A stretch of 64,000 nucleotides of DNA from the UHGV virus genome UHGV-0348865. The stretch is one strand, 5' to 3'. The position numbers were made by a program, and so were the translations under genes. The stretch comes from a virus. How positions within the stretch are numbered: position 1 is the stretch's first letter; the number at the start of each line of letters is the position of its first letter. Positions 1 to 64,000 of this stretch are shown here, one piece after another. Below the pieces are notes generated by a model. It worked only from the letters and a program-made list of their open reading frames with translations, searched no databases and was not told where the DNA came from.

Positions 1-599
1 AATTGACTGTTTGTTCCGTTGTTAGTTAACTTGACCCCAGCATATCTTCCGTTGACTGTAGAGTTAACACCCCACGTAGCTTCATACTCAGAGAGTTTCA
101 TATACTGAGAAAGGCTTCCGTTGATATTTTGCAGTTCTGTCTGAACAAGAGCAATCTCTTGACCTTGATCGTTAACAATACCTTCTACTGTCTGAATCTT
201 AGTTGTGTTACCTTCGATGCTAGTCTTAAAACCAGATACAGTGCTTTCCAGCTTCACAGGAGGTTGAACAGAATTATCCCAAATATCCTCAGTGGACAGG
301 TTCCCCATCTGGGTTTGGATATCTGCAATAGCTGTTTCTATCTCTGTAGTAATTCTATTCTCAAGCCCATCAAATTGTAGATTCATTGCATTAAGAGCTT
401 TAATACGAACATCAATCTCTTCGTGAATTTCATCTATAGCTTGGAACATTTGGTTAGTAGCTGTACTGACTTTTTGTAATTCATCATACACGGCTACGTT
501 ATATGTTTCTGTGTCCTGTACATTATTGAGAAACCCAACGTTGTACGGGAGTGTGGTGTTGTTACGACCTGTATTCTTTCTAAATCCTCCAGCACCCAT
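1..599 (-). CDS. tail-associated structural protein, N-terminal part (partial; ORF runs off the window start)
   Basis: ATG at 599-597 on minus strand preceded by AGGAGGG ribosome-binding site; frame stays open to coordinate 1; predicted coiled-coil-like sequence; context next to tail genes. Confidence 0.5.
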   Translation of the reverse strand, partial: MGAGGFRKNTGRNNTTLPYNVGFLNNVQDTETYNVAVYDELQKVSTATNQMFQAIDEIHEEIDVRIKALNAMNLQFDGLENRITTEIETAIADIQTQMGNLSTEDIWDNSVQPPVKLESTVSGFKTSIEGNTTKIQTVEGIVNDQGQEIALVQTELQNINGSLSQYMKLSEYEATWGVNSTVNGRYAGVKLTNNGTNSQ

Positions 600-625
600 T
601 CCATAATCCCTCCTTGCTAGATAAT

Positions 626-656
626 CTAAAAACAATAAAAGGGGCACGAAGCCCCT
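626..656 (-). terminator. rho-independent terminator downstream of 662..3679
   Basis: GGGGCTTCGTGCCCC hairpin followed by TTTATTGTTTTT on the minus strand. Confidence 0.7.
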
Positions 657-661
657 TGTTA

Positions 662-3600
662 TTATCTTCGTCCGCCAACAGCAAACTCTATCGTTAACCC
701 ATTGATAGCAGCATTACTGTTAACATCATTATCTATAACATTATAGAAAAGGTATGGATGGTTCAGTCTCACAGAGACATGCCTGTCAACACCGATCGTG
801 TATGTCTTAGATGTGTGTGGGTGTCCATATTCATTTGAGAATTGACTACCACCAGCTTCAAATATGTAAGTACCTGAACCAGTTGTCTGAGGTCTGAACC
901 TGTTGATATGTTTCTGATTCCATTCGTTAGTGATGTTATCAAAATCCATACCAGTTCTTTCTAACCTCATCTCCAGTGGTTTTTCTATAACCTTATCATT
1001 AAGCCTATCATAGAAGTAATCCAAAGCACCAACATCCACTTGATAGAATCCCCTCAAGAATGAACCTACTATCGTAACCCTCTGTCTAAAGTTTGTTGCA
1101 TCCTTTCTCCAAACAAGTTCTTTGATAGATGGGTCATCCCAAGTGATCTCTTGGAAGTCAGACCAGATTGGACCTCTCTCTAAAACAGGAGGGTCAACCA
1201 GACCGATACACTGAGCATAAGGGATAGTACGGAAAGACCAAGTATCAAACTCATAATTCCATACAGCAGCTTTAGTGCAAGCGAAGCTTTCTTTCGGCTC
1301 TCCCGGACCTACATAGAGAACCCAAACTTCTTTCTTATCCTGATGCAAGTGTACTCGAGTAGCTAGAGGGTTAACCAGACAAACCTCGTTAATCAGCATG
1401 TTCTTAACACGGTTAGATGCAATTGACTTCTTGGTTGCACCATTGTGTAAGATCACATCGTTCTGAGTAACTACGAAATGACTACCTTCTACTTCAACCA
1501 CACACTCAGGAGCAAGGATACCAGAGTCATTAAAGAGTTTCTTGAACATCAGAGGTTGGTATGTGTTATTAGTTGGAGAACCAATATACGTTTCAAACTC
1601 TGTATAAACGAACAAGTAGTCTTTAAGAGGCAGGATATCAATCAAGCTACCATTAGAATCGGCTAGGTCAATGTAACCAGCATACCCATTCTCTAGAGCC
1701 TGAGTCTGCCCTACGATGTTAGAAGCTAAGTCCGAAGACACAACTCGATCATAGGCAAAGTCATCCCACAGTGTAGGAGCCTTGTTCTCATTGGCAAAGT
1801 TAGACCAACGAAGACGAAGCGGATAGTTAGTGGTAACACCAGAAGCATTAGCCTCTCTCATATTCAGAGCAAAAAGACGGTTGTTAAAAGATCTCACTCT
1901 CTCACATTTCCAGTTAAACTTCTTGACTGAAGGGTTTCCATCACTATCAACAACTGTTTGCTCACCCCACCCCGGAAGGTCTACAAAGTATTCTGATTCG
2001 AATTCTTTTACCTGAGGAGTTTCATAGTGAGTTGTAGCAACTGCACAGTTAGAGATAACAGCGTGATACCAAGGGTAGTCATCAAAAGCATCGTAATCCT
2101 TCTGAGTCATCTGACTGACAGTGCATGTTACGTTAATCTCTCCTTTACGAAGAGCAACCAGTTTGATAGATTTACCAGTGACTGAAGTTGTAGAAACATA
2201 ACCAGTTTTATCAACAGACCACTGATAAGAGTACTCACCTTCTGGAGAAGCTGTGGCTGTAATGACAATCTCTTCACCAACATCAAGGGAGGCGCTGACA
2301 ATATCTAAGGTTACAGACGACAAAGGGGTTGCCAGTAAAGAAGCTCTTGCAAAACCTTCAATGTCATTCACGTTAGAGTAGTCGTAGAAGTTGTTACCTT
2401 CATACATCCCTGACGTATCAATACCGGATGTAGGCTCAGCAAAATAAACCGTCTCTTCACTTTCAGGAGGAGTTACTACTTCTTCCTCTTGAGTTTCTAC
2501 TGACTCTGACACAGGAGCGGCAAATGCCATAGCACTTGTTCTCATTGTCCTTCCAGCTAAATCCACACGTACAGTACAGACAGCAACTCTGTTACCTTCT
2601 TCAGTGGTAGCTGTAATCTCAGTAAAACCAGCAAGCAGAGCGTTGATCGTCCCTTGTGTGCTAGTCCCTGATACTGTTGCAATATTTGGGTTAGAAGAGG
2701 TCCAAGTAATGTTTTGATTAGGGGCGTTAGCAGGAGAAAGGGTGGCAGTTAAAATATACTGAGAACCTCTACTCACAGTAACATCTGACTGGCTTAAAGA
2801 GATACTATCAATCTGAGGGATAGAAACAATCTCACAAGAAGCAGTCTTAGTCCCGTTATCAGCAGTGATTGTTACATTACCTTCTCCATTCGCTGTAATG
2901 ACAGCAGTTAAAGAGTTGGCGTTAGGGGTTACAGATACAATAGAAGCATTATTGCTGGACCAAGTTACAGGGGTTTTGCCAGTAACAGCCGTGAGGGTAG
3001 TAGTCCCTCCTTTACGAATTGTAACAGTATCTTGACTCAAGAAGATGCCTGAATCACCATCGATGATATTAACAGCAATCTGAGCCACTACGGATTCATT
3101 GGCAGTAGAGATAGTTACTACAAGATTACCCTCTTTCTCAAAAGATGTTAGAGTAGCAAGTTTAGAGTCACTAGGGTCTACCGTAATACTTCCATAGGAT
3201 GAGTTACTAACCTCCCAAATAAGATCGGTATTGTTAGCATCAGCAGGGAGAAGAGAAACCTCTAGATTCTTGGTCTGATTGAAGTTCATTGAGATAGTTG
3301 ATTCTTTAGGAACGATCTGAGAAACAACTGGATAAATCTTAATTGAGGCAGAAGCCTTCTTAGTGACTGTAGCAACCTTACGGCTAATATCAGTCAAGCT
3401 TTCATCTGTCAGTTTATATAACTTCTTATCAGTACCTACAACAAGAAAGCTATTACCTGCGCTATAATAATCGAAAGGCATAGAAACGAAAGACAGAGGG
3501 GTTAAATCCTTATCTTCATCTACATAAGAAAGAGGGGCATTGCCCCCCGTCTTAAATACTCTCTGCTCAACAAATCGAGCATTTATAGCATTAGTGAAAG

Positions 3601-3679
3601 CATTAGGAGCTAAGTCTGTCGGAGCCTGATCAGCGATAACGCCTACAGCACCTAGTGACTTTATTGGATACAGCGCCAT
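662..3679 (-). CDS. large tail protein with repeated Ig-like (Big_2-type) domains; possible tail spike / host-specificity protein
   Basis: 1005-aa ORF; repeated approx 80-aa Thr/Ser-rich beta modules resembling bacterial Ig-like domains; position in tail module. Confidence 0.5.
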   Translation of the reverse strand: MALYPIKSLGAVGVIADQAPTDLAPNAFTNAINARFVEQRVFKTGGNAPLSYVDEDKDLTPLSFVSMPFDYYSAGNSFLVVGTDKKLYKLTDESLTDISRKVATVTKKASASIKIYPVVSQIVPKESTISMNFNQTKNLEVSLLPADANNTDLIWEVSNSSYGSITVDPSDSKLATLTSFEKEGNLVVTISTANESVVAQIAVNIIDGDSGIFLSQDTVTIRKGGTTTLTAVTGKTPVTWSSNNASIVSVTPNANSLTAVITANGEGNVTITADNGTKTASCEIVSIPQIDSISLSQSDVTVSRGSQYILTATLSPANAPNQNITWTSSNPNIATVSGTSTQGTINALLAGFTEITATTEEGNRVAVCTVRVDLAGRTMRTSAMAFAAPVSESVETQEEEVVTPPESEETVYFAEPTSGIDTSGMYEGNNFYDYSNVNDIEGFARASLLATPLSSVTLDIVSASLDVGEEIVITATASPEGEYSYQWSVDKTGYVSTTSVTGKSIKLVALRKGEINVTCTVSQMTQKDYDAFDDYPWYHAVISNCAVATTHYETPQVKEFESEYFVDLPGWGEQTVVDSDGNPSVKKFNWKCERVRSFNNRLFALNMREANASGVTTNYPLRLRWSNFANENKAPTLWDDFAYDRVVSSDLASNIVGQTQALENGYAGYIDLADSNGSLIDILPLKDYLFVYTEFETYIGSPTNNTYQPLMFKKLFNDSGILAPECVVEVEGSHFVVTQNDVILHNGATKKSIASNRVKNMLINEVCLVNPLATRVHLHQDKKEVWVLYVGPGEPKESFACTKAAVWNYEFDTWSFRTIPYAQCIGLVDPPVLERGPIWSDFQEITWDDPSIKELVWRKDATNFRQRVTIVGSFLRGFYQVDVGALDYFYDRLNDKVIEKPLEMRLERTGMDFDNITNEWNQKHINRFRPQTTGSGTYIFEAGGSQFSNEYGHPHTSKTYTIGVDRHVSVRLNHPYLFYNVIDNDVNSNAAINGLTIEFAVGGRR

Positions 3680-3688
3680 AATTCCTCC

Positions 3689-4492
3689 TTAGCTAATACG
3701 TCTCCAAATGTGAGCTGCTCTGAATGGTGGCAAAGTGTTAATAGGTTGACGAGAGATATCATCACGACCAAGACTTACACTACCAGAGATTGTATGAGTA
3801 TGTGTGTCATTATCAGTTCTCTGACTATAACCACCACCCGGACTATACCAGTTTGGTGAGCTGTTATGACCACTAGCATCCCCACGACCAAACACCATAT
3901 TGTGACTGTGAGTATTACTGGATAGAGAGAAGCTGGAGCCATTAACTGTCATCAAAGGTACGTTCTCAGTTCGAATAGTATTGAAGACACGACCACCAGT
4001 ACCACCTGCTTGGAACTCAACTCTCTGAGCATTAGGAACAGTTCCATCAGGGTTTACTACACCAGTACCCATAATGACACCAGTCACTTTAGCCCAAGAA
4101 CCAAACCCTAAGGAGATTGAATCACCTGGGTTAATGTCTTCTTCAGTGATATAGTAAGAACCAATTCGATAGAGCTTATTCTCCATCCAGTTCTTCATGA
4201 ACGCTTCCATCTGGCCTTTAGTAACAACATCCTTGTCACCAGTTCCCGGAGTAACATTCTTGATCATAAGACCACCAACATCCATTGCATCACCAGTAAA
4301 CTTAAGCTTCTCTGACATAATCTTAAAGGTATCAGAATCTATATCAACCGGTTCTGTAACATTGGGGAATGTGTTCTGTAACGTTTGTTTAATGAGGCGG
4401 ATTTGAGCCGCCCCTTCGTAGATGTAATCCCTGTCTCTAGGATAGAGCGGGTTTAAGTCGGTAATAACTACCGCATTAGTTTCGATAGCCAA
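3689..4492 (-). CDS. tail fibre-like protein (tail collar-type domain)
   Basis: 267-aa ORF, Gly-rich with collar-like segment; adjacent to tail genes. Confidence 0.45.
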   Translation of the reverse strand: MAIETNAVVITDLNPLYPRDRDYIYEGAAQIRLIKQTLQNTFPNVTEPVDIDSDTFKIMSEKLKFTGDAMDVGGLMIKNVTPGTGDKDVVTKGQMEAFMKNWMENKLYRIGSYYITEEDINPGDSISLGFGSWAKVTGVIMGTGVVNPDGTVPNAQRVEFQAGGTGGRVFNTIRTENVPLMTVNGSSFSLSSNTHSHNMVFGRGDASGHNSSPNWYSPGGGYSQRTDNDTHTHTISGSVSLGRDDISRQPINTLPPFRAAHIWRRIS

Positions 4493-4504
4493 AAGGCACC
4501 TCCA

Positions 4505-4996
4505 TTAATATTTACCTTCGGTGTAAAGATCAGCTTCTGCAACCCTTCTATTATGAAGACCCTGACTTCTCTGCTTCTCTCCCTTGACCGTTATTTTATC
4601 CCAACGAAGAAATTCGGAATATACATCCCCTTTAACTTCTCCATTGATAACCTTCCTTAACTTAGATGTGCTCAAAGCACCACTGCCAACATTGAAGTTG
4701 AAAGAAGTGAGTGCATCAAACTCATGAACTAGTAAAGGAACCTTTATGTTCTTTTGAGTAGCACGAACAGAGTCTTGTGTGTCTCTATCTAGCAGAGCTA
4801 GACAATCCTCTATAGAATACGTTAATCCTTGTCTAACCGGATAACCATTCATATCGCGCGTAGCCCCTACACATATAGTCCATATACCTGCGGAATCTTT
4901 ATAAGCCTTGGTTCTCATACCCTCATGCTTCATGATGAATTCCATTCCAGCTGGGCTTAAGTTTAGTTGTACAGGTAGCAATGCGGCGTTATCCAT
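4505..4996 (-). CDS. endolysin, T4-lysozyme-like (glycoside hydrolase family 24)
   Basis: N-terminal motif FIMKHEG...KAYKDSAGIWTICVGAT matches the T4 lysozyme catalytic region (E...YKD...YTIGIG). Confidence 0.75.
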   Translation of the reverse strand: MDNAALLPVQLNLSPAGMEFIMKHEGMRTKAYKDSAGIWTICVGATRDMNGYPVRQGLTYSIEDCLALLDRDTQDSVRATQKNIKVPLLVHEFDALTSFNFNVGSGALSTSKLRKVINGEVKGDVYSEFLRWDKITVKGEKQRSQGLHNRRVAEADLYTEGKY

Positions 4997-5025
4997 TCCT
5001 AACCTCCTTTTGTAGTCCCTTTAAA

Positions 5026-5244
5026 TTAAGGTAGTATCTTTCTCAGAGCGTTAGATTCAGCATCAGGGCAAATAACAACTAAGTTATTTTGAATTGTTCT
5101 CTGCTTGCATTGAGAGCTAAGCTTCTCTACTGGAGCAGGGACAGTTACTAATGGATGAACTGCGCTTACAGGAACTGCGGTTGATACCACAACGCCTGCA
5201 ACTAAACAGATTAAACCATATGCAGCCTGTTTCATCATTTTCAT
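5026..5244 (-). CDS. small secreted/membrane protein next to endolysin (possible lysis accessory)
   Basis: 72-aa ORF with N-terminal hydrophobic signal-like segment; location beside endolysin. Confidence 0.35.
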   Translation of the reverse strand: MKMMKQAAYGLICLVAGVVVSTAVPVSAVHPLVTVPAPVEKLSSQCKQRTIQNNLVVICPDAESNALRKILP

Positions 5245-5303
5245 TTGAGTGTCTCCTATATATTAACCTCTTGGGATATATTAGTTTCATTACTTACTAA
5301 GGG

Positions 5304-5333
5304 TACTTACTACTAAAGCCCCCGAAGGGGGCT
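5304..5333 (-). terminator. candidate terminator after tail fibre gene
   Basis: AGCCCCCTTCGGGGGCT hairpin on the minus strand followed by a moderately T-rich tract. Confidence 0.45.
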
Positions 5334-5337
5334 TATC

Positions 5338-7446
5338 TCACTTGTTAGATTTGAGTTCAGCAATCTCTGCTTTAAGGGTGTCGATTTGTTCCATCAAAGC
5401 CAGAATAGCTTCGTGGTGAAGACCAATCGCAATACCAGTAGAATCTGGAGATAGGACACCTTTGACAACTGTTCCATCAGGGAGGGTTCTGTCTGGGCCT
5501 GTATAGACCAACTCTGGATAGATATCCTGAACTTCTTGAGCAATGAACCCAATACCAAACTGGCCCCCGTCTAAGCGTCGCCAAGTGTACCCATGTAGTT
5601 TCTTCATCTTCTCAAGAGGTTCTTCTATCTTAGCAATATCCTTTTTAATTCGGATATCCGAATTACTTACCCAGTTAGCAGGAGCTATGGCACTACCAAA
5701 CTGGTTAAACAACCAATCATAATTCACCCCTGCTCCTGAGAATCTAAGTATGCCAAAGCTATCAACGCCCACGTTCTCCGCAAGAGACATGGAGAAAACA
5801 GCGCCCTGTGTTCCTGGATTACCCGCCCTGCCTGTCAGCTCACAAATAAACGCCGGGGATGCTACAGGCCACAGACCATCAGACCCTAACTTAGAAGCTG
5901 CAATGAAACCTGACCCCACACCTCTAGTGTATGTTGGGATTGTTAGCTCCCCACCAAGGTCGAATCGAATCTCGGAACTTTTACCTTGATAGTCTTCAAT
6001 TCTCCATACACCACCTCCACGTTGACCATAATTACCATCAGCACGCATAGAAGATCTTATGTGCATAGAGTCTCCAATATTATAGTCAGAGCGAACCTCA
6101 CCACCCTTTATAGCCGTCCCTGTTCCAGGAGCAGCGGAATCTCCATTAATAACAGACCAAGAAGTATTAGCTGCAATAAATGCTCCGTTGGCACGAACTA
6201 CCCATACGCCAGATACTTTGTTTGGAACGATCTCTGCTGAGTTGTTGCGTCCGTAGACGGCGCTGGAACGGGAGGCATCGAAGGTGATTCGCCCGTATGC
6301 GTCCCCAGAAGCTGCCAACGCGGTGAGGTTCGTGGCTGGCGTAACAGTTCCCCCAGCAAACGCCCCGCTGGGACTGAAGTATATCCCACGTGTTCCGGCG
6401 TATGTGTTGTCTAAAGAGGCTGTGATATTAGGAGCGCTATTCAACGCGACAGTCATATCAGAAGCAGAAGTTTTTCCACCTCGGAAAAACAAACCTTCTA
6501 TAGAGCCATCCTGAACACCGTTCCAATCTGGTACACGGAAAGTAGTTGTACCATTACCTAAAGAATATTTGCCACGCTGAGATGGGTCTGCTAACCAATC
6601 AGAATCGTCAATAGGGGTTAGCATTTGAGCAAACACCCATAGTTCTGGATATTTAGCTCGTTCTAATAGCTGCCCATCTAAAGTCACGTCATATGGGTGT
6701 ATAAGTGCTCGGCTTGCAGCCATATGAGGAGTACCAATTCCGTAGTTCATAATACCGTTCATTGTGGCTCCACCAGAACCACCACTGTTACGAAGCTGTC
6801 TCATAGTCACAGCGTCATAATCACCTACACCATCTGCAATAGTAACAGGCTGTTGGAAAGTTACCTTCTGAGTAAACTGTTTGATATCAGAGTTAATTCC
6901 TGTACGGTTCACACCAATAGTGCGACCCTTAGAATCCTTAACATAAGAGCCAATCGCAGCAAAAGGCAAATCCTCAATCTCTGGGCGATAACGTTTAGAA
7001 TAAACTGGATACTTGGTTTCTACACCAGAATCGTTCTGGTCTACTACTTGAAGACGACCAGCAGAGTGAATCTCTACCCCTTGAACAGAAGAAGCATAGC
7101 TACCAATCTTGATTGCATTGTCAGTAGTGACTTTCATCATATCCACAGACTCTACACCATTAGCCCCAGCAGAACGGAAAGGGATGTTATTGTCTACGAA
7201 AGGGTCTGCTTTGAACAAAGCACCTTCCATGATAGGTTGAATTGAATCTAATACATAATCTTTAGATGCACCTTCTGTTTTAGTTTGATATACATCAGCT
7301 GCATCTGTTTTCTGTAGATATTTACCTGTTAAATCTACTGCACCAGCTACTCCGTCTACAGTAGAAACCCCAACAACTGCTGCATCTCTATTGATTACAA
7401 CATGTGGCATCATTATCCCAGATTTGGGCATTAATTCTCTAGCCAT
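5338..7446 (-). CDS. tail fibre protein 2 with tail-collar domain and C-terminal intramolecular chaperone (peptidase S74-like) domain
   Basis: collar-like motif KYSLGNGTTTFRVPDWNG; C-terminal SDIRIKKDI...GFIAQEVQDIYPELV chaperone-type motif; paralogous to C-terminal part of 7486..10773. Confidence 0.7.
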   Translation of the reverse strand: MARELMPKSGIMMPHVVINRDAAVVGVSTVDGVAGAVDLTGKYLQKTDAADVYQTKTEGASKDYVLDSIQPIMEGALFKADPFVDNNIPFRSAGANGVESVDMMKVTTDNAIKIGSYASSVQGVEIHSAGRLQVVDQNDSGVETKYPVYSKRYRPEIEDLPFAAIGSYVKDSKGRTIGVNRTGINSDIKQFTQKVTFQQPVTIADGVGDYDAVTMRQLRNSGGSGGATMNGIMNYGIGTPHMAASRALIHPYDVTLDGQLLERAKYPELWVFAQMLTPIDDSDWLADPSQRGKYSLGNGTTTFRVPDWNGVQDGSIEGLFFRGGKTSASDMTVALNSAPNITASLDNTYAGTRGIYFSPSGAFAGGTVTPATNLTALAASGDAYGRITFDASRSSAVYGRNNSAEIVPNKVSGVWVVRANGAFIAANTSWSVINGDSAAPGTGTAIKGGEVRSDYNIGDSMHIRSSMRADGNYGQRGGGVWRIEDYQGKSSEIRFDLGGELTIPTYTRGVGSGFIAASKLGSDGLWPVASPAFICELTGRAGNPGTQGAVFSMSLAENVGVDSFGILRFSGAGVNYDWLFNQFGSAIAPANWVSNSDIRIKKDIAKIEEPLEKMKKLHGYTWRRLDGGQFGIGFIAQEVQDIYPELVYTGPDRTLPDGTVVKGVLSPDSTGIAIGLHHEAILALMEQIDTLKAEIAELKSNK

Positions 7447-7460
7447 TAAATCCTCCTAAA

Positions 7461-7478
7461 AGCTCCCCGAAGGGAGCT
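7461..7478 (-). terminator. intergenic hairpin between the two fibre genes (attenuator or RNA-stability element)
   Basis: AGCTCCCTTCGGGGAGCT perfect hairpin on the minus strand; no clean T-run, next gene's ribosome-binding site follows. Confidence 0.3.
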
Positions 7479-7485
7479 GTGTTAA

Positions 7486-10400
7486 TTAACGAGCTTTCAG
7501 TACAGCTACTTCATTCTCTAGAGCTTCAATCTTGTCCAAGAGGACAAGAAGAACTTCGTGATGAAGAGCGGCTGCTACACCATAGGTGTCAACAGATTTA
7601 ACATCCTTCACAATTGTTCCATCTTTCAACTCCGTGTCAGAGAACTTAGTAACCTTGACGGCATCCGGAAAAACCTTCTCAACATCTTGAGCTAAGAAAC
7701 CAATACCATTGGGCTTAGAGAGTTTATCCAACCGCTCCCATGTTACACCCTTAATAGCTTTAAGTTTCTCTATAGGGTTTTCAATCCGTTTGATGTTCGT
7801 CTTAAGCCTCTCATCAGAGGTGCTTGCCCAATTTCCTGCTTGTGCCGTTCCATCAGGAAAGAACTTGAAGTCAGCAGCTGTTCCAGTACCACCATTCACA
7901 GAAATCTGAGCGTGCATCAACTCTGTTCCACCACCACGAACACCACCAAAAGTGTAACTGCCATCATACCAGTCACCAGAGAAATAGGAAACATACCCCG
8001 GAGTACTTTGGTTGAAATTGATCATCCTGATAGCGTTCTTCTCACTTGGTGCTACACCAACAGAATTGTTAGCCCTGACCAGCACGTCAGTAGGTCTTAA
8101 GTATGCATCAATTGTTAGTGCCCCGTCAGCCCTCTCTGTTCCAATCTGGGTGATAGCATTGGGAAATACCAGAGTACCAGCATTATTGAATTTCCATTCC
8201 TGGTTTCCATTAAGAATCTTAGCACCAGACTTATTAGAAGCCCCATCTATCTCTCCATAAGCAGACATAGTTGCTGAGTAGGTTAAATCTGTTCCTATCT
8301 TATATTCTGAACGAACCAGACCACCAGATACAGTAAACCCAGCCGATGGTTTAACATCATCGCTATTAATAACACTCCAAGAAGTATTAGCAGCAGTAAA
8401 GCCACCATTAGCACGAATCACCCAGACACCTATGAAGCTGTTGGTGCGGACTTCGGTCGTGTTGTCGCGACCATAAGCGGCGTTTGATAGGCCCGCTCGA
8501 AAGCCGACGGAAAGCGCTGGTGTGGTTCCTGCGCCTAACGGAATATTAAGTGCTGGATCAGCCGCAAACATCGCCCCCGTAGGATCTCCATATACGCTCC
8601 ATATGTTCGCACCAACGGAGCCTGTAATATCAGGCGCGGCGTTCTGCTGAACAGTACCGTCGTTGGCGCTGTTACCACCGTCACCGCGAGCATACAGACC
8701 AGAGATAGAACCGGTTTGAACGCCATTTCTATCAGGAACGCGGAAAGTAGTAGAACCATCACCTAAAGAGTATTTACCTCTTTTCTGAGGATCAGCCAGC
8801 CAGTCAGCATCTGTGATAGGGCTTAAGGCTTGAGCATAAGCCCATAAATCTGGATATGAAGTACGAGACAAAAGTTGTCCATCAGAAGGTACATCATTAG
8901 AGTGAATTAAAGCACGACTATCAATTAAACGGAAATCACCTATGTTGAAGTTGGACACTCCGTTTAAGCTTGCACCACTTCCACCACCTCCTTGGTTGCG
9001 TAATTGACGAAGGGTAACTGCATCTGAATCACTAACCGCATCACCACCTAAACGAGTGGGACCAATCAATCCTTCCAGTTTCGTAATATCTGAGTTAACC
9101 CCAGAAGAGTTGATAGCAGCAGCACCAATAGCAGCAGGAGTAGGTTTGTTACCTTCAGTGTAAAACTTATTCTCACCGCTAGGACCAACATGCACAGGAA
9201 CCGAAGCAGACAGCACTTTTGTGTTACTTGTATCGTTGCCAACCAAGACAGTACCGTCAGAACCAGAGGTGATCAAATTAACAGCAACACCATTACTAGA
9301 AGTGCCTGTTAATACAATACCTGTTCCTAGATTTAAGTGTCCTGTCATTTTACCACCAGAAGTAGGAAGAGCACCTAAATCAGAAGAGGTCAAAGCAACA
9401 TTACCTGTTACCTCGTCAGGAACTTTTCCATTAACTGCAACAACATATGGAACTTGAGCAAGAGGCTTACCATCATACTGAGCATCACTGGTAAGATTTG
9501 GAGATCGAATTGCTTCCCCTCCTGTCCAATCAGGCAGACGGATGTTGATGTAGTTTGTAGAATCCGCATCAGTGATACCGTCAGCAAGTTTACCCCAAGA
9601 ATAGTATTGCTTTGAACCAGCCTGCCACTCTGTCTCAGAAACTACCGGAAGCTGACCGTTGACCAAAGAAGCTCCTAAATCTGATGCAGTGTCTTTGGAA
9701 ACCAAACGACCATCAGCAGGCAAAATACCCGGGTAAGAAACAGGACGAGATGGGTCATATGGAAACATCAACAATTCACCAAGATACAGAGATGGGTTCC
9801 CTGTCGGGATGGTGATATCAATATTACCAGTTGAGTCAGGAATACGAGAGTTTACTGTTATTACCCTATTCTCTGTCTTAACTGGGGTTAATGTTTTGTT
9901 CGAAGCTACAGTATAAAATTCATATTTGTAATCTTCCCAAACCAGAACGTTCTCACCAGTTTTTCTGTTAACAGCATCGGCATCAGCCGCAGCTTTTGTT
10001 CTGTATGTTTTAACATAACCATCCACTTTCCCATCAACCTGAGATGTACTGTAAGATGCAACGTTTACGACATTATTTAAACCAACTGAAGTTTTATCTA
10101 AGACTAGATTAACATCACCGGTAGCTGGAGATCCTCCGTTCACTGCAACTGAACGAACAGATGGGATTAAGTTAGCGATATCCTCTAAGGTTGTTTTATG
10201 TACGGTATTATCGTCCTTATCAACATAGAATCCTAAATCACCAAGCTCAGGAATACCTGTAGGTGCTGTATCCAAGTCTTTAACAGAACCATCTTTTCCG
10301 GGTTCGCCTTCTGGGATACCTAAAGAGATTACACCAGTGTTAGGGTTAAAAGAACCAGTAGCTTGACTCCCCGGAGGAAGGGTAGTTACATCAACAGACA

Positions 10401-10773
10401 TTCCCAACAGGATATCAAGCTGTCTCTGAACTTCGATTAGTTTCTGGTTAATGAGAGCAACGGCATTATTAGCATCCGACACTGCTGCGTTAGTCTGAGC
10501 AATAAGTGTCATCAAACGAGCATCTTGATCTTTAAAGTCCTGTTTAAGTTCTTCGATATCTTGCTTCATTAAAACACCTTGTTGATACAGACGTTCTACT
10601 TCAGTGATCAAGTCATCAATTGTACCAAACTTAGACTCCGCTAGCAGTGCCCAATATTTGGAGTCAGCTGCATATTCTGCTGCTTGCTTGTAAGCTCCGA
10701 TAGAGCCTTCCTTAGCACCAAACTGCCCAACATCATTCACTGCATCAGGTGCTTGGTTATTATAAACGATCAT
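7486..10773 (-). CDS. tail fibre protein 1 with tail-collar domain and C-terminal intramolecular chaperone (peptidase S74-like) domain
   Basis: 1095-aa ORF; DAVTLRQLRN and KYSLGDGSTTFRVPDRNG motifs; C-terminal SDERLKTNIKRIENPIEKL...GFLAQDVEKVFPDAV motif. Confidence 0.7.
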   Translation of the reverse strand: MIVYNNQAPDAVNDVGQFGAKEGSIGAYKQAAEYAADSKYWALLAESKFGTIDDLITEVERLYQQGVLMKQDIEELKQDFKDQDARLMTLIAQTNAAVSDANNAVALINQKLIEVQRQLDILLGMSVDVTTLPPGSQATGSFNPNTGVISLGIPEGEPGKDGSVKDLDTAPTGIPELGDLGFYVDKDDNTVHKTTLEDIANLIPSVRSVAVNGGSPATGDVNLVLDKTSVGLNNVVNVASYSTSQVDGKVDGYVKTYRTKAAADADAVNRKTGENVLVWEDYKYEFYTVASNKTLTPVKTENRVITVNSRIPDSTGNIDITIPTGNPSLYLGELLMFPYDPSRPVSYPGILPADGRLVSKDTASDLGASLVNGQLPVVSETEWQAGSKQYYSWGKLADGITDADSTNYINIRLPDWTGGEAIRSPNLTSDAQYDGKPLAQVPYVVAVNGKVPDEVTGNVALTSSDLGALPTSGGKMTGHLNLGTGIVLTGTSSNGVAVNLITSGSDGTVLVGNDTSNTKVLSASVPVHVGPSGENKFYTEGNKPTPAAIGAAAINSSGVNSDITKLEGLIGPTRLGGDAVSDSDAVTLRQLRNQGGGGSGASLNGVSNFNIGDFRLIDSRALIHSNDVPSDGQLLSRTSYPDLWAYAQALSPITDADWLADPQKRGKYSLGDGSTTFRVPDRNGVQTGSISGLYARGDGGNSANDGTVQQNAAPDITGSVGANIWSVYGDPTGAMFAADPALNIPLGAGTTPALSVGFRAGLSNAAYGRDNTTEVRTNSFIGVWVIRANGGFTAANTSWSVINSDDVKPSAGFTVSGGLVRSEYKIGTDLTYSATMSAYGEIDGASNKSGAKILNGNQEWKFNNAGTLVFPNAITQIGTERADGALTIDAYLRPTDVLVRANNSVGVAPSEKNAIRMINFNQSTPGYVSYFSGDWYDGSYTFGGVRGGGTELMHAQISVNGGTGTAADFKFFPDGTAQAGNWASTSDERLKTNIKRIENPIEKLKAIKGVTWERLDKLSKPNGIGFLAQDVEKVFPDAVKVTKFSDTELKDGTIVKDVKSVDTYGVAAALHHEVLLVLLDKIEALENEVAVLKAR

Positions 10774-10782
10774 ATTATCTCC

Positions 10783-11535
10783 TTATACACGAGAAGTACG
10801 AATACCATAAATATCAGGCAAGCTGCTCTGAAGTCGAGTCATGTTATTCGGAATTGCGATAGGTGAACCTGAGTACTCTTGTTTCTTATGCTGCTCTACT
10901 ATTTCATCAAGGATAGCTTTTCCTAATGCAGACCATTTCTGAACTCCATTATCATCTTGAACAAATAAGCAAGCGTGACGTAGAGTGAAATACAGAAGAA
11001 GCTCTGGTGCAATAGTAAGGATAGCACTGGTATCTGTATCTTCATGGAATTCCGGTGGGTCCGCATAATAGCTAAGAATCACTGAGTTTTCTGCTGGAAT
11101 CAAAGGGCTTCCATCATCAGGATAAACAGGAGTGTCTGCTTCAATACTAGGATAGAAAATGAAACGACTCCCGAAACGAGCAAAGTTAACAGGCTGGTTG
11201 TTCCAGTGGGATGGGTTAATTGTTCCATGCTGTCTACGATAGCTAATCTCTTCCGGAGATGTTACTTGGAAGATTGTACCATCTTTGGCTCTCATCATCC
11301 ATTGAGCTTCTAAGTAATCAGGAGGAATATAAGCCACTCCATCTTTGATATCTAAATACACTTCTTTTTCCAGAGGAGGAATACGTAAGTTACGATAAAT
11401 CTCTTTCTCTGCAAAGTTAATAAAGTTTGGAATTTGATTAACAAATTCGTCATCGTCCCTATCTGCCCAGAGGGCCACGGCCTTCTTTAGCCACCCATAG
11501 GTATTGATGGGGTATTGAACATCTGGCATTGCCAT
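10783..11535 (-). CDS. virion structural protein, function unknown
   Basis: 250-aa ORF between capsid/Ig ORF and tail fibre; tight spacing to neighbours. Confidence 0.4.
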   Translation of the reverse strand: MAMPDVQYPINTYGWLKKAVALWADRDDDEFVNQIPNFINFAEKEIYRNLRIPPLEKEVYLDIKDGVAYIPPDYLEAQWMMRAKDGTIFQVTSPEEISYRRQHGTINPSHWNNQPVNFARFGSRFIFYPSIEADTPVYPDDGSPLIPAENSVILSYYADPPEFHEDTDTSAILTIAPELLLYFTLRHACLFVQDDNGVQKWSALGKAILDEIVEQHKKQEYSGSPIAIPNNMTRLQSSLPDIYGIRTSRV

Positions 11536-11597
11536 AGGTTGTCCTCCTTGTTATATGTAGACAAAGAATATACATTACACACTGGCTTGTATAGGTC

Positions 11598-11629
11598 TTA
11601 AAACGAAAAAACCCCGCCCGAAGGCAGGG
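11598..11629 (-). terminator. rho-independent terminator after capsid/Ig ORFs
   Basis: CCCTGCCTTCGGGCGGGG hairpin followed by TTTTTTCGTTTT on the minus strand. Confidence 0.7.
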
Positions 11630-11636
11630 TCTAATT

Positions 11637-12149
11637 TTAAGCAGGTGTTACACCAGTAAAAGTGCATGTTGCATTGATAGACGGGTCAGCTGTCAAACTA
11701 GCTTGAACAGTAACTTCGCCACTTGCAGCAGCATCTAATTTTAACGAATTATTAGCGCTTATTGTACCAGCTTCTACGGGAGTTACAACAAGTGTGTAAT
11801 CATCAGCAACAGAATTGGTTACAGTAAACATGGTGTTGAAGTTAGTGGTAGTACCACCTACTTTACCTGTAATTGGCCCACGACTCACAATAGTAGGAGC
11901 AGGAGCAACAATTTCAGAAATGGTTGCTGTACCAGAAACACCTTCTAAAGTTGCAGTAATGGATACATCAGTGGATTGAGACGCACTCGGAGCAGTATAC
12001 AAACCAGACTGAGTGATAGAACCACCTCCTGTCACTGACCAAGTAAAGCCAGTTGTTTCGGTAGAACCATCACTTTTCTCCGCGCTTGCAGTGAACTGCC
12101 GAGTAGCCCCTGTCTCTAGACTTGCTAAAGACGCAGGGCTAACAGTCAC
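11637..12149 (-). CDS. Ig-like (Big_2-type) domain ORF; probably the C-terminal extension of the capsid protein made by -1 frameshifting
   Basis: Ig-like sequence; its frame is open upstream through the capsid 3' end and across a GGGAAAG slippery heptamer at 12173-12179. Confidence 0.5.
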   Translation of the reverse strand: MTVSPASLASLETGATRQFTASAEKSDGSTETTGFTWSVTGGGSITQSGLYTAPSASQSTDVSITATLEGVSGTATISEIVAPAPTIVSRGPITGKVGGTTTNFNTMFTVTNSVADDYTLVVTPVEAGTISANNSLKLDAAASGEVTVQASLTADPSINATCTFTGVTPA

Positions 12150-12160
12150 ACTGTCTACTG

Positions 12161-13219
12161 TTACGCCGCCACCTTTCCCGCAGCAGTGAACAGAACGCCG
12201 GAAGCATACGGGTTGCGGTGACGCAGACCAACTTCCATTTCAATCATCCACTTCTCGTAAGAACCGTCTTTAGCCAGTTCAGTACGTTTCGGAGCACGCA
12301 GAACCATCTGAGTCCAGTCAGCGCTACGGAAGAAGTAAACTGCATCGGTAGGCATCCAACGGTTAACGATGATTTTGTAGCTCTGGCCCAGCGGGTCAGT
12401 GATGCTGTTAACTTCGTAGATGAACTGCTTGGTGTTCTCAAAGATACGCTTACGTGAACCCTGAGTATTTTCTTGCAGGCCAGCGAAGATCTTAGCATGA
12501 GCCGGGTTGATCATGATGATATCTGCTTCAGAACCAGCGGTATACAGTTGCAGAGTCATATCAAAGATATCAGCTTCGTCGAAACCAATGTTAGTGGTCG
12601 GGTTAGAAGCATTCTGTGCAACTTTAACAGTTACTGCACCAGTATCCGGGTCAGCAGGACCATTCTTAGTCTTGTCAACAACGCCACCAGACAGACCACC
12701 GTGAGCACACAGGAACTGGAATGCACCAGTCTTACGAGCTGCATGGGTGTCGTTCTTACCAATCTGATCTGGATCAGTTGCAGAGTTAGTCAGGTACTGG
12801 TCAGCCAGAACGTCGGTACGAGCCTGACCGGACAGAAGGATTTTCTCGAGGTCACGCTTAATCTCTTTACCTTTCTTCTCCAGCTGATACATCAGTTCAC
12901 GACCACGACCGTAGTTAGCGGTGGTGTTAGCAGTATCAGAAACACGAACAACCTTACGCAGAATCTGAGTAACGTTAGATTTGATAACAGTCGGTTTCAT
13001 TTCGCCGTCTTCAGCACGAGAGCCTTCGACGTGTGCGTTATTACCGTCAACGCTTGCCAGTGCATCGGTCTGCCAGCTAAAGATAGTCTGGTTGATAGAC
13101 TCTTTACCGGTCATAGATACGAACGGGGTATCCTGAGGGGACAGAACAGAAATCCAGTTAGCAAAAGAAAGTTTTTTACCATTCTGGTCATACGATACAA
13201 ATAAAGTTGGATTAGCCAT
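12161..13219 (-). CDS. major capsid protein
   Basis: 352-aa ORF downstream of portal and scaffold-like genes, strong ribosome-binding site, followed by Ig-like extension ORF; assignment by context. Confidence 0.6.
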   Translation of the reverse strand: MANPTLFVSYDQNGKKLSFANWISVLSPQDTPFVSMTGKESINQTIFSWQTDALASVDGNNAHVEGSRAEDGEMKPTVIKSNVTQILRKVVRVSDTANTTANYGRGRELMYQLEKKGKEIKRDLEKILLSGQARTDVLADQYLTNSATDPDQIGKNDTHAARKTGAFQFLCAHGGLSGGVVDKTKNGPADPDTGAVTVKVAQNASNPTTNIGFDEADIFDMTLQLYTAGSEADIIMINPAHAKIFAGLQENTQGSRKRIFENTKQFIYEVNSITDPLGQSYKIIVNRWMPTDAVYFFRSADWTQMVLRAPKRTELAKDGSYEKWMIEMEVGLRHRNPYASGVLFTAAGKVAA

Positions 13220-13260
13220 GTTATGTTAGCTCCTATACTATTAATAATTTAATTTGTCGG

Positions 13261-14337
13261 TTAATCTACGAGGAATTTGAATGCGTCTTCGTGACTAACG
13301 CGACCCTCTGCGAATGCCTTGGCAACCTTAGCGTTGTCGGGCTTATTGGAAGTGCGAGACTTTGCAGCATCAGACTTCACAACCTTGCGTGGAGCACCGG
13401 GACGTTTAATCTTAGCCATCACCTGTTGCTTACCTTTATCAAATTGGTATGCTTTATGGAGAGCTAGGAAAATAGACGGACGGTTTTCCTTCAATACTTC
13501 TTCTTCAGTAGCACCTAAGTCAATTGCGTATTGCATTAAGTTTTGATATAAGTTTTCATCCCAATTTGGAATCTCACGTTTCAGAATATTAACACATTCA
13601 ATGCTCTTGGCTTGGAAAGCTTCCTGCTCTTTAGCTGCTGCTTCCTGCTTAATACGGGCCTGAGCCTGTTCAAGCTGTTGACGGCGAGCTGTGTACTTCT
13701 CTAGGAAACGTTTGTTTTCAACATATGCTTGAGGATCTTCTACTGCAAGCTTGTCCCAATCAAAACCGTTATAATCTTCAATTACTCGGTCTGCTTCTAA
13801 AGACGCTAGTTCTAATACATCCTTCAAACCTACTACACGTTCCTCAAATGCTTCCATATGACGCTGAAGAGTTGATTCTCGTTCTGTCATATCAGCACCA
13901 GTAAGATAGCCATTAGAAAGTTCTTCAATAGTCATCTCACGTCCATCAGGAAGGGTGATAACGGTTTCGTAGTCTACATCAAAGACCTCACCTTCACCGT
14001 CAACAGAATCATCTTCATATTCTGCATCGCTTGAATCTTCTTCCTCTTGTTCTTCTGCTTCAGAGGATTCATCTTCATCTTCTTCGACTTCGCCTTCCTC
14101 TTCACGATCTTCCCAACCATCTTCATCTTCGAACTTAAGCTCATCGCTTTCACCGAGAAGGTCGGTATCAAAGTCGAAATCGTCACCGTCTTTTTCCGGG
14201 AACTCATCGTCAATGTCCACTTCTGGTTCTTGTTCAGATTCTAATCGACCGAGTTCTTCTTTGAAAGAACCTTTCAGGTCATCCAGTTGGAGGAAAGATT
14301 TAAAATCGTTCGGGTCAATATAATTATCTTGTGGCAT
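13261..14337 (-). CDS. scaffolding-like protein (highly acidic N-terminal half)
   Basis: 358-aa ORF with long Asp/Glu-rich tract and helical C-terminal part; located between portal and capsid. Confidence 0.4.
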   Translation of the reverse strand: MPQDNYIDPNDFKSFLQLDDLKGSFKEELGRLESEQEPEVDIDDEFPEKDGDDFDFDTDLLGESDELKFEDEDGWEDREEEGEVEEDEDESSEAEEQEEEDSSDAEYEDDSVDGEGEVFDVDYETVITLPDGREMTIEELSNGYLTGADMTERESTLQRHMEAFEERVVGLKDVLELASLEADRVIEDYNGFDWDKLAVEDPQAYVENKRFLEKYTARRQQLEQAQARIKQEAAAKEQEAFQAKSIECVNILKREIPNWDENLYQNLMQYAIDLGATEEEVLKENRPSIFLALHKAYQFDKGKQQVMAKIKRPGAPRKVVKSDAAKSRTSNKPDNAKVAKAFAEGRVSHEDAFKFLVD

Positions 14338-14573
14338 TATGAAACATCTCCTGCACTATTGATAGCAGCTTTTATGACCTCTTTTAAGCTACCCACCATT
14401 TTATACTTTTGATAACAATCTTCGCGTTTCTTATTCTCATGAGGTTCGGTTTGAACTATCTCTGTCATGAGTCTTTCTTTCAATGCCTCTAATGCTGCGT
14501 CAAGACTGCCGTTAAGATTGAGAGCCGCCAAAGCGGCGGCGTGCTCTTTATTGAATTGATGCCTAATGTTCAT
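14337..14573 (-). CDS. small hypothetical protein
   Basis: 78-aa ORF tightly packed between portal and scaffold genes. Confidence 0.3.
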   Translation of the reverse strand: MNIRHQFNKEHAAALAALNLNGSLDAALEALKERLMTEIVQTEPHENKKREDCYQKYKMVGSLKEVIKAAINSAGDVS

Positions 14574-14582
14574 TCGACGTCC

Positions 14583-16826
14583 TTACTTTTTACTTCCAAG
14601 ACGTTTGCCTGGAATCCGTGAATCTTTGAGAGAAGCTTGTTGCTCTTTCTTAGTTACATTAGCTTCTTTCTTTTGGAGTTCCAAAGTTTTGTCCTGAACA
14701 CGAGCTTGCTGAACAATCTTCTCTTGGTCTACCTGATGAGACATAACCATCTGCAATTCTTTCAGTACAGATTCATACTGACGGACCTGCTGTTGCATAA
14801 GAGCTAACTTGTGCTTAGCTTGTTCCAGAGTAGCATTGTTATCTTCTTTACGGTTTTCCAGAGTCATTTCATCTGCTGCATTTTCTTGCTTGAACTGCAA
14901 CTCTTCCTGACGCAGACTTAATTCATCCGCAGCTTTCTGCTGTTCGAATGTAGTACGTTCACGTTGGTCGAATGCATCAGCAATCATCTTCTGAGAAGAA
15001 GCCTGTACGTTCTCAACCTGAGCTTTAGTCATCTCGAGCTGAAGGATTTCCATCGGAGAAGGTTCTGGAGGCTGATACTGTTCCAGAGGCAGAAGGTATT
15101 TATGTGTATCTTTAATACCCATCAACTCAAAGATCTGTGCAGTCATGTAACGGTCTTGCTCCAAACCAAAGAGAGGTGCTAACTGTGCATCTGCTGCAAT
15201 CAGCTGTTTCAAGCTAATCAGTTTCTGTGCACGTTCTGCTTTCTCGTTAGGAGAGATAGCCACAACAACTTGGAGGTTGTGACGAGCTGGTAATTGTTTT
15301 GGATTTACCTGAACCATACCACGAGGGGTTTGTACCTCAATAGGAACTTCACCGTTTTCTCTGATAAGGCTGTAAATACCACGCATCAACTCAACCATAC
15401 CATTGTGAGCAATGTTACGACATACCATACGGAGACGGTTCTGTGCAGCATTCATCATCAAGCCTACGGTTGCATAAGCGTTATCATTCTTAAACACATC
15501 AGGGTTGATACCCATGCCTAGTTTGGTTACACCTGTACGTGTCTCTTTAAGCTCCTCAGACATACCTAGGAGGCCATCAATACCTTGAGGTAGGTTATGG
15601 TATGGGAACAGGTCAATAGCGTCCTGACGTTCCATTTCAACCACTCCACCGGGACGGTTATCAAGCAGAGAGCGACGATCGTATGCACCAACAAGAGCCT
15701 TGTATCGACCATAGTTAGCATTGTTGACGTTATCAATGTAACCACGAACTAGCGCGGTACGTAAATCTTGAATATCTTTCGTAATGTCATAGACCGATTG
15801 ACCATAGAAGGAACCCGGAATCGGATACGGGCAGAAGGTTACAAACGGAATGTGAGTCACTTCTTCAGTGTGAAGGATATGCTCACCAGCTTGAATAACC
15901 TGATAGAGTTTAGACTCTTTATTCTTATCTAGAACACCAGTACGAATGTAGTGCTCATAAACCCAAACCATAGAAGCGATATCTTCAGTATCTGTACCAA
16001 TATCAGCATCAATATCCTGACGCCAGTCAGTACGAGACCAAGCAACTGTAGATTGAGTAGTATCCATCGTGTCTGTCCAGTCGTTAAATGCTTCAATCTC
16101 ATCTTTAGGGAAGCCCATAGCAACCAGATCTTCTTTAGAACGACGTACACGATGACAGAAGTATTGTGCATCTGCAAAAGAGGTAGCATGTTCGTCAACA
16201 AAGATTTGCTCTGAAGGAACATATTCAACTTTCACACGTTTAACAGTTTGTTCGTAAGTAACTTTAACATCTACTGTACCGTCTTCATTTTCTTCAGTGA
16301 AGATTTCCAGATTCTTGAGTCCACCAGCTTCTAATCCCTGAACATATGCAGCCAATGCTTCCGGTGGTACACCTTCAGCTTCTTCAGTTTGAGTAGAAGT
16401 TTGCTCATCCCAATAATATTTGATAAAAGAGTTACGAGTAACCAGACATTCTTGTGCAGCAGAAGAGATAATATTGTATCCCGGATTGTCACGCAGAAGA
16501 ATTTGGTTAACCAATTTAGTTGCTACATCAGCAGCATCAGAATCCTGTTGGTTGTCAGCTACGAAAGTAACTGCTTCATCACCAGAACAGAATACGTTAA
16601 TAATATCTTGCAATGTACCGTTAACAGATTCCCAAACAGTACGATCTACCCAACTAGAGCTGCCAGCAGTTACTGGTGCAGGTAAGTTACCATAGAAATA
16701 TTCCCAAGCTTCACGAGCATAGCCCTTAACAGCCATGTCCACGTAGCCTTGAGCATAATTAAAACGACGTTGAAGGTCAACACGTAACTCGTCCAACACC
16801 TCTTCACTATATTTTTGCTTAGCCAT
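14583..16826 (-). CDS. portal protein
   Basis: 747-aa ORF immediately downstream of large terminase in the late operon; C-terminal coiled-coil; assignment by size and context. Confidence 0.55.
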   Translation of the reverse strand: MAKQKYSEEVLDELRVDLQRRFNYAQGYVDMAVKGYAREAWEYFYGNLPAPVTAGSSSWVDRTVWESVNGTLQDIINVFCSGDEAVTFVADNQQDSDAADVATKLVNQILLRDNPGYNIISSAAQECLVTRNSFIKYYWDEQTSTQTEEAEGVPPEALAAYVQGLEAGGLKNLEIFTEENEDGTVDVKVTYEQTVKRVKVEYVPSEQIFVDEHATSFADAQYFCHRVRRSKEDLVAMGFPKDEIEAFNDWTDTMDTTQSTVAWSRTDWRQDIDADIGTDTEDIASMVWVYEHYIRTGVLDKNKESKLYQVIQAGEHILHTEEVTHIPFVTFCPYPIPGSFYGQSVYDITKDIQDLRTALVRGYIDNVNNANYGRYKALVGAYDRRSLLDNRPGGVVEMERQDAIDLFPYHNLPQGIDGLLGMSEELKETRTGVTKLGMGINPDVFKNDNAYATVGLMMNAAQNRLRMVCRNIAHNGMVELMRGIYSLIRENGEVPIEVQTPRGMVQVNPKQLPARHNLQVVVAISPNEKAERAQKLISLKQLIAADAQLAPLFGLEQDRYMTAQIFELMGIKDTHKYLLPLEQYQPPEPSPMEILQLEMTKAQVENVQASSQKMIADAFDQRERTTFEQQKAADELSLRQEELQFKQENAADEMTLENRKEDNNATLEQAKHKLALMQQQVRQYESVLKELQMVMSHQVDQEKIVQQARVQDKTLELQKKEANVTKKEQQASLKDSRIPGKRLGSKK

Positions 16827-17063
16827 CGATTCTCTCCCTCGGTTGATAGCTTAAATAAAAGAAGGGAGGACAAACCTCCCAATTTTTCTGTTTGGACGTT
16901 TCTGTTTTTAACGTGGGGCTGTCCTACCACCACTAGAATTTAGTAACCACAAGACTAAAAGGGAGGTCGTAGCCTACTCTCCCCAACAAGCCGCCAGAAT
17001 GCTTGCCCCCTGCGCTAGAAAGGCTAATCTCTGGCCTAAACCTCTCTAGAAACTCTTAGAATT

Positions 17064-18605
17064 TTAGTAACTCTGATTCCATCTGCTTACGTTTGCCTCA
17101 TACAAAGAAGCACTTCCGTAGCTAACGTCATGCTTAGAGCGACCACGATGTGTAACAGAGCACGCTGAATAGCGCATTGCATCCATTAAGTCATCATGTT
17201 CTTTAATAATCTTACCAACCTTACGGTGATATCTAGCTTTCTCTTCAAATAGCTTAGCGTTAGCGGCTGTGTTAAAGATTTTAAAGCGTCCACTCATCAT
17301 TCTTTCTCGGATATCCGTGATTCCCGGTTCTACAAAGAAGTTCTTTTTACCATCCATTCCAATTTTGTTGTAGAAGGTCTCACTCTGTACGTTAACTCCT
17401 GCATTCTTATAGAATTGAGCAACAGATGAACCACTACCTTTCTCAATATTGTCCGCATCGTGCGGTAGGATGACAGGAATCCACTGACCACGACCATTAA
17501 TAGCTGGAGCATGATACACTGGAGTAAAGCCACCTTCTTTATATGAGTCGTAAACATAGATAGTATCCGTGTTTGCATCGTAAGCTGTCCAAACAGCAGC
17601 AGTTGGGTGATCAATACCAATATCAATTGCACAGACACGTTTCCACGTATCAGGAATTTCGAATGGTTCACATTTAATTGTGTCATCCGATACATCATAA
17701 ATCAAACCACTTCCTAACAATGGCATACCTTTCGAACGCATCTCTAACTGCCACGCTGGAATACCTTCAGTCATATCTTTTATATCTTGGTCAGTGATAT
17801 GTCCACCTAGGTCTGCATGAGCATCCCACCAAGAAGCATTCTGGAAATATAGAGAACCTGTGTTCTCATCCCCTTCACCTTTCATAAATTTATCTACCAG
17901 TTCAGTTAAACCGTTCTCTGGTGTAGCTGTAATTGTAACTAGACCTTTAGTTGTGAGTGTACGTGTGACGCACTGTGCGAATATAGCCATAGACTCGTAT
18001 GGATCTTCTTCGTCTAACCAAATGTAGTCAACTGTTGCACCCATCAATGTGTGTTCACCCTGTTGGGTTGAACGGAATTCTAATGTACTTAAACCGTCAA
18101 ACTCTCCTCTTTCGTTTTGATGTTTGATTTGTACGATTTGAAGTTTGTTACCATCTCGCTCTATCGTGTCAATGACGATAGCATCACGAGGAATGACACC
18201 TGTCCCCAATAAGTTTGTATCCTTTCCGATAGGCGTACCAAACAATTCCTTTTGCAACACTTTCCTTGTGGAATCCCCTGTAATACCAACTGCCCATGCT
18301 AAGATAGGTCTTTTAAATTTATATCCTGTCCACCAAGTTGGGTAGCGACCTGTGACATGACAAGCAAACTCGTATGCCTCGCTGTAAGATTTACCAACAC
18401 GGTTCGCTGCACACAAGAATCTAAAGCGATGCTTCAATCCTGCTGCATAAAATTTCTTTTGGAAGTCATACGCCTTGAAAGACAAAATCTTATTATACTT
18501 CCTCCATTGGTCACGCTCTTTCAACATATTCAATAGTGCTTTCTTTTCCTCTACACTAAGGTTGTTACCAGTTAGAGCTTCATAAATTTGTTTATCTAAT
18601 GACAT
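17064..18605 (-). CDS. terL: terminase large subunit
   Basis: 513-aa ORF; Walker A-like ANRVGKS near N-terminus; Asp/Glu-rich nuclease-like C-terminal half; precedes portal. Confidence 0.75.
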   Translation of the reverse strand: MSLDKQIYEALTGNNLSVEEKKALLNMLKERDQWRKYNKILSFKAYDFQKKFYAAGLKHRFRFLCAANRVGKSYSEAYEFACHVTGRYPTWWTGYKFKRPILAWAVGITGDSTRKVLQKELFGTPIGKDTNLLGTGVIPRDAIVIDTIERDGNKLQIVQIKHQNERGEFDGLSTLEFRSTQQGEHTLMGATVDYIWLDEEDPYESMAIFAQCVTRTLTTKGLVTITATPENGLTELVDKFMKGEGDENTGSLYFQNASWWDAHADLGGHITDQDIKDMTEGIPAWQLEMRSKGMPLLGSGLIYDVSDDTIKCEPFEIPDTWKRVCAIDIGIDHPTAAVWTAYDANTDTIYVYDSYKEGGFTPVYHAPAINGRGQWIPVILPHDADNIEKGSGSSVAQFYKNAGVNVQSETFYNKIGMDGKKNFFVEPGITDIRERMMSGRFKIFNTAANAKLFEEKARYHRKVGKIIKEHDDLMDAMRYSACSVTHRGRSKHDVSYGSASLYEANVSRWNQSY

Positions 18606-18766
18606 ACTTCCTCCAGTTTAAAAATAGAAAAGGGAAAGTCCCTTCGTCAAAGAACCTCCCCTCTCCACTACAAGGGTACACTGCAAAAGAACATCGTGGC
18701 AATAAAACTATAACAATCCTCAGATTGCTAGTCAGATGATCTTCGACAGCTCCCTGTTTCCTTTAA

Positions 18767-19240
18767 TTAACTCTCGTCCGCTTCCTCCCCCTTTTCAGCG
18801 TCCTCAGAGTTGTCTTCTTCTGGAGGCATAACGTCGATACCAAGTGCTCCAGTCAAGAAGTCCTTGATTTGTGCATTCAATGATTCTTCGTTGATTACAT
18901 TCTCTTCCTCAATCTTAACTTCAACAGAGGCCGCCTTAGGATATACCAGATCTGCAACTTTTGATGCAGCCTTGAATCTAAGATCAGGTGGAATATTAGG
19001 ATCTTCGTAAATTTGAATTAACACTTCATCAGGAGACAAATGACTTGCAGCAACACGGTCCAACATTAATTGTGTCAGTTTACCTCTACTACCTCTGGGT
19101 CGTCCGAATTTATTTCCCTTTTGAAACTTCCCATTGCTTGGGTTCATACCACGGCTTTCGAGTTCTTCCGTTACTCCGGGTAATCTTCCTGTAACCTCAG
19201 CTACCTGTGCAGGCGTGAGTTCTCCGTTTTCTCCAAACAT
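18767..19240 (-). CDS. candidate terminase small subunit
   Basis: 157-aa ORF directly upstream of terL on the same strand; N-terminal helix-rich region, acidic C-terminus. Confidence 0.4.
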   Translation of the reverse strand: MFGENGELTPAQVAEVTGRLPGVTEELESRGMNPSNGKFQKGNKFGRPRGSRGKLTQLMLDRVAASHLSPDEVLIQIYEDPNIPPDLRFKAASKVADLVYPKAASVEVKIEEENVINEESLNAQIKDFLTGALGIDVMPPEEDNSEDAEKGEEADES

Positions 19241-19296
19241 TTTATACTCCTTCTACATTATCAACAACACAAAAAGCCTCCCAACGGAGGCAAACA

Positions 19297-19932
19297 TTAC
19301 TTACAATCACCAACGGACAGGTTAAACATCTTACCTAGAGCAATCGTCTCACCTTCCCACGGAAGTTCTGCACCCTTCTCTTCCTCTAAAAGAATAGAGC
19401 CGTCGACCAAAAATTTTTCGTAGTCTCGCAGTGCGTCGTCTACTAACTCACTCTTGTGAATCCACGTAATAGTTTCTGTACCATCCTCTTCGATTCGAAC
19501 ATCACGATGCCATTCATCTTTGGAGGTAATGTAATCATGGAGCATTTCATATTCAGCTTCTTCAATCATCTCAATCATTGCACGAGCGTAGTCAGGGAGG
19601 TGATCATGTTTGGTAGATTCATATTCAACTACTTCCAGAGTAGATGGTTGTGTTTTAGTTTTAGAATCAGGGCGAGTAGTATGAATCAAATCTAACATGT
19701 TTTTGTTCTCCGTAATAGTTGGTTTAAGAATACTTCCACTATATAAATCTTGTACAGCTAGTCCTGAAATATTTCCCATAGTTTCTAAATGTTGCAAGCT
19801 ACAACCAGAACGGCATAGCTGTGAATTATAATCGTTAAGGTCCATTGCTTTAATGTGGAAAGGAGAACCAGAAGGGAAACTACCTCCATCTCCATAAACA
19901 CCTTCCATGTTACGTGCGATTAAACTATTCAT
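19297..19932 (-). CDS. hypothetical protein
   Basis: 211-aa ORF in late operon. Confidence 0.35.
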   Translation of the reverse strand: MNSLIARNMEGVYGDGGSFPSGSPFHIKAMDLNDYNSQLCRSGCSLQHLETMGNISGLAVQDLYSGSILKPTITENKNMLDLIHTTRPDSKTKTQPSTLEVVEYESTKHDHLPDYARAMIEMIEEAEYEMLHDYITSKDEWHRDVRIEEDGTETITWIHKSELVDDALRDYEKFLVDGSILLEEEKGAELPWEGETIALGKMFNLSVGDCK

Positions 19933-20179
19933 CTGTCTCTCCCTTACTATAATCTTTATACGTTTCTACTTTGTAAGTGCGGAATGCTCTGAAGAAGAGC
20001 CAACCTAAGCTACTCACATCAATTGTAATATCGAAATCTGTTTCATCATCTAAATCAACAAGACGACCTAAGCATGTAGCTTCCATCCCTTCTTCAGAGT
20101 CACTATTGATTACGAAAGCGTATGTCTCTGTTCTAAACCGAGGCACCATCTCTGATAAAAAGTCTAATACTAAATTCAT
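19925..20179 (-). CDS. hypothetical protein (first ORF of late operon)
   Basis: 84-aa ORF; overlaps start of 19297..19932. Confidence 0.3.
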   Translation of the reverse strand: MNLVLDFLSEMVPRFRTETYAFVINSDSEEGMEATCLGRLVDLDDETDFDITIDVSSLGWLFFRAFRTYKVETYKDYSKGETDE

Positions 20180-20204
20180 AATTCTTCTCCTCTGAATAAG
20201 AGTA

Positions 20205-20340
20205 TAAAGGGCACATCATAAGACCTACCCGTAAAGGCCTCCTCATACCAACAACCCGTGTACGCTGAAGTAAAGGGCATGTCATAAAGGGGACTTCATG
20301 TTAAGGCACCTTCATAAAGGCTATATCACGTTAAGGCTTA
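20205..20340. repeat. 4-5 imperfect direct repeats of approx TAAAGGGCAYNTCATAAAG
   Basis: copies near 20205, 20231, 20271, 20301, 20331 immediately upstream of the late operon start. Confidence 0.55.
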
Positions 20341-21029
20341 TCCACCCACGTACTGAATCTCAACTTACCACATTCCTTACACTTCCATGTTGATAGATAC
20401 AAACCATGTATTCTTTCATCCCCGTAAGCTTTACGAAGAAGATAGTAATTGTGCTTACACTTCATCCGTCTAAATACTTTAATTAGATTCATTAAGTCCT
20501 CTCTTAAGCTTATATATAAGAGTTTAAAATTCTGATTTGACCGAGTGGGGCTAGCCGCTCGCCGCGCGTTTCCTAAAAAGGGGGAGTCCTCATTTAAAAA
20601 AGGGTTATTGGCAATGCCTTTACCCTCCCTTTCAACGTTCCACCTTTCCCCGTGCCTACTCCCCGTAGTTATTCCCCCGTGTATACTACCCAATACATTA
20701 CCTACCCGTTTATTTAGTACCCCTTTAGAGAGTGAGAGAAAGGCTAGCACTGTACAGGCACAATCATAACAGGTCTAATAATACCGTATAGTAACCATTC
20801 CGTCCCCCATAGTTTGAATGTAAATAGTTTCAATAGTTGTTATTATGAGTGCAATAATGATATATGTATTAATTAAGTGGATGATTGTATTTCTTTTAAT
20901 TGTTTCTTTTATTACTTTCTTTTTCAGCGTACATGAGCGTAGCGAATGGTCTTTGATGTTTGAGTAATGCTATTAATAGTTAACTAATTATTTAAGTGGT
21001 ATATTATTACCGCACTATCTTGCTATGCT

Positions 21030-21105
21030 TCCCCGTGGTCTGTTCTGCGGTTGTTGTATCCCCGTTTGTCCTGGTCTGTTGGTCTGTTACCCGTGGTGTT
21101 ACGCT
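21030..21105. repeat. iteron-like short direct repeats (GGTCTGTT x3, CCCGTGGT x2) in divergent control region
   Basis: visible repeats in an otherwise AT-rich ORF-poor region between minus-strand late genes and plus-strand early genes. Confidence 0.45.
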
Positions 21106-21225
21106 AACGCTACGAATGTTATAAAGTAACAATAAGAAGTAAGCTGATTCTCTGAGTATGGAAAGATTAGTAAATTAAATTCCTTTAGTTTTCAGTAGGA
21201 TGCAAGAAAGTTAGAAAATAAATGA

Positions 21226-21253
21226 TTGACAGTCTTTTCCTTTATTATATAGT
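21226..21253 (+). promoter_or_regulatory. sigma70-type promoter (TTGACA-16 nt-TATAGT) upstream of first early ORF
   Basis: consensus -35 at 21226-21231 and near-consensus -10 at 21248-21253. Confidence 0.55.
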
Positions 21254-21291
21254 TGTTGACAGTTGATTGAATCTATCTAAGGAATAACGAA

Positions 21292-21780
21292 ATGGCTAAA
21301 GCAATGCAGGTAGTTAATCTGGCAAGTTATGCACTGATTGCCGCGATCGGTGTTAGTGCACTGGTCACATCTCTTTCTGATAAGGCTATCGCTAGTCCTG
21401 CTCCTGCAACTGATGCGGCTAGTGTCTTCTCTAGTTCCATCAATAAGGGTTGGATGATTTGCAACGGTGCGGATAGTGACACCAATCAAATCGTCTTAAA
21501 GGTTAAATTCAGTAACGTTTCCCGTGATGGTCTGGTCGTTAGTACCAAAACACTAGATAATCAGGGCAATGAAGATTTGCTATTGAAGCGTACTGATAAC
21601 GATCCCGAACTAGTTACCTTCGGCACTGTACAACGTTACAGTCATGCGAAAGCTGTCACGAATCTGGTCAGTTATGGCCCGATGAACGAATCAATGCTTG
21701 CTACCACGGTTTACAATAACGAAGATAATGCGGTTTATACCGTACACATCAATTTGGCTAACTGTATCGGTGCTAAATAA
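21292..21780 (+). CDS. secreted early protein (signal peptide)
   Basis: 162-aa ORF, N-terminal hydrophobic signal with AIA-SP site. Confidence 0.45.
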   Translation: MAKAMQVVNLASYALIAAIGVSALVTSLSDKAIASPAPATDAASVFSSSINKGWMICNGADSDTNQIVLKVKFSNVSRDGLVVSTKTLDNQGNEDLLLKRTDNDPELVTFGTVQRYSHAKAVTNLVSYGPMNESMLATTVYNNEDNAVYTVHINLANCIGAK

Positions 21781-21804
21781 TATTAAATCTAACAGGAAAT
21801 ATTT

Positions 21805-22062
21805 ATGGGAAATGAAACTATCGCACTGATTGATACACATAATTACGGTGGCGTTACGCTCTCCTTTGATGAATCAACCGACGCTGGTTATTTATCTTTT
21901 CTTGCTAAAGGTGAGATACAAAATATCCGCTTTCCCGTTGTTTGTCTGGTGCAGGATTATATAACAGTTGGGAAGTATTTGGCGCAACGTGGGATTCTCC
22001 TATCGCTGGAAGAAGTGGAACAAATCAGTGTATCCTTTTTTGGCGAGGATAGCAACCAATGA
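21805..22062 (+). CDS. hypothetical protein
   Basis: 85-aa ORF. Confidence 0.3.
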   Translation: MGNETIALIDTHNYGGVTLSFDESTDAGYLSFLAKGEIQNIRFPVVCLVQDYITVGKYLAQRGILLSLEEVEQISVSFFGEDSNQ

Positions 22063-22253
22063 TTCATGATTATTTTTGGCGTTGCTTGTTTGGTGCGACC
22101 TTCCTGCTGTTCATTACTGATATGCTGTATTCTTACGTTTTCTAAGGTCTGGATGTGCTGTTTTTGTTTTTGTTAGTCGTGGGCTTCATTTCTTTAAATT
22201 ATTTACTGATTGTTGCCGCTCTCGATGTTATTAATCTCATTATTAAAGGTTGA

Positions 22254-22625
22254 TTGGCTATGTGGTTTATTAAATTCGTCGTTAAAACGGTTGTAGGCTT
22301 CTTTCTGGTTGTTCTCCTGTTAGGTGTCCTGCTATCGGCTATGGGTAGTGTAAAGGCTGCAACGTTCTCCCCTGCTACGGTTGACGGTTTACAGTGCACC
22401 TATTTGATTGAGAATTATGACACTGGTAAACAGTCACCTAAAGTTATTATTTTGCATGTAAATGATTTCGATCATGTGCAATCATTTGATAAAACTATTC
22501 AACTGATGAATGAGTCCACTGGCAAACAAGTCATGATTGATCATCTGATGCGCTCATCCCTAACCTTGTTTGATGAGTCTATGAATGAAGTTGCATCCGG
22601 TAACGGTCAATGTGTAAATCCATAG
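22254..22625 (+). CDS. membrane-anchored early protein
   Basis: 123-aa ORF with N-terminal transmembrane segment. Confidence 0.4.
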   Translation: MAMWFIKFVVKTVVGFFLVVLLLGVLLSAMGSVKAATFSPATVDGLQCTYLIENYDTGKQSPKVIILHVNDFDHVQSFDKTIQLMNESTGKQVMIDHLMRSSLTLFDESMNEVASGNGQCVNP

Positions 22626-23012
22626 GCTTAATCTTTCTCCTGTATTGTGCCGTGGTCATGCCTATGGTCATAATCTATCTGATGCTCTAAATCCTTCCTG
22701 TAAGCCTCCTAGTGAGGCTTTTCTCTTTTCTAAGGTGATTGTATGCCTTACTCCCTTTTAGTTCGCTGTAGTGCGTTTTAGACCGCTCATTATTTCTTTA
22801 CAAGCCGTTTTCTATGATGTACCGCGTGCGTGCGCTCTTTTACCTTCCTATAGTGAAAAAGTTTAAAATATTTTGCTTTACCCTATTGTATCCCTCACTG
22901 GTTAATGTATACTTCATTTCATCGGGTACGATGTAAAACATACAAGGCAAGGAAACTTGCCCCGCTCTTTAAAAATCAGGCAAGAAAGTGAAAATATTCT
23001 TAAAAAGAGTAT

Positions 23013-23040
23013 TGACACCAGAAAAAGCCTGATATATAGT
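23013..23040 (+). promoter_or_regulatory. sigma70-type promoter P1 (TTGACA-16-TATAGT) with A-rich upstream tract
   Basis: consensus hexamers and spacing. Confidence 0.6.
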
Positions 23041-23156
23041 GAGCATAAGTCAGCGATGACGTGAAATATCCCGCTCTTTAAAAACTTATCATCTTGCCCT
23101 TTCGCATAGATTCAAGCGAGATAAGGGAACGGAATAAAAGAAGATGATAAAAAGAG

Positions 23157-23186
23157 TTGACAAGCTAACACGGTGTGTTAAGCTAC
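23157..23186 (+). promoter_or_regulatory. candidate sigma70-type promoter P2 (TTGACA, weak -10 TAAGCT)
   Basis: consensus -35 with A-rich upstream tract; -10 imperfect. Confidence 0.4.
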
Positions 23187-23314
23187 AAATGCAGTAACCG
23201 CTCTTTAAAAATATGAATCATAAGTTAAGCCTCACCGCTTAATCTTCAATCAAATATAGCTGATTGATATATCCTCCCAATAAGGGGAGCGACGAAAAAA
23301 GATTAAAAAAGTGG

Positions 23315-23343
23315 TTGACAGCTAAAACAGCATGATTCATAAT
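23315..23343 (+). promoter_or_regulatory. sigma70-type promoter P3 (TTGACA-17-CATAAT)
   Basis: consensus hexamers and spacing. Confidence 0.55.
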
Positions 23344-24267
23344 GAGCACTCACTAAGCAAATCATCGCTTCAGTGAAAAGCGTAACAACGGCTAACAGTT
23401 GCATAGTGTGAGAAAGCACACTGATAGATTTACCGCTCTTTAATAATTTAAACATTCTCCTATATCGGTTGAATATGTTAGATGATAATAACCATCGGAT
23501 AACATACCAGATAAAACGGCGTAAAACTCCCTAAATTATCAGGGTAAACAGGTTTACATTCCCTTACTGGAAACGTCACCACTGATAAACGGATTCATTG
23601 AGTGCACGCAAAGACTTAAGCTAATCGCCCACGGTTAAGGGTAGCGGCGGCTATCGCTAACAAGGCGCTACAGTGAAAGAAGTTAATCAGGGTAGGCAAG
23701 TCCGAAGAATTAACGCCCAATTGAGGGCGGCGGGGAGTGGTTAAAAAGTGGCAAATTGCTATTTAACAATAAGGTTTAGTGTGAACGTTTACGATGTGAA
23801 CGGCTTGAGATTCATCACAAGATGAAAGTACATAGTCGGTTTATGTAGTAAACTTGCCGAAAGATATAAAACGTCAGAACATTAGACGGTCAATGACTCT
23901 TTCACAATAGCATCCCGTTGTGGGCGATGGCTAGTGATTGAGAGTTGATACAAAAGGATAGGCGAGAGCGAAAGCAAAGTAGACGATATTGCCGACGGTT
24001 ACAATAAACGTAACTAATTAGAGTCGGACGCACTGCCTTATTGTGATGATTGATCATCGCTATCAGGTCGGCTTGGTTTATAGCGACTAATTAAAGATAC
24101 CAGATGAAACATCACAGATAAGGGGGCGGCAAGGTTAACTCCTGATAAGACCGCCCCGCTTATCAATAATTACTTAACAATGAGTGATTATCGATAAGTC
24201 AATAGTGACTTAAAAAGCTCATAGCGAGCGGGGGCAATAGTGCCCTTACAATTGAAAGGTGAATATC

Positions 24268-25167
24268 ATGGCTAAAGTTTTTAATCTGGTAAAAGAATCT
24301 GGTTTTAACGCACTGGCTAACAACATTCGTAGCAATAACGCGGCGATTAAACAAGATGTTTCTAATTTTCTGTTAGGGCACTTGCAGCACTTCCGCAGTA
24401 ACGGTAAAAAGCTGGACGTATTGCAGGCGGCGGTTGACTTTCTGTTAACTGAACGTTTTCGTGATATGGATGTGATCGCCACTGCAATTACTTTCTTAAC
24501 TCCCATCAAGTTTAACACCGATGCGGCAAACGGTCGTAAAAAGTGGATTAATCTGGAAGGTGAGGCGAAAGCGAAAGAAGATGCGAAAGAAGCGCAAATT
24601 AAGGCCAAAATGGAACAAAACCGCGCTCGCTGGTCAAATGCTTTCGAAAACTTTGCTTTAGGCCGTGAAATTGAAGTCGATAACCCTAACTTTTACAAGG
24701 GTTGTAATGACAACGTGGCGGCACACCTGCAAATTCCGGCGAAAAACAAGGAAGATTTTAATCAGGATATTTACGCTTTAGTTGAACGCTTGAATGCAAT
24801 CCGTATTGAAGCCAAATTACTGGCTGATGAGCGCAACGGCGCAACTAGCGATAACACTATCGCCCTGAGTGAAGAAGTTGGGAAGGTTAAAAAGTCCTTT
24901 GATTCACTCATCAAGAAAGTCACGGCCTCAACGGTAGCGATCTCGGATGATTATCTGATGAACGCATCAAGCAAGGAATTAGAATCACTCGATTCATACG
25001 CTGATGAAATGGAAAAGACTGTTGCAGCTATGCAGGAGAAGTTAGAAAGTCTGCGCGGTCGTATCTCTTCAACGGTTGCTACCCGTACCGAACAAGCTGC
25101 GAAGGCAGAAGAAGAAGAAGTATTGCGTAAAGCGGCTGAGATTATGGCGGCACGTCAGGCGGCATAA
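24268..25167 (+). CDS. hypothetical early protein (helical, Lys/Glu-rich)
   Basis: ATG at 24268 with GAAAGGTG ribosome-binding site; first sizeable ORF after the promoter array. Confidence 0.5.
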   Translation: MAKVFNLVKESGFNALANNIRSNNAAIKQDVSNFLLGHLQHFRSNGKKLDVLQAAVDFLLTERFRDMDVIATAITFLTPIKFNTDAANGRKKWINLEGEAKAKEDAKEAQIKAKMEQNRARWSNAFENFALGREIEVDNPNFYKGCNDNVAAHLQIPAKNKEDFNQDIYALVERLNAIRIEAKLLADERNGATSDNTIALSEEVGKVKKSFDSLIKKVTASTVAISDDYLMNASSKELESLDSYADEMEKTVAAMQEKLESLRGRISSTVATRTEQAAKAEEEEVLRKAAEIMAARQAA

Positions 25168-25190
25168 GTAAGACAATATAAATAAACATA

Positions 25191-25226
25191 AGGCGCTATC
25201 TTAACGGGTAGCGCCTTTTCTTTTAT
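25191..25226 (+). terminator. rho-independent terminator
   Basis: AGGCGCTA...TAGCGCCT hairpin followed by TTTCTTTTAT. Confidence 0.6.
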
Positions 25227-25269
25227 CAGTGCATTGATTCAGTGCATTAATCAAAGAATTTAATCAAAG

Positions 25270-25497
25270 GTGATGATCATGTTAATTACGCATACCACGA
25301 TTTATAGGAATCTTGTCAACGGTCAACATTACCGCCTATCTAAAAAATATGGCGTTGAATGCAAATGTATTATTACCGGTGAATGGTATCCGTCACCAAT
25401 GAAGATTGAAACATTGGAACGTGAAGCGATCAGCTATATTATCACGCAAGAAACAACGTTAGGCCGTATCTTAAGAAAGTTGGGATTGAGAAAATGA
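25270..25497 (+). CDS. hypothetical small protein
   Basis: 75-aa ORF. Confidence 0.35.
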   Translation: MMIMLITHTTIYRNLVNGQHYRLSKKYGVECKCIITGEWYPSPMKIETLEREAISYIITQETTLGRILRKLGLRK

Positions 25498-25718
25498 TAT
25501 TCAGTAGTAATTTTGGCAAGTGTCCTATTTGTGAGAAACATCGCAGCACGGGCAACCATCGAAAATGCAGTAAGATATTACAGCGCCAACGTGATAACAA
25601 CCATTGGGATACTGTACACACTAACCAGCGTAAAGAAGAAGTTAGGAAAATGGCTGTTAAAGCGTCATTTGCTCAATCCACTCGTATTGAACACATTCAA
25701 AGGTATCAAGCATTATGA
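25494..25718 (+). CDS. small Cys/His-rich (zinc-binding?) protein
   Basis: ATGA start/stop overlap with upstream ORF; CPICEKH motif. Confidence 0.4.
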   Translation: MIFSSNFGKCPICEKHRSTGNHRKCSKILQRQRDNNHWDTVHTNQRKEEVRKMAVKASFAQSTRIEHIQRYQAL

Positions 25719-25924
25719 TCACTAACATTTCAGAATTTAAGAAAGCACCTTCCCGCTTGTTAGGCCGTCGTGTTGTATATCTTTACAGCAATAAAGGTAA
25801 ATGTACAACCGGACGAATCACAACGGTGAGTAGTGCTAACAAGAAACTACTAAAGTTATGTGTGACTATGGATGATGGTACAATCCTGCTACGCAGTTGG
25901 AAGTCATTTAGTTTACTCGATTAA
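25715..25924 (+). CDS. hypothetical small protein
   Basis: ATGA overlap coupling with upstream ORF. Confidence 0.4.
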   Translation: MITNISEFKKAPSRLLGRRVVYLYSNKGKCTTGRITTVSSANKKLLKLCVTMDDGTILLRSWKSFSLLD

Positions 25925-25993
25925 GTTATTTGTTCAAGCCTGTCACCTTGATGGGCTTGCCCGATATAATTTATCACTAAAAGGAATAAGATT

Positions 25994-26437
25994 GTGGCTA
26001 AATCTAAAATCAGCATGAAGGGCGGGCGTTGTTTTGCTATCTCTGAACTGGAGAAAGAGAAGCCAAAGGCAACTAATCACGTTAGCAAGCGTAGTCTAAA
26101 ACGTCGTGCTGCAAAAGCTGAGGCTGAATCCCATGTTCCTTCCAGTGTGGCAAAACGTATAGGCCATCGTGTCCATCGGGCTGATGCGTTGTTGTTAGCT
26201 GATCATAAACGCTCTTTGTTAAAGAGCGGGGGAGCTAAAACAGAAGAGGAGAAGAAGTTAGAAATCTTCTGTAATGGTCGCACCCGTGGTAAACAGAAGT
26301 TTAAAGGTAGTACGAAAGACCCGCAGGCTTTCCCTAAGACAAGTCAGTGTGCGCCTGATGTATTCTACGCAGATAGTAAACACAAGTGGGGTGTTGAGAA
26401 ATACATTGACCCCATTAAAGAGGCGAGGGTAAAATGA
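25994..26437 (+). CDS. basic hypothetical protein
   Basis: 147-aa Lys/Arg-rich ORF. Confidence 0.4.
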   Translation: MAKSKISMKGGRCFAISELEKEKPKATNHVSKRSLKRRAAKAEAESHVPSSVAKRIGHRVHRADALLLADHKRSLLKSGGAKTEEEKKLEIFCNGRTRGKQKFKGSTKDPQAFPKTSQCAPDVFYADSKHKWGVEKYIDPIKEARVK

Positions 26438-26616
26438 TTTATTCAGAGATTCTAAATAAAGTCAGAGAGATGCGGCAAGGTGATGCAGTAGTTGATGTTC
26501 TGGTTCATCTGGTAGCATCCTTGCAAGAAGAAAACGATTTGCTAAAGAAGGAAATAGAATCTAGAAGTAGAGAAAGGGATAGGAAATCATTATGGAATAG
26601 CACTCCTCTCTTTTAG
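26434..26616 (+). CDS. hypothetical small protein
   Basis: 60-aa ORF overlapping stop of previous gene. Confidence 0.35.
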   Translation: MIYSEILNKVREMRQGDAVVDVLVHLVASLQEENDLLKKEIESRSRERDRKSLWNSTPLF

Positions 26617-26627
26617 TACTATGACGC
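26611..26627 (+). promoter_or_regulatory. conserved 17-mer TTTTAGTACTATGACGC (copy 1)
   Basis: identical 17-mer recurs at 34695-34711; both followed by terminator-like hairpins. Confidence 0.45.
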
Positions 26628-26672
26628 TCTTTCTGTAGCGTCGTGCCCTCTCCCCATTTGAAGCTTCCGAAT

Positions 26673-26696
26673 AGCCGCCTTTGAGCGGCTTTTTGC
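26673..26696 (+). terminator. terminator-like hairpin
   Basis: AGCCGC-loop-GCGGCT followed by TTTTT. Confidence 0.5.
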
Positions 26697-26757
26697 GTTG
26701 CTGTAAGTACATTTGCGAGTGTATTTATAGCAACGGTCATGTGTTGCTTTCAGGTTT

Positions 26758-26783
26758 GCCCCGGCTACGGCTGGGGCTTTTTT
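26758..26783 (+). terminator. rho-independent terminator
   Basis: GCCCCGGC-TACG-GCTGGGGC hairpin followed by TTTTTT. Confidence 0.7.
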
Positions 26784-26807
26784 ATACCTATTGTATAGGA
26801 ATTTTCT

Positions 26808-27125
26808 ATGAAAAACCCGTTCGAGCTGATAAGTACAGACCCTGTAGAGGCTAACATGCTTTCATTGAAATCCAAGCTGATCATCATTCTTACGAAGTTA
26901 ATTCGTGATCAGGGTTGGTCGCAGTGTGTTGCCGCAGAGAAGCTAGGTGTTAGCCAGCCGAGGATTAGTAGCCTTATGAATGGACAGCTTTCAAAGTTCT
27001 CCATCGACACATTGTTGAAATTGATTCTCAAGGTGGGGTATGAGCTGGACATGAACTTCACCCCATTAAACACCAGATCGCCACTTGCAATAGCTGTAAA
27101 AGGTGATGATATAAGTTACAAATAG
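26808..27125 (+). CDS. HTH XRE-family DNA-binding protein, HigA-like antitoxin type
   Basis: central motif QGWSQCVAAEKLGVSQPRISSLMNGQLSKFSIDTLLKL typical of addiction-module antidote HTH proteins. Confidence 0.6.
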   Translation: MKNPFELISTDPVEANMLSLKSKLIIILTKLIRDQGWSQCVAAEKLGVSQPRISSLMNGQLSKFSIDTLLKLILKVGYELDMNFTPLNTRSPLAIAVKGDDISYK

Positions 27126-27238
27126 TAAGATACCGCCTATTCCGAAAGGGATGGGTGGAGCTATAAGCATCTTTTCGAGGGTGTTTATTGAAACAACAAA
27201 ATAGGAGGTAGCAAGTTCTGATAACAACGGCACAGCTA

Positions 27239-27628
27239 ATGTTGACATTGACTATTTATTATGAGGCAGGGAATCAGCCAACCGCATGTAAGGCTTTAGT
27301 TGCGGATACCGTGATAAATAGAATGGCCCAACGAAAACTGACCGCTGAACAGGTGATAAGACAAAAGAACCAGTTTGAGTGGATTCCGGTACTATTAAAA
27401 CAGGAGAAACCTTATAAACGTTATGTAAAGCTGATTCGTGATAAAAATCCGATGACTAAGCAAGCCATTGGAGAAAGCGAGCGACTTGCTAAACGTGCCC
27501 TTAAGAAGAATTATGTTCCTCTGTACAGTGGGACTTACTTTCAGAGTAAGAGCGAAGGGGTGCCAAAATGGTATGCCAATCCTATGTATTGTGGTGATTT
27601 AGTGTTCGATAATAGCTCTAGGGAATAA
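27239..27628 (+). CDS. SleB-like cell-wall hydrolase (Hydrolase_2-type) domain protein
   Basis: motif IYYEAGNQ...KALVADTVINRM resembles the SleB/Hydrolase_2 signature. Confidence 0.45.
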   Translation: MLTLTIYYEAGNQPTACKALVADTVINRMAQRKLTAEQVIRQKNQFEWIPVLLKQEKPYKRYVKLIRDKNPMTKQAIGESERLAKRALKKNYVPLYSGTYFQSKSEGVPKWYANPMYCGDLVFDNSSRE

Positions 27629-27827
27629 TCACTAGTGCCAGATTTGACAAACTAAATTCCTTTATAAACCAACCACTTAGTAAATTTATTGAAAAAGATG
27701 GTAGTATTCTGGGACTATGGGTAATGCTCTGTATATAGACCCTTTGAAAATTTCTTAGAAAATAAGTTTACTAAATATAACTTACTTAAATAATATTACT
27801 TTTAATCTCTGATAAGGGGTAAATAAT

Positions 27828-28124
27828 ATGACTTTAGAAGTATATAAATTCCTTTTTGTAAGCTGTTTAACTATCAGCGTTATAGGATTTATTGTTCTCA
27901 GAAACAAAGCAGCAAGCTGGGAGAGAATGTATAAATCCCTAGTCCGAGTGGATGAGATGTATAATGAGAAAGTTAAAGTAACTCTTAACGATCTTATTAT
28001 GCAAGTTGAAGACAGAAACAAGCGTCTTCAGAACCTCAATCATGAAGTGTTGCGCCTTGCTCGTGCTAATGAAGACTTACGAGTGGCTATTGCTAAGCAG
28101 CAGGAGATTAACAGTGAAAGTTAA
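27828..28124 (+). CDS. membrane-anchored coiled-coil protein
   Basis: N-terminal transmembrane segment then heptad-like helical region. Confidence 0.4.
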   Translation: MTLEVYKFLFVSCLTISVIGFIVLRNKAASWERMYKSLVRVDEMYNEKVKVTLNDLIMQVEDRNKRLQNLNHEVLRLARANEDLRVAIAKQQEINSES

Positions 28125-28350
28125 TATTAAATCTGATCGTACAATGCTTCGATTAAATAATATGAAGCCGGGGGTTCTGTTTGAGCGTAAAGAATCCCTT
28201 TATATTAGAACCGACACATTGTACGCAGACAATTATGTCAACTGTGTTGATGTGGTAACTGGAAAGCTCATGCCTTTTAAACGGGATGAAATTTGCCAAG
28301 TACGCAGCGATCTCCACATAACTAACATAGAGACTAAAGATGAAGATTGA
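28114..28350 (+). CDS. small paralogue family member 1
   Basis: GTG start overlapping previous stop; shares family pattern (hydrophobic-G-x-[VL]-F ... Y-[IM] ... [CA]-[VI]-[ND]-[VL]-x-[TN]-G). Confidence 0.4.
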   Translation: MKVNIKSDRTMLRLNNMKPGVLFERKESLYIRTDTLYADNYVNCVDVVTGKLMPFKRDEICQVRSDLHITNIETKDED

Positions 28351-28591
28351 TCTTGAGTTTAAGAATCCAGAGCTGAAAGTAGGTGATTTGAAACTTGGAG
28401 ATGTATTCCAAGTGAAGGCAACATGTATTGACCATTACATGATTGTCCAGCTATACACACCACATGTGTCAGAGACTGATCTTCGGAATGGTTGTGTAGT
28501 ACTTAGTTTAAATACCAATCAAGTAATGAAGCTAGACTCAAACTTACCTGTTTCGGTTATCCATAATGTAGTAATTACCAATCGGAAGTGA
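28340..28591 (+). CDS. small paralogue family member 2
   Basis: KLGDVFQV...HYMIVQL...GCVVLSLNTNQ pattern. Confidence 0.45.
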   Translation: MKIDLEFKNPELKVGDLKLGDVFQVKATCIDHYMIVQLYTPHVSETDLRNGCVVLSLNTNQVMKLDSNLPVSVIHNVVITNRK

Positions 28592-28806
28592 TTATGAACA
28601 TTGAAAAGAAGGTTGCTGATGAGGCTGTTCAGTTGCGATCTCTTGAAACACATGATGTATTTGTGTGGAGAGGTAGCCTGTTTCAGAAATCTGCCTATGC
28701 TGTAGAGGGCGGGGTTCGTTGTTTTAATATCCTTAACAACGAGATGCAAATCCTTCCTAACTTCGCTCATGTTAATAAGTTAGTTCATCTAACCATCAAT
28801 CAATAA
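28588..28806 (+). CDS. small paralogue family member 3
   Basis: THDVFVWRGSLF...VRCFNILNNE pattern; ATGA overlap with previous. Confidence 0.45.
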   Translation: MIMNIEKKVADEAVQLRSLETHDVFVWRGSLFQKSAYAVEGGVRCFNILNNEMQILPNFAHVNKLVHLTINQ

Positions 28807-28816
28807 AGGTAAGTAG

Positions 28817-29035
28817 ATGGAAATTAAAGTAGTTGATTATCCTAAATATGCAAATGCAGAAGACGTTAAAGGTGGTGATGTTTTCTCTTACGACAGACGT
28901 TTCTGGCTGATGTTAGAAGATAAAACTCCCGATGGTTTGTGTAAGGCCGCTAACCTGAACAGTGGTTCTGTTGAAGTCTTCGGTCTATCAACCACTGTTA
29001 TGCCACGTCCTGATCTGTGTTTATCCCAAAAGTAA
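28817..29035 (+). CDS. small paralogue family member 4
   Basis: KGGDVFSYDRRFWLML...CKAANLNSGS pattern. Confidence 0.45.
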   Translation: MEIKVVDYPKYANAEDVKGGDVFSYDRRFWLMLEDKTPDGLCKAANLNSGSVEVFGLSTTVMPRPDLCLSQK

Positions 29036-29040
29036 CACCG

Positions 29041-29150
29041 ACTTATAGCCCTTGTGTTTATCAGAGGGCTATGTGAGGGTGTTCCTCATTAACTTATTAA
29101 TTCAGGCATATGCCACACCGCTAGGGAGAGCTTGCTCGAACATCCGGTGT
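29041..29150 (+). ncRNA. conserved non-coding element, copy 1 (hairpin ACTTATAGCC...GGGCTATGTGAG plus GCTAGGGAGAG...CTCGAACATCCG block)
   Basis: same arrangement recurs at 35487-35605; no ORF. Confidence 0.4.
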
Positions 29151-29523
29151 TAGACTAAAACCTGTTAATTTTCGAAAGACTTTCCGATATGTAGGGGTAC
29201 GTATTGGTTTGGGATTCAGGAGACTTCCTAGGGGTAGGGAGTCTTCACCAGTTGGGATAAGAGATAGCTCTAGAACCTGAACTCTTAGGCAGAGAAGGTC
29301 GGCAATGAGTACGCGGTCAGGGTTAGTCTACTGACTAGGGCTATCCCTTATATCAACTGGCAATAATGCCTCCACTAACAAAGAGAGATAGGTATGAAAG
29401 TATCAACCAAACGTATGAACCGCCCTGAACGTATGGATGCAGTAGCTAATGGTGCTCTGAAACTGGAAGGCTTCTGGATTCATGCAATGTCAGCCATTCG
29501 TAACAAGCAAGGCAATTGGACCT

Positions 29524-29733
29524 ATGCCGGTTAAAACAGTTCATGTAATAGGTATGCGAGAGATCATTCGCATTGCCTTGATGGAACACACTGATCGCAA
29601 CGCTCAACTAACGCAAATCTCTAAGTGTCTTAACTGCTCAAGAGATGTGGCTAAGGAGTTGATGTTCGCATTCCTTTATAATGCAGAAGACGAGATGCTA
29701 CAGAATCATCTGATTCGTGGTGTGAGTCAATAA
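29524..29733 (+). CDS. hypothetical small protein
   Basis: ATG overlapping stop of a 46-codon upstream ORF (29394-29534). Confidence 0.35.
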   Translation: MPVKTVHVIGMREIIRIALMEHTDRNAQLTQISKCLNCSRDVAKELMFAFLYNAEDEMLQNHLIRGVSQ

Positions 29734-29736
29734 AGA

Positions 29737-29768
29737 AAGGCTGCCTTCGGGCGGCCTTTGTTGTTTTA
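29737..29768 (+). terminator. rho-independent terminator
   Basis: AGGCTGCC-TTCG-GGCGGCCT hairpin followed by TTGTTGTTTT. Confidence 0.65.
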
Positions 29769-29811
29769 ATTAAGGGACAACTCTTACTTAAACTAACAAG
29801 AGGAAGCTAAA

Positions 29812-29988
29812 ATGTCTAAGCAAACAATCAAACATACTCAAGCTGGTTACTCTTATGTCAACTCCCCTTGCTGCGGTGCTCGTATTAGTCTGGTTAAGGA
29901 AGAGGTTCGTATCGTTCAGCGTGGCGCTACTGTTGTTCGTGCATGCTGTGTATGTGGTAATGATATTTTCATTAAAGGTAAAGTATGA
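29812..29988 (+). CDS. small zinc-ribbon protein
   Basis: 58-codon ORF not in track; CCGA...CCVCGN Cys pairs; AGGAAG ribosome-binding site. Confidence 0.4.
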   Translation: MSKQTIKHTQAGYSYVNSPCCGARISLVKEEVRIVQRGATVVRACCVCGNDIFIKGKV

Positions 29989-30209
29989 TTATCGTTCGCT
30001 CTGAGCCTAAAGATAACACTTTTGGCAGCCTCCGTAATGGTGATGTGTTCTCTCTAGAGATAGACGGGGATACAAAACCTCCTTTATATATGAAGGTTAT
30101 GCACAGACATGCTATCTGTATAAATAACCCTGAAACAAGATTTACATTTGATAGAAGTTGTCCTGTCAGATTTTATCAAGCTACCCTAAACGTCAGGAGA
30201 GTAGGATGA
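29985..30209 (+). CDS. small paralogue family member 5
   Basis: RNGDVFSLEI...LYMKV...AICINNPETR pattern. Confidence 0.45.
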   Translation: MIIVRSEPKDNTFGSLRNGDVFSLEIDGDTKPPLYMKVMHRHAICINNPETRFTFDRSCPVRFYQATLNVRRVG

Positions 30210-30457
30210 AAAACTTCCAAGCTGCACCAATCACTAAAGTGATCGAAGTTGACGGTGTGATGATGACTGTTCCTCTGAATACCCGTCACATTGCGATTGA
30301 TAAGATGGGATATGTGTGGGCTTGGAAGATTAAGCCCTCTTACAATGAACTCTTTGATGAGTTTGTTTGCACTGGCACATATAGCCCTACGTTCTTGGGT
30401 ATCTTTGAAGATTTCAAAGGCAAGCCTAAGATTATCACACTCCCTGCATGTGCTTGA
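30206..30457 (+). CDS. hypothetical small protein
   Basis: internal ATG with GGAGAGTAGG ribosome-binding site; overlaps previous stop. Confidence 0.4.
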   Translation: MKNFQAAPITKVIEVDGVMMTVPLNTRHIAIDKMGYVWAWKIKPSYNELFDEFVCTGTYSPTFLGIFEDFKGKPKIITLPACA

Positions 30458-30464
30458 GGTTGTT

Positions 30465-30719
30465 ATGAAAGTTTCTAAACGCTGGGCAATATTTGGAGAG
30501 ATTCAAATAGGTGGTGAGATTAGGAGTGGAAGCTCCCAACTTGTAGCAGTGTTTGACTCTTATCCAACAGAAGAGTTCCTTATGAAGCTTTCTATTCCTG
30601 AACCTCGAAAGAAGGATGTAATTAAGCGCATTCTGGAAAGGGGTGTAGGTTTCTGGAAAGAGGATTGGTACTCTAAAGGCTATATACTCAGAGAGATTGA
30701 TTATGTTCAAATGGTTTAA
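30465..30719 (+). CDS. hypothetical small protein
   Basis: ATG with GAGG ribosome-binding site. Confidence 0.4.
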   Translation: MKVSKRWAIFGEIQIGGEIRSGSSQLVAVFDSYPTEEFLMKLSIPEPRKKDVIKRILERGVGFWKEDWYSKGYILREIDYVQMV

Positions 30720-30900
30720 ACGTCTCGTGCATCTGCACGATTGGGTAATCCTTGAAAAATATTCTCTGAGGATTACCGATGATTGTGGCGGGACAAAGCA
30801 CAAAGGTCTCCGCTATATCATGCAGTGTAAAGTGTGTGGTAGTATTACCTATCGTGACATTATTTAAATAAATCTGCGCTCTTAGCTCAACGGAGGGGTT

Positions 30901-31329
30901 TTGAAGATAGAGTTAGAATACCCCTTCGTCAATGACTGGCGATTGGGTTACTTAAGAACAAGTAGAGATGGTAGGAAGCGTGTTGATTTGTACAACTCCG
31001 ACACGGAAAGGACAACCATTTCTTACGCAAGATATTTAATGTCTTGTTATGTGGGTAGATACTTAACTTCAGAGGAAGAGGTTGATCATATTGATCAGGA
31101 CTCAACCAATGATGAGATTTCCAACTTACAGATTCTAAGTATCAGTGAACATTTAGAGAAGACATTAAAACATAGGGTTAAGGGTGCAGTATCAATCTTG
31201 ACTTGTGCCAACTGTGGTGTACTTTTCGAACGGAGAGAAAATAAAATACACAAAAAGAATCAGAATTATTTTTGTAGCAGATCTTGCAACGGTAAGTATT
31301 ACTGGAGCAATGGTTTCAATAACAAATGA
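30901..31329 (+). CDS. HNH homing endonuclease
   Basis: TTG start after GGAGGGG; motif EVDHIDQD...NDEISNLQILS..EH and C-terminal Cys cluster. Confidence 0.6.
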   Translation: MKIELEYPFVNDWRLGYLRTSRDGRKRVDLYNSDTERTTISYARYLMSCYVGRYLTSEEEVDHIDQDSTNDEISNLQILSISEHLEKTLKHRVKGAVSILTCANCGVLFERRENKIHKKNQNYFCSRSCNGKYYWSNGFNNK

Positions 31330-31340
31330 GAGTTCTTAAT

Positions 31341-31419
31341 GGGGGTGTACCTCACCCGTCTTCTAAACGGGCGTTAATCGAGTAATTGGAGTATGCAGGT
31401 TCGAGTCCTGTCTCCCCCT
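31341..31419 (+). ncRNA. tRNA-like element with canonical T-arm; possible tRNA (anticodon-like loop CTTCTAA would give UCU/Arg) but D-arm not resolved by eye
   Basis: T-arm GCAGG-TTCGAGT-CCTGT; 7-bp acceptor-like pairing GGGGGTG/CTCCCCC; flanked by 10-nt inverted repeat AGAGTTCTTA/TAAGAACTCT. Confidence 0.4.
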
Positions 31420-31436
31420 CTAAGAACTCTTGGAGA

Positions 31437-31766
31437 ATGTTTATGTTTAAAAAAGTATTATTACTATGTACTCTCTCACTAAGCCCTCTGGTTATGTCAG
31501 CTGATTTGAATTTCCTAGATGGGTCTTCCTCTTATTTAAAAAGAGAGAGAGGTTTGGTTAACAGTAGAACTCCTGATGAGGGATATTTTGTTGGATATAC
31601 AACCTCCACTACACGAAATATTGCTAATTGTAGCTCATCGGGAACCTTAAACAAAGTTGTGTGGGAGGTTGTTGCTTTATACATTGAACAGCATCCTGAG
31701 AGACGTCATCTAAGCAATGATGATCTTATCATAGAGGCTGTAAACAACGCTTGGTGTAATAAATAA
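31437..31766 (+). CDS. secreted protein (signal peptide)
   Basis: N-terminal MFMFKKVLLLCTLSLSPLVMSA signal. Confidence 0.45.
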   Translation: MFMFKKVLLLCTLSLSPLVMSADLNFLDGSSSYLKRERGLVNSRTPDEGYFVGYTTSTTRNIANCSSSGTLNKVVWEVVALYIEQHPERRHLSNDDLIIEAVNNAWCNK

Positions 31767-31782
31767 ACCATAGGAGGTGCTT

Positions 31783-32064
31783 ATGAGTTGGGGTGGTGTA
31801 ATATCCTTAATCTGTATCTTCCTTGTCTGTGTGGCCCTTACAGGCTGCGTACAGAGCCGTCCTGATGGATGGTGTGCATTATCTGTTGAAGGTGTGTGCG
31901 TATCTCGTTGGCATAAGGGTGAGAAGGTTCCTTCTGGTGAAATTGATATGCGTTACAGTGGTATCTCATGCCTGAATGGTGCAGCAGTAGATGAGGAGAC
32001 TAAAACCTTGTCAGATGCGCAGTGGTGTGGTGGCTCTGTAACAACAACCGGTAAGGAGTGGTAA
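31783..32064 (+). CDS. lipoprotein, Cys-rich
   Basis: signal peptide ending in lipobox-like LTGC; several Cys. Confidence 0.45.
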   Translation: MSWGGVISLICIFLVCVALTGCVQSRPDGWCALSVEGVCVSRWHKGEKVPSGEIDMRYSGISCLNGAAVDEETKTLSDAQWCGGSVTTTGKEW

Positions 32065-32065
32065 C

Positions 32066-32314
32066 ATGACAGCTCATTATTGGAATACAAAGAAGCTCCT
32101 TGAAGAGATGGCTGGAGTTAGTAAGTTCCAGTTAAATTCCATGCTTCGAATGGATGCTCGCTCTTTACGCTTCCAAGTAAAGATTGGTAACTTCAGCGAT
32201 GGCCTTTACTACACACTGAAGGAAAGGATTAAGAAGACTCACTTCATCATATATGGACTCAAACCGAGAACATATGTTAACTACATGTATTGGGATACAT
32301 GCTACGATAATTGA
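32066..32314 (+). CDS. hypothetical small protein
   Basis: 82-aa ORF. Confidence 0.35.
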   Translation: MTAHYWNTKKLLEEMAGVSKFQLNSMLRMDARSLRFQVKIGNFSDGLYYTLKERIKKTHFIIYGLKPRTYVNYMYWDTCYDN

Positions 32315-32321
32315 GGTTATT

Positions 32322-32543
32322 ATGAAACTAGACTCTAAGCAGTCACTTAAAACCGTTGAGCTGTCCACGCTGCCAAACGGAAGTATTTTTGGTCATGATA
32401 AACACTTCTGGATTAAAACAGACATCATAAACGATGGATATATCACCTGTGTCAATCTTTGGAACGGCTCAGTGGATGGTTATCGCCCTAGCACAAAGGT
32501 GGTCCCTCAGCCTGATGCTAAGGCTGTAGGTTTAGTTTACTAA
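32322..32543 (+). CDS. small paralogue family member 6
   Basis: PNGSIFGHDKHFWIK...YITCVNLWNGS pattern; start at internal ATG with GAGG ribosome-binding site. Confidence 0.45.
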   Translation: MKLDSKQSLKTVELSTLPNGSIFGHDKHFWIKTDIINDGYITCVNLWNGSVDGYRPSTKVVPQPDAKAVGLVY

Positions 32544-32552
32544 GGAGTTCAT

Positions 32553-32726
32553 ATGAGCTGTTATGGTGGCGGTGAAGTATACGATGACGATGATATGGAA
32601 TCTAACGATACATGCCCTGATTGTGGGTGCGAAACATTTGATGGAGTGTCAGTATATCCTACCTGTAGTTATTCACCAGTGATCTGTAAAACATGTGGAG
32701 ATCAACCTTGTGATGAGTCTTGTTAG
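32553..32726 (+). CDS. small Cys-rich acidic protein
   Basis: 57-aa ORF not in track; multiple CxxC pairs; AAGGAG ribosome-binding site. Confidence 0.4.
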   Translation: MSCYGGGEVYDDDDMESNDTCPDCGCETFDGVSVYPTCSYSPVICKTCGDQPCDESC

Positions 32727-32955
32727 TGTGTTAATAGCCTATCTGATAGGATCAGTAGTATCAGGTGTTCTGATTAAGATTATAGATGTTAAAGGAAATC
32801 AGTGTTTCCGAGATTGGGATGGTGAGCCAGACCTCGGAAAGATAGCAGCTATGGTTTTCTTGTGGCCTATTATTGCTGTACTATTTATAGCACTCGTAGC
32901 ATGGGCTGCTCTTTGGGATTTCATCCTTCCTAACAAAAAGTATGAGGACTCATGA
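32713..32955 (+). CDS. small membrane protein
   Basis: two predicted transmembrane segments. Confidence 0.4.
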   Translation: MSLVSVLIAYLIGSVVSGVLIKIIDVKGNQCFRDWDGEPDLGKIAAMVFLWPIIAVLFIALVAWAALWDFILPNKKYEDS

Positions 32956-33564
32956 CTAAAGAATTTTTAGAGTGGTTTGGTGATACCTTCAAAGAGTATC
33001 TATTCTCTCCAGAAGACTTTGAAGAACTGAAAACCTACACTTGGTTGGCTTGGAGAGATAGCCGACGAGAGATGAATAAGTAATATCGTGAAGGATTCTT
33101 ACGAGAGTCCTTTGAGATAGGACTTCAGATCTCCTATCAAACTAACATTCATGTAACTAGCCCATAAGGGCGTTACCCTTTAATAACCCAGCCCACTAAG
33201 GGGGCGGGAGTTTAGTGCTGGATTAGCATAACGCTTATTCCTACAAAGGCAACCGATTGTTAGATCTTACATGCAATATTAATTAATAGGATATGGGAGG
33301 GTTCGTCCCCTCCCCCTATTTATAAATTATCAGGAGAGTGCATTAGCTGATTAGCTGTAGAAGGGAGGCCGATACTACAGTGTGGCCCAGAGCTAGTGTA
33401 CTCTCCTGATGAGGCACCTCCTCATCGTGGTAAGCTGTGGAATGATCTTTACAGTAGTTACTTGAAGTAGCCTGTACGGCCCTCAGCAAAGAGTCCGGAC
33501 GATATCTGAGTGACTTTAAAAACAGATGGAGCCAGGTGGAATCCCTGGCAATTAATTACAGGTA

Positions 33565-33700
33565 TAGCTTATGTGACCCAGTAATGCAGAGTCTACGGTA
33601 AAGCAGTCGCCCGTGGTCGAATGACCGTATGCCCATTGGATGCATTCCTTTGGTGATGGCTAGGGAGTCCGAGCGTAGGTTCGAATCCTACACCTGTAAT
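33565..33700 (+). ncRNA. structured RNA candidate with tRNA-type T-arm closed by a 9-bp long-range stem
   Basis: T-arm GTAGG-TTCGAAT-CCTAC at 33675-33691; ATTACAGGT (33565-33573) pairs with ACCTGTAAT (33692-33700); region 33060-33730 has no ORF. Confidence 0.35.
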
Positions 33701-33730
33701 CAAATTGAATAATATCTAATTGGAGGATGT

Positions 33731-34042
33731 ATGAAAGCACGAAGAACTATATGGACTCCGATGCAGATTGAAAATCTTCGGAGACTAATCAAAGAGTACT
33801 CGGTTCAAGAAGTTGCTCAGATCATGAATGTAACGGAGAATGCCGTTAACACAGCTTGCACTAAGTTTGGTATATCAAGAGCTTCAATCCGAGTTAAGTG
33901 GTCTAAAGAAGAAGATCAGTTCCTTATCCGTAATGCTGGGTTCATGCCTATCCAGAGAATGGCTGACATGCTCGGTAGAAGTTATGCTGCTGTGCAGAAC
34001 AGGGCATGTATGCACCTTAACATTAGCCTAAAACTTAAATAG
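33731..34042 (+). CDS. DNA-binding regulator with two tandem HTH-like repeats
   Basis: two repeats of W...E..L.......S..E.A..M.....AV resembling sigma region 4 / Myb-like HTH. Confidence 0.4.
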   Translation: MKARRTIWTPMQIENLRRLIKEYSVQEVAQIMNVTENAVNTACTKFGISRASIRVKWSKEEDQFLIRNAGFMPIQRMADMLGRSYAAVQNRACMHLNISLKLK

Positions 34043-34050
34043 GAATCAAT

Positions 34051-34296
34051 ATGAAGATCATCCCAAAGATTAAAGATAACACTGTTTCACTGGCTACAAT
34101 TATTCCCGGAAACCCTTTCGTAGTTCAGAGAGGAACAGCATCTCCTCAGTATTACATCCGTGTCAGTAACGTGTCCAACAAAATCTCTGTAGAAGAGGGT
34201 TGGATTACGACAGTAAATCTACTGACTGGTGTACTGGGTGTTATGAAAAGTGATGCCCCAGTTGAAGTGATTCGTATGTCTGTGGTTCAGGAGTAA
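34051..34296 (+). CDS. small paralogue family member 7
   Basis: PGNPFVVQRG...YYIRV...ITTVNLLTG pattern. Confidence 0.45.
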   Translation: MKIIPKIKDNTVSLATIIPGNPFVVQRGTASPQYYIRVSNVSNKISVEEGWITTVNLLTGVLGVMKSDAPVEVIRMSVVQE

Positions 34297-34303
34297 TAAG
34301 TAG

Positions 34304-34552
34304 ATGAGCACCATTAATATTAAAGTTAAGCATAAGAAAGAGAACATCCTCAGGGTTATGGATTTATTCAGAGCCGACGTCTTTACTTTAAAACAGTGTC
34401 CAACTTCCCATACCTACATGCTAACGAACCCGAGCAATGGTCTTAAGCCCGCTGGGGCGGTTAATCTGGGAACTGGAGAACTTCGGACAATTGCTGGTGA
34501 TATGGTTGTTGATGAGAAGTTTAGTAAAGTCGAAATGATCTTGACTCCTTAG
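34304..34552 (+). CDS. small paralogue family member 8
   Basis: RADVFTLKQ...YMLTN...GAVNLGTG pattern. Confidence 0.45.
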   Translation: MSTINIKVKHKKENILRVMDLFRADVFTLKQCPTSHTYMLTNPSNGLKPAGAVNLGTGELRTIAGDMVVDEKFSKVEMILTP

Positions 34553-34694
34553 GAAAACAAATGAGACTTAAAGCATATTCTTATGACGATATGATTAACC
34601 AAAAAGGCTTCGGTCAACGACAGCCTGACGGTTCAATTATCTGGTTCGTAAATGGACAGAAAAAGGTAGCTAAATAAGCCCTCTTCTCTCCTCC

Positions 34695-34711
34695 TTTTAG
34701 TACTATGACGC
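34695..34711 (+). promoter_or_regulatory. conserved 17-mer TTTTAGTACTATGACGC (copy 2)
   Basis: identical to 26611-26627; followed by hairpin GCGTAGGG...CCCTCTACGC and T-run. Confidence 0.45.
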
Positions 34712-34783
34712 CTCTCTGTGGGCGGCCCAATTTGCGTAGGGAATTCCCTCTACGCAGCCATGACTTTTTAAGGAATTTCCCCT

Positions 34784-35017
34784 ATGTCTAAAGTAAGCGC
34801 AATCGATGCAATCCGTCAACCGTTCCAGTTCCAATCTAAATCAACCCAAACCTTCAGTGAGCCTAAGCAAATTCGCTTGGGTGGCACAGAGAAAACTGTG
34901 TTTGATCTGGCTAAAAACAAGAGTGTTACCGTGGTTGATGGTGGCACTCTGGTTAACGTTTCCCATCGTATCCGCACTGGCAAAACTGCCAAAGATCGTG
35001 CTAAGAAAGGTGAGTAA
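34784..35017 (+). CDS. hypothetical small protein
   Basis: 77-aa ORF. Confidence 0.35.
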   Translation: MSKVSAIDAIRQPFQFQSKSTQTFSEPKQIRLGGTEKTVFDLAKNKSVTVVDGGTLVNVSHRIRTGKTAKDRAKKGE

Positions 35018-35259
35018 TGAAAATAGGGAAACCAGCTAAGGATGTTCTAGCGAAGATTAGTGATATCTCTACTGGGGAAGTTTTCTCAGCAGAGCACTTT
35101 TCAAGTTACTACATGAAAATCCCTGACACTAAAGTAGAGGGTTGCATCATCCCTGCCAACGCAGTTAACCTGAACACAGGACATTTGTCTGCATTCAAAC
35201 CTGATTCACAGGTTACTGAAATCAAAGATGCCTACCTTGCCTTTGGTGGAGATAAATAG
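35017..35259 (+). CDS. small paralogue family member 9
   Basis: STGEVFSAEHFSSYYMKI...ANAVNLNTG pattern. Confidence 0.45.
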   Translation: MKIGKPAKDVLAKISDISTGEVFSAEHFSSYYMKIPDTKVEGCIIPANAVNLNTGHLSAFKPDSQVTEIKDAYLAFGGDK

Positions 35260-35260
35260 C

Positions 35261-35476
35261 ATGATAACACTCGTGTCTGTCGTTTACAGATTACACTACC
35301 GTCTGGATAAAGGAAAATCCTATAAATGCAAGAGTAAGACAGGGAATCGATGCTCTGTAGAGAACAACTCTGGTCAATGGGTGGATGTTCCTTGTTGCTG
35401 GTTCAGGAAAGATTTGACTAGCAAAGAGATTGACGAAATTCTTAGTGATGATTTTGTAAAATCAGGCGATTTTTAG
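35261..35476 (+). CDS. hypothetical small Cys-containing protein
   Basis: ATG overlapping upstream stop. Confidence 0.35.
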   Translation: MITLVSVVYRLHYRLDKGKSYKCKSKTGNRCSVENNSGQWVDVPCCWFRKDLTSKEIDEILSDDFVKSGDF

Positions 35477-35486
35477 ATAGAGTGAC

Positions 35487-35605
35487 ACTTATAGCCTTCC
35501 CTCCGGAGGGCTATGTGAGTTATTCTGACTCAACTAACCTAATCTTAATATATTTCCCGTATGGGGCCGATGCTAGGGAGAGGAATAATCCTCGAACATC
35601 CGTCG
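35487..35605 (+). ncRNA. conserved non-coding element, copy 2
   Basis: hairpin ACTTATAGCC...GGGCTATGTGAG and block GCTAGGGAGAG...CTCGAACATCCG shared with 29041-29150. Confidence 0.4.
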
Positions 35606-35870
35606 GATAGATATTTTAAGAGCAGGTTATCCACAGATATTGGGTAATATCTTTTTTTGAATTTAAAGCTTGGCTCTTTTCGGAGAGTCCTTTTTTAAAT
35701 TCAATGAGAGGAAATATGTCTAAATTAGATTTAAAACTGCTAGCAGCAGCGGTAGTGATTTGTGCACTAGCACTGGTAACGCAGAGAACATCTGGATTTA
35801 TTCAGTGTTTCTTTTCTGGGCAATCCACTTATCAGTGGGTTATTGACGAGTGTAAACAACAGGAGTAAGT

Positions 35871-36233
35871 ATGAATACACGTCCCATTAAGGGCAACGTT
35901 AATATTGAAACTCTGAACAAGGTTGCATCAAATCTCGGTGGAATGTCCAACGATGAGCTTGAGCAAGAACTTGCTTGGATTGCAAATGGTATCAAAGTTG
36001 CTAAAGGTAAGATTGCTCGTGAGCAAAGCAACATGAAAGCTCACAAGTATATCATCCGTCGTGCAAATGTGTTACCAGAGCGGGTTGTACATCTTGCCCG
36101 TAAAAACTACGCAGAAGCAAAGAAAGCGCTGGAAGAAGCTACTTTCCAGAAGCACCAATTTATGAACAACTATCGAAACTTCCGAGATATTCTTTATATC
36201 CGTAAGTCGATTGAGTTGATTAAAAACCAATAG
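35871..36233 (+). CDS. hypothetical protein
   Basis: 120-aa helical ORF. Confidence 0.4.
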   Translation: MNTRPIKGNVNIETLNKVASNLGGMSNDELEQELAWIANGIKVAKGKIAREQSNMKAHKYIIRRANVLPERVVHLARKNYAEAKKALEEATFQKHQFMNNYRNFRDILYIRKSIELIKNQ

Positions 36234-36244
36234 AGGTTGGTATA

Positions 36245-37438
36245 ATGTTTCCAGTAACATTAGAAGATACTGAAGGTAATGTTTTAACGGTCAACCCTCC
36301 TTGTTATGGGTTCCTTCAGCTTCGCAACTATAATGGTGGCGTTGATGAAGACGACGAAGATGATGACTACTTCGACCCTAACATGTATGAGGCAACTCAT
36401 GGATGGAATATGCACGTTCGAGTGTGGCATAAAGAAGCCAACGTTCGTAGTGCTGACGGGGAAGAATTCTTGTTAAGCCGAGAGATGGATATGTGTAAAA
36501 TCAAGCATATCTGGAACTCCGGAACTCATATGAAGATGTTAGGTTTTAGACGTTGGCGTGATGAAAAACCTGTATCCGCAGCTTTAGGTTGGGGTGCAAT
36601 TGATCACGAAGGCGAGCTTAAAAATAACATTGAGCACTGGAACGACAAAAACCCTGAACATCGAACCACACCTCGTGCTGTACTGGAAGCTATGGAAGCA
36701 TTTGTGGACAAAGATCGTCCCTCCTGTTTACGCTGGCACGAGAAAGGTTTTATGGGGGTAGCAACTGAGAACGTTCCTGCTGATCGTTGTCTGTTCTATT
36801 TGATGTTAGACCGAACCTTCTATTGTGAAGATGAAGAGAGTCAAGTTGAAACCTTCCTTCATAAATGGTTGGTTGAAGGTTGGACAATCCTTCAAGCTTA
36901 TGTCTACTCACGAATGGTTAGCACTCACACTAACCTCTTGGGAGAAAAGAAAGCAACTCTGGTTGGTAACGATTGGGATGCTTGTATTTTCCCAGCGTCA
37001 CTATTTACGGTTGGCATGGCTGATAAATATGCCGAAGCATTTAAAGTGCCTTGGCGTCAACAGTCATATAGAGATGGTTGTGGTCACTTTCGTGATGAAG
37101 ACTTTAAGTGGATTCATTATGAGAATGATGAAACAGCAGAGCTACGAGTGAACAACTCAATGTTCTTGCCGGTTATGCACCCTGATCTAGTAAAAGATGA
37201 GTCAGAAATACTCAAAGGTGACAACCTTCTGGTTACCTTTGCTCGTCGGGTATCTAAAGATGAAAGAACAGCTGACAGATTAGTCTACGCTTATCGCGCT
37301 GAGACTAAAGATATGTTCAATATTTATAATATTGTTCAGCGATTCAGTAGCGGAACTCTGGACCAAAGTTCGGAGTATTCAGTGATTCCGTCCTCTGAGT
37401 GGGATGGTATTATGAGCGGATTATTTTTAGGAAAATAA
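36245..37438 (+). CDS. hypothetical protein, first gene of ligase/amidotransferase cluster
   Basis: 397-aa ORF, no motif recognised. Confidence 0.5.
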   Translation: MFPVTLEDTEGNVLTVNPPCYGFLQLRNYNGGVDEDDEDDDYFDPNMYEATHGWNMHVRVWHKEANVRSADGEEFLLSREMDMCKIKHIWNSGTHMKMLGFRRWRDEKPVSAALGWGAIDHEGELKNNIEHWNDKNPEHRTTPRAVLEAMEAFVDKDRPSCLRWHEKGFMGVATENVPADRCLFYLMLDRTFYCEDEESQVETFLHKWLVEGWTILQAYVYSRMVSTHTNLLGEKKATLVGNDWDACIFPASLFTVGMADKYAEAFKVPWRQQSYRDGCGHFRDEDFKWIHYENDETAELRVNNSMFLPVMHPDLVKDESEILKGDNLLVTFARRVSKDERTADRLVYAYRAETKDMFNIYNIVQRFSSGTLDQSSEYSVIPSSEWDGIMSGLFLGK

Positions 37439-37448
37439 AAGGTTAGTT

Positions 37449-47631: not shown

Positions 47632-48182
47632 AGAAAAAGAAGAAAGTGTTTGCATTCGATATCGAGAGTAATGCACTGTACGATGACATAACTAAAGTAT
47701 GGTGTATCTATATCTTCGATGTTGAAACTGGTGAAAGGTGGGGCTATCGGCCTCACCAAATTGAAGACGGGATTCGTAAACTGACAGAAGCAGATGTACT
47801 AGTTGGTCATAATATTATTGACTTCGACTTACCTGCTCTGAAAAAGATGTATCCCTCTTTGATTAAATATAATTTTAACGTCTTTGACACTTTATGTCTT
47901 AGTCGATATCTTAAACCTGACCGTATTGGTGACAGTCCTGAGTATCCGAAAGGCGACCCTAGACGTGGCCCAAGAGGTCACGGCTTGAAGCAATGGGGTG
48001 AGTTCTTAGAGGAACTTAAAGGTGACTACGGTGAGCAAGAGGAAGCATGGGATGCTTTCACTGAAGATATGTTTACTTATTGTGAACAGGACGTTAACTT
48101 GACTGTTAAGGTTTATCTTTTCTTGTGTGAACTCACGGGATTTGACCCTTACGACCCACCTTCATTATATTGGAAAATGTAA
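47625..48182 (+). CDS. DNA polymerase 3'-5' exonuclease domain (T7 gp5 N-terminal homologue) as a separate ORF
   Basis: FDIES (Exo I) and [11 protein letters not shown] (Exo II) motifs align with the T7 DNA polymerase N-terminus; overlaps helicase stop. Confidence 0.75.
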
Positions 48183-48183
48183 A

Positions 48184-49545
48184 ATGATTGTTATCCCGAT
48201 TAACCAAATTGAAGATAAGGTTGCTCAACAACCTGATATCGCTGTTGGTCGTCACTTCATTGAACAGTTGATTAACAACAACTTGATTCCAGACGGTATC
48301 TGTCCCATCATTACTGGGGGGGCTGTTCGTGATGCTATCCTTAACAATATAGCCCCACATGACATTGATATCTTTATTGTCAGAGGACAAACACCAAGAA
48401 CTCAAAACACTTTCATCCCAACTGATCATTGGCAAGAGCTTGGACGGGAGATTGAAAGCAATGTGAAGGAATGGCTAGAGTCACAAGATATTGAATATGC
48501 ATCACTTCTTGCTGAAGCTACAAACGAATCCTATGCTGGGGGTTCTCAATTAACATTCACTGATATTATTGAGTTTCAGTGGAATGGGGTTCGTATCCAA
48601 TTCATGTTTAATTATCCTACTTCTATCGAAGAGGTATTGGATAATTTTCCTATGATGTGCCGTGGTGCGATGACTCTTGACAACTTATTCATGACTTCTC
48701 ACGGATACTTGGCTATGACTGCCCCTTGTCCAGTGGTTGTTTCTAGTCGTGAAATCAGGTATGTTCACAAGAAGTGGCCTAACTCTCAGGTATTGAGGTT
48801 TTCCTCTCCAGCAGTTGCACATCAATACATGGCCCAAACTCGATATCTTCCTACACCTCAACCAGTTAATCATCTGGTCAACGAACAAGGTCAGGTTGCT
48901 CTTCTTGAGGATACAACAAGTGCTCAATATTGTGTTAACCGTGACATGAGTCGATTCTTTGGAATCCCCTATGAAGAGATTCAGCTAATGTCAAGCACAC
49001 ATGGCTCTAGCCAGATTTATGCGTATTGGTCTGAAGGGTTGACAAATTTAACGACTAACACGGGCGGTGATCTGCTTGGTCGAGAAGATGAACCTAACCG
49101 ACACAATGCAATTGAAGGGGTGTTTGTAGCCCCTGCAATGCGTCGAGCACAAGAGTCACGAAGAGTAAGTCCTACTCGTAGAACATCTTTTGAAGAGGCT
49201 CTTGGTGTTACTGGCGATTCATTTGAGCGGTGGTTGTCTAGACGTTCTAATGGTCGACCAAACGGCTTAAACGTTAGTGCACGTCAGTTCTCTGGTCAGG
49301 GTTTTGCTGTTGGTGATATCAACGCACCTGTTAGGGCTGTGTGGGCTGATGAAGGTGTGACCCTAGATGTGGTAGGTAGTCTTGATATTCCTTCTCATGG
49401 GGAACTTGCTGAGACTGTCAACCGCAGCCTCGCTGATCGGTTTATTGCTAACAACCCTGAAGTATTAGAACCTCAAACCCGTACAGTTCGGTTTGCCGAT
49501 GAAGCGGGTCGTGGAATCTCTTTTGATATGGAAACAAATAACTAA
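48184..49545 (+). CDS. nucleotidyltransferase of the CCA-adding / poly(A) polymerase head-domain type
   Basis: motif ITGGAVRDAILNNIAPHDIDIF matches GGxVRD...DxD signature. Confidence 0.5.
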   Translation: MIVIPINQIEDKVAQQPDIAVGRHFIEQLINNNLIPDGICPIITGGAVRDAILNNIAPHDIDIFIVRGQTPRTQNTFIPTDHWQELGREIESNVKEWLESQDIEYASLLAEATNESYAGGSQLTFTDIIEFQWNGVRIQFMFNYPTSIEEVLDNFPMMCRGAMTLDNLFMTSHGYLAMTAPCPVVVSSREIRYVHKKWPNSQVLRFSSPAVAHQYMAQTRYLPTPQPVNHLVNEQGQVALLEDTTSAQYCVNRDMSRFFGIPYEEIQLMSSTHGSSQIYAYWSEGLTNLTTNTGGDLLGREDEPNRHNAIEGVFVAPAMRRAQESRRVSPTRRTSFEEALGVTGDSFERWLSRRSNGRPNGLNVSARQFSGQGFAVGDINAPVRAVWADEGVTLDVVGSLDIPSHGELAETVNRSLADRFIANNPEVLEPQTRTVRFADEAGRGISFDMETNN

Positions 49546-49554
49546 GGAATAAGA

Positions 49555-50088
49555 ATGAGTTTACTAGGAAGTGTTGAACTGCATGATGTAATTGACAATG
49601 GCTATCTGGATGCGGAGCATAAGTATGTTAACGCTGCTAGTGTGGATATCCGTATTGGTGATACTATCCTTGTTGAAGAACAGGCTGATGGCATCGTTGA
49701 TATTGATGCGAAAGAGAATCTTCAGTGGAAGGAAGTAAAGATTCCTGAAGATGGTTTGGTTATCATCCCGGGTCAGTTCTTCTTGGCTCACTCTATGGAG
49801 GAGTTTAACCTTCCAGATAACATCTCAAGTCTGTTTGTTCTGCGTTCGTCTATGGCTCGTTGTGGTCTGAACCATCTCCACGCTGGGTGGGCTGACGGGG
49901 GTTTTAATAATAGTAAATTGACATTCGAATTCCATAATGTGACCAAGCACCACAGCTTAAGGATTCGTTCTGGTATGCGTGTCGGTCAGATGGTGATGTT
50001 TGAGCACTCTCATGCAGGAGATCACTCCTATGCAGTGAAGGGTCGTTATAATAACTCTGAAGGTGTAGTTGCATCTAAGGGTGTGTAA
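49555..50088 (+). CDS. dcd: dCTP deaminase / dUTPase-fold protein
   Basis: SVDIRIG...PGQFFLAHS...RSSMARCGL motif pattern. Confidence 0.6.
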   Translation: MSLLGSVELHDVIDNGYLDAEHKYVNAASVDIRIGDTILVEEQADGIVDIDAKENLQWKEVKIPEDGLVIIPGQFFLAHSMEEFNLPDNISSLFVLRSSMARCGLNHLHAGWADGGFNNSKLTFEFHNVTKHHSLRIRSGMRVGQMVMFEHSHAGDHSYAVKGRYNNSEGVVASKGV

Positions 50089-50298
50089 ATGAGGCCAATC
50101 ACTATGAGAAAGTTTTGGTTAGCGAAGATTAAGTGGGCATCAGGTGGTATGACTATGACTGCACTGCCTACTCGTCAACAGGCTCGAGATTTTAAAAAGT
50201 CTATGTTTAATATGGACTTAACTAAGAGCATCAGTATTCATAAGGCCAGAGAGTATTCCTCTGGTCGTGTTTATATCAGCGGAAAGGTACATTACTGA
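50089..50298 (+). CDS. small basic protein, paralogue pair member A
   Basis: tandem with 50298..50507; shared KKSM...SIH...E.S.G pattern. Confidence 0.4.
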   Translation: MRPITMRKFWLAKIKWASGGMTMTALPTRQQARDFKKSMFNMDLTKSISIHKAREYSSGRVYISGKVHY

Positions 50299-50507
50299 TG
50301 AAAAAGATGTGGGCTATTCGTGTTGTTTGGAATCACGAGCAACACTTGGGAAAAGATAATATCAAACTGTTTAACACTCGCAAAGAGGCTCGTATTGCTA
50401 AAAAGAGTATGAAAGCTCTGGTCGGTACAGTTGAACATGTTAGCATACATCGTTGGGTTGAATTCTCAGAAGGTACTAGTATGCTATCTCGGAATGTTTA
50501 CTACTGA
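50298..50507 (+). CDS. small basic protein, paralogue pair member B
   Basis: tandem duplicate of 50089..50298. Confidence 0.4.
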   Translation: MKKMWAIRVVWNHEQHLGKDNIKLFNTRKEARIAKKSMKALVGTVEHVSIHRWVEFSEGTSMLSRNVYY

Positions 50508-50579
50508 TTGGTAGTAGATATGGTAACTCTCAAATGTATATAGAGTACAATAAGAATTTGTATTTTACAGGAGAGAGTT

Positions 50580-50906
50580 ATGTTAGATTTGAGTAAAGTG
50601 GCCCCGCCCACTGAAGAGATTACAAAATCCAAGGTGATGCAACAGTTTTATCATCGTGATATGCTTGGTCGCTTTATCAAGAATCGTGATGTTGTTGCTT
50701 GGTCTATTGGTAATCAGGGATATCTGTTGAAGGTTCTTCAGGTTACAGGTTCAACTGCTAAGAGAGTTAAGGTGTATGACCCTGAAATGGGGCGTTCTAA
50801 GTCAGTAGACCCACAGAACTGCATCGTAATTACCCAGCAGATCCTAAGTAATCTAGAAAGAAATGTAGCAAATTCTACTGAGTTAGAAGGAGAAGACCCT
50901 AAGTGA
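50580..50906 (+). CDS. hypothetical protein
   Basis: 108-aa ORF. Confidence 0.35.
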   Translation: MLDLSKVAPPTEEITKSKVMQQFYHRDMLGRFIKNRDVVAWSIGNQGYLLKVLQVTGSTAKRVKVYDPEMGRSKSVDPQNCIVITQQILSNLERNVANSTELEGEDPK

Positions 50907-51397
50907 TTCCAAAGGAATTGGAAGGGAAGATTGATGTAACAGAAGATGGTAGAGTATTTACCGTAAAGAGTAGAAGGTTTTTAACCCTCCACACTAATGG
51001 TGCCTATTATAGAGTCACTATTTACTTTCCTGACGGATTAAAGAATTTCTATGTCCACAGGCTGGTTGCTAGTAAGTACATACCGAACCCTGATAATCTT
51101 CCGTGTGTCAACCATAAGGATGGCAATAAACTTAACAATCATAAAGACAATCTTGAATGGTGTACCCACCGAGAAAACTCTCAACATGCATCATCATTAG
51201 GTTTGATGGTACAGAGGTTTGGAGAAGACAATCCGCAGTCTAAACTTACTCTAAAAGATGTAGAGTACTGTAGGAGAGTTTATATTCCTCGAGATAAAGA
51301 GTTTGGAGGCTCTGCCCTTGCAAGACGTTTTGGTGTCTCTCAGCAAGTGATATCAAAAGTTCTACTTAATCAAACTTGGAGGGAATATAATGCATAA
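50903..51397 (+). CDS. HNH homing endonuclease with C-terminal HTH-like region
   Basis: VNHKDGNKLNNHKDNLEWCTHRENSQH motif; paralogous to 54759..55253. Confidence 0.6.
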   Translation: MIPKELEGKIDVTEDGRVFTVKSRRFLTLHTNGAYYRVTIYFPDGLKNFYVHRLVASKYIPNPDNLPCVNHKDGNKLNNHKDNLEWCTHRENSQHASSLGLMVQRFGEDNPQSKLTLKDVEYCRRVYIPRDKEFGGSALARRFGVSQQVISKVLLNQTWREYNA

Positions 51398-51953
51398 GAA
51401 TGTCTTTGATTTACCTGAGATTGGTCGTGACAGCTATAGCATGTTAGACCGGTCTGAGCTTTCAATCTCTCGCCTTGAAACAATGCAAGGCATGATTAGT
51501 GCAAACAGCCTAGAACACATCCTGAGCTGCTTACAAGCTAACATGGAACTCTTGCATATCAAAGCTAAGAACTACCACTGGAACGTCTCTGGTGCAGGAT
51601 TTCAGGGTGTTCATGGTATGTTTGACGAGCTGGAAGATTACGCACGACAAGTAGGAGATCGTATTGCTGAACGTATGCGTTACCACTGTGTTAAGGTGGA
51701 TGCTACAGCAGCTAACTATCTTTCTCATGCTTGGTTCTCAGAGGGTAATGCTGATCTAGATATGGATGGTATGCTCTCTGATATGTGCATGACCTTGATG
51801 TGTATTATTGAGAAGATGGATGAGTTTGATGGTGATTTAGCCTCATACCCTGTTGATCAGAGTATGCTTCAAGAGATTAATGAAGGTCTTGGCAAGTATT
51901 GCTATTTCGTCAAGAGCAACATGTCCCATTCAAGTGGCGACGTGTCTTACTAA
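51390..51953 (+). CDS. Dps-like ferritin-fold protein
   Basis: KAKNYHWNVSGAGFQGVHGMFDELEDY matches Dps signature. Confidence 0.5.
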   Translation: MHKNVFDLPEIGRDSYSMLDRSELSISRLETMQGMISANSLEHILSCLQANMELLHIKAKNYHWNVSGAGFQGVHGMFDELEDYARQVGDRIAERMRYHCVKVDATAANYLSHAWFSEGNADLDMDGMLSDMCMTLMCIIEKMDEFDGDLASYPVDQSMLQEINEGLGKYCYFVKSNMSHSSGDVSY

Positions 51954-52202
51954 AAACCTCCGCCCTGTCTCCTAACCCGAGGTGGGGCGAACTTATTTAT
52001 AAGGATATAGATATATGTTATCAGCAATCGTATGGGGTATTTGGGCTATCTTTATTGGTGGTGGTATTTACTGGGCTTCTGGTAAGCTTATTGAAGAAAC
52101 CCCTGACAAGAAAGGTGAGATTCAAACAGCATCAACCATCATGGTTATTGTAGCTGTTGTTATCCCATTCCTGCTTCACCTCCTGACCGCATAAGGATTT
52201 AC

Positions 52203-52481
52203 ATGTCTAAAGTAATTAAGTTTTATAGTGATCAGTGTGCTCCATGTAAAGCAATGGCTCCTACCTTTGAGAAGGTTGTTAAGGAGTTTGATGTAGAAGT
52301 GGAAGAGATTAACATCCTTGAAGGTGATGGTCGTGAACAAGCTGTTAAGTATGGTGTACGAAGTATTCCTGCTTTCGTTGTGCCTGACCGAAATAGTGGC
52401 GCACATTATAGTCTATCGGGTATGCAAACTGAAGCAAACCTGAAAGCATTTTTGGATACAGCTCTGAATAATAAGGAATAA
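52203..52481 (+). CDS. thioredoxin-fold protein (CxxC)
   Basis: KVIKFYSDQCAPCKAMAP with CAPC active-site-like motif. Confidence 0.65.
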   Translation: MSKVIKFYSDQCAPCKAMAPTFEKVVKEFDVEVEEINILEGDGREQAVKYGVRSIPAFVVPDRNSGAHYSLSGMQTEANLKAFLDTALNNKE

Positions 52482-52490
52482 GGATAATTA

Positions 52491-53147
52491 ATGTCAGATC
52501 AATTAAAAGCAACACTAGTAGAAGCTATGGGTTCAGATAAATCTGTTGTTAACGCAGCCCGGGTATCTTTTGGTGTAACCCGTGAAGGTGATTTAAATGA
52601 GCGGGATGAACGTCTCATTAATTTCTTAGCTCGTGAGAAGCATGTGACTCCTTTTAGGCACCCACAGGTGACATTTCGCTGTGTAGCTCCTATTGCTATT
52701 GCTCGCCAGCTAGGAAAGCATCAAACGGGGTTTAGTTGGAACGAGATGAGTCGTCGGTATAAGGATGGTGATGTTGAGGTATTTATTCCACAAGAGATCT
52801 TCTCCCGACCTGAAGACCTTCACAAAGGTTCTGGTATCTTATTACAAGACGAAGCCCGCGTAGAAGCTCTCACACTGATTAATGAGGCATATGAAGTAGC
52901 TGTTAGCAATTATGAAAAATTGATTGACCTAATTGCTCCTGAGCAAGCTCGGTTTGTTCTGCCTCAGGGAATGACGACAGAATGGATATGGACTGGCTCT
53001 CTTTACGGGTGGTCGGAAGTATGCCGACAGCGTCTATCAGAACACGCTCAATATGAAGTTCGTTTGTTTGCACAAACTATTGATGAAGAGATGAAGAAGC
53101 TATATCCAATCTCTTGGAAAGCATTATCTACTACTTGGAATAAATAA
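52491..53147 (+). CDS. thyX: ThyX-family (flavin-dependent thymidylate synthase-like) protein with divergent signature
   Basis: VVNAARVSFG, HVTPFRHPQVTF, ARQLGKHQTGFSWNEMSRRY align to ThyX; canonical RHR appears replaced by KHQ. Confidence 0.55.
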   Translation: MSDQLKATLVEAMGSDKSVVNAARVSFGVTREGDLNERDERLINFLAREKHVTPFRHPQVTFRCVAPIAIARQLGKHQTGFSWNEMSRRYKDGDVEVFIPQEIFSRPEDLHKGSGILLQDEARVEALTLINEAYEVAVSNYEKLIDLIAPEQARFVLPQGMTTEWIWTGSLYGWSEVCRQRLSEHAQYEVRLFAQTIDEEMKKLYPISWKALSTTWNK

Positions 53148-53149
53148 CC

Positions 53150-53479
53150 ATGATTGACAGTAGTACATTCAGGACTTCAAATGGAAGTGAGATAAGTCCC
53201 GCTGAAGTAATCAATCGGCATAGAAGGCAATTAATCATCCATTCCTATTTGTATTACTGGTTGGATGACCCTATCTGGTCCGATGATAAATGGCAACAAG
53301 TTGCTAACGATTTGGTTGAGTTGCAATCTCTGTATCCAGAACCTACTGGAGTCTTTGACAACGAGTTTAAAGATTGGGATGGTTCTACAGGAATGCACCT
53401 CCCACATAACGAGGCTGTTGCTTGTATGGCGACAGCTGTTTACAGGATTCATAAAGATATGAACCATGAAGTGCTCTAA
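53150..53479 (+). CDS. hypothetical protein
   Basis: 109-aa ORF. Confidence 0.3.
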   Translation: MIDSSTFRTSNGSEISPAEVINRHRRQLIIHSYLYYWLDDPIWSDDKWQQVANDLVELQSLYPEPTGVFDNEFKDWDGSTGMHLPHNEAVACMATAVYRIHKDMNHEVL

Positions 53480-53651
53480 ATGTGAAGGAACAAACCTTCA
53501 CTTAAGTAACAAGGTTATCAGAGAGCTTGCCAAAGGCTCTCCAACCAAAGGGAAGAACAAACGATTTACTAACGTCAGGGTTTATACAGCAATCTGTAAA
53601 GATTGCTTAACTACTGAGTGTCATTACGAAGAAATTGGAGAGCGTAAATGA
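53466..53651 (+). CDS. small zinc-ribbon protein
   Basis: CSKCEG...CKDC pairs. Confidence 0.3.
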   Translation: MKCSKCEGTNLHLSNKVIRELAKGSPTKGKNKRFTNVRVYTAICKDCLTTECHYEEIGERK

Positions 53652-54385
53652 GTCGTCGTCAATCACGGAAAGAATCACGGAAAGACCTTCGTCGGGAAGC
53701 ACTTGTTACTCGTAAAGGTAAGCGAGAGTATGAAGAGGTGGTTTTAGCAAAGCCTGTAGTCCCTCAGAACCAGTTTCAGTCTGAGCTACTCAATGCTATT
53801 AAGACTAAACAAGTTGTGTTCACAGACGCTCCTGCGGGCTGTGGTAAGACCTTTGTAATCACTTCCACAGTTATTGATGCACTGAAAAGCGGTAAGATTC
53901 AGAAGATCATTCTGAGTCGCCCTTCGGTTGGCATGGGCAATTCCCTTGGGTTACTTCCGGGAGGAATGCGCGAGAAGTTTGAACCTTACCTGATGCCTAT
54001 CATTGATGTTATTACTCAGCGATATGGTAAGGGGTTCTATGAATGCCAGCTCGGTAACAGTAACATCGAGTTCGTACCTCTGGAATATCTCCGTGGTCGT
54101 TCTTTCAATGATGCTATTGTTATTGTTGATGAGTTCCAGAACACAACTAAGGATGAAGCCTTCTCCATCATGACTCGATTGGGAGAAACCTCTCAATTGT
54201 TCTGCATGGGTGATACAAACCAGCATGATATGCGTGGTCGTGAGAGTGGTCTTACTTGGGCTACTAACTTTATTGATGAACATGATCTGTATGAGTTCGC
54301 TGAGATTGTAGACGGCGAATCGGATGACATTGTTCGTTCTGGTTTCTGTAAAGCTATTGTTAAAGCCATGGAAAAGAAAGCTTAA
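53648..54385 (+). CDS. phoH: PhoH-like ATPase
   Basis: Walker A FTDAPAGCGKTF and overall PhoH-like layout. Confidence 0.7.
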   Translation: MSRRQSRKESRKDLRREALVTRKGKREYEEVVLAKPVVPQNQFQSELLNAIKTKQVVFTDAPAGCGKTFVITSTVIDALKSGKIQKIILSRPSVGMGNSLGLLPGGMREKFEPYLMPIIDVITQRYGKGFYECQLGNSNIEFVPLEYLRGRSFNDAIVIVDEFQNTTKDEAFSIMTRLGETSQLFCMGDTNQHDMRGRESGLTWATNFIDEHDLYEFAEIVDGESDDIVRSGFCKAIVKAMEKKA

Positions 54386-54758
54386 ACAGTAACTTATAAT
54401 GTATACTCCTTAGTGTACACTGATATATTAAGGAGTTTTAAATGGCAGATCATGTAGGAAAGAGAGATTATGCACAAGAAAGACGTACCGCAATTGCCCG
54501 TGGTGAGACAGGCATTGGGAGCAAGAGCGGAGATGCTCAGCGCCACCGTGCACGTCGCATCGTTGAAAAGCGCGATGGAAAAGCTGCTGTCAGAGGTAAA
54601 GACGTTGGACACAAACGAGCTGTCAAGTCTGGAGGTTCTAATGCGTCAAGCAACTTACGTGTTGAATCAGTCAGCTCAAACCGTTCAAACGGCGGCAAAA
54701 GTGGTGATCGAGCTGGAAAAGCAGCTGGAGCCGCTAAGCGAAAAGGGGCACTGAGTCA

Positions 54759-55253
54759 GTGATTCCTATTAGAAGTTGGCTTTCTTATGATGAAAAATCT
54801 GGAAAGCTCTTCTTTACTTCATCTGCAGAAAAAGGTCGTAAGTGGAATAAGAGCCATCCCGGCAAAGAGGCTGGTCATATAAACCGAAAAGGTTATATAG
54901 GCATCTTTTTCGAGGGTAGGCATTGGAAAGCTCACAGACTTATAGCAACACATTTGATACCAAACCCTAACAACTATCCAGAGATAAATCATATAAATGG
55001 AATTAAATCTGATAACAGGTTGGAAAATCTTGAATGGGTGACTCCTTCTGAAAATGTGAGGCATTCATTTGATATAGGTTTAAATGTTGGAAAGGTTCGC
55101 GACCTTAATGCAGCCACCAAATTATCCTCTGGAGATGTTGTAAAGATCAAACAGATGTATGTGAAGGGTTCTAGGGATTTTGGCTCTAGAGGTCTTGGTA
55201 AGTTGTTCGGTGTGAGCCATACAGCTATACTCCATGCTTTAAAGGAGCTTTAA
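54759..55253 (+). CDS. HNH homing endonuclease with C-terminal HTH-like region
   Basis: INHINGIKSDNRLENLEWVTPSENVRH motif; paralogue of 50903..51397. Confidence 0.55.
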   Translation: MIPIRSWLSYDEKSGKLFFTSSAEKGRKWNKSHPGKEAGHINRKGYIGIFFEGRHWKAHRLIATHLIPNPNNYPEINHINGIKSDNRLENLEWVTPSENVRHSFDIGLNVGKVRDLNAATKLSSGDVVKIKQMYVKGSRDFGSRGLGKLFGVSHTAILHALKEL

Positions 55254-55269
55254 GCTCATCGTAATATGA

Positions 55270-55299
55270 GGCTACCCAAATGGGTGGCCTTTTCTTTTA
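55270..55299 (+). terminator. rho-independent terminator
   Basis: GGCTACCC-AAAT-GGGTGGCC hairpin followed by TTTTCTTTTAT. Confidence 0.6.
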
Positions 55300-55333
55300 T
55301 ATAAATCAAGTTGAACTTTTTTAGGTAATAAAT

Positions 55334-55588
55334 ATGTCTATTGTAAAAATCGTAAATATTTTTGATGTAACCAGAGATGGCAAGATTGTTAAGTGGACTT
55401 TCACTAACCACCACAACAAATCAAACAAGATCATCGAACGCATGATTGAGATTAACCCTAAAACAGCTCGCACTAACGTACTCCTTCGCGGAGCTGATGG
55501 AAAATTTATCTCTTATAAGAATAAGAACGTAGAAAAATCTTTCCGTGTTGCAGTAGAAAACCTAATCCCATTCCCTAAAGGAGTTTAA
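55334..55588 (+). CDS. small protein, paralogue pair member A
   Basis: shares KTARTNV.LR...GKFISY....PFPKG with 55590..55874. Confidence 0.4.
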   Translation: MSIVKIVNIFDVTRDGKIVKWTFTNHHNKSNKIIERMIEINPKTARTNVLLRGADGKFISYKNKNVEKSFRVAVENLIPFPKGV

Positions 55589-55589
55589 T

Positions 55590-55874
55590 ATGAATAAATT
55601 AGCTATGGTTCAAATTCGAGATACTTTTCCTCTGCGTGAGAATATGAAACCACGTACTTGGTCTTACCTGCTAGCTGAGAGTAAGACTATCAACAAATAT
55701 TTTGTAGAGATTGATTGTATCCCAACTAGTATCACATTACTCCCTCACAAAACAGCCAGAACTAATGTGATGTTACGTGACAGCAAAGGTAAGTTTATCT
55801 CTTATCGTGATTCACGAATCAATAACGAAATTAAATCTGCTATGGAATCTTTAATGCCATTCCCAAAAGGTTGA
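55590..55874 (+). CDS. small protein, paralogue pair member B
   Basis: tandem duplicate of 55334..55588. Confidence 0.4.
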   Translation: MNKLAMVQIRDTFPLRENMKPRTWSYLLAESKTINKYFVEIDCIPTSITLLPHKTARTNVMLRDSKGKFISYRDSRINNEIKSAMESLMPFPKG

Positions 55875-56037
55875 GTGATGAAAGAATACATTTACGTAGG
55901 ACAGCGCTGGTTCGGTGATGAATGGGAAGGTGGATACAGCGTTGTAAAAGCTTTTAAGTCGGAAGAAGATGCCAAGTCATGGGTCTTAAAAGACGATATT
56001 GGCGAGAGAACTTACATTGAAGTAGAGGTGGAGTAGG

Positions 56038-56451
56038 ATGCCATTACCAGCTAGACACCAAAACCGTTTCTTAGTTCTCAAGTGGGATGATATTGAAATG
56101 AATCTCACTGAACATGAACTAGATTTGTTCCATGAATTATTATCAGAGATTCGCTCTGGTATTCCTGAACGTCAGTATGTGGTTATCAGTGATAAGCACC
56201 CTCAAGAGTTTGAAGAAGCTTGGGGCATGAAGCTGGCCTATATCCAGAGAGCTATTAGAGAAAGAGAAGAAGTTGCTAATCAGAGGGTTGTGGCCCATCT
56301 AGTCAGAGAGCAGCCTCGTGAGGTTAGATCTTCTTATTCTGCATCTACTTGGGCACAAACAAATGCAGCAATGAGAACATATGCTGTTGATTCCTCATCC
56401 TTGGATGTAGTAGAAGATAACCAAGCATTTACAGATTTACTTTACCAATAA
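56038..56451 (+). CDS. hypothetical protein
   Basis: 137-aa ORF. Confidence 0.35.
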   Translation: MPLPARHQNRFLVLKWDDIEMNLTEHELDLFHELLSEIRSGIPERQYVVISDKHPQEFEEAWGMKLAYIQRAIREREEVANQRVVAHLVREQPREVRSSYSASTWAQTNAAMRTYAVDSSSLDVVEDNQAFTDLLYQ

Positions 56452-56467
56452 TTTAAAGGAGTATAAA

Positions 56468-57820
56468 GTGAGCAACCCGGACGCTCTTCCATTTTTGACA
56501 GAGATGACTGTCGCTGATATAATCTCTAAGCAAGCAAAGCACGGAGTGAGTTTCAACCGAAGAAATGCTCGGTGGTATGTTCACCTCCTTAAAGAGATTA
56601 TTGTTAATATTGACAGAGAGTTGATTCCTCTCTTACCCAAGATGAGATTAGATGGCTCTACTTATATGAAGCCGTTTAAGAAGTCTGGAGCTTTACAGAA
56701 GTGGCCTCAAGCCTATTGTGATAGGGTTGGGCTGAAGAGAGAAGACATTGGTGGAGCTTTCACCTGTGTCGAATACGTAGACTTTGACCCATCGAAAGAT
56801 GCACGAGTTAAAGAAGCTCTTATGGATGAGGGCTTTCTTCCTCCAGAGTTTAACGTATCTAAGAAGCCTTGGAATACTTTCGAAATTAAGAAAGATATGA
56901 GAAAGTATGGAACATACCAAGCATGGTATACTGCTTGGATGCGAGGCAATGCTAAGCAGAAGCAGACAGCTGAGATGGTTGACGCTGATATTAAGAAGTT
57001 CTTAGAAAAGCATTTCAGGTTTAAAACTAAGAATTACATGAAGGCTTACGTGTTTGGTTTAGGTTTAAACCCTAACCGACGTAATCCTGTAACGTTTGAT
57101 GAGATTAAGAAAGCACTAGCCACATCAAACAAGTGGCCTACAGCTCCTACAAACCTCGAGGAGACTCTTGAAGAAGGGTTAGGGGGTGAGCTAGGGAGTG
57201 TCGGAAGTTTGCTTAAGAGACGCGTTGTAGCGGCTCACAGGCTGGGTCTTATCAGTGGACTTATAGCAAAGGAACGCGAAGATGGTAAACTTTCGGCAGA
57301 AGCTAACAGCTGCGCTACGCCAACTTTTCGATTCAAACATCGTATCGTGGTTAATATTCCCTCCCGTGGTTTGTTTGGTCACGAGTGTCGCAGTTTGTTT
57401 GAGTCTGACTATAACTCAGACAGTGATCACTCTCGTCCTTTCGTTATTACTAACGTTGTTCCTGATGGTTGTTATATACGAAAAGGTACTAACGTAATTT
57501 ACGAGAAAGGTAAGCCGGGGAAGAAAGACAAACCTGTAGGTGCTTACAAATATTACATACCCGCTGGTAAAGAAGTATTCTTAGGGTATGATGGTTCTGG
57601 GCTTGAACTTCGTATGCTCGCTCACTACCTCATTAAAGAGTGTAGGGATATGCTTGCTGAGGCAATCGAAGAGAACAACCCAGCTAAGAAAGCTCTGGCA
57701 GAACGTGGTTTAGCTTCTGCTATTATGTATCGTGATATTCTCCTTGAAGGTGATATTCACTCCCACAACCAGAAACTTGCTGGTCTTCCTACTCGTGACA
57801 ATGCTAAAACGTTTATCTGA
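56468..57820 (+). CDS. DNA polymerase (T7 gp5-like, family A) polymerase-domain fragment 1
   Basis: GYDGSGLELRMLAHY and LEGDIHSHNQKLAGLPTRDNAKTFI align with T7 DNA polymerase; ORF stops right after TFI. Confidence 0.8.
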   Translation: MSNPDALPFLTEMTVADIISKQAKHGVSFNRRNARWYVHLLKEIIVNIDRELIPLLPKMRLDGSTYMKPFKKSGALQKWPQAYCDRVGLKREDIGGAFTCVEYVDFDPSKDARVKEALMDEGFLPPEFNVSKKPWNTFEIKKDMRKYGTYQAWYTAWMRGNAKQKQTAEMVDADIKKFLEKHFRFKTKNYMKAYVFGLGLNPNRRNPVTFDEIKKALATSNKWPTAPTNLEETLEEGLGGELGSVGSLLKRRVVAAHRLGLISGLIAKEREDGKLSAEANSCATPTFRFKHRIVVNIPSRGLFGHECRSLFESDYNSDSDHSRPFVITNVVPDGCYIRKGTNVIYEKGKPGKKDKPVGAYKYYIPAGKEVFLGYDGSGLELRMLAHYLIKECRDMLAEAIEENNPAKKALAERGLASAIMYRDILLEGDIHSHNQKLAGLPTRDNAKTFI

Positions 57821-57933
57821 CGTAAATGGATACTTCGAGAGTAATCTCGTCGATTAAATTGGGTGAACTCAGGGAAACTCTCTAGTAGACAATCCTGAGC
57901 CAAGCAAGTATTCTATAGCAACTCAACAAGGAG

Positions 57934-58440
57934 GTGCTTATGGAATATACAACTGTAACTAAAACTAAAGAAGAACAGACTGCCGAGGCAGGTAAATACC
58001 CTCAAGGTCAGTTCAACCCAAAACCTTGTCGTAATTGCTCAAAAGATTTTCAACCAAATGCACCATCTGAACATTATTGCTCTGATGGATGCAAAGATAG
58101 AGGCTGGAGAAATTCATACTTCAAACGAATGTATGGAATCACAGCCGATGATTACGAAAAGATGTACGCTGATCAGGATGGGAAGTGTGCTATCTGTAAG
58201 GGCGAAGGGTTTGTAATGGCAACACATCACAGAATTAGACTTGTGGTTGATCATTGCCATGAATCTGGAGTAATACGTGGTCTGTTGTGCCACAACTGCA
58301 ACAGAGCTTTAGGGCTACTGAAAGATGATGTTAGCCGATTAGAAACAGCTATAGAATACTTGAAGGTGCAACGACTATCCGAAAGGAGTACACCGGAAGC
58401 TGATGCCGGTGGAAGCGCCCAACCCCTCGACAGAGGGTGA
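57934..58440 (+). CDS. HNH / endonuclease VII-like homing endonuclease inserted within DNA polymerase gene
   Basis: Cys-rich N-terminus, motif HRIRLVVDHCHESGVIRGLLCHNCNRALG (His-Me finger). Confidence 0.65.
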   Translation: MLMEYTTVTKTKEEQTAEAGKYPQGQFNPKPCRNCSKDFQPNAPSEHYCSDGCKDRGWRNSYFKRMYGITADDYEKMYADQDGKCAICKGEGFVMATHHRIRLVVDHCHESGVIRGLLCHNCNRALGLLKDDVSRLETAIEYLKVQRLSERSTPEADAGGSAQPLDRG

Positions 58441-58496
58441 TGATATAGTCTATCCTACACGGCGACGTGTAGCAGTTCATAAGAGAACGGGCAGGA

Positions 58497-59018
58497 GTGT
58501 TGCGGCTCCTGTCGAATATACGAGATGCATTCAACTACGGTGCTGGTGATGCTAAGCTAGGTTCAATTGTAGGAGGCGGGGCTGACGAAGGTTCAGTGAT
58601 GCGAGCACGTTTCTTGGCAGAGAACCCATGTATTGCAATCCTTATTGATCGTATGACAGAAAAGGCTGCTCAGGGATACTTGATTGGTGTTGATGGTCGT
58701 AAGATTACAATGAGACGAGATGCCACTGGTAAAGTTATGGTTCATAAAGCTCTTAACACACTCCTGCAATGTGCTGGTGCTGTTGTTATGAAATATGCTA
58801 TGATGTTCCTAAACAAGTGGATTGAGAGAGATGGAGTTCGTTGTGCTAAGGTAATTGATATGCACGATGAAGGTCAATTCTCAGTAAACCGTAATGATGT
58901 ACAGAAACTCAAAGAGCACACCGAGCTTTGTGTTAAGAAGGCTGGTGAGTATTTGAACATGGAGTGTCCTCTGGCTTCTGATTGTCAGATTGGATTAAAT
59001 TGGATGCATACGCACTAA
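58497..59018 (+). CDS. DNA polymerase (T7 gp5-like) polymerase-domain fragment 2
   Basis: GTG start; AFNYGAGDAKLGSIVGG and KALNTLLQCAGAVV align with T7 YGFLYGAGDEKIGQIVGAG and ALNTLLQSAGAL. Confidence 0.8.
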   Translation: MLRLLSNIRDAFNYGAGDAKLGSIVGGGADEGSVMRARFLAENPCIAILIDRMTEKAAQGYLIGVDGRKITMRRDATGKVMVHKALNTLLQCAGAVVMKYAMMFLNKWIERDGVRCAKVIDMHDEGQFSVNRNDVQKLKEHTELCVKKAGEYLNMECPLASDCQIGLNWMHTH

Positions 59019-59579
59019 AATCAGAACTGAAAGACCGGAACACAAATGAACTATTCTTATTGATTGGTTCGTAACAAGGAGATTGAAGTGGAAGAGATGC
59101 CATCGGATTGGTGTTATCGTCAGAGCGCCATCTGTAATGAACAAGGACGTCCTGATGAGGCTGAGTTTTATTTAGAACTTGCTGAACTGTGGAAAGAACG
59201 AGAGGAGAAAGAGTGATGGAAGGTATTTACCGTAAGCCACCTCCAAAATATAACATCCTTTATACTGATGCAACAGGCGAGTTTAGAAGTGTGTTAGTTT
59301 ACACGGATGAAGAACGAAACCAAATGGTTGCTGCTATTGAAGCCAATGGTGGTACAATCATGCGAATTTATAACATAACATAACATAAGGAATATCAATG
59401 ACTGCTTCTGAATTAAAAGAAACCCTATCCACTGAAGAAGGTAAAGCTTTCTTCTTATCTCAAGTACACTCTATGGGTAAAGATGCCCTTCGCCAAGCAG
59501 TCGTTGAGCTTACTGGTGTAGTGATTGACTTGAGCATTGAAAACGAAACACTTGAAGCTAAAGTGAACAGTTAAATAAG

Positions 59580-59603
59580 AAGCTGCCTTCGGGCGGCTTT
59601 TCT
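59580..59603 (+). terminator. rho-independent terminator
   Basis: AAGCTGCC-TTCG-GGCGGCTT hairpin followed by TTCTTGT. Confidence 0.55.
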
Positions 59604-59620
59604 TGTCTAAAGGATTTGAC

Positions 59621-60013
59621 ATGAATATTGGTTTAGACTATGATGACACTTACACAGCAGATAGACGTCTGTGGAGAGATGTGATAGGTTTAATGAAAGA
59701 GTACGGACATGATGTAAGATTCGTGACTTTCCGTTTCTCAGAGCCTAATGGTTATGATAACGTGGATATCCTCTACGATGCAGAGACCCTGCAAATCCCT
59801 GTCATCTTTTGTAATGGTGTGCAGAAGGATGATGTGTGTCGACAGTTAGGTTTCTTTGTAGATATCTGGATTGATGACTTCCCTGTTGGAATCCCCAAAA
59901 AGGACCACCTAGATGGTATGCTGAAGGGTGTGAGACTTAATGACCTTAGGGCAGCACCTCCTGTAGAAATAGCCGCTCCTGTGTACTCTGAAGAGCCTTT
60001 GGTGATACGTTAA
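59621..60013 (+). CDS. HAD-like phosphatase (possible deoxynucleotidase)
   Basis: N-terminal IGLDYDDTYT resembles HAD motif I DxDxT. Confidence 0.4.
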   Translation: MNIGLDYDDTYTADRRLWRDVIGLMKEYGHDVRFVTFRFSEPNGYDNVDILYDAETLQIPVIFCNGVQKDDVCRQLGFFVDIWIDDFPVGIPKKDHLDGMLKGVRLNDLRAAPPVEIAAPVYSEEPLVIR

Positions 60014-60360
60014 TAAGGAAGATTAAATGATTTGGGTTCACACTTATAAGATTGGAAAGAAAGTAATTACTGTTGTACATCACTCTGAAGAAAGCGCTAT
60101 CGCTTCTCAAGAAGTTCTTAAAGGTGAAGTTAAAGTATACGCTGAAGTAAAAGGAACAGAAAATGATTAATAAGATTAAAGATAATGAATATTTACTTAA
60201 CTCTTCTATTTTAGATAATGGAAATACTATTGATTTCATTACTCTTTCAGAGTTAAAAGAGTTAGTAGATTCCTTATATTCAGAGGAACAAAATCGTTTA
60301 TTACAAGAGTCTCTTAGTGGAGACTATGTTTGTGATGGGTGTTTAATTTAAGAGGTCTTT

Positions 60361-60864
60361 ATGGCTGAAGTTTATTTTGCAGGAGATGGTCATTTAGGTC
60401 ATCGTAACATCTGTAGTTTTCGTAAGCAATTTAAAAACATTGAAGAACACGACAAAGCAATTCTAGCTGCATTTGATCATGTAACTAAGCGTGATAAAGT
60501 CTTCTTTACTGGTGATTGGGTGTTTGAAAAGTATGCCCTTGATATCATCGCTGAAGTAAAAGGGGATAAGCATCTAGTCTTAGGGAACCATGACAGGTTA
60601 GAACTTCTCCCTGATATGATGAAAGTCTTCCGTAGAATCTCTGGTGATTATAAATATAAAGAGTTTTGGGTAACTCATATTCCTATTCACACTGATGAAA
60701 TGAGAGGGAAGTTTAATATTTATGCTCATACCCATAATCATGTAATTGATGATTGGAGATATTTCTGTACATCAATGGAGCAAATTAATTATAAAGCTGT
60801 TTCTCTGCAAGAGATTAGGAAGGTTTTCGATGAAAGAAGAAAAGAACAAGATCTCATTATTTAA
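60361..60864 (+). CDS. metallophosphoesterase (calcineurin-like)
   Basis: GDGHLGH, GDWV, GNHD and HTHNH motifs in canonical order. Confidence 0.6.
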   Translation: MAEVYFAGDGHLGHRNICSFRKQFKNIEEHDKAILAAFDHVTKRDKVFFTGDWVFEKYALDIIAEVKGDKHLVLGNHDRLELLPDMMKVFRRISGDYKYKEFWVTHIPIHTDEMRGKFNIYAHTHNHVIDDWRYFCTSMEQINYKAVSLQEIRKVFDERRKEQDLII

Positions 60865-61555
60865 AGAACCTGTAGTTTATAAAGACTCTATCAGAGATAA
60901 ATATAATGAGATGTTAAAGAAACAAGCTGATTCTAATCTTCACTATCAGAGGATAGTAGAACAATCTAACTTTAAAGGTTTACTTGAATGGTAACTTATA
61001 TCCTTTACTTTTTAGCTTTCTTAGGAATAATCTTTTTATCTATTATTCTTGAATTTGGTTTAAGTAAATTAGTTAATTATTTAGGTAATAAGTAATTAAT
61101 ATTCTTTTAAATAGAGAATCAAAGTCCCTAGGAGTCCCTACAACCTAAATCAAGGAATCCTTAATTCTCTATTTTTATCTCGCAGGTGGCTCCTGCCCTT
61201 CCGGTAGTCTCTCAATTTCTTACAAACTTATGAGAGATTGTCGTCTGCGCCTTATCGTCGTCAGTCCCGTGCAATAACTTTATCAGCTATAACTTATATA
61301 CATTATAGCACTTAGAGATATACTACCATGAAATTTAATCATAAATATGCAGCTACAGAAAAAGCTAGAGCTTATGTAACTGCTAGACAGTCTCGGGTTT
61401 ATAAGAGACAGTCTCCAACAAATAACTCTAAAGAGACTTTTGTTTGGACAAAACCTACTACCTTCCGGTAGTTCCTACACTATATATGTAATGTATATTA
61501 TACATAACCGCTCAAAGAGAGCAACAATCTTTCAAATTAAATAAGGAAATTAATA

Positions 61556-62302
61556 ATGAGCATGATCCCAACTATCGCAACTGCTTCCCGTAAATCCAAC
61601 TACGATGTAATCCCTGATGGTGAATACGAAGCACGTATCGTTCGTGTAGTAGGTTTGGGTGTTCACAATCGTGACCCTTGGATTGACCCGAAGACCAAAG
61701 CAGTAACTCCTAAGAATCCGGCTTTCCGTATGGATTTAGCTTTCGAGCTGATTGGTGTTGATGCTACTGGTAAAGATTCCGATGGTAAGGCATTAGAACC
61801 ACGTCCTGCTTGTCAGTTCAAGAGCTATGATGTAAACCCACGAGCTAAGAACTCTGGTATTCTTGATCTTTGCAAGATGATTGACCCAAGTATTCAAGCA
61901 CTGAAAGGTGATCTGTCTTGGTTCAAGGATGTTCTGTTAGGTCAGCCTGTTAACATTCTGGTTAACTCTTATACTAACAAAGCTGGTGAAGTTAAAAACT
62001 CCATCAAGACCATTTCTCCAATCCCAACCAAATATCGTGCAGCAGTTGGTGAAGCTCGCAGTCCTCTGGTATTCTTCGAACCGTATGCTGAAACTGACGA
62101 GAACGTAGCATCCTATCAACTGATGTTCCCGTTCCAGCGCAACCTGCTTACTCAAGCTAATGACGCTAAGAACATGCCTCTGGCTGGTCGTGAAATTACT
62201 CGTGCTTCTGAAACAGAACAGAAAGAAGCTACTCCTTCAATCCCTACGATTGATAAAGAGCCTGCTTCTACTTATGAAGATGATAACGACAGCCCTTTTT
62301 GA
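61556..62302 (+). CDS. candidate single-stranded DNA-binding protein (T7 gp2.5-like)
   Basis: acidic C-terminal tail ending in Phe (YEDDNDSPF) as in T7 gp2.5; otherwise by context. Confidence 0.4.
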   Translation: MSMIPTIATASRKSNYDVIPDGEYEARIVRVVGLGVHNRDPWIDPKTKAVTPKNPAFRMDLAFELIGVDATGKDSDGKALEPRPACQFKSYDVNPRAKNSGILDLCKMIDPSIQALKGDLSWFKDVLLGQPVNILVNSYTNKAGEVKNSIKTISPIPTKYRAAVGEARSPLVFFEPYAETDENVASYQLMFPFQRNLLTQANDAKNMPLAGREITRASETEQKEATPSIPTIDKEPASTYEDDNDSPF

Positions 62303-62311
62303 GGATAAATA

Positions 62312-62725
62312 GTGGAAGAAATCTGGAAAGATCATCCAACTCATGAATTCCTGTCAGTATCCTCTCTAGGGAGGGTTCTGATAAAACCGTTTGAGTCTCC
62401 AATGCCATATGGAGGCTTTAGGGTTTATACAAGTAAGCCTTCCTATTGGGTAAATAAAGTAGACGGTAGATGTGTTTTTGTGAGTAAAAGATATAAGCTC
62501 AGAAAGAGGGTTCATATTCTGGTGTGTGAAACATTTAATGGGCCAAAACCGTTTGAAGGGGCAGTTGTAATGCACCTGAACGATAACCCGTTAGACAATA
62601 GACCTGAAAATCTTAAGTGGGGTTCTCAAAAAGATAACCTCAATACTGAGTCTTTTATTGCATACTGTAAATCAAGGGTTGGTGATGATAACCCTCGAGT
62701 AAAAGGTATGCATAAGTTCATATAA
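62312..62725 (+). CDS. HNH homing endonuclease
   Basis: VVMHLNDNPLDNRPENLKWGSQKDN motif. Confidence 0.55.
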   Translation: MEEIWKDHPTHEFLSVSSLGRVLIKPFESPMPYGGFRVYTSKPSYWVNKVDGRCVFVSKRYKLRKRVHILVCETFNGPKPFEGAVVMHLNDNPLDNRPENLKWGSQKDNLNTESFIAYCKSRVGDDNPRVKGMHKFI

Positions 62726-62747
62726 ATAACTCTCCTTGTTATAGCTT

Positions 62748-62770
62748 AGCCACCTCCGGGTGGCTTTTTT
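62748..62770 (+). terminator. rho-independent terminator
   Basis: AGCCACC-TCCG-GGTGGCT hairpin followed by TTTTT. Confidence 0.65.
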
Positions 62771-62783
62771 CGTTGGAGACAAC

Positions 62784-63134
62784 ATGCAAAACACATTAAG
62801 TGATAACTTAGGGTTTATCGTTTTCTCAGCTCTTGTATTCTTTGGTGGTATGAAGTTTAACGAATATCAAACAGATAGCAGTAATCTGGACAAAGAGAAG
62901 CACCAGCAAGAGTTAGAGATTGAAAGAAATAGAGCAGCTGATGAAGTTGCTCAGAGAGTTCTTACCGGTTTATCTAACTGGAAGAAGAACACGGAAACCG
63001 TTTATAAAGAGATGCATTATGAGAAAACTAAACCAGTTTTTTATAATGCCTGCGCTAGTGATGAGTATGTCAGCTTGTTCAATGAGCGACAACAGCAGGC
63101 AATCAATGCCCTTACCAACAAACCTAAAAGCTGA
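62784..63134 (+). CDS. candidate i-spanin (Rz-like)
   Basis: N-terminal transmembrane segment then helical periplasmic region; contains embedded lipoprotein ORF in another frame. Confidence 0.45.
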   Translation: MQNTLSDNLGFIVFSALVFFGGMKFNEYQTDSSNLDKEKHQQELEIERNRAADEVAQRVLTGLSNWKKNTETVYKEMHYEKTKPVFYNACASDEYVSLFNERQQQAINALTNKPKS

Positions 63135-63278
63135 ATGTAGGGTTGACCTGCCTCTTTTAGAAAGTGCTCAAGGAAAAGCACTAGCCACTACGTTGGAGTG
63201 GTATCAGGACCAGTACACAGAATGTGCTGCCAATCACAATGGATTGTTAGAAGCTCTGAAAGAACGTGGAATAAAATA

Positions 63279-63279
<1 letters not shown>
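63019..63279 (+). CDS. candidate o-spanin (Rz1-like lipoprotein) overlapping the i-spanin gene
   Basis: signal peptide ending SMSAC (lipobox-like), Pro/Cys-containing short mature part; overlaps and extends past 62784..63134. Confidence 0.4.

Positions 63280-64000
<721 letters not shown>

Follow-up and report, generated by a model that had tools for sequence, protein, structure and literature searches.

A probable programmed -1 frameshift at the end of the capsid gene of a phiEco32-like phage, and the Ig-like extension that it would add to the capsid protein

The capsid gene and the open frame behind it

The window analyzed here, a stretch of 64,000 nucleotides from the virus genome UHGV-0348865, is by its sequence that of a phiEco32-like (Kuravirus) E. 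coli phage. Its genes are arranged in the order terminase, portal, scaffold, capsid, Ig, adaptor-like virion protein and tail fibres, and the nucleotide sequence of the capsid gene is 96-98.6% identical to those of FS2B, DE5, phiEco32 and SU10. Between phiEco32 and the window, 96.6% of positions are identical across the 1.8 kb compared, and all are identical over the 147 nt compared around the end of the gene (30 nt upstream of the heptamer described below to 110 nt downstream). The features of the locus are as follows.

12161..13219, minus strand: major capsid protein gene in the zero frame (352 aa, 38.8 kDa; from the ORF list)
12173..12179, minus strand: slippery heptamer G_GGA_AAG, in the X_XXY_YYZ register of the capsid ORF
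12164..12172, minus strand: overlap zone, read as Val-Ala-Ala-stop in the zero frame and as a Gly-rich linker (GGG) into the Ig domain in the -1 frame
12163..12161, minus strand: capsid stop codon TAA, zero frame
11637..12172, minus strand: extension in the -1 frame, 178 new residues, two tandem Ig-like (Big_2-type) beta-sandwich domains
12147..12149, minus strand: GTG that opens the mechanical 170-aa 'Ig' ORF, most likely an internal Val codon rather than a start
12137..12167, minus strand: predicted hairpin 1, 10 bp with one bulge, which includes the capsid UAA and begins 5 nt after the heptamer
12112..12132, minus strand: predicted hairpin 2, GUCUUUAG-CAAGU-CUAGAGAC, also the apex of an alternative long stem-loop (12149..12091)
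11609..11632, minus strand: intrinsic terminator-like hairpin and T-run from the terminator scan (10-bp stem, 6 GC pairs, TTTCGTTTTA tail)

The capsid ORF is preceded by a Shine-Dalgarno-like TAGGAGC upstream of its ATG. It matched a single Pfam family, SU10_MCP (E = 7.6e-77), as well as the major head protein family PHROG 1328 (1.6e-117), and the solved capsid protein of SU10 (PDB 7z45, major head protein) aligned over the full 352 residues (E = 1.2e-232). By both capsid sequence identity and genomic context it is a Kuravirus major capsid gene; the first-pass annotation of the window had called it a major capsid gene.

Read directly, the 3' end of the gene on the minus strand (12181..12161) is GCG GGA AAG GTG GCG GCG TAA, and the end of the ORF and the heptamer that had been reported here were correct to the base and in the right register. 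Translation in the -1 frame from 12179 gave 180 stop-free codons (GKGGGVTVDSVTVSPASL...TGVTPA*), 174 of which lie past the zero-frame stop. This frame ends at the TAA at 11639..11637 and is shared with the mechanical ORF 11637..12149, so that the open passage into this ORF stood as first described. The appended stretch had earlier been put at about 180 residues; since the slip site encodes Gly and Lys in either frame, the extension would add 178 new residues after Lys349. The expected fusion would have 527 aa (56.0 kDa). For peptide mapping, the fusion stretch ...FTAAGKGGGVTV... is the region that a chymotrypsin or GluC peptide would span, and the tryptic peptide GGGVTVDSVTVSPASLASLETGATR has its first eight residues encoded upstream of the GTG at 12149.

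A search of every mechanical ORF of 100 aa or more in the window found 57 in-frame X_XXY_YYZ heptamers, and the site at the capsid end had the longest run past the zero-frame stop (174 codons). The locus has both a heptamer in the zero-frame register and a long open coding -1 frame, as expected of a -1 frameshift. The only other long case, TTTAAAG at 37040 with 95 codons past the stop, was judged spurious, its ORF being nested in the 397-aa ORF 36245..37438. No Shine-Dalgarno-like motif was found 10-14 nt upstream of the capsid heptamer.

The extension was modeled by AlphaFold2 as two beta-sandwich domains with a pLDDT of 93.7. The best PDB match of the model in Foldseek was the tandem Big domains of Leptospira LigA (E = 1.4e-10), other matches included NCAM, cadherins and Big_2-CBM56, and the sequence matched PHROG 13745, 'Ig domain containing protein', at 4.3e-75. 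A Pfam search with the 180-aa extension of the window gave no significant family, and Big_2 (PF02368) was not reached even at E = 5. The homologous first domain of Bas89 passes the Big_2 cut-off of 22.8 bits with 34.6 bits, and Privateer, L006 and SE131 also pass it. The Ig-like label given earlier to the extension therefore holds by the modeled fold and not by Pfam. Compared with the class of Ig-like C-terminal decoration domains of Fraser et al. 2006, the extension has the fold and the attachment to the C-terminus of a virion structural protein (by the GGG linker, in the -1 frame, after the capsid protein), but gives no Pfam Ig-family match at the gathering score.

In the terminator scan no signal separates the capsid stop from the Ig reading frame. 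The terminator-like signal lies directly 3' of the stop of the Ig extension, and the SU10 record annotates a terminator at the same place.

Conservation of the slip site and predicted RNA structure

To assess conservation, we compared 14 related sequences from Kuravirus, Suseptimavirus and Privateervirus, with capsid identities of about 57-99%. The heptamer GGGAAAG is kept in all 14; its absence from homologous phages that still make a fusion had been named in the first-pass annotation as evidence that would speak against a frameshift. A long -1 ORF follows the heptamer in 13 of them, with lengths of 171-481 codons (171, 180-182, 402-405 and 479-481) and varying domain content. The exception is the SU10 record KM044272, in which a 1-nt insertion in the stretch 8396..8440 closes the -1 frame after 13 codons, although the ORF further downstream is undamaged. 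Diverged relatives therefore share both the heptamer and the frame relation, as expected of a programmed -1 frameshift. Within the overlap, the zero-frame tail drifts among the relatives (VAA, AVAA, AGA, AAA, VEA, VAAA), and in the -1 frame the overlap always encodes a Gly/Ser linker (GGG, GSGG, GGS).

The region downstream of the heptamer was subjected to a prediction of its secondary structure, a check that had been suggested for a stimulatory element. Such an element may be a hairpin or pseudoknot located 5-9 nt 3' of the slip site, or a Shine-Dalgarno-like sequence on its 5' side. The minimum free energy fold of 12172..12110 was -23.8 kcal/mol (z = -2.6) and placed hairpin 1 at a distance of 5 nt from the heptamer. 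Among eight distinct relatives, 98.8% of the cells of hairpin 1 were paired, but eight of its ten pairs are invariant and thus give no evidence from covariation. We regard hairpin 1 as a candidate frameshift stimulator. In hairpin 2, two pairs covary (U-A, G-C and A-U in one; G-C and U-G in the next), which in a sample of only eight sequences is suggestive only; one of these changes alters an amino acid. RNAalifold favoured the long stem-loop 12149..12091, and the covarying pairs fit this structure and the two-hairpin model equally. The long stem-loop starts 23 nt after the heptamer, and because of this spacing we do not prefer it as the stimulator. Note that the hairpin drawn in the SU10 paper (CUGCUGC-GGGAAAG-GUGGCGG) is unlikely to be a stimulator, since the heptamer lies in its loop and a ribosome on the site would have melted it.

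Frameshifting and the other readings of the locus

We propose that the Kuravirus capsid gene undergoes a programmed -1 ribosomal frameshift that yields a minor capsid-Ig fusion subunit, and from the sequence comparison, the structural models and the published work on relatives we give this reading a probability of roughly 0.85. Most ribosomes would read GGA AAG GUG GCG GCG and terminate at the UAA, giving the 352-aa capsid protein. A minority would slip one base back on G_GGA_AAG, so that the P-site tRNA-Gly moves from GGA to GGG and the A-site tRNA-Lys from AAG to AAA. For these ribosomes translation would run on in the -1 frame, first across a Gly-Gly-Gly linker and then through the two Ig-like domains in tandem. 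The 527-aa product would be built into the head as a minor subunit of the capsid and would expose its Ig domains on the surface. A slip fusing the capsid protein to the Ig-like domain had been proposed in the first-pass annotation, and the conserved heptamer, the non-conserved GTG, the Ig fold that begins upstream of it and the literature on near-identical phages all argue for it. For this isolate we infer slippage; the protein evidence comes from the relatives.

The capsid frameshift at GGGAAAG is already known for phiEco32, SU10, Privateer and YF01 and is not new here (PMC4281155, PMC7881722, PMC9965538). In SU10, a slip at GGGAAAG was described as fusing CDS9 and CDS10 'as in phiEco32' (PMC4281155). 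The mass spectrometric coverage of the SU10 'fusion', 50.3% of about 522 aa, is by our arithmetic close to what is expected from the capsid protein only (78.1% of 352 aa; PMC4281155, Table 2), and because capsid-only peptides would give about the same coverage, it is weak evidence of the fusion. For Privateer, two capsid bands were seen on SDS-PAGE and the longer form was detected by mass spectrometry (PMC7881722); the same paper states that the shifted product was also seen in phiEco32 and SU10. The YF01 paper gives the frameshift mechanism for the whole group, with an isoform of 892 aa in YF01 itself (PMC9965538). Cryo-EM of the SU10 head revealed no density for Ig domains, and SDS-PAGE of this phage gave no longer band. 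Together with the closed frame in this phage, these observations indicate that the extension can be lost and that the virions of at least one relative are without it.

The Ig ORF could instead be an independent gene, started at the GTG at 12149 or at another internal codon, whose free 170-aa product of roughly 17 kDa decorates the capsid by non-covalent binding while the heptamer is incidental. The ORF is indeed a separate CDS in nearly all GenBank records, including those of phiEco32, SU10 and nearly all recent Kuravirus genomes, Privateer having a joined CDS. In SU10 the ORF remains intact despite the broken -1 connection, and the authors of the SU10 cryo-EM study considered that gp10 might be a loosely attached minor capsid protein. 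However, separate ORFs are the default output of gene callers. For the same reason a database search with the extension, which returned 24 relatives, all with separate ORFs of varying length and with no capsid-Ig fusion called, was uninformative, since gene callers give separate ORFs in either case. The GTG at 12149 is most likely an internal Val codon and not a start: there is no Shine-Dalgarno sequence within 5-12 nt before it (the upstream sequence is AGGTGGCGGCGTAACAGTAGACAGT), and the codon at this position is GTA or ATA in six of the seven other distinct relatives. It encodes residue 11 of the AlphaFold2 model, in which beta-strand 1 spans residues 8-14, so the strand begins three residues upstream of it. 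The starts annotated in relatives are scattered (+12, +33, +84 and +127 nt after the capsid stop) and would truncate this strand of the Ig fold. An independent gene would also have no need of a -1 frame that stays open upstream past the heptamer, as it does in 13 of the 14 relatives. The Gly/Ser linker kept in that frame, and the position of the terminator after the Ig stop instead of the capsid stop, likewise argue against such a gene, and we consider it improbable.

That the locus is a decaying remnant, with dispensable Ig domains and with frameshifting unused or negligible in this isolate, appears very improbable to us. SU10 propagates with a closed -1 frame and with heads that show no Ig density, as this reading would predict, yet the YF01 authors found SU10 to be the only member of the group with such a lesion (PMC9965538). 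In the window the 180-codon ORF is intact and its fold is predicted with confidence, and the heptamer, frame relation and linker are kept across three genera, in which even swapped extensions still land in the -1 frame. Transcriptional slippage of the RNA polymerase, or a sequencing error that splits one long in-frame ORF, is a generic alternative for overlapping ORFs in adjacent frames; nothing at this locus speaks for either, and we find both hardly credible. Transcriptional slippage is supported by homopolymer runs of seven or more, whereas the longest runs at the site are GGG and AAA, and the same frame offset in more than a dozen independently sequenced genomes excludes a sequencing error.

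Comparable systems and biological meaning

The programmed frameshift that we favour matches those of phiEco32 gp11/gp12, SU10 CDS9 and CDS10, YF01 gp8 and the major and minor capsid proteins of Privateer in the gene, the GGGAAAG site, the -1 direction and the Ig-type extension, and nothing material differs. The window has the shorter form of the extension, with two domains and 180 codons counted from the heptamer, whereas other members of the group have 402-481 codons. The heptamer of lambda G/GT, G_GGA_AAG, is reportedly identical to that of the window. The lambda site lies in a tail assembly chaperone gene and not in a capsid gene, and its product is an assembly factor absent from virions. 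The lambda frameshift rate is cited as roughly 3.5% (PMC9965538).

The locus had been likened to T7 gene 10A/10B, in which a -1 shift at the end of the major capsid gene yields roughly 10% of a longer capsid protein that enters the heads (as cited in PMC9965538). The likeness holds for a -1 shift at the capsid end. T7, however, slips at G_GUU_UUC, where re-pairing in the P site is non-canonical; a remote 3' element takes part, and the part added in 10B is not Ig-like (PMC5009743). The site in the window is a different one and the only Pfam family is SU10_MCP; its element would work like T7 gene 10 without being a member of that class. Closer parallels are gene 10A/10B of T3 and the major head protein of Lactobacillus phage A2, in which, according to PMC5009743 and to Fraser et al. 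2006 as cited, a -1 shift near the end of the capsid gene likewise gives a minor species with an Ig-like C-terminal domain. Their capsids belong to another family and their slip sites and extensions are unrelated to those of the window; the mechanism is analogous and the element not homologous.

Two remoter relatives, Salmonella phage SE131 and Cronobacter phage A24, have a plain capsid gene and beside it a paralogue whose product ends in an in-frame Big_2 tail, and no slippery heptamer was found in the capsid genes of either phage. These paralogues have the same SU10_MCP capsid fold with C-terminal Big_2 domains, but their stoichiometry is set by two genes and not by frameshifting. The family appears to have three routes to a minor Ig-bearing capsid protein: the canonical heptamer, an apparently non-canonical G_GUA_AAG site in LAh_6-like phages, and a second copy of the capsid gene that carries the tail in frame.

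Phage Ig domains in general have been proposed to adhere weakly to carbohydrates on host or mucus surfaces, and by analogy those of the capsid described here may do so as well. The near-identical phage ES17 has been reported to adhere to mucin, and its authors did not consider the capsid extension. We suggest, as a tentative and rather unlikely pair of readings taken jointly, that the conserved tandem hairpins (12167..12137 and 12132..12112) tune the ratio of plain to Ig-bearing capsid protein, and that the Ig domains of the capsid, instead of or together with the tail fibre, contribute to the mucin adherence of ES17. Our literature searches found no publication on either the tuning by the hairpin pair or mucin adherence through the capsid Ig domains.

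For annotation, the joined CDS, as in the Privateer record, would be the correct description of this locus, whereas most records give a separate gene with arbitrary start codons. The frameshift would set the fraction of Ig-displaying subunits on a prolate head of 715 subunits. Adhesion to glycans of the host or its mucosa plausibly depends on this fraction, a point of interest because relatives such as ES17 are under development for gut decolonisation.

Probable slip site and reading frames at the end of the capsid gene

The late structural module occupies the minus strand between about 19.9 and 0.7 kb. The 1.8-kb stretch round the end of the capsid gene shares 96-98.6% identity with Escherichia phages FS2B, DE5, phiEco32 and SU10 and with about 80 further records, each covering at least 80% of the stretch; all of the matching records are prolate-headed podophages of the Kuravirus group.

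Features of the late structural module and of the candidate frameshift region
17064..18605, minus strand, terminase large subunit
14583..16826, minus strand, portal
13261..14337, minus strand, scaffold
12161..13219, minus strand, major capsid protein (ORF list, Pfam and PDB match)
12167..12137, minus strand, predicted hairpin 1 (10 bp)
12132..12112, minus strand, predicted hairpin 2
11637..12149, minus strand, Ig ORF, mechanically called
11632..11609, minus strand, intrinsic terminator
10783..11535, minus strand, virion structural protein in the adaptor position
7486..10773 and 5338..7446, minus strand, two adjoining tail-fibre genes
Minus strand, 1005-aa tail fibre / host-specificity protein with an Ig-domain region

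The two tail-fibre genes have a C-terminal family in common: phrog_6921 spans the entire 702-aa protein and residues 550-1095 of its 1095-aa neighbour, which suggests a duplicated or mosaic receptor-binding module. Elsewhere, Rfam called a tRNA at 31341..31419 (plus strand; 33.2 bits, with the gathering score at 29), while ARAGORN found none in the whole window. Relatives have an annotated tRNA-Arg at the syntenic position, beside a homing endonuclease. The copy in the window aligns poorly with it: the CUUCUAA (UCU) anticodon loop and the T-arm are kept, but the D-arm region is unusual and the variable region longer. A 161-nt megablast query from this locus hit nothing in the phage collection.

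The capsid ORF ends GCG GGA AAG GTG GCG GCG TAA (TAA at 12163..12161), and the heptamer G_GGA_AAG occupies 12179..12173 in the X_XXY_YYZ register. From 12179 the -1 frame has 180 open codons (GKGGGVTVDSVTVSPASL...GVTPA) up to the TAA at 11639..11637, in the same frame as the Ig ORF. Reading off and translating the minus strand thus confirmed all the coordinates of the first-pass annotation, which had proposed a -1 frameshift fusing the major capsid protein to an Ig-like domain. The window's mechanical ORFs of 100 aa or more together hold 57 in-frame X_XXY_YYZ heptamers, of which this one has the longest run beyond the zero-frame stop (174 codons). The runner-up, TTTAAAG at 37040 (plus strand; ORF 36825..37151; 132 open -1 codons, 95 beyond the stop), was rejected as an artefact of mechanical ORF calling, since its carrier is nested within the 397-aa ORF 36245..37438. 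G_GGA_AAG is also the heptamer of lambda G/GT. The lambda site slips at a rate of a few per cent (PMC9965538).

The identity of the capsid protein is secure, with matches to Pfam SU10_MCP (7.6e-77) and to the solved SU10 capsid protein 7z45 (E = 1.2e-232). A Pfam search with the extension gave nothing significant; its Ig-like label is borne out by PHROG 13745 'Ig domain containing protein' (4.3e-75) and by an AlphaFold2 model from 20 homologues (mean pLDDT 93.7) with two beta-sandwich domains. Among solved structures, the model best matched the Leptospira LigA tandem Big domains (E = 1.4e-10); NCAM, cadherin and Big_2-CBM56 structures came next. A ribosome slipping in tandem by -1 on G_GGA_AAG would continue into the Ig frame and make a 527-aa, 56.0-kDa product, and unslipped reading would give the 352-aa, 38.8-kDa capsid protein. 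Comparative, start-codon, structural and literature evidence supports this interpretation, and we consider it very probable (about 85%) that such slippage yields the capsid-Ig protein beside the plain capsid protein.

Conservation in relatives and the start of the Ig frame

Capsid loci for comparison were taken from IMG/VR and GenBank phages. GGGAAAG was invariant in all 14 genomes compared: 12 from Kuravirus and Suseptimavirus, with 93-99% capsid identity, and two from Privateervirus, with 57%. In 13 of them the next ORF lies in the -1 frame, the exception being the SU10 record. The extension itself has been exchanged repeatedly: counted from the heptamer, it has 180-182 codons in phiEco32-like phages, 402-405 in TH43 and EK010, 479-481 in SR02 and Bas89, and 171-179, with I-set and Big_2 domains, in Privateer and 3H10_20, where the stop directly abuts the slip site (GAG GGA AAG TAA). 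Within the 9-12 nt overlap, the zero-frame tail drifts among relatives (VAA, AVAA, AGA, AAA, VEA, VAAA), whereas the -1 frame stays a Gly/Ser linker (GGG, GSGG, GGS) followed by VTVD(S/T)(V/I)TVSP, the pattern predicted by selection on the -1 reading.

Alternatively, the Ig ORF could be expressed from an independent start, for which the GTG at 12149 had been named. The 25 nt before this codon (AGGTGGCGGCGTAACAGTAGACAGT) contain no Shine-Dalgarno sequence at a usable distance, whereas the neighbouring genes have GGAG, AGGAG, AAGGAGG and AAGGAG, and six of the seven other distinct relatives have GTA or ATA at this position. Annotated starts of the Ig gene are scattered between records (+12, +33, +84 and +127 nt past the capsid stop). 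In the AlphaFold2 model of the -1 product, the first beta-strand comprises residues 8-14 and the GTG encodes residue 11, so that a protein starting there would miss part of the strand. The terminator, annotated also in SU10, lies 3' of the Ig stop, and a scan between the capsid stop and the Ig frame found none. These observations argue against an independent start.

Predicted RNA structure around the heptamer

As a check, the first-pass annotation had suggested predicting RNA structure downstream of the heptamer, for a stimulatory hairpin or pseudoknot. The 63-nt fragment 12172..12110 folds into two predicted hairpins (-23.8 kcal/mol, z = -2.6), of which hairpin 1 encloses the UAA and begins 5 nt past the heptamer. 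This gap is the canonical spacing. Covariation was uninformative for hairpin 1: among eight distinct sequences 98.8% of cells are paired, and eight of the ten pairs never vary. Hairpin 2 has two covarying pairs (U-A, G-C, A-U and G-C, U-G), one of which joins the third position of a Ser codon, where the change is synonymous, to the second position of another codon, where it turns Glu/Gln into Pro or Leu. RNAalifold favours a long stem-loop (12149..12091) sharing its apex with hairpin 2, but this stem-loop starts 23 nt from the slip site. Covariation in eight sequences, with the structure derived from the same alignment, is suggestive only. No Shine-Dalgarno-like element was found upstream of the heptamer. 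In the minimum free energy fold, the heptamer forms the 7-nt loop of a 7-bp hairpin at 12166..12186 (minus strand; CUGCUGC-GGGAAAG-GUGGCGG), and the hairpin in the SU10 genome paper likewise places it in the loop (PMC4281155); its relevance is doubtful, since it would already be unwound once a ribosome stood on the heptamer.

Published frameshifts and other routes to an Ig-bearing capsid

The frameshift is already published for this phage group. In SU10, GGGAAAG in CDS9 was described as a ribosomal slippage site through which the Ig-like CDS10 is fused to the major head protein 'as in phage phiEco32', and the paper's proteomics table gives an alternative form of 55.4 kDa (PMC4281155). Coverage was 50.3% of the ~522-aa fusion and 78.1% of the 352-aa capsid protein (PMC4281155); by our own arithmetic the former equals the yield from capsid-only peptides, so these data do not prove the fusion. 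SU10 carries a premature TAG in the -1 frame 39 nt downstream (PMC9965538), which fits its cryo-EM study, where neither a longer band nor Ig density was seen (PMC9509320). We confirmed this lesion as a 1-nt insertion (ACTGTCTACTG vs AGTGTGACTG; SU10 capsid locus L014 1622..1663, KM044272 about 8390..8431), which closes the -1 frame 13 codons past the slip site and also extends predicted hairpin 1 to a perfect 9-bp stem. For Privateer, major and minor capsid proteins were annotated from the same signal with two bands and mass spectrometry, and the shifted product was stated as observed in phiEco32 and SU10 (PMC7881722). The YF01 paper asserts the mechanism for the whole Kuravirus-like group (PMC9965538). 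Ig-like domains added by frameshifting to capsid and tail proteins of phages form a recognised class, including T3 gene 10 and Lactobacillus phage A2 (Fraser et al. 2006; reviewed in PMC5009743).

In Aeromonas phage LAh_6 (locus L018 3400..3690) and four IMG/VR contigs (L006-L009, 4400..4930), the end of the capsid gene is overlapped in the -1 frame by an Ig-domain ORF. The sequence conserved there, AAG GTA AAG (CCC/GCG) TAA, has G_GUA_AAG in place of a canonical heptamer. The LAh_6 record lists the ORF as a separate 'putative tail protein' whose start falls within the Ig domain. Since P-site G_GU re-pairing is known for T7 gene 10 (G_GUU_UUC; PMC5009743), G_GUA_AAG is by analogy a plausible candidate non-canonical slip site in LAh_6-like phages. 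Salmonella phage SE131 (L017 1485..4261) has two tandem capsid genes, the second of 586 aa with SU10_MCP and then in-frame Big_2 domains; Cronobacter phage A24 (L019 2492..4596) has a similar tandem second copy of 361 aa with in-frame C-terminal Big_2 domains, and Aeromonas phage APT65 (L020 569..3427) has three capsid paralogues in tandem. The ends of these capsid genes contain no slippery heptamer.

Nearly all deposited Kuravirus genomes give the extension as a CDS of its own, with start codons that are inconsistent between records, the Privateer record being the sole joined CDS among those inspected. The remaining value of the finding lies partly in its annotation as a joined CDS instead of a separate 'Ig domain containing protein'. 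Phage Ig domains in general have been proposed to mediate weak carbohydrate adhesion. Mucin binding by ES17, a near-identical phage, was credited by its authors to the tail fibre, leaving the capsid extension aside. In SE131 and A24, the second capsid copy gives a minor Ig-bearing capsid species by a different genetic route, and these cases support the view that selection favours such a minority species, frameshifting being one means to it.

Follow-up and report, generated by a model that had tools for sequence, protein, structure and literature searches.

The locus at 20205–21290 separates leftward from rightward genes and carries two sets of short direct repeats with an AT-rich stretch. The original prediction read it as a divergent control region and offered three functions for it, namely a replication origin, a packaging (pac/cos) site or a genome terminus. 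Here, we asked which of these functions fits the locus, using the 64-kb window (the whole stretch of DNA that was analysed) and the genomes of related phages.

The Locus and the Ends of Kuravirus Genomes

The window is part of a Kuravirus genome (phiEco32-like podophages of E. coli, about 77 kb), presented in reverse orientation. The first 193 nt of phiEco32 are identical to its last 193 nt, and they were aligned to a single match in the window with 92.3% identity, which defined the following feature.

20553–20745, unstranded: direct terminal repeat (DTR) of 193 bp, found by homology to the phiEco32 repeat

The identity of this DTR to those of Paul, YF01, SU10 and WFI101126 was 93–95%. The DTR was flanked on one side by gp1 through the genes of the terminase subunits TerS and TerL and on the other side by an early promoter and the last gene, as in phiEco32, and synteny matched these flanks to the two ends of the phiEco32 genome. 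The window thus held one DTR copy between both end regions, as expected if the assembly had collapsed two copies, and we attribute the single copy to such a collapse. These results indicated that the locus is very probably the concatemer junction of a linear genome with a 193-bp DTR, closed up by the assembly.

By transfer of the boundaries from relatives, the virion left end is placed at 20745, from where the genome reads leftward, and the right end at 20553. Seven public records (Paul, YF01, WFI101126, CHD5UKE1, SU10, phiEco32 and IMEP8) begin at the base homologous to 20745, and the repeat_region features 1..193 of Paul ('predicted by PhageTerm') and YF01 correspond to 20745–20553. Between the conserved boundaries, the DTR measured 193 bp in the window and in seven of eight close relatives, and 192 bp in SR02. 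As summarized in the YF01 paper, the phiEco32 DTR was determined by restriction profiling, primer walking and subcloning. Full-length nanopore reads of YF01 show the 193-bp repeats (YF01 paper), and the reads of SU10 drop sharply at both repeat ends (SU10 paper). Homology to relatives with such sharp read ends points to unique, non-permuted ends with a short DTR in the window phage. For a further relative, SU7, a DTR of 53 bp was published, a figure about which its own authors cautioned. A pattern scan of IMG/VR for further relatives returned two loci only, one of which was phiEco32 itself.

The 193-bp terminal repeat, the main feature of the locus, is already described for the genus, as are the conserved core of this repeat and a single CCCTTTTTTA repeat inside it. 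Among the three functions proposed, the terminus held for the span as a whole, but the repeat sets named in its favour flank the DTR and none of them is the DTR. The topology of a divergent control region had to be abandoned. In virion DNA, the two halves of the locus lie at opposite ends of one linear molecule; they adjoin only where genomes are joined in a concatemer or where an assembly has collapsed the ends. In a corrected annotation, the record should start and end at these two positions (20745 and 20553) and carry the 193-bp repeat twice, once per end.

Boundaries and Core of the Terminal Repeat

The two ends of the DTR share a short motif (the slash marks the predicted cut), and a conserved core lies inside.

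20549–20556, unstranded: inner DTR boundary GGCT/AGCC, palindromic, with the predicted cut in the middle of CTAG
20742–20749, unstranded: outer DTR boundary GGCT/AGCA, its heptamer identical to that of the inner boundary
20575–20602, unstranded: most conserved DTR core, AAAAAGGGGGAGTCCTCATTTAAAAAAG, DTR positions 144–171

In the window, GGCTAGC occurred only at the two DTR boundaries (at the outer one, 20742–20748). Alignment of 12 phages revealed that CTAG was kept at the inner boundary in all 12 and that GGCTA was kept at the outer boundary in all 12, the flank beyond switching between the alleles GCACTGTACAGG and ACTCTGATAA. Conservation among these phages broke exactly at 20745/20746. On the minus strand, the core reads CCCTTTTTTA-N10-CCCCCTTTTTA, and its mean identity to the window base was 0.97 among the 11 other phages (bin starting at 20575). 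A conserved stretch at about 130–170 across 30 DTRs has been reported (YF01 paper), and the internal CCCTTTTTTA repeat has been described (SU10 paper). In published accounts of phiEco32-group termini other than Savalia 2008 and Pavlova 2012, we found no mention of the GGCT/AGC boundary motif, of the CCCGT array, or of the TWAAGG-N6-CA array and the co-changing paired sites described below.

Two candidates within the DTR were discarded. A match to the gp36-type promoter (TAATGTATT, 20700–20692) was not conserved across relatives, and matches with one mismatch occurred at the chance rate (22 found, 21 expected). The likeness of the PaP3 cos sequence to the GC-rich DTR end was judged too weak for use.

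Genes and Promoters of the Left End

The left genomic end is arranged in the order promoter-like block, 53-aa gene, TWAAGG array, gp4- and gp5-like genes, terminator, late promoter and terminase genes.

20510–20548, minus strand: almost invariant block adjoining the inner DTR boundary
20331–20492, minus strand: zinc-ribbon-like gene (CxH...CxxC) of 53 aa, the phiEco32 gp1 homologue and first left-end gene
19252–19291, minus strand: intrinsic terminator (19291–19276), then the first gp36-type late promoter, TAATGTAGA (19260–19252)
17064–19240, minus strand: terminase genes, with the candidate small subunit at 18767–19240 (157 aa) and the large subunit at 17064–18605 (513 aa)

The block at 20510–20548 was near-identical in all lineages, with identity bins of 0.87–0.94. 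Its minus strand carries GTCAAA (20541–20536) and TATATA (20518–20513) at a spacing of 17, matching 8 of 12 sigma-70 positions and falling under the scan threshold; it is weakly suggestive of a putative sigma-70-like promoter of the left-end genes. The corresponding SU10 sequence is listed by its authors as a 'potential sigma-70 promoter'.

The 53-aa gene matched PHROG 7696 (E = 2.8e-16), and AAGAGAGGA precedes its start codon. The long ORF at 20331–20750 (139 codons) had been suspected to be mostly an artefact, and this was borne out. Only 20331–20492 was gene-like, and the GTG start at 20750 lies beyond the terminus at 20745. The same artefactual ORF is annotated across the terminus in the public record of Paul (CDS 104..415), and in the present record it should be removed.

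The adjacent leftward genes had been taken for the late operon, a reading that did not survive. The terminator and the first late promoter lie downstream of these genes and upstream of the terminase genes, and because they lie in between, the left-end genes (19297–20492) form a unit separate from the late operon and should be annotated as such. The late promoter TAATGTAGA is identical to the SU10 late promoter 'gttgataatgtagaaggagtataaaatg' (SU10 promoter list), and in phiEco32 a gp36-dependent promoter has been mapped upstream of gene 6.

The terminase genes lie 1.3–3.5 kb from the left terminus. The large subunit matched Pfam Terminase_6N and Terminase_6C. The assignment of the small subunit rests on an HHpred match to the PaP3 TerS (YF01 paper); a phmmer search of our candidate against the PDB gave no meaningful match, and its single-sequence AlphaFold model was of low confidence (pLDDT 61). 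The candidate was 97–100% identical in most Escherichia/Shigella phage records and about 92% identical in divergent lineages, a conservation that matches that of the repeat arrays.

A Uniformly Oriented TWAAGG-N6-CA Array

Between the 53-aa gene and the gp4-like gene, 209–348 bp inside the left DTR, lies the first of the two repeat sets.

20205–20344, plus strand: array of seven TWAAGG-N6-CA units with a period of 14–16 nt, found by repeat search and shuffles
20609–20622, minus strand: lone inverted TWAAGG-N6-CA copy, TAAAGGCATTGCCA, inside the DTR, found by pattern match

The repeat search of 20205–20340 returned four copies of a 17-mer like TAAAGGGCACATCATAA and a 26-nt pair. Refinement resolved these into seven near-tandem units of 14 nt, all on the plus strand, starting at 20205, 20232, 20271, 20285, 20301, 20315 and 20331; the last overlaps the 3' end of the 53-aa gene. 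The repeats predicted here are real and, like the two sets farther right, far more frequent than chance would give. The window contained 14 matches to TWAAGG-N6-CA, compared with 5.1 ± 2.1 expected, and none of 100 shuffles reached 14. TAAAGG alone occurred five times in 141 nt (0.055 expected, P = 4e-9). Across 12 phages with 4–7 matches each, TWAAGG was invariant in the consensus over 76 units and CA was present in 69–71 of the 76. A unit equivalent to the inverted copy was present in phiEco32 and, from the alignment, in the Bas86-type DTR. RNA structure in the array was not significant (z = -0.57).

The array might have arisen mainly as a by-product of gene-cassette turnover, its units being duplicated intergenic boundaries and recombination substrates with no function of their own. 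Small ORF cassettes were inserted between units in phiEco32, FH3, rybdy3, SGF2 and MN05, so that gain and loss fell exactly between units (gp2 in phiEco32; the inserts of rybdy3, SGF2 and MN05, with duplicated TCCTCTGAATAA...AGTATAAAGGGC on either side), and copy number varied accordingly from phage to phage. However, the bipartite consensus was kept in the 76 units across lineages with differing spacers, and the units were uniformly oriented, with an extra copy in the DTR. These properties suggested selection on the motif itself and made the by-product explanation improbable.

The units might also serve transcription control only, as operators or promoter elements of the left-end genes bound, for example, by the zinc-ribbon protein. 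The array is indeed intergenic and directly upstream of the gp4-like gene, and its last unit, GCCCTTTATACT, bears a TATACT hexamer kept in eight close relatives. On the other side, none of the units fitted the sigma-70 or the gp36 (tAATGTAtA) consensus, and one unit is inverted inside the DTR. We consider control of transcription as the sole role of these units to be quite unlikely.

A One-Orientation CCCGT Array across the Junction

The most enriched strand-specific word of the region was found by word enrichment.

20228–21094, plus strand: ten CCCGT motifs, mostly TCCCCGT

All ten copies lay on the plus strand and none on the minus strand (0.36 expected, P = 7e-12). Three are on the left-end side (20228, 20255 and 20421), four in the DTR (20649, 20662, 20676 and 20705) and three in the right flank (21032, 21061 and 21090). 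When scored as CCCRT, the four DTR copies were present in all 12 phages, the motif was almost absent in reverse orientation, and it persisted in every lineage examined, the Bas86 type carrying TACCCAT variants. Operators would not usually run in one orientation through a coding region as well as the DTR, as this motif does, which argues against a role in transcription control only.

The DTR and the CCCCGT copies within it had gone unnoticed in the original prediction.

The Right-End Flank and the Question of an Origin

At the right genomic end, 480 bp of conserved non-coding DNA are followed by an early sigma-70 promoter and the early genes.

20800–21000, unstranded: AT-rich conserved non-coding stretch with a T-rich tract at 20885–20931
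20868–20880, plus strand: paired site 1, ATTAATTAAGTGG, found by repeat search
20987–21005, plus strand: paired site 2, ATTATTTAAGTGG, found by repeat search
21029–21097, plus strand: composite units CCCCGT-NN-GTCTG(TT), found by repeat search
21117–21131, unstranded: conserved palindrome TGTTATAAAGTAACA, lying some 95 nt before the early promoter
21203–21253, plus strand: early sigma-70 promoter TTGACA-16-TATAGT (21226–21253) with an A-rich upstream region
21292–21780, plus strand: first early gene, 162 aa, corresponding to the C-terminal part of phiEco32 gp128

The AT-rich stretch with repeated units had been predicted correctly. Its GC content was 28.4%, compared with 41.9% for the whole window, and copies of the repeated unit start at 20868 and 20987. 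These two AAGTGG sites changed in parallel among phages, reading AAGTGG in eight phages, GATTGGTA in Bas89 and GACTGGTA in Bas86, MLP3 and BS3. Site 2 overlaps an extended -10-like TGGTATATT at 20997–21005, and the promoter scan returned TTAACT-16-TATTAT at 20980–21007, with 9 of 12 positions. A hydrophobic ORF of 40 aa at 20845–20967 was rejected as a gene, having non-triplet indels in SR02, SGF2, FH3 and others.

The iteron-like repeats predicted at 21030–21105 were also real, with TGGTCTGTT occurring three times (21036, 21072 and 21080) and TTCCCCGTGGT and TTACCCGTGGT once each, but CCCGT had been caught only in part. The composite units read CCCCGTGGTCTGTT, CCCCGTTTGTCC, TGGTCTGTT (twice) and ACCCGTGG, and the unit recurred in Bas89 and EP335 (CCCCGTATGTCTG, CCCCGTTGGTCTG) and in Bas86 (CCCGTTGGTCTG). 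The RNA fold of these repeats was not significant (z = -1.4). Since neither this fold nor that of the left array was significant, RNA-element explanations were dropped; an Rfam scan of 19500–22000 at E <= 1 likewise gave no match.

Of the consensus early promoters predicted, one was found, with 11 of 12 positions; a second TTGACA (21256) was rejected for want of a usable -10 element. The -35 element of the early promoter lies 674 nt from the right terminus at 20553. Its homologue in SU10 is the promoter given as 'upstream of CDS125', ttgacagccttttcctttaatatatagt (SU10 promoter list). The palindrome was intact or nearly so in most phages; the Bas86 type reads TGTTATAAAATAACA, and MN05 and Bas89 depart from it. 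The profile of the first early gene matched PHROG 21410 (1–162/163) and PHROG 36409 (129–288/290). Transcription control could be extended to this flank, with the motifs as regulator sites of the early promoter, and both the position of the palindrome and the overlap of the -10-like site with site 2 favour it; taken over both flanks, we still judge transcription control alone to be improbable.

The AT-rich stretch could instead be a replication origin, with the paired sites as initiator sites flanking an unwinding element and with CCCGT and GGTCTG as iterons, a function that would be compatible with a terminus. The base composition is that of an AT-rich unwinding element, the AT-rich blocks were conserved in all lineages, and the AAGTGG pair shifts to GATTGG and GACTGG as if read by one lineage-specific protein. 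T7 promoters near the genome end, which serve as secondary origins, are similarly positioned. Direct repeats adjoining an AT-rich stretch are also seen in iteron-type origins. In contrast to these origins, however, the repeats here are too short and irregular, with units of 5–9 nt (CCCGT, GGTCTGTT) or 14 nt (TWAAGG-N6-CA) at irregular spacing instead of phased units of 17–22 bp, and no initiator-like gene was found adjacent, the flanking proteins having no Pfam domain match. A GC-skew inflection had been suggested as a check; a cumulative minimum did appear at about 20–22 kb, but it coincides with the coding-strand switch and is uninformative on an origin. In the literature on the genus, no mapped Kuravirus origin was found. 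On sequence grounds, a replication origin in the region has no specific support, and we regard it as unlikely.

Comparison with Related Phages and Other Packaging Systems

Returning to the terminus, we compared the locus with phiEco32, SU10, Paul and YF01, which belong to Kuravirus within the Gordonclarkvirinae. The DTRs were orthologous (92–95%), with the same 193-bp length, boundaries and core at 144–171. Agreement extended to the flanking genes, to the early promoter that precedes the last gene, and to the late promoter and terminator before the TerS-TerL genes. Two differences from phiEco32 were seen: the window phage has no gp2, the small acidic gene that phiEco32 carries among its TWAAGG units, and the N-terminal third of gp128 is missing from its first early gene.

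Outside the genus, the closest likeness was to T7, T3 and SP6, whose short exact DTRs measure 160, 231 and about 174 bp, compared with 193 bp here. In these phages, short motifs recur in one orientation roughly every 12–13 nt after the DTR, and in T7 and T3 also within it. The T7 motif (C/A)(C/A)TAAAG is present three times in the repeat, 11 times at 175–361 and at least three times at 39634–39706; the T3 motif is CYTAAAG, and the SP6 motif is YCCTTAGT at 225–345. The window likewise holds strand-pure short-repeat arrays inside and beside the DTR, and the T7 sequence (CA)TAAAG resembles the Kuravirus unit core (CA)TAAAGG. In T7, the early host-RNAP promoters lie 498–750 nt from the end that holds the early genes and enters the cell first. 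In Kuraviruses, the end with the early genes is the conventional right end, whereas the TAAAGG array lies at the opposite end with a gene between it and the DTR, and sequence homology between the Kuravirus junction and the T7 group is absent. To our knowledge, the function of the T7 arrays has never been established, and our literature search on the function of the T7 heptamer arrays returned nothing usable.

phiEco32-like phages have no RNA polymerase of their own, which T7 uses in concatemer processing (SU10 paper), and they use the phage sigma factor gp36. The step of T7 maturation in which the RNAP pauses cannot take place without a phage RNAP, and the comparison with T7 may thus break down in its details. 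If the literature on the missing RNAP is right, the window phage may work like T7 and yet stand outside the T7 system.

Short direct repeats close to a cut site and to terminase genes have the properties expected of TerS binding sites. The R sites of lambda cosB and the pacL/pacR boxes of SPP1 are, like the repeats here, several short direct repeats within a few hundred bp of the cut and close to the terminase genes. Unlike in these phages, the product here would be a blunt-ended DTR genome rather than cohesive ends or headful-packaged DNA, and the repeats are scattered over about 870 bp, to the left and right of two cut sites. Background on TerS recognition arrays is given in the introduction of PMC7672466.

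Candidate Packaging Signals

By analogy with T7-type DTR phages, concatemers would be cut at both GGCT/AGC boundaries, and the DTR would be duplicated so that each virion bears one copy per end. The right end, with the early promoter near its terminus, would enter the cell first, and the left end would then be the end packaged first. The CCCGT and TWAAGG-N6-CA arrays are enriched, strand-pure and kept across lineages with differing surrounding sequence. By the same analogy, they are plausible candidates, though somewhat less likely than not, for recognition sites of the well-conserved TerS or of another packaging or maturation factor. In the Kuravirus literature other than Savalia 2008 and Pavlova 2012, we found no reported function for the short repeat arrays around the DTR.

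Two observations run counter to a packaging role. A gene stands between the TWAAGG array and the DTR, and the number of TWAAGG copies changes where cassettes have been inserted, a behaviour also expected of passive recombination substrates.

We know of no system with a short DTR, T7 included, in which recognition, cutting and duplication of the repeat are understood in more than outline. It is a speculative proposal that the strand-pure arrays and the GGCT/AGC sites together form a putative recognition apparatus for concatemer cutting and DTR duplication that works without an RNA polymerase of the phage's own. If it were true, such arrays would be general and functionally required in short-DTR podophages (CCTAAAG in T7, CYTAAAG in T3 and CCTTAGT in SP6), and the more than 90 Kuravirus genomes, which vary naturally in motif and copy number, would provide a route to the function of T7-type repeats. 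Concrete and cheaply testable candidates for cis-acting signals are the boundary heptamer, both conserved arrays and the co-changing paired sites.

Identification of the Terminal Repeat

A megablast search with positions 19900-21400 matched 98 phage records, nearly all of them Escherichia/Shigella podophages of ~77 kb. By sequence similarity, the phage is a member of the phiEco32 group (Kuravirus, Gordonclarkvirinae), and the window is in the orientation opposite to the phiEco32 reference. The phiEco32 record begins and ends with the same 193 nt. A single alignment of this repeat was obtained in the window (20745..20553, 92.3% identity), flanked by the phiEco32 left end on one side and by the phiEco32 right end on the other. 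One copy lying between both ends indicated that the given assembly is permuted and that the copies from the two termini were collapsed into one. In the virion, the two halves of the region are therefore opposite ends of a linear molecule and adjacent only in concatemers, which contradicted the original prediction of a divergent control region beside the late operon.

The YF01 paper reported that the phiEco32 repeat was established by restriction profiling, primer walking and subcloning, that full-length nanopore reads of YF01 contain 193-bp repeats, and that the direct terminal repeats (DTRs) identified in 30 phages of the group measure 192-193 bp and share a conserved core at ~130-170. The SU10 paper described a sharp read drop-off past the last base of each repeat. 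Repeat annotations cover 1..193 in both the Paul and the YF01 record, that of Paul reading "direct terminal repeat predicted by PhageTerm". The counterpart of window 20745 is the very first base of seven records. When 8 and 12 phages were aligned, conservation ended precisely at 20745/20746; within the entire region, bin 20575-20599 (DTR positions 147-171) was conserved most strongly. On these comparisons, the DTR boundaries are supported beyond phiEco32 alone. Both boundaries were located at the centre of CTAG within one heptamer, GGCT/AGC (the slash marks the boundary), which had no other occurrence in the 64-kb window. The inner CTAG was kept in 12/12 aligned phages, as was GGCTA at the outer boundary; in a separate comparison, EP335 had GGCCA at the outer boundary.

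Judged by sequence, the region is orthologous to the terminal regions described for phiEco32, SU10, Paul and YF01, and its main features are thus known from these phages. The repeats originally noticed were confirmed as an observation, and their interpretation was partly supported: a genome terminus is present, with the DTR at 20553-20745, but the terminal repeat is not one of the repeats listed.

Organization of the Two Genome Ends

The features annotated around the DTR were as follows.

17064-18605, minus strand: large terminase (Pfam Terminase_6N and Terminase_6C)
19260-19252, minus strand: TAATGTAGA, first late promoter of the gp36 type, same sequence as the late promoter in SU10
19291-19276, minus strand: intrinsic terminator upstream of the first late promoter
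19297-19932, minus strand: gp5 homologue (PHROG 12176)
20331-20492, minus strand: 53-aa zinc-ribbon-like gene (PHROG 7696)
20510-20548, minus strand reading GTCAAA-17-TATATA: almost invariant block (8/12 sigma-70 positions)
21117-21131, no strand assigned: palindrome TGTTATAAAGTAACA, kept with at most small changes in most aligned phages
21226-21253, plus strand: consensus sigma-70 early promoter TTGACA-16-TATAGT (promoter scan)
21292-21780, plus strand: first early gene (162 aa), homologous to gp128, the final gene of phiEco32 (PHROG)

Leftward from 20745, the order was DTR, invariant block, 53-aa gene, an array of TWAAGG-N6-CA units, gp4-/gp5-like genes, terminator and first late promoter; on the minus strand, homologues of phiEco32 gp6, gp5 and gp4 lie between the large terminase and the DTR. 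The SU10 authors listed the sequence homologous to 20510-20548 as a potential sigma-70 promoter, and the phiEco32 counterpart of the late promoter has been mapped upstream of gene 6. Since the terminator and then the first late promoter lie beyond the gp4-/gp5-like genes, the genes touching the region form a separate left-end unit and are not the late operon. The long ORF 20331-20750, suspected from the outset to be mostly artefact, has its GTG start at 20750, beyond the terminus, and is thus impossible on the linear genome. Its counterpart in the Paul record (MN045231), CDS 104-415, starts inside the 193-bp repeat and runs into the gp1 homologue, and is likewise regarded as mostly artefact.

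Rightward from 20553, the DTR was followed by a conserved non-coding stretch of 480 bp and then by the early promoter, whose -35 element is 674 nt from the right terminus. More than one early promoter had been proposed; only this one was found, and a second TTGACA had no -10 element. The stretch 20800-21000 contained 28.4% GC (41.9% overall) and two ATTAWTTAAGTGG units 119 nt apart. The two AAGTGG sites flank a T-rich tract and change in parallel between lineages: AAGTGG in 8 phages, GATTGGTA in Bas89, and GACTGGTA in Bas86, MLP3 and BS3. Such parallel change, seen in three lineages only, is the pattern that would be expected if one lineage-specific factor read both sites, or for gene conversion. 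The support for a replication origin in this AT-rich stretch consisted of the base composition and the paired AAGTGG sites. No specific support for the predicted origin was obtained: an initiator gene is not adjacent, and the GC-skew minimum at 20-22 kb, the check proposed for it, coincides with the switch of coding strand. We consider an origin here unlikely. A 40-codon ORF at 20845-20967 (plus strand), encoding the strongly hydrophobic peptide MSAIMIYVLIKWMIVFLLIVSFITFFFSVHERSEWSLMFE, is probably no gene because no Shine-Dalgarno sequence precedes it and indels of lengths not divisible by three occur in relatives. The palindrome TGTTATAAAGTAACA deviates in MN05 and Bas89.

Oriented Arrays of Short Repeats

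All three repeat sets of the original prediction exist, according to the repeat search, shuffles and GC content. The repeat search at 20205-20340 detected four 17-mers and one 26-nt pair, which resolved into seven near-tandem TWAAGG-N6-CA units (20205-20344). The window contained 14 matches to this motif against 5.1 expected, and none of 100 shuffles reached 14. The bipartite consensus was sharp (76 units, 12 phages) with variable copy number, and one inverted copy was found within the DTR at 20609-20622. At 21030-21105, TGGTCTGTT occurred three times and (T)TMCCCGTGGT twice. A strand-specific k-mer scan revealed CCCGT/TCCCCGT as the most enriched word of the whole region, with 10 copies at 20228-21094, all on the plus strand (0.36 expected, P ~7e-12). 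Only the right-hand members had been noticed before; the strand-pure array also covers the DTR and the left-end side. Each of the phages examined had four copies of CCCRT in its DTR, with the reverse orientation almost absent, and this count held even in lineages with otherwise divergent DTRs of 205 or 249 bp.

As far as the literature on these phages was accessible, no description was found of the GGCT/AGC boundary motif, the TWAAGG-N6-CA array, the CCCGT array, the parallel-changing AAGTGG pair or the palindrome TGTTATAAAGTAACA. These apparently undescribed sub-features are good candidates for cis-acting packaging signals. Small ORFs sit between TWAAGG units in several relatives. We consider it improbable that the units arose passively as cassette boundaries, or that the repeats have a purely transcriptional role, and RNA-level explanations of the region were tested without support.

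Comparison with the T7 Group and Proposed Maturation

The Kuravirus terminal region resembles the T7-group junction in architecture. T7 promoters A1-A3 are 498-750 nt from the T7 left end, compared with 674 nt here. As verified on the sequences themselves, T7 carries (C/A)(C/A)TAAAG in a single orientation three times in the 160-bp repeat, 11 times at 175-361 and at least three times before the right repeat (39634-39706); T3 has CYTAAAG arrays at 130-295, and in SP6 an array of YCCTTAGT spans 225-345. In its TAAAG core, the Kuravirus unit, (CA)TAAAGG, agrees with that of T7, which is a lead rather than evidence of common function, the motifs being so short. The phage has no sequence homology with T7 and, according to the literature, no phage RNA polymerase; it is therefore not a member of the T7 system. 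The SU10 authors pointed out that, given this lack of a polymerase, the T7 model leaves maturation in the group unexplained.

The analysis showed what the DTR is and where it lies, how the two ends are laid out, and that the arrays are non-random, conserved and oriented. By analogy with T7-type phages, cleavage of concatemers at the two boundary sites and duplication of the repeat would give each genome a DTR at both ends, and the common GGCT/AGC suggests one nuclease specificity for both cuts. The right end probably enters first and is packaged last because it carries the early promoter; packaging would then begin from the end with the TWAAGG array and the terminase genes. The candidate small terminase was 97-100% identical in most Escherichia/Shigella phage records and ~92% in divergent lineages, a degree of sequence conservation that fits the conserved arrays better than the lineage-variable AAGTGG pair. 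We tentatively propose, at somewhat less than even confidence, that the arrays serve as sites of recognition by terminase or in maturation.

Additional Observations

SP6, T3 and T7 each have a strand-pure short-motif array with a period of ~12-13 nt immediately inside the terminal repeat, and such arrays look like a general feature of short-DTR podophages. Between two of the TWAAGG units, a small and very acidic ORF is present in phiEco32 and FH3 (phiEco32 gp2, 46 aa; 466-617 of the phiEco32 record), and the corresponding site in the window is just 22 nt (20261-20282). Other small inserts were found in rybdy3, SGF2 and MN05, and copies of an RBS region, TCCTCTGAATAA, duplicated there, flank one of these inserts.

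Within the DTR, TAATGTATT (20692-20700, minus strand) matches 8/9 positions of the gp36 late-promoter consensus tAATGTAtA and faces the left-end genes; phiEco32 has TAATGAATA there, divergent lineages retain TAATG only, and matches of this quality occur in the window at chance rate. TTATCCACC at 20338-20346 (plus strand) agrees with the DnaA-box consensus TTATCCACA at 8/9 positions, and since it falls within the final codons of the 53-aa gene, coding can account for its conservation.

Many records, and PHROG 12176 as well, label the gp5 homologue (19297-19932) an "ABC transporter"; this label looks unsupported because the protein had no Pfam match at E <= 0.01. The first early gene (21292-21780) covers only residues 129-288 of the 290-aa phiEco32 gp128 family (PHROG 36409). 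The N-terminal ~128 codons are present in phiEco32, Bas91, SR02, rybdy3 and SGF2 and absent in the window phage and FH3, indicating that the gene is modular. Finally, the lowest-GC 2-kb bin of the window was 60001-62000 (34.6% vs ~42%), and matches of the TAATGTATA type also cluster at 60131-61507; this may be another promoter-rich intergenic region.

Follow-up and report, generated by a model that had tools for sequence, protein, structure and literature searches.

In Escherichia coli, the leader of an rRNA (rrn) operon has two promoters in tandem, P1, which carries an UP element, and P2, and then the boxB, boxA and boxC elements. The rrn antitermination complex forms on boxB-boxA-boxC and rRNA maturation needs a leader-trailer helix, boxB being dispensable in rrn (PMC10250234). 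The boxA consensus of gamma-proteobacteria (enterobacteria) is GYTCTTTAANA (PMC5725501), and the boxA of rrnG binds NusB:NusE about ten-fold more tightly than that of the lambda nut sites (nutR/nutL), with a Kd of 5-8 nM vs 80-90 nM (PMC2800207). Outside the rRNA operons, boxA shields long untranslated CRISPR transcripts from Rho (PMC7665894).

In the nut sites of lambdoid phages, boxA is followed by a boxB hairpin, and both are read by N together with Nus factors. In HK022, the put element works without Nus factors, by way of two stem-loops that act on RNA polymerase directly. Finally, several classes of large RNAs (GOLLD and ROOL, which are phage-associated, OLE and HEARO) span several hundred nucleotides with many covarying helices and have no known biochemical function. 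Below, we describe a phage locus that shares features with all of these systems.

The Locus and Its Transcription Signals

The DNA analysed here (the window, 64,000 nucleotides in full) is that of a phiEco32-like (Kuravirus) phage, and the gene-free gap to which an earlier note on this sequence had drawn attention is the spacer already known between phi32_125 and phi32_124. No ORF longer than 51 aa is found on either strand between the stop of the upstream ORF and the next gene, and none of at least 30 aa starts on the + strand beyond 22957 within the gap. The stretch as a whole is conserved, beyond what chance would give, in 98 phage records (coverage of at least 80% in 84 of them). A hidden coding gene was rejected: stops occur in all frames of the gap, the small ORFs annotated there vary in position and strand between records (most records annotate none) and the substitutions follow a paired-RNA pattern. 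An origin from the host or from a prophage element was discarded as well, the leader giving no blastn match in 5,426 complete E. coli genomes. The boundaries and the transcription signals of the locus are the following.

22254-22625: upstream ORF, preceding the gap
22702-22730, + strand: intrinsic terminator AAGCCTCCTAGTGAGGCTT with T-tract, ending the preceding small early operon (terminator scan)
22903-22911, + strand: candidate gp36 promoter TAATGTATA, an exact match to the consensus of the phage sigma factor gp36
22987-23040, + strand: predicted promoter P1, with A-rich UP-like tract, -35 TTGACA (23012-23017), 17-bp spacer and -10 TATAGT (23035-23040)
23132-23184, + strand: predicted promoter P2, with A-rich tract, -35 TTGACA (23157-23162), 16-bp spacer ending in TGT and -10 TAAGCT (23179-23184)
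23286-23343, + strand: predicted promoter P3, with A-rich tract, -35 TTGACA (23315-23320), 17-bp spacer and -10 CATAAT (23338-23343)
24254-24270, + strand: Shine-Dalgarno sequence AAAGGTG and ATG (24268) of gp124
24259 or 24268: start of the next gene, as a GTG at 24259 or, as is likely the true start, an ATG at 24268
24268-25167, + strand: homologue of gp124 (299 aa); it is the leader's first downstream gene, and the two are always linked
25190-25227, + strand: strong intrinsic terminator directly 3' of gp124, with a 12-bp stem and then a T-tract (terminator scan)

Every element reported in the earlier note was recovered at its place. This holds for the three right-facing promoters, with TTGACA hexamers at 23012, 23157 and 23315 and A-rich tracts upstream of all three, and for the near-perfect hexamers of two of them, which reach 11/12 in a promoter scan (TTGACA-17-TATAGT at 23012 and TTGACA-17-CATAAT at 23315). 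P1 is kept in the relatives and P3 has a fixed position across all of them (about -945 from gp124), while P2 is probably weaker in this phage because of its TTGACA-16-TAAGCT arrangement with TG at -15/-14; its -10 in the relatives is TAGAAT. The proposal of a strong early promoter array is well supported and has in fact been published for the phiEco32-type family: three sigma-70 promoters were described in the corresponding spacer of SU10, as in phiEco32, along with a terminator after the upstream gene (PMC4281155).

The gp36 consensus is tAATGTAtA, with a start site 6-8 bp downstream (PMC8948821), and TAATGTATA, located about 50 nt upstream of the first boxA copy (see below), is one of five exact copies in the 64 kb. 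A motif of this type occupies the site in 4 of 19 relatives, phiEco32 having a sigma-70 promoter there; at 22903, it is a candidate middle or late promoter that would feed the same transcription unit as the array. No transcriptome study of a Kuravirus was found in the literature.

The terminator at 22702 is also annotated at the equivalent position in SU10 and SU7, and the one at 25190 in SU7; the latter bounds a minimal unit composed of the promoters with their boxA copies, the RNA and gp124. Between 22720 and 25190, the terminator scan returned no terminator-like site on the + strand, which leaves the short non-coding transcripts envisaged earlier without support.

A Repeated Probable boxA Behind the Early Promoters

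The promoters are interspersed with copies of a 14-mer, some of them flanked by hairpins.

22946-22961, + strand: hairpin GGCAAG-GAAA-CTTGCC, abutting boxA copy 1 on its 5' side and placed like a boxB
22962-22975, + strand: boxA copy 1, CCGCTCTTTAAAAA, with core GCTCTTTAAAA at 22964-22974
23071-23084, + strand: boxA copy 2, about +25 from the predicted P1 start
23198-23211, + strand: boxA copy 3, about +8 to +10 from the predicted P2 start
23404-23423, + strand: boxB-like hairpin UAGUGUG-AGAAAG-CACACUG, 9 nt upstream of boxA copy 4
23433-23446, + strand: boxA copy 4, CCGCTCTTTAATAA, about +84 from the predicted P3 start, at the junction of two helices closing the folded RNA

As described earlier, the 14-mer (CCGCTCTTTAA(A/T)AA) is present in four exact copies, all on the + strand, at 22962, 23071, 23198 and 23433 (spacings of 109, 127 and 235), and its 13-mer core has no further exact copy in the 64 kb. 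All four (4/4) match GYTCTTTAANA, a pattern with 6 matches in the 64 kb vs 0.55 expected, a number that none of 100 shuffles reached. Across 29 related loci (285 kb), the pattern is found 106 times on the transcribed strand and 4 times on the opposite one, the latter all belonging to a single homologous hairpin at another site. The information content of 85 distinct copies is limited to CGCTCTTTAAnAAT and the flanks vary freely, with A, C or T at the N of the consensus and C or T before the G; the core being kept while the flanks drift, selection seems to act on the boxA motif itself.

The resemblance to genuine rRNA leaders extends beyond the consensus. Copy 2 (GCTCTTTAAAAACTTATCA) and the rrnB leader of E. 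coli agree in 17 of 19 positions, and several copies read CGCTCTTTAACAA, which is 12/13 identical to TGCTCTTTAACAA of rrnB. Moreover, a metagenome scan with the 19-mer GCTCTTTAAYAATTTAAAC, found at copy 4, yielded 81 matches that are mostly genuine bacterial rrn leaders: 43 are followed by a boxC-like GTGTGGG and 11 by the 5' end of a 16S gene, while 6 are phage-like. In sequence, the 14-mer is a perfect match to boxA, the NusB/S10 site of rRNA antitermination. This identification is apparently new, a literature search having found no full-text paper on boxA together with phiEco32 or with bacteriophage early promoters (the primary phiEco32 papers fell outside its scope).

In every relative, the boxA copies lie on the + strand, 10-150 nt downstream of the predicted starts of TTGACA-16/17/18-TAnnnT promoters, and make up 2-5 promoter-to-boxA modules, including in relatives with no more than 50-70% identity in gp124. 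Insertions and deletions alter how many modules there are, and the last module is fixed.

Regarding the hairpins, the 34 nt upstream of the boxA copies fold at -6.1 kcal/mol vs -3.3 kcal/mol for shuffles. Three of the seven pairs of the 23404 hairpin covary (one as UA/CG/AU, another as GC/AU), and distant relatives have a hairpin of other sequence at the same place; in E. coli rrnB, the boxB hairpin lies 2 nt upstream of boxA. Two further hairpins come after copy 3, and their pairing is kept by compensatory changes in the relatives. The inverted repeat reported around copy 1 does exist (CTTGCC at 22956 and GGCAAG at 22979) and could enclose this copy, but it is perfect in this phage only (GGCTAG or GGCTGG in the relatives), for which reason we set it aside as a conserved feature.

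The Folded Leader RNA

Downstream of copy 4, 821 nt (23447-24267) precede the ATG of gp124, in agreement with the untranslated stretch of about 800 nt noted earlier. The predicted structure of this leader involves the following parts.

23447-24246, + strand: structured RNA body, with domain I closed by 23447-23460 / 23732-23745 and domain II by 23766-23783 / 24029-24044
24045-24246, + strand: 3' domain of the structured RNA, a series of hairpins
23624-23632, + strand: 5' strand (AUCGCCCAC) of a long-range helix that is not part of the nested fold, pairing with 23920-23928
23920-23928, + strand: 3' strand (GUGGGCGAU) of the same helix, pairing with 23624-23632

The idea of a long structured leader is strongly supported. 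The RNAalifold consensus fold contains 250 pairs in 40 helices, with 98.6% of the cells paired, and 74 of the 250 pairs show compensatory changes vs 8-11 in slid controls, a figure attained by 0 of 500 shuffles. The MFE z-score is -8.9, and the + strand folds better than its complement (-253.5 vs -173.4 kcal/mol). Covariance models recover the structure in distant loci, and it is retained in metagenomic relatives whose gp124 is only 50-70% identical; in a covariance-model alignment of distant relatives, itself fitted to the model, 50 of 57 pairs carry compensatory changes. The conservation of the leader equals or exceeds that of the neighbouring coding genes (against SU7, 90.5% for the leader and 76% for gp124). 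In the consensus fold, boxA copy 4 is mostly unpaired between the two closing helices, two of its nucleotides being drawn into the predicted closing helix.

The helix between AUCGCCCAC and GUGGGCGAU shows exactly compensatory changes in NC-B and TH42, as well as pairings in L033 and L035 that were derived by hand from the alignment. It would be either a pseudoknot or an alternative pairing. Besides, RNAalifold predicts that GGUGAAU at the Shine-Dalgarno sequence of gp124 can pair with AUUUACC (23428-23434), just 5' of copy 4; both strands are nearly invariant, so that covariation cannot test this helix, and the pairing is not evident in distant relatives.

A search of region 22500-24400 against Rfam 15 gave no match at gathering score, those with an E-value of at most 10 being of chance level (at most 21 bits). 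Two TACCAGAT(A/G)AAA motifs complementary to codons 5-8 of gp124 were dismissed as well, as they show no co-variation in the relatives. The 3' end of the leader bears some likeness to the 5' end of 16S rRNA (shuffle p of about 0.04), but given such a value and a post hoc comparison, we do not count it as evidence. Altogether, the evidence strongly supports the view that the segment of about 23350-24260 is a large structured RNA conserved across the phage subfamily, and it appears to be new. As for gp124, it has no Pfam family and no sequence match in the PDB, and its PHROG is one of unknown function.

Comparison with Known Systems

The system closest to the phage locus is the E. coli rrn leader. 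Both have tandem strong sigma-70 promoters with A-rich upstream tracts, then a hairpin, in the phage at copies 1 and 4, and a boxA with a UUU core (CGCUCUUUAA(A/C/U)AA in the phage vs UGCUCUUUAACAA in rrnB), the identity extending through UUUAUCA in some phage copies, and finally a long untranslated structured RNA with long-range helices and a possible 5'-3' closing helix beside boxA. They differ in that the phage has one boxA per promoter (3-5 in total), whereas rrn has one shared copy in the leader and one in the spacer, and in that the phage product, an RNA of about 830 nt, has no similarity to rRNA and runs straight into a protein-coding gene.

Several observations do not sit easily with an arrangement of the rRNA-operon type. 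The GU-rich boxC element (UGUGUGGG), which is present in E. coli rrnB, is absent 3' of the phage boxA copies. Copy 3, only some 8-10 nt from the predicted P2 start, is too near to it for an upstream boxB hairpin, and the first early promoter (21226) comes without a boxA in a boxA pattern scan. In the more distant Salmonella phage 7-11, no boxA consensus occurs in the right end or at the early promoters, the covariance model of the leader (R1) finds nothing, and gp151 is not homologous to gp124.

With the lambdoid nut sites, the phage elements share a boxA near an early promoter, on the transcript. The boxA of lambda nutL is CGCUCUUAAAAAUUAA, close to the phage CGCUCUUUAAAAAU. Yet the phage core has the rrn-type third U, the phage is virulent and not lambdoid, and no conserved boxB hairpin stands at a fixed distance 3' of boxA as in a lambda-type nut site, since the downstream hairpins differ in sequence, distance and shape by module type. 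The put element of HK022 is likewise a cis-acting phage RNA just downstream of early promoters that makes polymerase resistant to termination, as would be the case here, but the repeated phage element is a single-stranded boxA, and we know of no similarity between it and put.

The boxA copies of CRISPR arrays and of the suhB 5'UTR offer another parallel, with a consensus boxA just after a promoter and before an unusually long untranslated RNA, where it counters Rho (PMC7665894; PMC5725501). These are chromosomal host loci with a single boxA, unlike the promoter-boxA array of a virulent phage, and the RNA downstream is here one large folded domain rather than a repeat array. Finally, the leader resembles GOLLD, ROOL, OLE and HEARO in its size, its many covarying helices and its presence in phages; it departs from them in having no sequence or structure match in Rfam 15 even at an E-value of at most 10, and in its fixed place in virulent coliphages as the 5' leader of one gene, behind boxA.

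Proposed Organization and Alternative Explanations

In our view, the main early transcription unit of a phiEco32-like phage likely begins with this stretch, whose layout would be that of a bacterial rRNA operon. The terminator of the preceding small operon gives way to an array of predicted modules, in each of which a boxA comes, on the transcript, 10-90 nt after a strong promoter, two modules also having a hairpin immediately 5' of the boxA; the array of this phage contains three sigma-70 promoters with UP-like A-tracts, and one gp36-type motif lies ahead of them. The transcript between the last boxA and the gp124 ribosome-binding site is an untranslated RNA of about 830 nt, with some 40 predicted helices, including long-range and pseudoknot-type ones. 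According to this scheme, the nascent boxA RNA would be bound by host NusB-S10, which, along with NusA, NusG and SuhB, would turn RNA polymerase into an antitermination complex of the rrn type. Such a complex would resist Rho on untranslated RNA, elongate faster and chaperone the co-transcriptional folding of the long-range helices, so that the long RNA would be made and folded and transcription carried into gp124, possibly into early genes beyond. Nevertheless, the leader is rich in G and poor in C (GC skew up to +0.23) and heavily paired, which makes it a poor loading substrate for Rho by itself, and protection from Rho may therefore not be the main benefit. Read-through past gp124 is uncertain too, because a strong intrinsic terminator follows and the rrn-type complex is mainly directed against Rho.

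Could the 14-mers instead work as DNA and control the promoter array, whether as operators to which an early phage protein or a regulator of the host binds, or as iterons of a replication origin? They are indeed repeated, clustered among promoters and perfectly conserved, and asymmetric direct-repeat sites do exist, iterons being an example. Nonetheless, both this reading and the operator sites suggested in the earlier note are highly improbable: the strand bias is absolute, the four exceptions in the related loci belonging to one unrelated hairpin, the copies are located downstream of the starts at variable distances instead of over -35 or -10, they have no dyad symmetry, and a DNA site would predict neither the exact host boxA consensus nor a 3' flank matching true rrn leaders. 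A transcription-activated replication origin, at which a structured G-rich transcript would form a persistent RNA-DNA primer hybrid (as with ColE1 RNA II or the promoter-linked origins of T7 and T4), is conjectural and very unlikely. Strong promoters followed by a long, structurally conserved, non-coding G-rich transcript would suit it, and no origin has been identified for the phiEco32-type family in the accessible literature, but no AT-rich unwinding element, DnaA box or iteron was seen downstream, and the positive GC skew does not rise above that of the downstream coding genes. Furthermore, boxA-modified complexes suppress, rather than favour, stalled R-loop-prone transcription. Another reading is that of a decoy, in which the strong promoters would make boxA RNA that titrates NusB, S10 and SuhB away from the host rrn operons and so aids host shut-off, instead of or besides antitermination. 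In its favour, Pavlova and colleagues are said to have described, in 2012, a shut-off of host transcription during phiEco32 infection. Each genome has 3-5 boxA copies, placed after promoters that are near consensus and have UP-like tracts; this, their rrn-type UUU core and the tight binding of NusB:NusE by the rrnG boxA (PMC2800207) point the same way. We nevertheless hold the decoy to be improbable, since one boxA per transcript would suffice without a conserved structure of 830 nt, and since Nus complexes assembled on boxA travel with the polymerase, which limits sequestration to transcribing complexes. The idea is compatible with the rRNA-operon-like organization.

What the folded RNA itself does is a separate matter. 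It might be a cis-acting leader only, for translation or processing, in which a long-range helix would sequester the ribosome-binding site and time or limit the synthesis of gp124, or in which RNase III/E processing and stabilising hairpins would be at play. The RNA always lies directly upstream of gp124, RNAalifold closes the whole domain with the AUUUACC/GGUGAAU helix, a G.U of which becomes A-U in TH42 and Bas88, and the boxA of the E. coli suhB 5'UTR, with bound Nus factors, represses translation (PMC5725501). However, some 800 nt, 40 helices and a covarying pseudoknot far exceed what the sequestration of a ribosome-binding site needs, the closing helix is invariant and lost from view in distant relatives, and the nucleotide conservation of the RNA is above that of gp124 in some comparisons; we regard a purely cis-acting role as rather unlikely. 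We propose only tentatively that the RNA is a stand-alone functional RNA (scaffold, decoy or catalyst), produced by a "pseudo-rRNA operon" of a virulent coliphage subfamily. The phage would then have copied the host rRNA promoters and boxB/boxA in order to have the RNA transcribed at a high rate by the rrn antitermination complex, which would also chaperone its long-range folding, as it does for 16S rRNA.

Significance for phiEco32-like Phages

Phages of the Gordonclarkvirinae (phiEco32-like) occur commonly, feature in therapy studies and are poorly understood; descriptions of their early transcription have so far gone no further than "sigma-70 promoters". The boxA arrays provide a testable answer to how such phages could achieve processive early transcription, namely through host Nus factors and without an N-like protein, and would add virulent phages to the few boxA targets known outside rRNA. 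As for the leader, it is rare for a large RNA to have dozens of covarying helices and a pseudoknot, and RNAs of this kind have usually proved to matter biochemically. Those that carry this one are E. coli phages that are easy to manipulate, among them members of the BASEL collection that infect K-12 strains with restored O-antigen, which makes deletion, compensatory mutagenesis, probing and structure determination feasible. It may also serve as a natural system in which to study how the rrn antitermination complex acts as a chaperone on an RNA that is not ribosomal. If it does function on its own, it would have no known precedent among phage RNAs in being produced by a hijacked rRNA transcription-folding machine, and would represent a new class of large structured RNAs, in an E. 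coli system that is tractable.

Position of the spacer and its promoters

The sequence comes from a phiEco32-like podophage (Kuravirus, Gordonclarkvirinae) and is reversed in orientation relative to NC_010324; 98 phage records match the 2.1 kb around the finding (76–94% identity). The ORF-free stretch described in the earlier note separates the phi32_125 homologue from that of phi32_124 (gp124 below); this spacer is unannotated in most deposited genomes and equivalent to 72787–74730 (1.94 kb) in phiEco32. The features needed here are:

22254–22625, +: phi32_125 homologue
22702–22720: terminator of the upstream operon
22962, 23071, 23198, 23433 (starts), +: 14-mer copies 1 to 4
23012, 23157, 23315: TTGACA hexamers of sigma-70 promoters P1, P2 and P3
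24259/24268–25167: phi32_124 homologue (gp124)
25190–25217: strong terminator after gp124

The claimed lack of genes was confirmed (longest ORF ≤ 51 aa), as were the untranslated stretch (821 nt ahead of the gp124 ATG), the four exact 14-mers, the inverted repeat around copy 1 and the three TTGACA promoters, two of which score 11/12 and all of which have an A-rich tract upstream. Promoters have already been placed in the phiEco32-type spacer (PMC4281155), and the promoter array itself is known.

Several observations concern the surroundings. The 123-aa product of 22254–22625 (+) is labelled “terminase” in many records via phrog_13168. This small protein of an early operon has only a weak, YobH-like Pfam match, and since the true large terminase is encoded elsewhere (phi32_7), the label seems to be an artefact of annotation. 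A fourth near-consensus promoter (21226–21253, +; TTGACA-16-TATAGT) stands at the head of the first small early operon and, unlike the spacer promoters, has no boxA (the NusB/S10 site of rRNA antitermination) downstream. Moreover, TAATGTATA, the promoter consensus of the phage sigma factor gp36, occurs exactly at 22903–22911 (+), ~50 nt upstream of copy 1, and the window has five exact copies in all; 4 of 19 relatives also have it at this position, while the equivalent phiEco32 module has a sigma-70 promoter instead. In phiEco32, gp36 promoters have been published for genes 6, 13, 26, 40, 58 and 68, but not for gene 124. The leader (the untranslated RNA from the last boxA to gp124) may therefore also be transcribed in middle/late infection in this phage. 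AUCAGGC (22976–22983, directly after copy 1) is complementary to GCCUGAU (23027–23034, P1 spacer), so that transcripts started upstream could fold across the P1 UP and −35 region; this pairing is also present in most relatives, where it shows no covariation. Finally, Rfam reports a tRNA at 31341–31419 (+; 33.2 bits vs. a gathering score of 29), but ARAGORN found none anywhere in the window.

Identity and distribution of the 14-mer

Judged from its sequence, the 14-mer CGCTCTTTAA(A/T)AA is a boxA. All four copies fit the gamma-proteobacterial consensus GYTCTTTAANA (PMC5725501), which has six matches in the window vs. 0.55 expected. The leader of E. coli rrnB (a bacterial rRNA operon, rrn) reads GCCGCTGAGAAAAAGCGAAGCGGC (boxB hairpin), AC, TGCTCTTTAACAA (boxA), then TTTATCAGAC...TGTGTGGG (boxC); when the phage region is aligned locally to it, copy 2 and its flank score best (17/19 positions), which alone is only modestly above shuffles. 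A boxB-like covarying hairpin precedes copy 4. As an independent check, public metagenomes were scanned for copy 4 with its 3′ flank, GCTCTTTAAYAATTTAAAC: the 81 matches were mostly real rrn leaders, followed by ...TGTGTGGGCACTCG in 43 cases and by the 16S 5′ end in 11, with many at rrn-type contig breaks and six phage-like.

Promoters and boxA copies were mapped in 19 relatives, which represent three genera, and in a further 10 from metagenomes, with gp124 50–70% identical. Every one has 2–5 promoter-then-boxA modules; each boxA copy lies on the transcribed strand, and 817–971 nt separate the last one from gp124. Over 285 kb, the + strand has 106 boxA matches and the − strand 4, and the information is confined to the core motif, the flanks drifting. 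The earlier suggestion of operator sites, or a reading as iterons, would make the repeats DNA sites, which explains neither this strand bias, nor the location of copies downstream of start sites, nor the identity with the host antiterminator.

The four minus-strand matches are one homologous hairpin in another gene (26210–26228 here, in a gp120-like ORF); it is perfect, CGCTCTTTGTTAAAGAGCG, conserved in three other loci, and its minus-strand reading, CGCTCTTTAACAA, matches rrn boxA at 12/13 positions. Between copy 3 and P3, the transcript (23211–23275) holds two hairpins kept by compensatory changes in relatives, TTAAGC-CTCACC-GCTTAA and CAATCA...TGATTG (CAACCC...GGGTTG or TTAATC...GATTAA in relatives), so the RNA between modules is also structured.

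In metagenomic relatives with gp124 50–70% identical (L026, L028, L029, L030, L036, L037), the gene-free region upstream of gp124 extends over ~3 kb and lies directly against the terminase arm, which is transcribed divergently; a counterpart of the gp128–125 operon is absent. A small ORF follows the first boxA in some relatives (for example L033, 1275–1589; SU7_114 in L009). Salmonella phage 7-11 likewise has ~1 kb of non-coding DNA (L039, 88864–89916) between its right end and gp151, holding its two validated early promoters; the boxA consensus was not found in this interval, and the Kuravirus RNA covariance model has no match in 7-11, which according to PMC8948821 has an undefined antitermination strategy.

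Structure of the leader RNA

The long structured leader proposed earlier was borne out by an RNAalifold fold and by covariation on the transcribed strand. In an alignment of 17 relatives (window 23300–24275; mean identity 86%, compensatory changes visible), RNAalifold predicts 250 pairs in 40 helices, with 98.6% of cells paired (34–46% in slid controls) and 74 pairs changed on both sides with pairing kept (8–11 in slid controls); none of 500 shuffles reached these values. Folding energy is −253.5 kcal/mol for the + strand vs. −173.4 for the complement, covariation terms are 23.3 vs. 12.0, and the single-sequence MFE z-score is −8.9. Covarying long-range helices join 23447–23460 with 23732–23745, 23575–23605 with 23665–23697 and 23853–23858 with 23961–23966 (6/6 pairs in the last). 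Outside the nested fold, AUCGCCCAC (23624–23632) pairs with GUGGGCGAU (23920–23928); only two Kuravirus-group sequences differ, both exactly compensatory (NC-B, AUCGCCUAC/GUAGGCGAU; TH42, AUCACCUAC/GUAGGUGAU), and the pairing is kept in distant relatives too (in L033, ACGGCCUAC/GUAGGUUGU, the 5′ strand being a manual reading of the alignment).

A covariance model of the 3′ domain (24043–24251) has one full-length match in each of 10 distant loci, always directly upstream of gp124 (E-values 2e-41 to 8e-8), and no other match in the 64-kb window; 50 of its 57 pairs show compensatory changes in an alignment fitted to the model. With the 5′-domain model, recovery is clear for the 70%-identity group and weak for the 50%-identity group. 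The leader, constantly linked to gp124, is at least as well conserved as the flanking genes, matches no Rfam family and has no counterpart in E. coli genomes. AUUUACC, adjoining copy 4, is predicted to pair with the gp124 Shine-Dalgarno sequence in a closing helix that resembles the rrn leader-trailer arrangement; being invariant, this helix is unproven.

Proposed mechanism and significance

The array probably works through host Nus factors acting on nascent boxA. NusB-S10 would bind the boxA RNA and, with NusA, NusG and SuhB, form an rrn-type complex that may confer Rho resistance on untranslated RNA and help long-range RNA folding; CRISPR arrays (PMC7665894) and the rrn leader-trailer system (PMC10250234) offer precedents. 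Weak points of this mechanism are that the leader is a poor Rho substrate, since it is G-rich and structured, that no boxC follows the phage boxA copies, that a strong intrinsic terminator follows gp124 and that the first early promoter lacks boxA. The leader might also act in cis as a translational leader of gp124 or serve as an origin pre-primer, and the promoter-boxA array might be a Nus decoy; all three are compatible with Nus-factor recruitment.

In literature other than the primary phiEco32 papers, we found no paper linking boxA to phiEco32-type phages, and we therefore rate the assignment as new for them; the BASEL description of the subfamily does not mention non-coding RNA, and no transcriptome study was found for the group. 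That a virulent phage makes a large RNA of this kind from an rrn-like unit also appears to be new, and there is a substantial chance that the RNA represents a new class of functional RNA.

Follow-up and report, generated by a model that had tools for sequence, protein, structure and literature searches.

The stretch of viral DNA analysed here, hereafter the window, is 64,000 nucleotides long and represents ~64 of the ~77 kb of its source genome, with ~13 kb lying outside. Positions 25900–27700 match ~100 members of the genus Kuravirus, phages of Escherichia and Shigella, at 80–99% identity, and tblastn with phiEco32 proteins recovered identical or near-identical counterparts of gp124, gp120, gp117, gp79 and the N-terminus of gp36. 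The source genome is thus a Kuravirus (Gordonclarkvirinae), a phiEco32-like virulent podophage with an elongated head. Genes are read from the minus strand up to ~20.7 kb and from the plus strand from ~21.3 kb onwards; strong sigma-70-like promoters are predicted at 21226, 23012 and 23315, and terminators lie at 25190, 26673, 26758 and 29736. Two regulatory genes give further context. The homologue of gp79, an inhibitor of host sigma-70 transcription, is located outside the locus at 44702–44947 (plus strand) and is 100% identical to phiEco32 gp79 by tblastn; the same search placed the N-terminus of the gp36 homologue, the phage sigma factor, at 63742–63999.

At the centre of the locus is a plus-strand ORF running from ATG to TAG at 26808–27125, which encodes a helix-turn-helix (HTH) protein of 105 aa and has an AGGA sequence just 5′ of it, at 26798–26801. 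A preceding, sequence-only reading of this DNA had described the ORF correctly and had also placed it in the early region. The gene is flanked by homologues of phi32_120 and phi32_117, and its position is consistent with an early gene on the published map of SU10/phiEco32, where CDS 69–125 form the early class (PMC4281155). Upstream lies a 60-aa ORF (26434–26616) whose product has a pI of 5.75, with 11 D+E vs 10 K+R. This ORF is part of the phage backbone (PHROG 22185), occurring in kuraviruses without the HTH gene as well, and its product matches no toxin family, in keeping with the earlier impression that it does not resemble a toxin.

Between these two genes lie two intrinsic terminators of the plus strand. 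The first (26673–26695) is formed by a hairpin at 26673–26690 (stem AGCCGC/GCGGCT) and the T run behind it; this terminator is kept in phiEco32, Paul, SkaterBoy_Bas90 (Bas90) and KM01, with or without the HTH gene, and closes the upstream early transcription unit. The second (26758–26785) is stronger, with an 8-bp stem containing seven G-C pairs and then TTTTTTAT. Its hairpin (26758–26777) plus TTTTTT folds at −20.3 kcal/mol with a z of −4.05, is annotated as a terminator in phage Paul and is conserved in all aligned kuraviruses, including the metagenomic contig L068, which keeps the hairpin with a different stem sequence. Both terminators reported in the sequence-only reading are therefore real, but its view that they isolate the gene transcriptionally needs correcting: they are conserved as backbone in kuraviruses that lack the gene, are not the HTH gene’s own and do not mark an autonomous unit. 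Downstream, the 3′ UTR of the accessory slot occupied by the gene contains two tandem stable hairpins (27133–27186, plus strand), the first at 27133–27158 with a GAAA loop and the second at 27163–27186, which fold at −27.4 kcal/mol (z −4.8) and neither of which is followed by a T run. They are common to phiEco32, Bas90 and KM01 and absent from Paul; in L068 the first stem differs in sequence, yet pairs.

Profile searches assign the 105-aa protein to Pfam HTH_37 (PF13744), with an E-value of 9e-17 and 61.1 bits, well above the cut-off of 27; the match aligns residues 14–82 with model positions 9–77 of 80. PHROG 2339, ‘HTH DNA binding protein’, is also matched (E=5.5e-28), and the general XRE family model, Pfam HTH_3, more weakly (30.5 bits, cut-off 23). 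Against the equivalog model for HigA in the strict sense, NCBIfam TIGR02607, the protein reaches 15.4 bits vs a cut-off of 47.7, and the NCBIfam HipB model likewise remains below its cut-off. The designation ‘HigA-like antitoxin’ given in the earlier reading thus stands at the level of the HigBA superfamily and falls for strict HigA, while the underlying homology to antidote proteins is borne out, HTH_37 being the partner family of Gp49/HigB-like toxins. Canonical HigA (TIGR02607; Proteus, E. coli) is a distant structural neighbour and, as an XRE-type HTH antitoxin of a RelE-superfamily toxin, comparable in kind, but it belongs to another Pfam family and has another partner toxin (HigB_toxin instead of Gp49). 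The Gp49/HTH_37 combination is a recognised type II toxin–antitoxin pair within the HigBA superfamily, and the Gp49 toxin has been described as a ribosome-dependent mRNA interferase (PMC7157771, PMC11980606). Neither the antitoxin nor the toxins match any of the PADLOC defence models.

An AlphaFold2 model of the protein, computed with 20 homologues as input (pLDDT 80.8), predicts an XRE-type HTH fold that ends in a beta hairpin. A poorly ordered N-terminus leads into a long helix (residues 12–35), the HTH (39–57), a further helix (66–76) and the C-terminal hairpin. The HTH (26922–26978, plus strand) is composed of helices 39–46 and 50–57, both modelled with a pLDDT above 90, and has the recognition helix SQPRISSLM; its residues Q50 and R52 are invariant in the family. 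Outside the DNA-binding domain, conservation defines an N-terminal motif, PFELxxxDxVE (aa 4–14; 26817–26849, plus strand), in which P4 and E14 are kept in at least 90% of the sequences and D11 is invariant, in paired and orphan homologues alike. This segment is probably flexible, as model confidence there is low (mean pLDDT of 50 for residues 1–10 and 77 for residues 11–20), and we regard it as a candidate toxin-binding segment. The phage copies keep every family-invariant residue, including D11, K21-S22-K23-L24, F84, P86 and P92 outside the HTH. Among solved structures, 2A6C and 2O38, two HTH_37 proteins from structural genomics, come closest, and the next neighbours are HigA2 of M. tuberculosis, HipB, HigA of S. 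pneumoniae, restriction-modification controller proteins and SinR. As a functional assignment the structure search was discarded, since it returned only an XRE-type HTH, with the HTH_37 structural-genomics entries and antitoxins as nearest hits.

In all close bacterial and plasmid loci examined (47–66% identity), a Gp49 (PF05973) gene lies 10–50 bp downstream on the opposite strand, tail-to-tail with the antitoxin gene; PGAP names it ‘type II toxin-antitoxin system RelE/ParE family toxin’. These loci come from a mobilisable Yersinia plasmid, Pectobacterium, Vibrio harveyi, V. rhodolitus, Aeromonas, several Pseudomonas, Halomonas and Paraglaciecola, and from 3–5 kb ColE1-type plasmids of E. coli and Enterobacter, such as pIGRW12. 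More distant relatives (33–43% identity), mostly from Acidobacteriota and other soil lineages, form a toxin-first operon on the same strand in 20 of 28 loci. The convergent layout of the nearest clade thus differs from the toxin-first operon of the literature, where we found no functional study of convergent RelE/HTH modules or of pIGRW12. The enterobacterial Gp49/HTH_37 module is resident on small mobilisable ColE1-type plasmids, and in E. coli it is present in 10 of 5426 complete genomes, always plasmid-borne. The Gp49 toxin of pIGRW12 is WP_176450233.1, and those of E. coli plasmids of 3.0 and 3.07 kb are WP_072842283.1 and WP_057696255.1. The phage protein is 63–73% identical to the nearest known plasmid antitoxin, the 73% being the identity of the SGF2-type allele to the pIGRW12 antitoxin. 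By this homology to antitoxins paired with PF05973 toxins, we identify the phage gene as the antitoxin half of a type II module made up of Gp49, a HigB/RelE-like mRNA interferase, and HTH_37.

How the gene came to lie in a kuravirus can be traced at its two junctions. In phiEco32, Bas90 and KM01 the same slot is occupied by a gene whose product combines collagen repeats with a membrane anchor of the YadA type; in phiEco32 this is gp119, annotated as ‘agglutinating adhesin’ or ‘tail protein’. At the left junction, the window follows these three phages, with two mismatches, through TATAGGAAT (26802); on the donor side, the match to plasmid pIGRW12 starts at TTCTATGAAAAA, and CTATGAAA at the start codon is common to both recombination partners. 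At the right junction, the end of the window ORF, GDDISYK*, comes from the adhesin-like gene, which itself ends in GAGVSYEW*, and the join lies around a TGGTGTAA-like microhomology at 27107–27114 that overlaps the stop codon of the plasmid antitoxin. At the DNA level, plasmid and bacterial alleles resemble the window only within 26804–27114. The segment ~26803–27114 is accordingly of the donor type, that of a plasmid toxin–antitoxin module, and the last codons (27115–27125) are from the replaced adhesin-like gene; the C-terminal tail, which varies between alleles, arose by frameshift or fusion. The convergent toxin gene of the donor, which starts ~15 bp past the antitoxin stop, was left out at the junction.

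The 5′ leader of the slot (26786–26804, plus strand), with the palindrome TATAC-N5-GTATA (26783–26797) and the AGGA as ribosome-binding site, is by alignment inherited from the resident adhesin-like gene and not from the plasmid donor. Because the ribosome-binding site, the last codons and the 3′ hairpins are all those of the adhesin-like gene, the alignments indicate that only the antitoxin ORF was imported, precisely replacing a gp119-type ORF, and that these elements of the slot were re-used. An initial model, based on comparison with Paul, had envisaged an autonomous ‘moron’ cassette of ~400 bp (~26789–27195); it was replaced after alignment with phiEco32, Bas90 and KM01.

The ORF-precise nature of the exchange has consequences for expression. 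Plasmid alleles have a conserved sigma-70 promoter, TTGAAA-17-TGTATAAT, with TATATA palindromes, ~85 nt upstream of the ATG. This promoter was not imported and the upstream DNA is phage backbone, so that the HTH gene has no autoregulated promoter/operator of its own and depends on phage signals. No sigma-70-like promoter was found between the terminator and the ATG. The element ATTGTATAGG (26790–26799) resembles the gp36 motif AATGTA with one mismatch, and also the extended −10 of the plasmid antitoxin promoters. It was rejected as a promoter, because WWTGTATA occurs 11 times in the window vs 11.9 expected and because the element belongs to the slot, with ACTGTATAGG in phiEco32. Since no convincing promoter lies between the terminators and the ATG, terminator read-through is the most likely source of transcripts, and the gene is probably transcribed together with the early genes.

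The two palindromes adjoining the gene were considered as phage operators and likewise rejected. In the window, TATAC-N5-GTATA occurs three times (1.8 expected) and CCTAT-N3-ATAGG four times (1.5 expected), so that neither is enriched, and the other exact copy of the latter, at 32738, lies within tightly packed coding sequence. No repeated operator-like sites were found in the window. A core Cro-like regulator, the alternative offered by the sequence-only reading, can therefore be set aside, as few kuraviruses carry the gene and such sites are lacking. With Cro/CI repressors the protein shares the general HTH fold (as in its 30.5-bit match to HTH_3). It differs in that its gene is a non-core gene of a virulent genus, most members of which do not have it, and lies outside an immunity region and without a divergent promoter/operator array; control of lysis and lysogeny in the manner of Cro/CI does not fit this setting.

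A broader regulatory role survives better, in which the protein would act only as a DNA-binding transcription factor, an XRE-type repressor that silences a promoter of the host, of a plasmid (such as that of the module itself) or of a phage, and would neutralise no toxin. In its favour are an intact, confidently modelled HTH, in which Q50 and R52 are invariant, and the annotators’ name for the family, ‘HTH DNA binding protein’; the plasmid homologues, behind their conserved sigma-70 promoter with TATATA-type palindromes, are presumably autoregulated, and controller proteins and SinR are among the structural neighbours. The DNA-binding residues are conserved as well as the rest of the protein, which leaves room for a purely regulatory function. 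Most kuraviruses do without the gene, however, which puts it outside the core gp36/gp79 programme, and the adjacent palindromes are not enriched, the TATAC-N5-GTATA next to the gene being part of the phage slot and not of the imported DNA. Moreover, residues beyond the HTH, in the N-terminal motif and the C-terminal strands, are conserved as in the toxin-paired homologues, which argues for a second function, and the close non-phage relatives are all linked to a toxin. We therefore consider regulation as the sole function unlikely, though it is the strongest of the alternatives to toxin neutralisation.

Comparison with other phages indicates that the kuravirus gene is one case among several. 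Toxin-less copies occur in four unrelated phage groups, including the kuraviruses, and in a neighbour-joining tree the copies of three of the four are placed next to alleles of the respective phage’s host group. A clade of pIGRW12 and 3-kb plasmids is the sister group of the kuravirus alleles, at the 63–73% identity given above, and the copy in the Vibrio cholerae phage Kuja (Ackermannviridae) is 77% identical to the toxin-paired allele of Vibrio rhodolitus. Three T4-like Enterobacter phages of the genus Karamvirus (EnC15, KMB17 and KMB20) contain a 542-bp segment that is 99.8% identical to the E. coli plasmid pIGRW12 and is inserted in frame in pinA, the Lon-inhibitor gene; the antitoxin gene is complete in this segment, and the toxin gene is reduced to 69 codons at its 3′ end. 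In three lambdoid prophage-like contigs the copy belongs to the nin region, where it is flanked by the replicative helicase gene and ninB, and not to the immunity region, and its nearest allele is that of a Yersinia plasmid (65%). Tree and alignments together establish recurrent capture of the antitoxin gene by unrelated phages. A consistent pattern emerges: bacterial replicons invariably carry the gene together with a toxin, and the phage lineages examined carry it without a working one.

Within the genus, the gene is found in four distinct deposited genomes (172-1, SGF2, SR02 and pEC-N1203-2Af.1) of the ~100 matched records, in addition to the window and contig L068. The slot contains the adhesin-like gene in phiEco32 and several others, and is empty in Paul and many other records. 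A slot that tolerates three states, together with the patchy distribution of the gene, the rarity of the target module in E. coli and a C-terminal tail that is a variable product of frameshift or fusion, would be compatible with a neutral passenger of phage–plasmid recombination that brings the phage no benefit. However, all six kuravirus alleles are intact, with pairwise dS values of up to 0.42 and dN/dS of 0.04–0.43, and L068 has kept the full ORF despite being only 75–83% identical to the window at the nucleotide level in this region; on this substitution pattern the gene is under purifying selection in kuraviruses. The independent captures in three other phage lineages, again without a working toxin, also speak against chance carriage, and we hold a neutral passenger to be improbable.

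A partner toxin was sought with a Gp49 profile HMM, built iteratively from 46 toxins that neighbour the homologues. It matched no stop-to-stop ORF of 45 aa or more anywhere in the 64-kb window, no ORF of 20 aa or more within 26600–27400 with all filters off, and nothing in the fetched loci of kuraviruses 172-1 and SGF2. When a plasmid toxin was compared with 50,697 phage records by tblastn, no kuravirus was matched; the matches came from mycobacterial prophages, in which the module is intact, from three T4-like phages of Enterobacter, from a single Helicobacter phage record and from a 3.7-kb ‘Klebsiella phage’ record. No toxin remnant was detected near the HTH gene by tblastn with three Gp49 toxins, by six-frame translation of 27101–27260 or by blastn with a word size of 7. 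The best tblastn match in the window, at 37163–37384 (E=0.011), was attributed to chance, as it lies within a 397-aa ORF and was missed by the family HMM. A complete module, with an adjacent cognate toxin gene, was thus found neither in the window nor in any kuravirus record, and the statement in the earlier reading that neither side of the HTH gene has a toxin ORF withstood both HMM and tblastn searches. That the gene is half of a complete phage-borne module, with its toxin elsewhere in the genome or too diverged to be recognised, is barely credible: ~13 of ~77 kb do lie outside the window and temperate mycobacteriophages do carry intact Gp49 modules, but the sensitive family HMM found no Gp49 in the window, no complete kuravirus genome in the phage collection gave a match, the donor sequence reaches no further than the antitoxin stop codon, and the ORFs on either side belong to the backbone and are found in phages that lack the HTH gene too.

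We interpret the gene as a captured orphan antitoxin: a toxin-less antitoxin homologue in an accessory position of a virulent phage. On the sequence comparisons, its ancestry, its orphan state and the ORF-precise swap are well established. The further step, that the protein neutralises a plasmid Gp49 toxin, is one to which we give about even chances. Shut-off of transcription is a classical route by which toxins with unstable antitoxins, those of type II systems, are set free. We envision that a phiEco32-like ancestor took up the antitoxin ORF alone by illegitimate recombination. In a host with the cognate plasmid module, phage gp79 would stop sigma-70 transcription, the supply of unstable plasmid antitoxin would run out, and the Gp49 toxin, once free, would cleave mRNA and abort the infection; antitoxin made early from the phage gene would bind and neutralise the toxin, and the infection would be rescued. 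The gp79 protein of phiEco32-type phages is known to shut off host and early transcription (PMC12276001). Toxin binding, cross-reactivity with host alleles, the timing of expression and restriction of the phage by the plasmid module are the steps that we infer.

Several observations weaken the toxin-neutralisation reading. Type II antitoxins are usually specific, and the phage protein is only 63–73% identical to the nearest plasmid antitoxin. The target module is rare in E. coli (the 10 of 5426 genomes), neither toxin nor antitoxin has a PADLOC match, and the gene lies directly behind two terminators with no promoter identified. That the plasmid module is rare agrees with the patchy occurrence of the phage gene, yet it also limits how important such an activity can be in general.

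Among known systems, the closest are the Gp49/HTH_37 modules, which in the broad HigBA sense include those of the Tad-Ata, N15 gp49 and M. tuberculosis HigB1/HigB3 types, the modules of Tn3-family transposons (PMC7157771) and the gp49 family (PMC11980606). The phage protein agrees with their antitoxins in family (PF13744), length, architecture and invariant residues, and its closest relatives are toxin-paired; it departs from them in that its gene stands in a virulent phage, without toxin, promoter or operator. The concept of an orphan antitoxin is already established for other toxin–antitoxin classes: the DarG-like NADAR protein AdfN of T-even phages is a demonstrated counter-defence against DarTG (PMC11825919), and a DarG2-like protein of chimalliviruses is another phage counter-defence of the antitoxin type (PMC13309987). 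The kuravirus gene has in common with these phage orphan antitoxins that it is a toxin-less homologue of a bacterial antitoxin in a virulent phage, and that it is accessory, patchily distributed and repeatedly acquired. Pseudo-ToxI and Dmd are phage antitoxin mimics that likewise serve in counter-defence. The proven examples are, however, of type III or IV (enzymatic or RNA) or are unrelated proteins, whereas the kuravirus protein is an HTH antitoxin of the binding type from a type II system, with a presumed target of the RelE fold. In the literature searched, no stolen type II binding-type HTH antitoxin against a RelE-fold toxin is documented.

A more general proposal, which we advance tentatively and with some doubt, is that the convergent Gp49/HTH_37 modules on small plasmids of enterobacteria, Vibrio and Aeromonas may be active abortive-infection systems. 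Phages (Kuravirus, Karamvirus, Kujavirus and lambdoid) would then repeatedly steal bare type II HTH antitoxin ORFs as anti-defence, each matched to the allele of its own host, and in kuraviruses the stolen antitoxin would offset the gp79 shut-off. Support of a comparative kind, which annotation of a single genome misses, comes from the independent captures, in particular the 99.8% identical plasmid fragment with its truncated toxin gene. The proven phage measures against toxin–antitoxin defence mostly rely on antitoxins that are enzymes or RNAs, or on inhibitors unrelated to antitoxins. The locus is a clean and inexpensive test case: a protein of 105 aa, candidate targets on 3–5 kb E. coli plasmids, and natural relatives in which the slot is empty or filled by another gene. 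Should the function not be confirmed, the gene would be an ordinary accessory HTH protein. Confirmation of the function would give an unstudied family of plasmid toxin–antitoxin systems a role in defence, would bear on the choice of kuraviruses for therapy, and would show with what precision phages exchange ORFs within accessory expression slots.

Throughout the gammaproteobacterial Gp49/HTH_37 clade nearest the phage protein, the toxin and antitoxin genes are arranged tail to tail, converging across a gap of 10–50 bp; the pattern is drawn from comparison loci L004-L016, L021-L030, L062-L067, L069 and L070, with L064 (531-839, plus strand; 856-1188, minus strand) and L067 (3413-3751, plus strand; 3767-4085, minus strand) as examples. 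The antitoxin gene of these convergent modules is served by a conserved sigma-70 promoter of its own, and the toxin gene has a separate upstream region. The literature describes toxin-first operons for the gp49 family, and no paper on the convergent arrangement of Gp49/HTH_37 modules was found there. Overlapping convergent transcripts could be one component of the control of these modules.

A fragment of plasmid-like DNA also interrupts pinA, the T4-type gene for an inhibitor of Lon protease, in Enterobacter phage EnC15 (L019, 3881-4561). The insert, common to EnC15, KMB17 and KMB20, measures 542 bp and is 99.8% identical to the E. coli plasmid pIGRW12. As a result of the in-frame fusion, the 142-aa EnC15 protein annotated as ‘inhibitor of host Lon protease’ consists of PinA residues 1-40 followed by a complete HTH_37 antitoxin, and on the opposite strand, 3' of the fusion, lies a toxin gene without its first 43 codons.

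The kuravirus HTH gene itself occurs in two allele forms, that of the window (26808-27125) versus that of L003, L071, L072 and the metagenomic contig L068. The main difference lies in helix 5, which reads LLKLILKVGYEL in the window and in phage 172-1 and LLEMVFKMGYKL in the other kuravirus alleles, the latter being the same as in pIGRW12. The second difference concerns the tail, VKK-stop versus VKGDxxSYK-stop, where the longer version arises from a 1-nt frameshift and runs into the last codons of the adhesin gene. The two forms may have arisen by mosaic recombination, or they may mark changes in specificity.

The first gene past the slot, at 27239-27628 on the plus strand, encodes the 129-aa gp117 homologue, which matches Hydrolase_2, a SleB-type cell-wall hydrolase family (32 bits); it is an early-region gene, located well away from the lysis genes. 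A strong Shine-Dalgarno-like AGGAGGT (27205-27211) stands 28 nt from its annotated ATG, so that the true start of the gene may differ from the annotated one, or a mini-ORF may lie upstream. Further along, a plus-strand tRNA candidate at 31341-31419 scores 33.2 bits with Rfam (gathering score 29), and ARAGORN called no tRNA at this position. The phiEco32 annotation places a tRNA-Arg between phi32_106 and phi32_107 in the early region, a position that appears to correspond to this candidate.

In other kuraviruses the slot (26786-27195) carries an adhesin-like gene, as in phiEco32 (gp119; L073, 41719-42516), L018 (1127-2044) and L017 (1402-1992). Its product contains collagen repeats, is anchored in the outer membrane by a YadA-type domain and starts with a good signal peptide (MKAIVLSSILALSVMASPVIA...); some annotations call it ‘tail protein’, others ‘agglutinating adhesin’. 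The annotated starts of these genes extend upstream across both terminators, and are probably placed too far upstream. An adhesin-like outer-membrane protein gene occupies an early-region position in a virulent phage. In phage 172-1, a 41-aa hydrophobic-peptide ORF (L001, 3662-3784) just upstream of the HTH gene takes the place of the spacer separating the two conserved terminators, a further sign that the neighborhood of the slot is a hot spot at which small accessory genes accumulate.

What the first reader, a model, noticed from the sequence alone, without database searches (positions are those of the whole stretch)
28114..35259. Family of at least nine diverged small paralogous genes in the early region
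ORFs at 28114, 28340, 28588, 28817, 29985, 32322, 34051, 34304 and 35017 encode 72-84-aa proteins sharing a loose pattern: N-terminal hydrophobic/basic segment, G-[DNE]-[VP]-F, an aromatic-[ILM] pair, then [CA]-[VI]-[ND]-[LV]-x-[TSN]-G. Several are translationally coupled by ATGA overlaps. A repeatedly duplicated, fast-diverging small-protein family among early genes is the signature expected of host-takeover or anti-defence effectors, but no function can be read from the sequence.
Basis: seen in the sequence. Interest (0 to 1): 0.75.

Follow-up and report, generated by a model that had tools for sequence, protein, structure and literature searches.

The report
Nine SH3-like small early phage proteins
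The nine small genes are real, anciently diverged copies of one uncharacterised phage protein family, an SH3-like beta-barrel of about 75 residues found in many unrelated phages, which most likely works as a binding module, though no target or function is known for any member.

Summary
All nine ORFs exist at the stated coordinates in the early region of a phiEco32-like Kuravirus. The 28588 gene more likely starts at ATG 28594.

A profile built only from 98 unrelated external sequences picks out exactly these nine among 646 window ORFs (E 9e-19 to 5e-9; next best 0.18). AlphaFold models of the best and the weakest member (pLDDT 89 and 88) are the same five-stranded SH3-like barrel.

The family is large: 957 clusters at 50% identity and at least 10 PHROGs, all of unknown function. 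It has no Pfam, NCBIfam or PDB sequence match. Members include N4 gp21, LUZ24 gp7, PaP3 ORF.65, four genes of phage 7-11 and a Lachnospiraceae prophage gene.

"Fast-diverging recent duplicates" is not supported. Orthologues are under purifying selection (dN/dS 0.03-0.27). Every paralogue scores higher against a relative from outside the Kuravirus orthogroups than against its best in-window paralogue. Gene content does turn over: 12 orthogroups in five Kuraviruses, six of them variable.

Conserved positions are core hydrophobics and glycine turns, with no catalytic-type residues, and most members are acidic. I infer stoichiometric binding modules with paralogue-specific targets. LUZ24 gp7, the only member I could link to an experiment, was not growth-inhibitory. 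Function remains unknown.

The parts
28114..28350 (+). Family member 1 (78 aa, GTG start). Orthologue of phiEco32 gp115 (91% aa). Core orthogroup, phrog_16423.
28340..28591 (+). Family member 2 (83 aa). Orthologue of phiEco32 gp114 (70% aa). Core orthogroup, phrog_9955.
28588..28806 (+). Family member 3. 72 aa from GTG 28588, but more likely 70 aa from ATG 28594. No orthologue in phiEco32, ShigP1 or XT73; present in CHD5UKE1. Variable orthogroup, phrog_33163.
28817..29035 (+). Family member 4 (72 aa). Orthologue of phiEco32 gp113 (98.6% aa). Absent from XT73. phrog_6570.
29985..30209 (+). Family member 5 (74 aa), the most divergent, with a degenerate NLxTG hairpin. Orthologue of phiEco32 gp109 (97% aa). 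phrog_10911. ATGA overlaps at both ends.
   Evidence: (BLAST 2e-9 to gp98)
32322..32543 (+). Family member 6 (73 aa). Orthologue of phiEco32 gp104 (94.5% aa). phrog_6570. Modelled as an SH3-like barrel, pLDDT 89.3.
34051..34296 (+). Family member 7 (81 aa). Orthologue of phiEco32 gp96 (68% aa). phrog_7431, the same PHROG as phage N4 gp21.
34304..34552 (+). Family member 8 (82 aa). Orthologue of phiEco32 gp95 (67% aa). phrog_12612, shared with member 9.
35017..35259 (+). Family member 9 (80 aa). No orthologue in phiEco32, ShigP1 or CHD5UKE1; present in XT73. Variable orthogroup, phrog_12612. 1-nt TAATG overlap with the upstream gene.

Best explanation
The nine genes encode anciently diverged members of a widespread, unnamed phage superfamily of free-standing proteins of about 70-85 aa. 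Each folds into a five-stranded SH3-like small beta-barrel, closed by a conserved N-terminal M-K-I strand and a C-terminal A-x-L-x-I segment.

Shown:
- common ancestry and a common fold
- purifying selection on each orthologue
- location in the early, sigma-70-transcribed block of a phiEco32-like Kuravirus
- 8-9 copies per Kuravirus genome, with a core set and a variable set

Inferred:
- The proteins are non-enzymatic binding modules.
- The invariant core provides the scaffold. The variable strand faces and loops, especially the length-variable segment between the Y-M-K strand and the V-N-L-x-T-G hairpin, give each paralogue its own macromolecular partner, most likely a protein.
- They act stoichiometrically early in infection to modulate or neutralise host factors. 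These are more likely non-essential targets, such as defence or stress-response components, than essential machinery.

My confidence that the family, the fold and the paralogy are real is about 0.95. My confidence in the binding-module or effector mechanism is about 0.5.
For: Family and paralogy.

Fold:
- AF2 pLDDT 89.3 and 88.4 for the strongest and weakest members.
- The two models share structural neighbours in BFVD.
- The profile even picks up genuine eukaryotic SH3 repeats (P0171).

Non-enzymatic scaffold: conserved columns are hydrophobic or aromatic core residues plus Gly turns, with no conserved His, Cys, Ser or Glu.

Not a general nucleic-acid binder: external members have median pI 5.1; 68% are below 6 and 10% above 8.

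Functional genes: dN/dS is 0.03-0.27.

Accessory character: 12 orthogroups in 5 Kuraviruses, 6 of them variable. Copy number is 1 in N4, LUZ24, PaP3 and a Lachnospiraceae prophage, and 4 in phage 7-11 and in an unrelated metagenomic contig.

Autonomous domain: the only longer architectures among the top 150 representatives are tandem repeats of the same domain.

Early-region location: synteny with phiEco32 gp95-gp115, and published temporal classes.

Non-toxicity of one member: LUZ24 gp7 was among 13 early genes expressed in P. aeruginosa and was not among the four inhibitory ones (PMC4635203).

Precedents for SH3-like proteins that act by binding: the VapX antitoxin and Nip, a phage counter-defence protein with SH3-like domains that binds a TIR NADase (PMC11984713).
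Against: No target, interaction or phenotype is known for any member.

Three window members are basic (pI about 9.2: 29985, 34051, 34304), so nucleic-acid binding is not excluded for them.

Low gene-wide dN/dS gives no sign of an arms race. Site-specific selection was not tested.

The external profile came from a search seeded with the nine, so it is partly circular. The independent PHROG models mitigate this.

The A2 and A3 alignments used for AF2 contain the whole family, which favours a common fold for 29985.
Confidence: 0.5

Rival explanations
1. Nucleic-acid-binding small barrels (Sm/Hfq-, KOW-, Tudor- or Sul7d-like) that act on phage or host RNA or DNA early in infection, for example as RNA chaperones, mRNA-stability factors or nucleoid-associated proteins.
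Against: Most of the family is acidic, with median pI 5.1 and only 10% above 8. There is no conserved basic or aromatic surface signature beyond K32. No Pfam KOW, Tudor or LSM match appears, even at E of 1 or below.
Confidence: 0.15
2. Phage-internal accessory factors: adaptors or chaperones that bind the phage's own early or middle proteins (replication, nucleotide-metabolism or transcription factors) rather than host targets.
For: Six orthogroups are conserved in all five Kuraviruses compared and are under strong purifying selection. LUZ24 gp7 is non-toxic. Members sit in replication or early modules in a prophage and in N4.
Against: No conserved neighbouring gene is shared between N4, LUZ24, the Lachnospiraceae prophage and the Kuraviruses. 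Half of the orthogroups are dispensable between close relatives.
Confidence: 0.2
3. Classical host-shutoff toxins: each paralogue inhibits an essential host machine such as RNAP, the replisome or the division apparatus, like gp79, T7 Gp2 or Gp0.4.
For: The genes lie among early genes that the literature assumes to serve host takeover. They are small in size.
Against: LUZ24 gp7 was not growth-inhibitory in P. aeruginosa. The known phiEco32 RNAP inhibitor gp79, identical in this window at 44702-44950, is unrelated in sequence. Variable presence between near-identical phages argues against essential-target functions.
Confidence: 0.1
4. Chance resemblance or non-coding ORFs: the shared pattern is not homology, or the ORFs are not genes.
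For: Pairwise identities are only 20-35%, and several pairwise subfamily profile comparisons are insignificant.
Against: Leave-one-out and external-profile searches separate the nine from all 637 other ORFs by at least 7 orders of magnitude. The members share a confident fold. dN/dS is far below 1. They have orthologues in 177 phage records.
Confidence: 0.02

Closest known systems
PHROG families 6570, 7431, 7832, 8365, 16423, 12612, 9955, 34455, 18793, 10911 and 33163 (all 'unknown function'); includes N4 gp21, LUZ24 gp7 and PaP3 ORF.65
   Same: Direct sequence membership. Each window protein hits one of these at E 1e-29 to 1e-48 and cross-hits others, and the family consensus hits ten of them. 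N4 gp21, LUZ24 gp7 and PaP3 ORF.65 score E 4e-18, 3e-9 and 4e-8 against the family profile.
   Different: These PHROGs are catalogued separately and unannotated. They have not been merged into one superfamily, given a fold or given a function. Those three phages carry one copy each (LUZ24 also has one weak unannotated candidate), against 8-9 in Kuraviruses.
SH3-like small beta-barrel superfold (eukaryotic SH3, KOW/EF-P domain I, Tudor, ribosomal L2 C-terminal region, DtxR C-terminal domain, FeoA)
   Different: No Pfam SH3, KOW, Tudor or FeoA model matches any member. The proteins are free-standing, with an extra conserved N-terminal M-K-I strand. Sequence identity to the structural neighbours is 5-18%. 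The relationship is at fold level only.
VapX antitoxin (PDB 6zn8), a small SH3-like protein that neutralises the VapD toxin by binding
   Different: No detectable sequence homology. VapX is encoded next to its toxin partner, whereas the phage genes have no conserved partner gene.
Nip (phi3T_120), a phage counter-defence protein with two predicted SH3-like domains that binds and inhibits the TIR NADase SpbK (PMC11984713)
   Same: Phage early-region protein built from SH3-like domains that works by direct binding to a host defence enzyme.
   Different: Nip is 279 aa and has an additional HU-like dimerisation domain. Homology to this family was not tested here. The tblastn search with the family consensus found no Bacillus phage.
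phiEco32 gp79 (RNAP-binding inhibitor of sigma-70 transcription; PMC12276001)
   Same: Same phage lineage, similar size (82 aa), non-structural gene. An identical copy lies in this window at 44702-44950.
   Different: No sequence similarity: no HMM hit.

Membership tests
The phage small-protein superfamily defined here (PHROGs 6570, 7431, 7832, 8365, 16423, 12612, 9955, 10911, 33163 and others) | Full-length match (about 70-85 aa) to the family profile, with the motif L-x-x-G-D-V-F ... Y-M-K ... A-V-N-L-x-T-G ... F ... V | tested here: met
   All nine score E 9e-19 to 5e-9 against a profile of 98 external sequences. PHROG hits are and column statistics.
The phage small-protein superfamily defined here | Common fold: a five-stranded SH3-like barrel | tested here: met
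   AF2 gives pLDDT 89.3 for 32322 and 88.4 for 29985, with the same strand order. Fifteen BFVD neighbours are shared among the top 50 of each model. Only two of the nine were modelled.
Canonical SH3 / KOW / Tudor / FeoA sequence families (Pfam) | Match to the Pfam model above the gathering score | tested here: not met
   No such match for any of the nine, for 112 family members or for the consensus sequences. One member gave EFP_N at E 0.095 only.
SH3-like small beta-barrel structural superfold | Structural superposition on solved SH3-like barrels | tested here: met
gp79-type RNAP inhibitors of phiEco32-like phages | Sequence homology to gp79 | tested here: not met
   The gp79 orthologue (44702-44950) is not detected by any family profile.
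Known anti-defence protein families | Experimentally shown inhibition of a defence system, or homology to a protein with that activity | not tested
   No homologue with known activity appeared in PHROGs, Pfam, NCBIfam or the PDB. The PADLOC library and Nip homology were not examined. A defence-inhibition assay is not possible with these tools.
Host-shutoff toxins of phage early regions | Growth inhibition on expression in the host | not testable with these tools
   The only published data found concern LUZ24 gp7, which was among 13 genes tested and not among the four inhibitory ones (PMC4635203).

The most novel reading that the evidence does not exclude
The family is a phage-wide, diversifiable binder scaffold: a minimal SH3-like barrel that phages swap and expand, up to nine per Kuravirus genome, as a repertoire of inhibitors. 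Each paralogue would neutralise a different host defence or stress-response protein, so the core and variable sets would map onto the defence systems met by each phage lineage.
Probability: 0.25. Interest if true: 0.75.

Novelty: new variant of a known kind. Interest (0 to 1): 0.5.

Why it matters
Roughly a thousand 50%-identity clusters of phage proteins, currently split over at least ten unannotated PHROGs and absent from Pfam, can be treated as one SH3-like superfamily. It has members in tractable model phages: N4 gp21, LUZ24 gp7, PaP3 ORF.65 and phiEco32 gp95-98, 104, 109 and 113-115.

Kuraviruses carry 8-9 copies, split into a core set and a variable set. This is a natural experiment for asking what small accessory binders do early in infection. 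If the paralogues have distinct targets, the family would be a compact source of new inhibitors of bacterial proteins or defence systems.

If they have no distinct targets, the result still removes nine 'ORFans' per genome from the unknown pile by giving them a fold and a family.

Tried and rejected
- Pfam, NCBIfam and PDB sequence searches gave no meaningful hits. The top PDB sequence hits were antibody framework regions, which are chance matches.
- Pairwise hhalign between the nine orthologue sub-alignments gave only weak links: E 9e-8 to 1, with 29985 connecting only at 1.5e-3. I relied instead on leave-one-out and external family profiles.
- tblastn of the family consensus against 50,697 phage records found only 5 records, so BLAST is too insensitive for this family.
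- The second homologous-protein search added little: 71 hits, none named.
- T4 positions 1-88,000 contain no member. T4 MotB is therefore not a member. The remaining 81 kb of T4 were not scanned.
- gp79 and PaP3 gp70.1 were considered as possible functionally characterised members and rejected: neither gave an HMM hit.
- The sigma-70 promoter and terminator scan of 24-37 kb was uninformative, with fewer promoter-like sites than in shuffles.
- The original phiEco32 papers (PMC2587145, PMC3275717) are not held. The early-class assignment rests on later papers that cite them.
- Six full-text literature searches found no description of this family.
Full report
**Context.** Megablast shows the window to be a phiEco32-like podovirus (Kuravirus, Gordonclarkvirinae): 177 phage records match 28000-35500 in patches of 85-95% identity. 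The region is syntenic with phiEco32 genes gp116 to gp88. [quoted passage not shown] GC skew changes sign near 22 kb, and all genes discussed here lie on the + strand.

**The observation.**
- All nine ORFs are present as described.
- 28114 uses GTG preceded by AGGAG, exactly as annotated for phiEco32 gp115.
- For 28588 the in-frame ATG at 28594 is the better start. It gives M-N-I, matching the family's conserved M-K-I N-terminus (M 98%, K 63%, I 78%), and the CHD5UKE1 orthologue is annotated at 70 aa.
- Junctions: 11-nt overlaps at 28114 and 28340, GTGA at 28588, ATGA on both sides of 29985, and TAATG at 35017. Elsewhere the gaps are 7-10 nt. Tight packing and probable coupling are real, although only two junctions are of the ATGA/GTGA type.

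**Is the similarity more than chance?**
- Pairwise identities are only about 20-35%, and several pairwise BLAST or hhalign comparisons are insignificant, so I used family-level tests.
- Leave-one-out HMMs were searched against all 646 stop-to-stop ORFs of 40 aa or more in the window. Each omitted member ranked first among non-training ORFs: E 1.4e-11 (35017), 4.5e-10 (32322), 1e-9 (34051), 2e-7 (28817), 2.2e-7 (28340), 3.5e-6 (28114), 1.1e-3 (28588), 4.5e-3 (34304) and 0.021 (29985). Noise began at 0.08-0.5.
- A profile of the nine found 957 representatives (clusters at 50% identity) at E of 1e-3 or below among 1.84 billion proteins. Nearly all are 65-85 aa and matched end to end.
- A new profile built only from 98 of those external sequences, each below 40% identity to any window member, recovers all nine at E 9e-19 to 5e-9. 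The next ORF scores 0.18. This is partly circular, because the external set was seeded by the nine.
- PHROG models are fully independent, and they cross-link the members. The family consensus hits ten PHROGs, including phrog_10911, the home of the weakest member 29985.
- 29985 also matches phiEco32 gp98, another member, at BLAST E 2e-9.
- There is no tenth member in the window.

**Fold.**
- AlphaFold2 on 32322 with a 112-sequence alignment gave pLDDT 89.3 and pTM 0.74, with five strands at residues 22-25, 28-37, 40-45, 51-54 and 59-62.
- The most divergent member, 29985, gave pLDDT 88.4 and pTM 0.77, with the same strand order plus N- and C-terminal strands.
- Its BFVD neighbours overlap those of 32322: 15 are shared among the top 50.
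- The family profile even detects genuine SH3 repeats in a fungal protein through the shared N-L-x-T-G hairpin (P0171).
- No Pfam SH3, KOW, Tudor or FeoA model matches any member, and no solved structure is detectable by sequence. This is a fold-level relationship only.
The caveat is that the alignments contained the whole family.

**Distribution.**
- BFVD and HMM scans place single members in N4 (gp21, E 4e-18, same PHROG as window 34051), LUZ24 (gp7, E 3e-9), PaP3 (ORF.65) and a Lachnospiraceae temperate prophage, where the gene sits between a DNA methylase and the terminase.
- Four copies occur in Salmonella phage 7-11 and four in an unrelated metagenomic contig of small genes.
- BFVD neighbours also come from phages of Erwinia, Klebsiella, Serratia, Yersinia, Vibrio and Mycobacterium.
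- T4 lacks it in the first 88 kb.
- The only longer architectures among the top representatives are tandem repeats of the same domain, at 125-184 aa. There are no fusions to other domains.

**Evolution.**
- phiEco32 also has nine members: gp115, 114, 113, 109, 104, 98, 97, 96 and 95.
- Five Kuraviruses together hold 12 orthogroups. Six are universal: the 28114, 28340, 29985, 32322, 34051 and 34304 types. Six are variable: the 28588, 28817 and 35017 types and three absent from this window. Each genome has 8-9 copies.
- Orthologue pairs with phiEco32 are 67-99% identical, with dN/dS 0.03-0.27. These are maintained genes, and gene-wide they are not fast-evolving.
- Each window paralogue scores higher against an external relative below 60% identity than against its best in-window paralogue. 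The external pool is larger, which biases this comparison. Even so, the copies clearly predate this lineage or were drawn from a shared pool.
- 'Repeatedly duplicated, fast-diverging' is therefore not the right description. 'Old, diverse repertoire with presence/absence turnover' is.

**Mechanistic inference.**
- Conserved columns are hydrophobic or aromatic core positions, two glycine turns (G20, G49) and a few structural polar residues (D21, K32, N45, T48). There is no conserved His, Cys, Ser or Glu pattern that would suggest catalysis.
- Indels concentrate between the Y-M-K strand and the V-N-L-x-T-G hairpin.
- The family is predominantly acidic: median pI 5.1, with 10% above 8. Three window members are basic at about 9.2.
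- Together with the free-standing single-domain architecture, this points to non-enzymatic binding modules with paralogue-specific surfaces. A general nucleic-acid-binding role is less likely.
- The single experimental datum I could connect concerns LUZ24 gp7 (YP_001671880, 77 aa). It was one of 13 early genes expressed in single copy in P. aeruginosa PAO1, and only gp4, gp6, gp9 and gp11 were inhibitory (PMC4635203). For that member a host-shutoff toxin is therefore unlikely.
- Precedents for SH3-like proteins that work purely by binding include the VapX antitoxin and Nip, a phage counter-defence protein that blocks a TIR NADase (PMC11984713). Neither was shown to be homologous to this family.
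- I commit to stoichiometric binders of host (or possibly phage) proteins, more likely of non-essential or defence-related targets, at about 0.5 confidence. The rivals are nucleic-acid binding (0.15), phage-internal adaptors (0.2), essential-target shutoff (0.1) and artefact (0.02).

**Comparison with the known.** The proteins belong to PHROGs of unknown function. They are unrelated to gp79, the one characterised small early protein of this lineage, which is present and 100% identical at 44702-44950. Six full-text searches found no paper that describes the family, its fold or its expansion.

**Verdict.**
- Novelty: a new family-level variant within two known kinds, SH3-like small barrels and multi-copy accessory genes of phage early regions.
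- Interest is moderate at 0.5. The family is large, unnamed and experimentally accessible in model phages, but nothing about it is mechanistically surprising yet.

Noticed in passing
window 31341-31419 (+), with 30901-31329 upstream: Rfam calls a tRNA here (33.2 bits, gathering score 29), but ARAGORN finds no tRNA anywhere in the window. The anticodon-loop region (CTTCTAA) and the T-arm align with the tRNA-Arg(TCT) of phiEco32 and ShigP1. The window copy has a different 5' half and an insert of about 18 nt after the anticodon stem. An HNH endonuclease ORF (142 aa) lies immediately upstream, at a position where phiEco32 has none. The tRNA may be degenerate, interrupted or atypical.
   Followed up: partly
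window 44702-44950 (+): This ORF is 100% identical in protein sequence to phiEco32 gp79, the characterised RNAP-binding inhibitor of sigma-70 transcription. It is unrelated to the nine-member family.
   Followed up: yes
window 29812-29988, 30697-30867, 32553-32726 (+): Three small Cys-rich ORFs (56-58 aa) with paired CxxC-type motifs, possibly zinc ribbons, are interspersed with the SH3-like genes. 29812-29988 is coupled to member 29985 by an ATGA overlap.
   Followed up: no
window 50089-50298 / 50244-50507; 50903-51397 / 54738-55253 / 62309-62725; 55325-55588 / 55566-55874 (+): Three further sets of paralogous ORFs lie downstream in the same transcription direction, with BLASTP E from 2e-6 to 7e-25. 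The window therefore holds several multi-copy families besides the one studied.
   Followed up: no
window 33083-33731: A stretch of about 650 bp has no + strand ORF of 40 aa or more. It lies between the gp101-like ORF and the D5-like regulator gene and contains a G+C-rich hairpin at 33295-33314. The corresponding gap in phiEco32 is about 290 bp. It may be a regulatory or promoter region.
   Followed up: no
L018 (LUZ24) 5100-5333 (+): An unannotated ORF between LUZ24 gp13 and gp14 gives a weak hit to the family profile (E about 1e-3). It may be a second, unannotated member in LUZ24.
   Followed up: no
L003 (metagenome contig ERZ27297759 k141_205253) 6279-6503, 6592-6846, 7965-8222, 11684-11920: An unrelated contig, made almost entirely of small genes each separated by about 100-130 bp, carries four members of the family. 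Multi-copy expansion is therefore not confined to phiEco32-like phages.
   Followed up: partly
window 44947-45132 (+): The gp78-like ORF (61 aa) repeatedly appears as the best sub-threshold hit of the family profiles (E 0.18-1.8). This is probably noise. It was not examined structurally.
   Followed up: no
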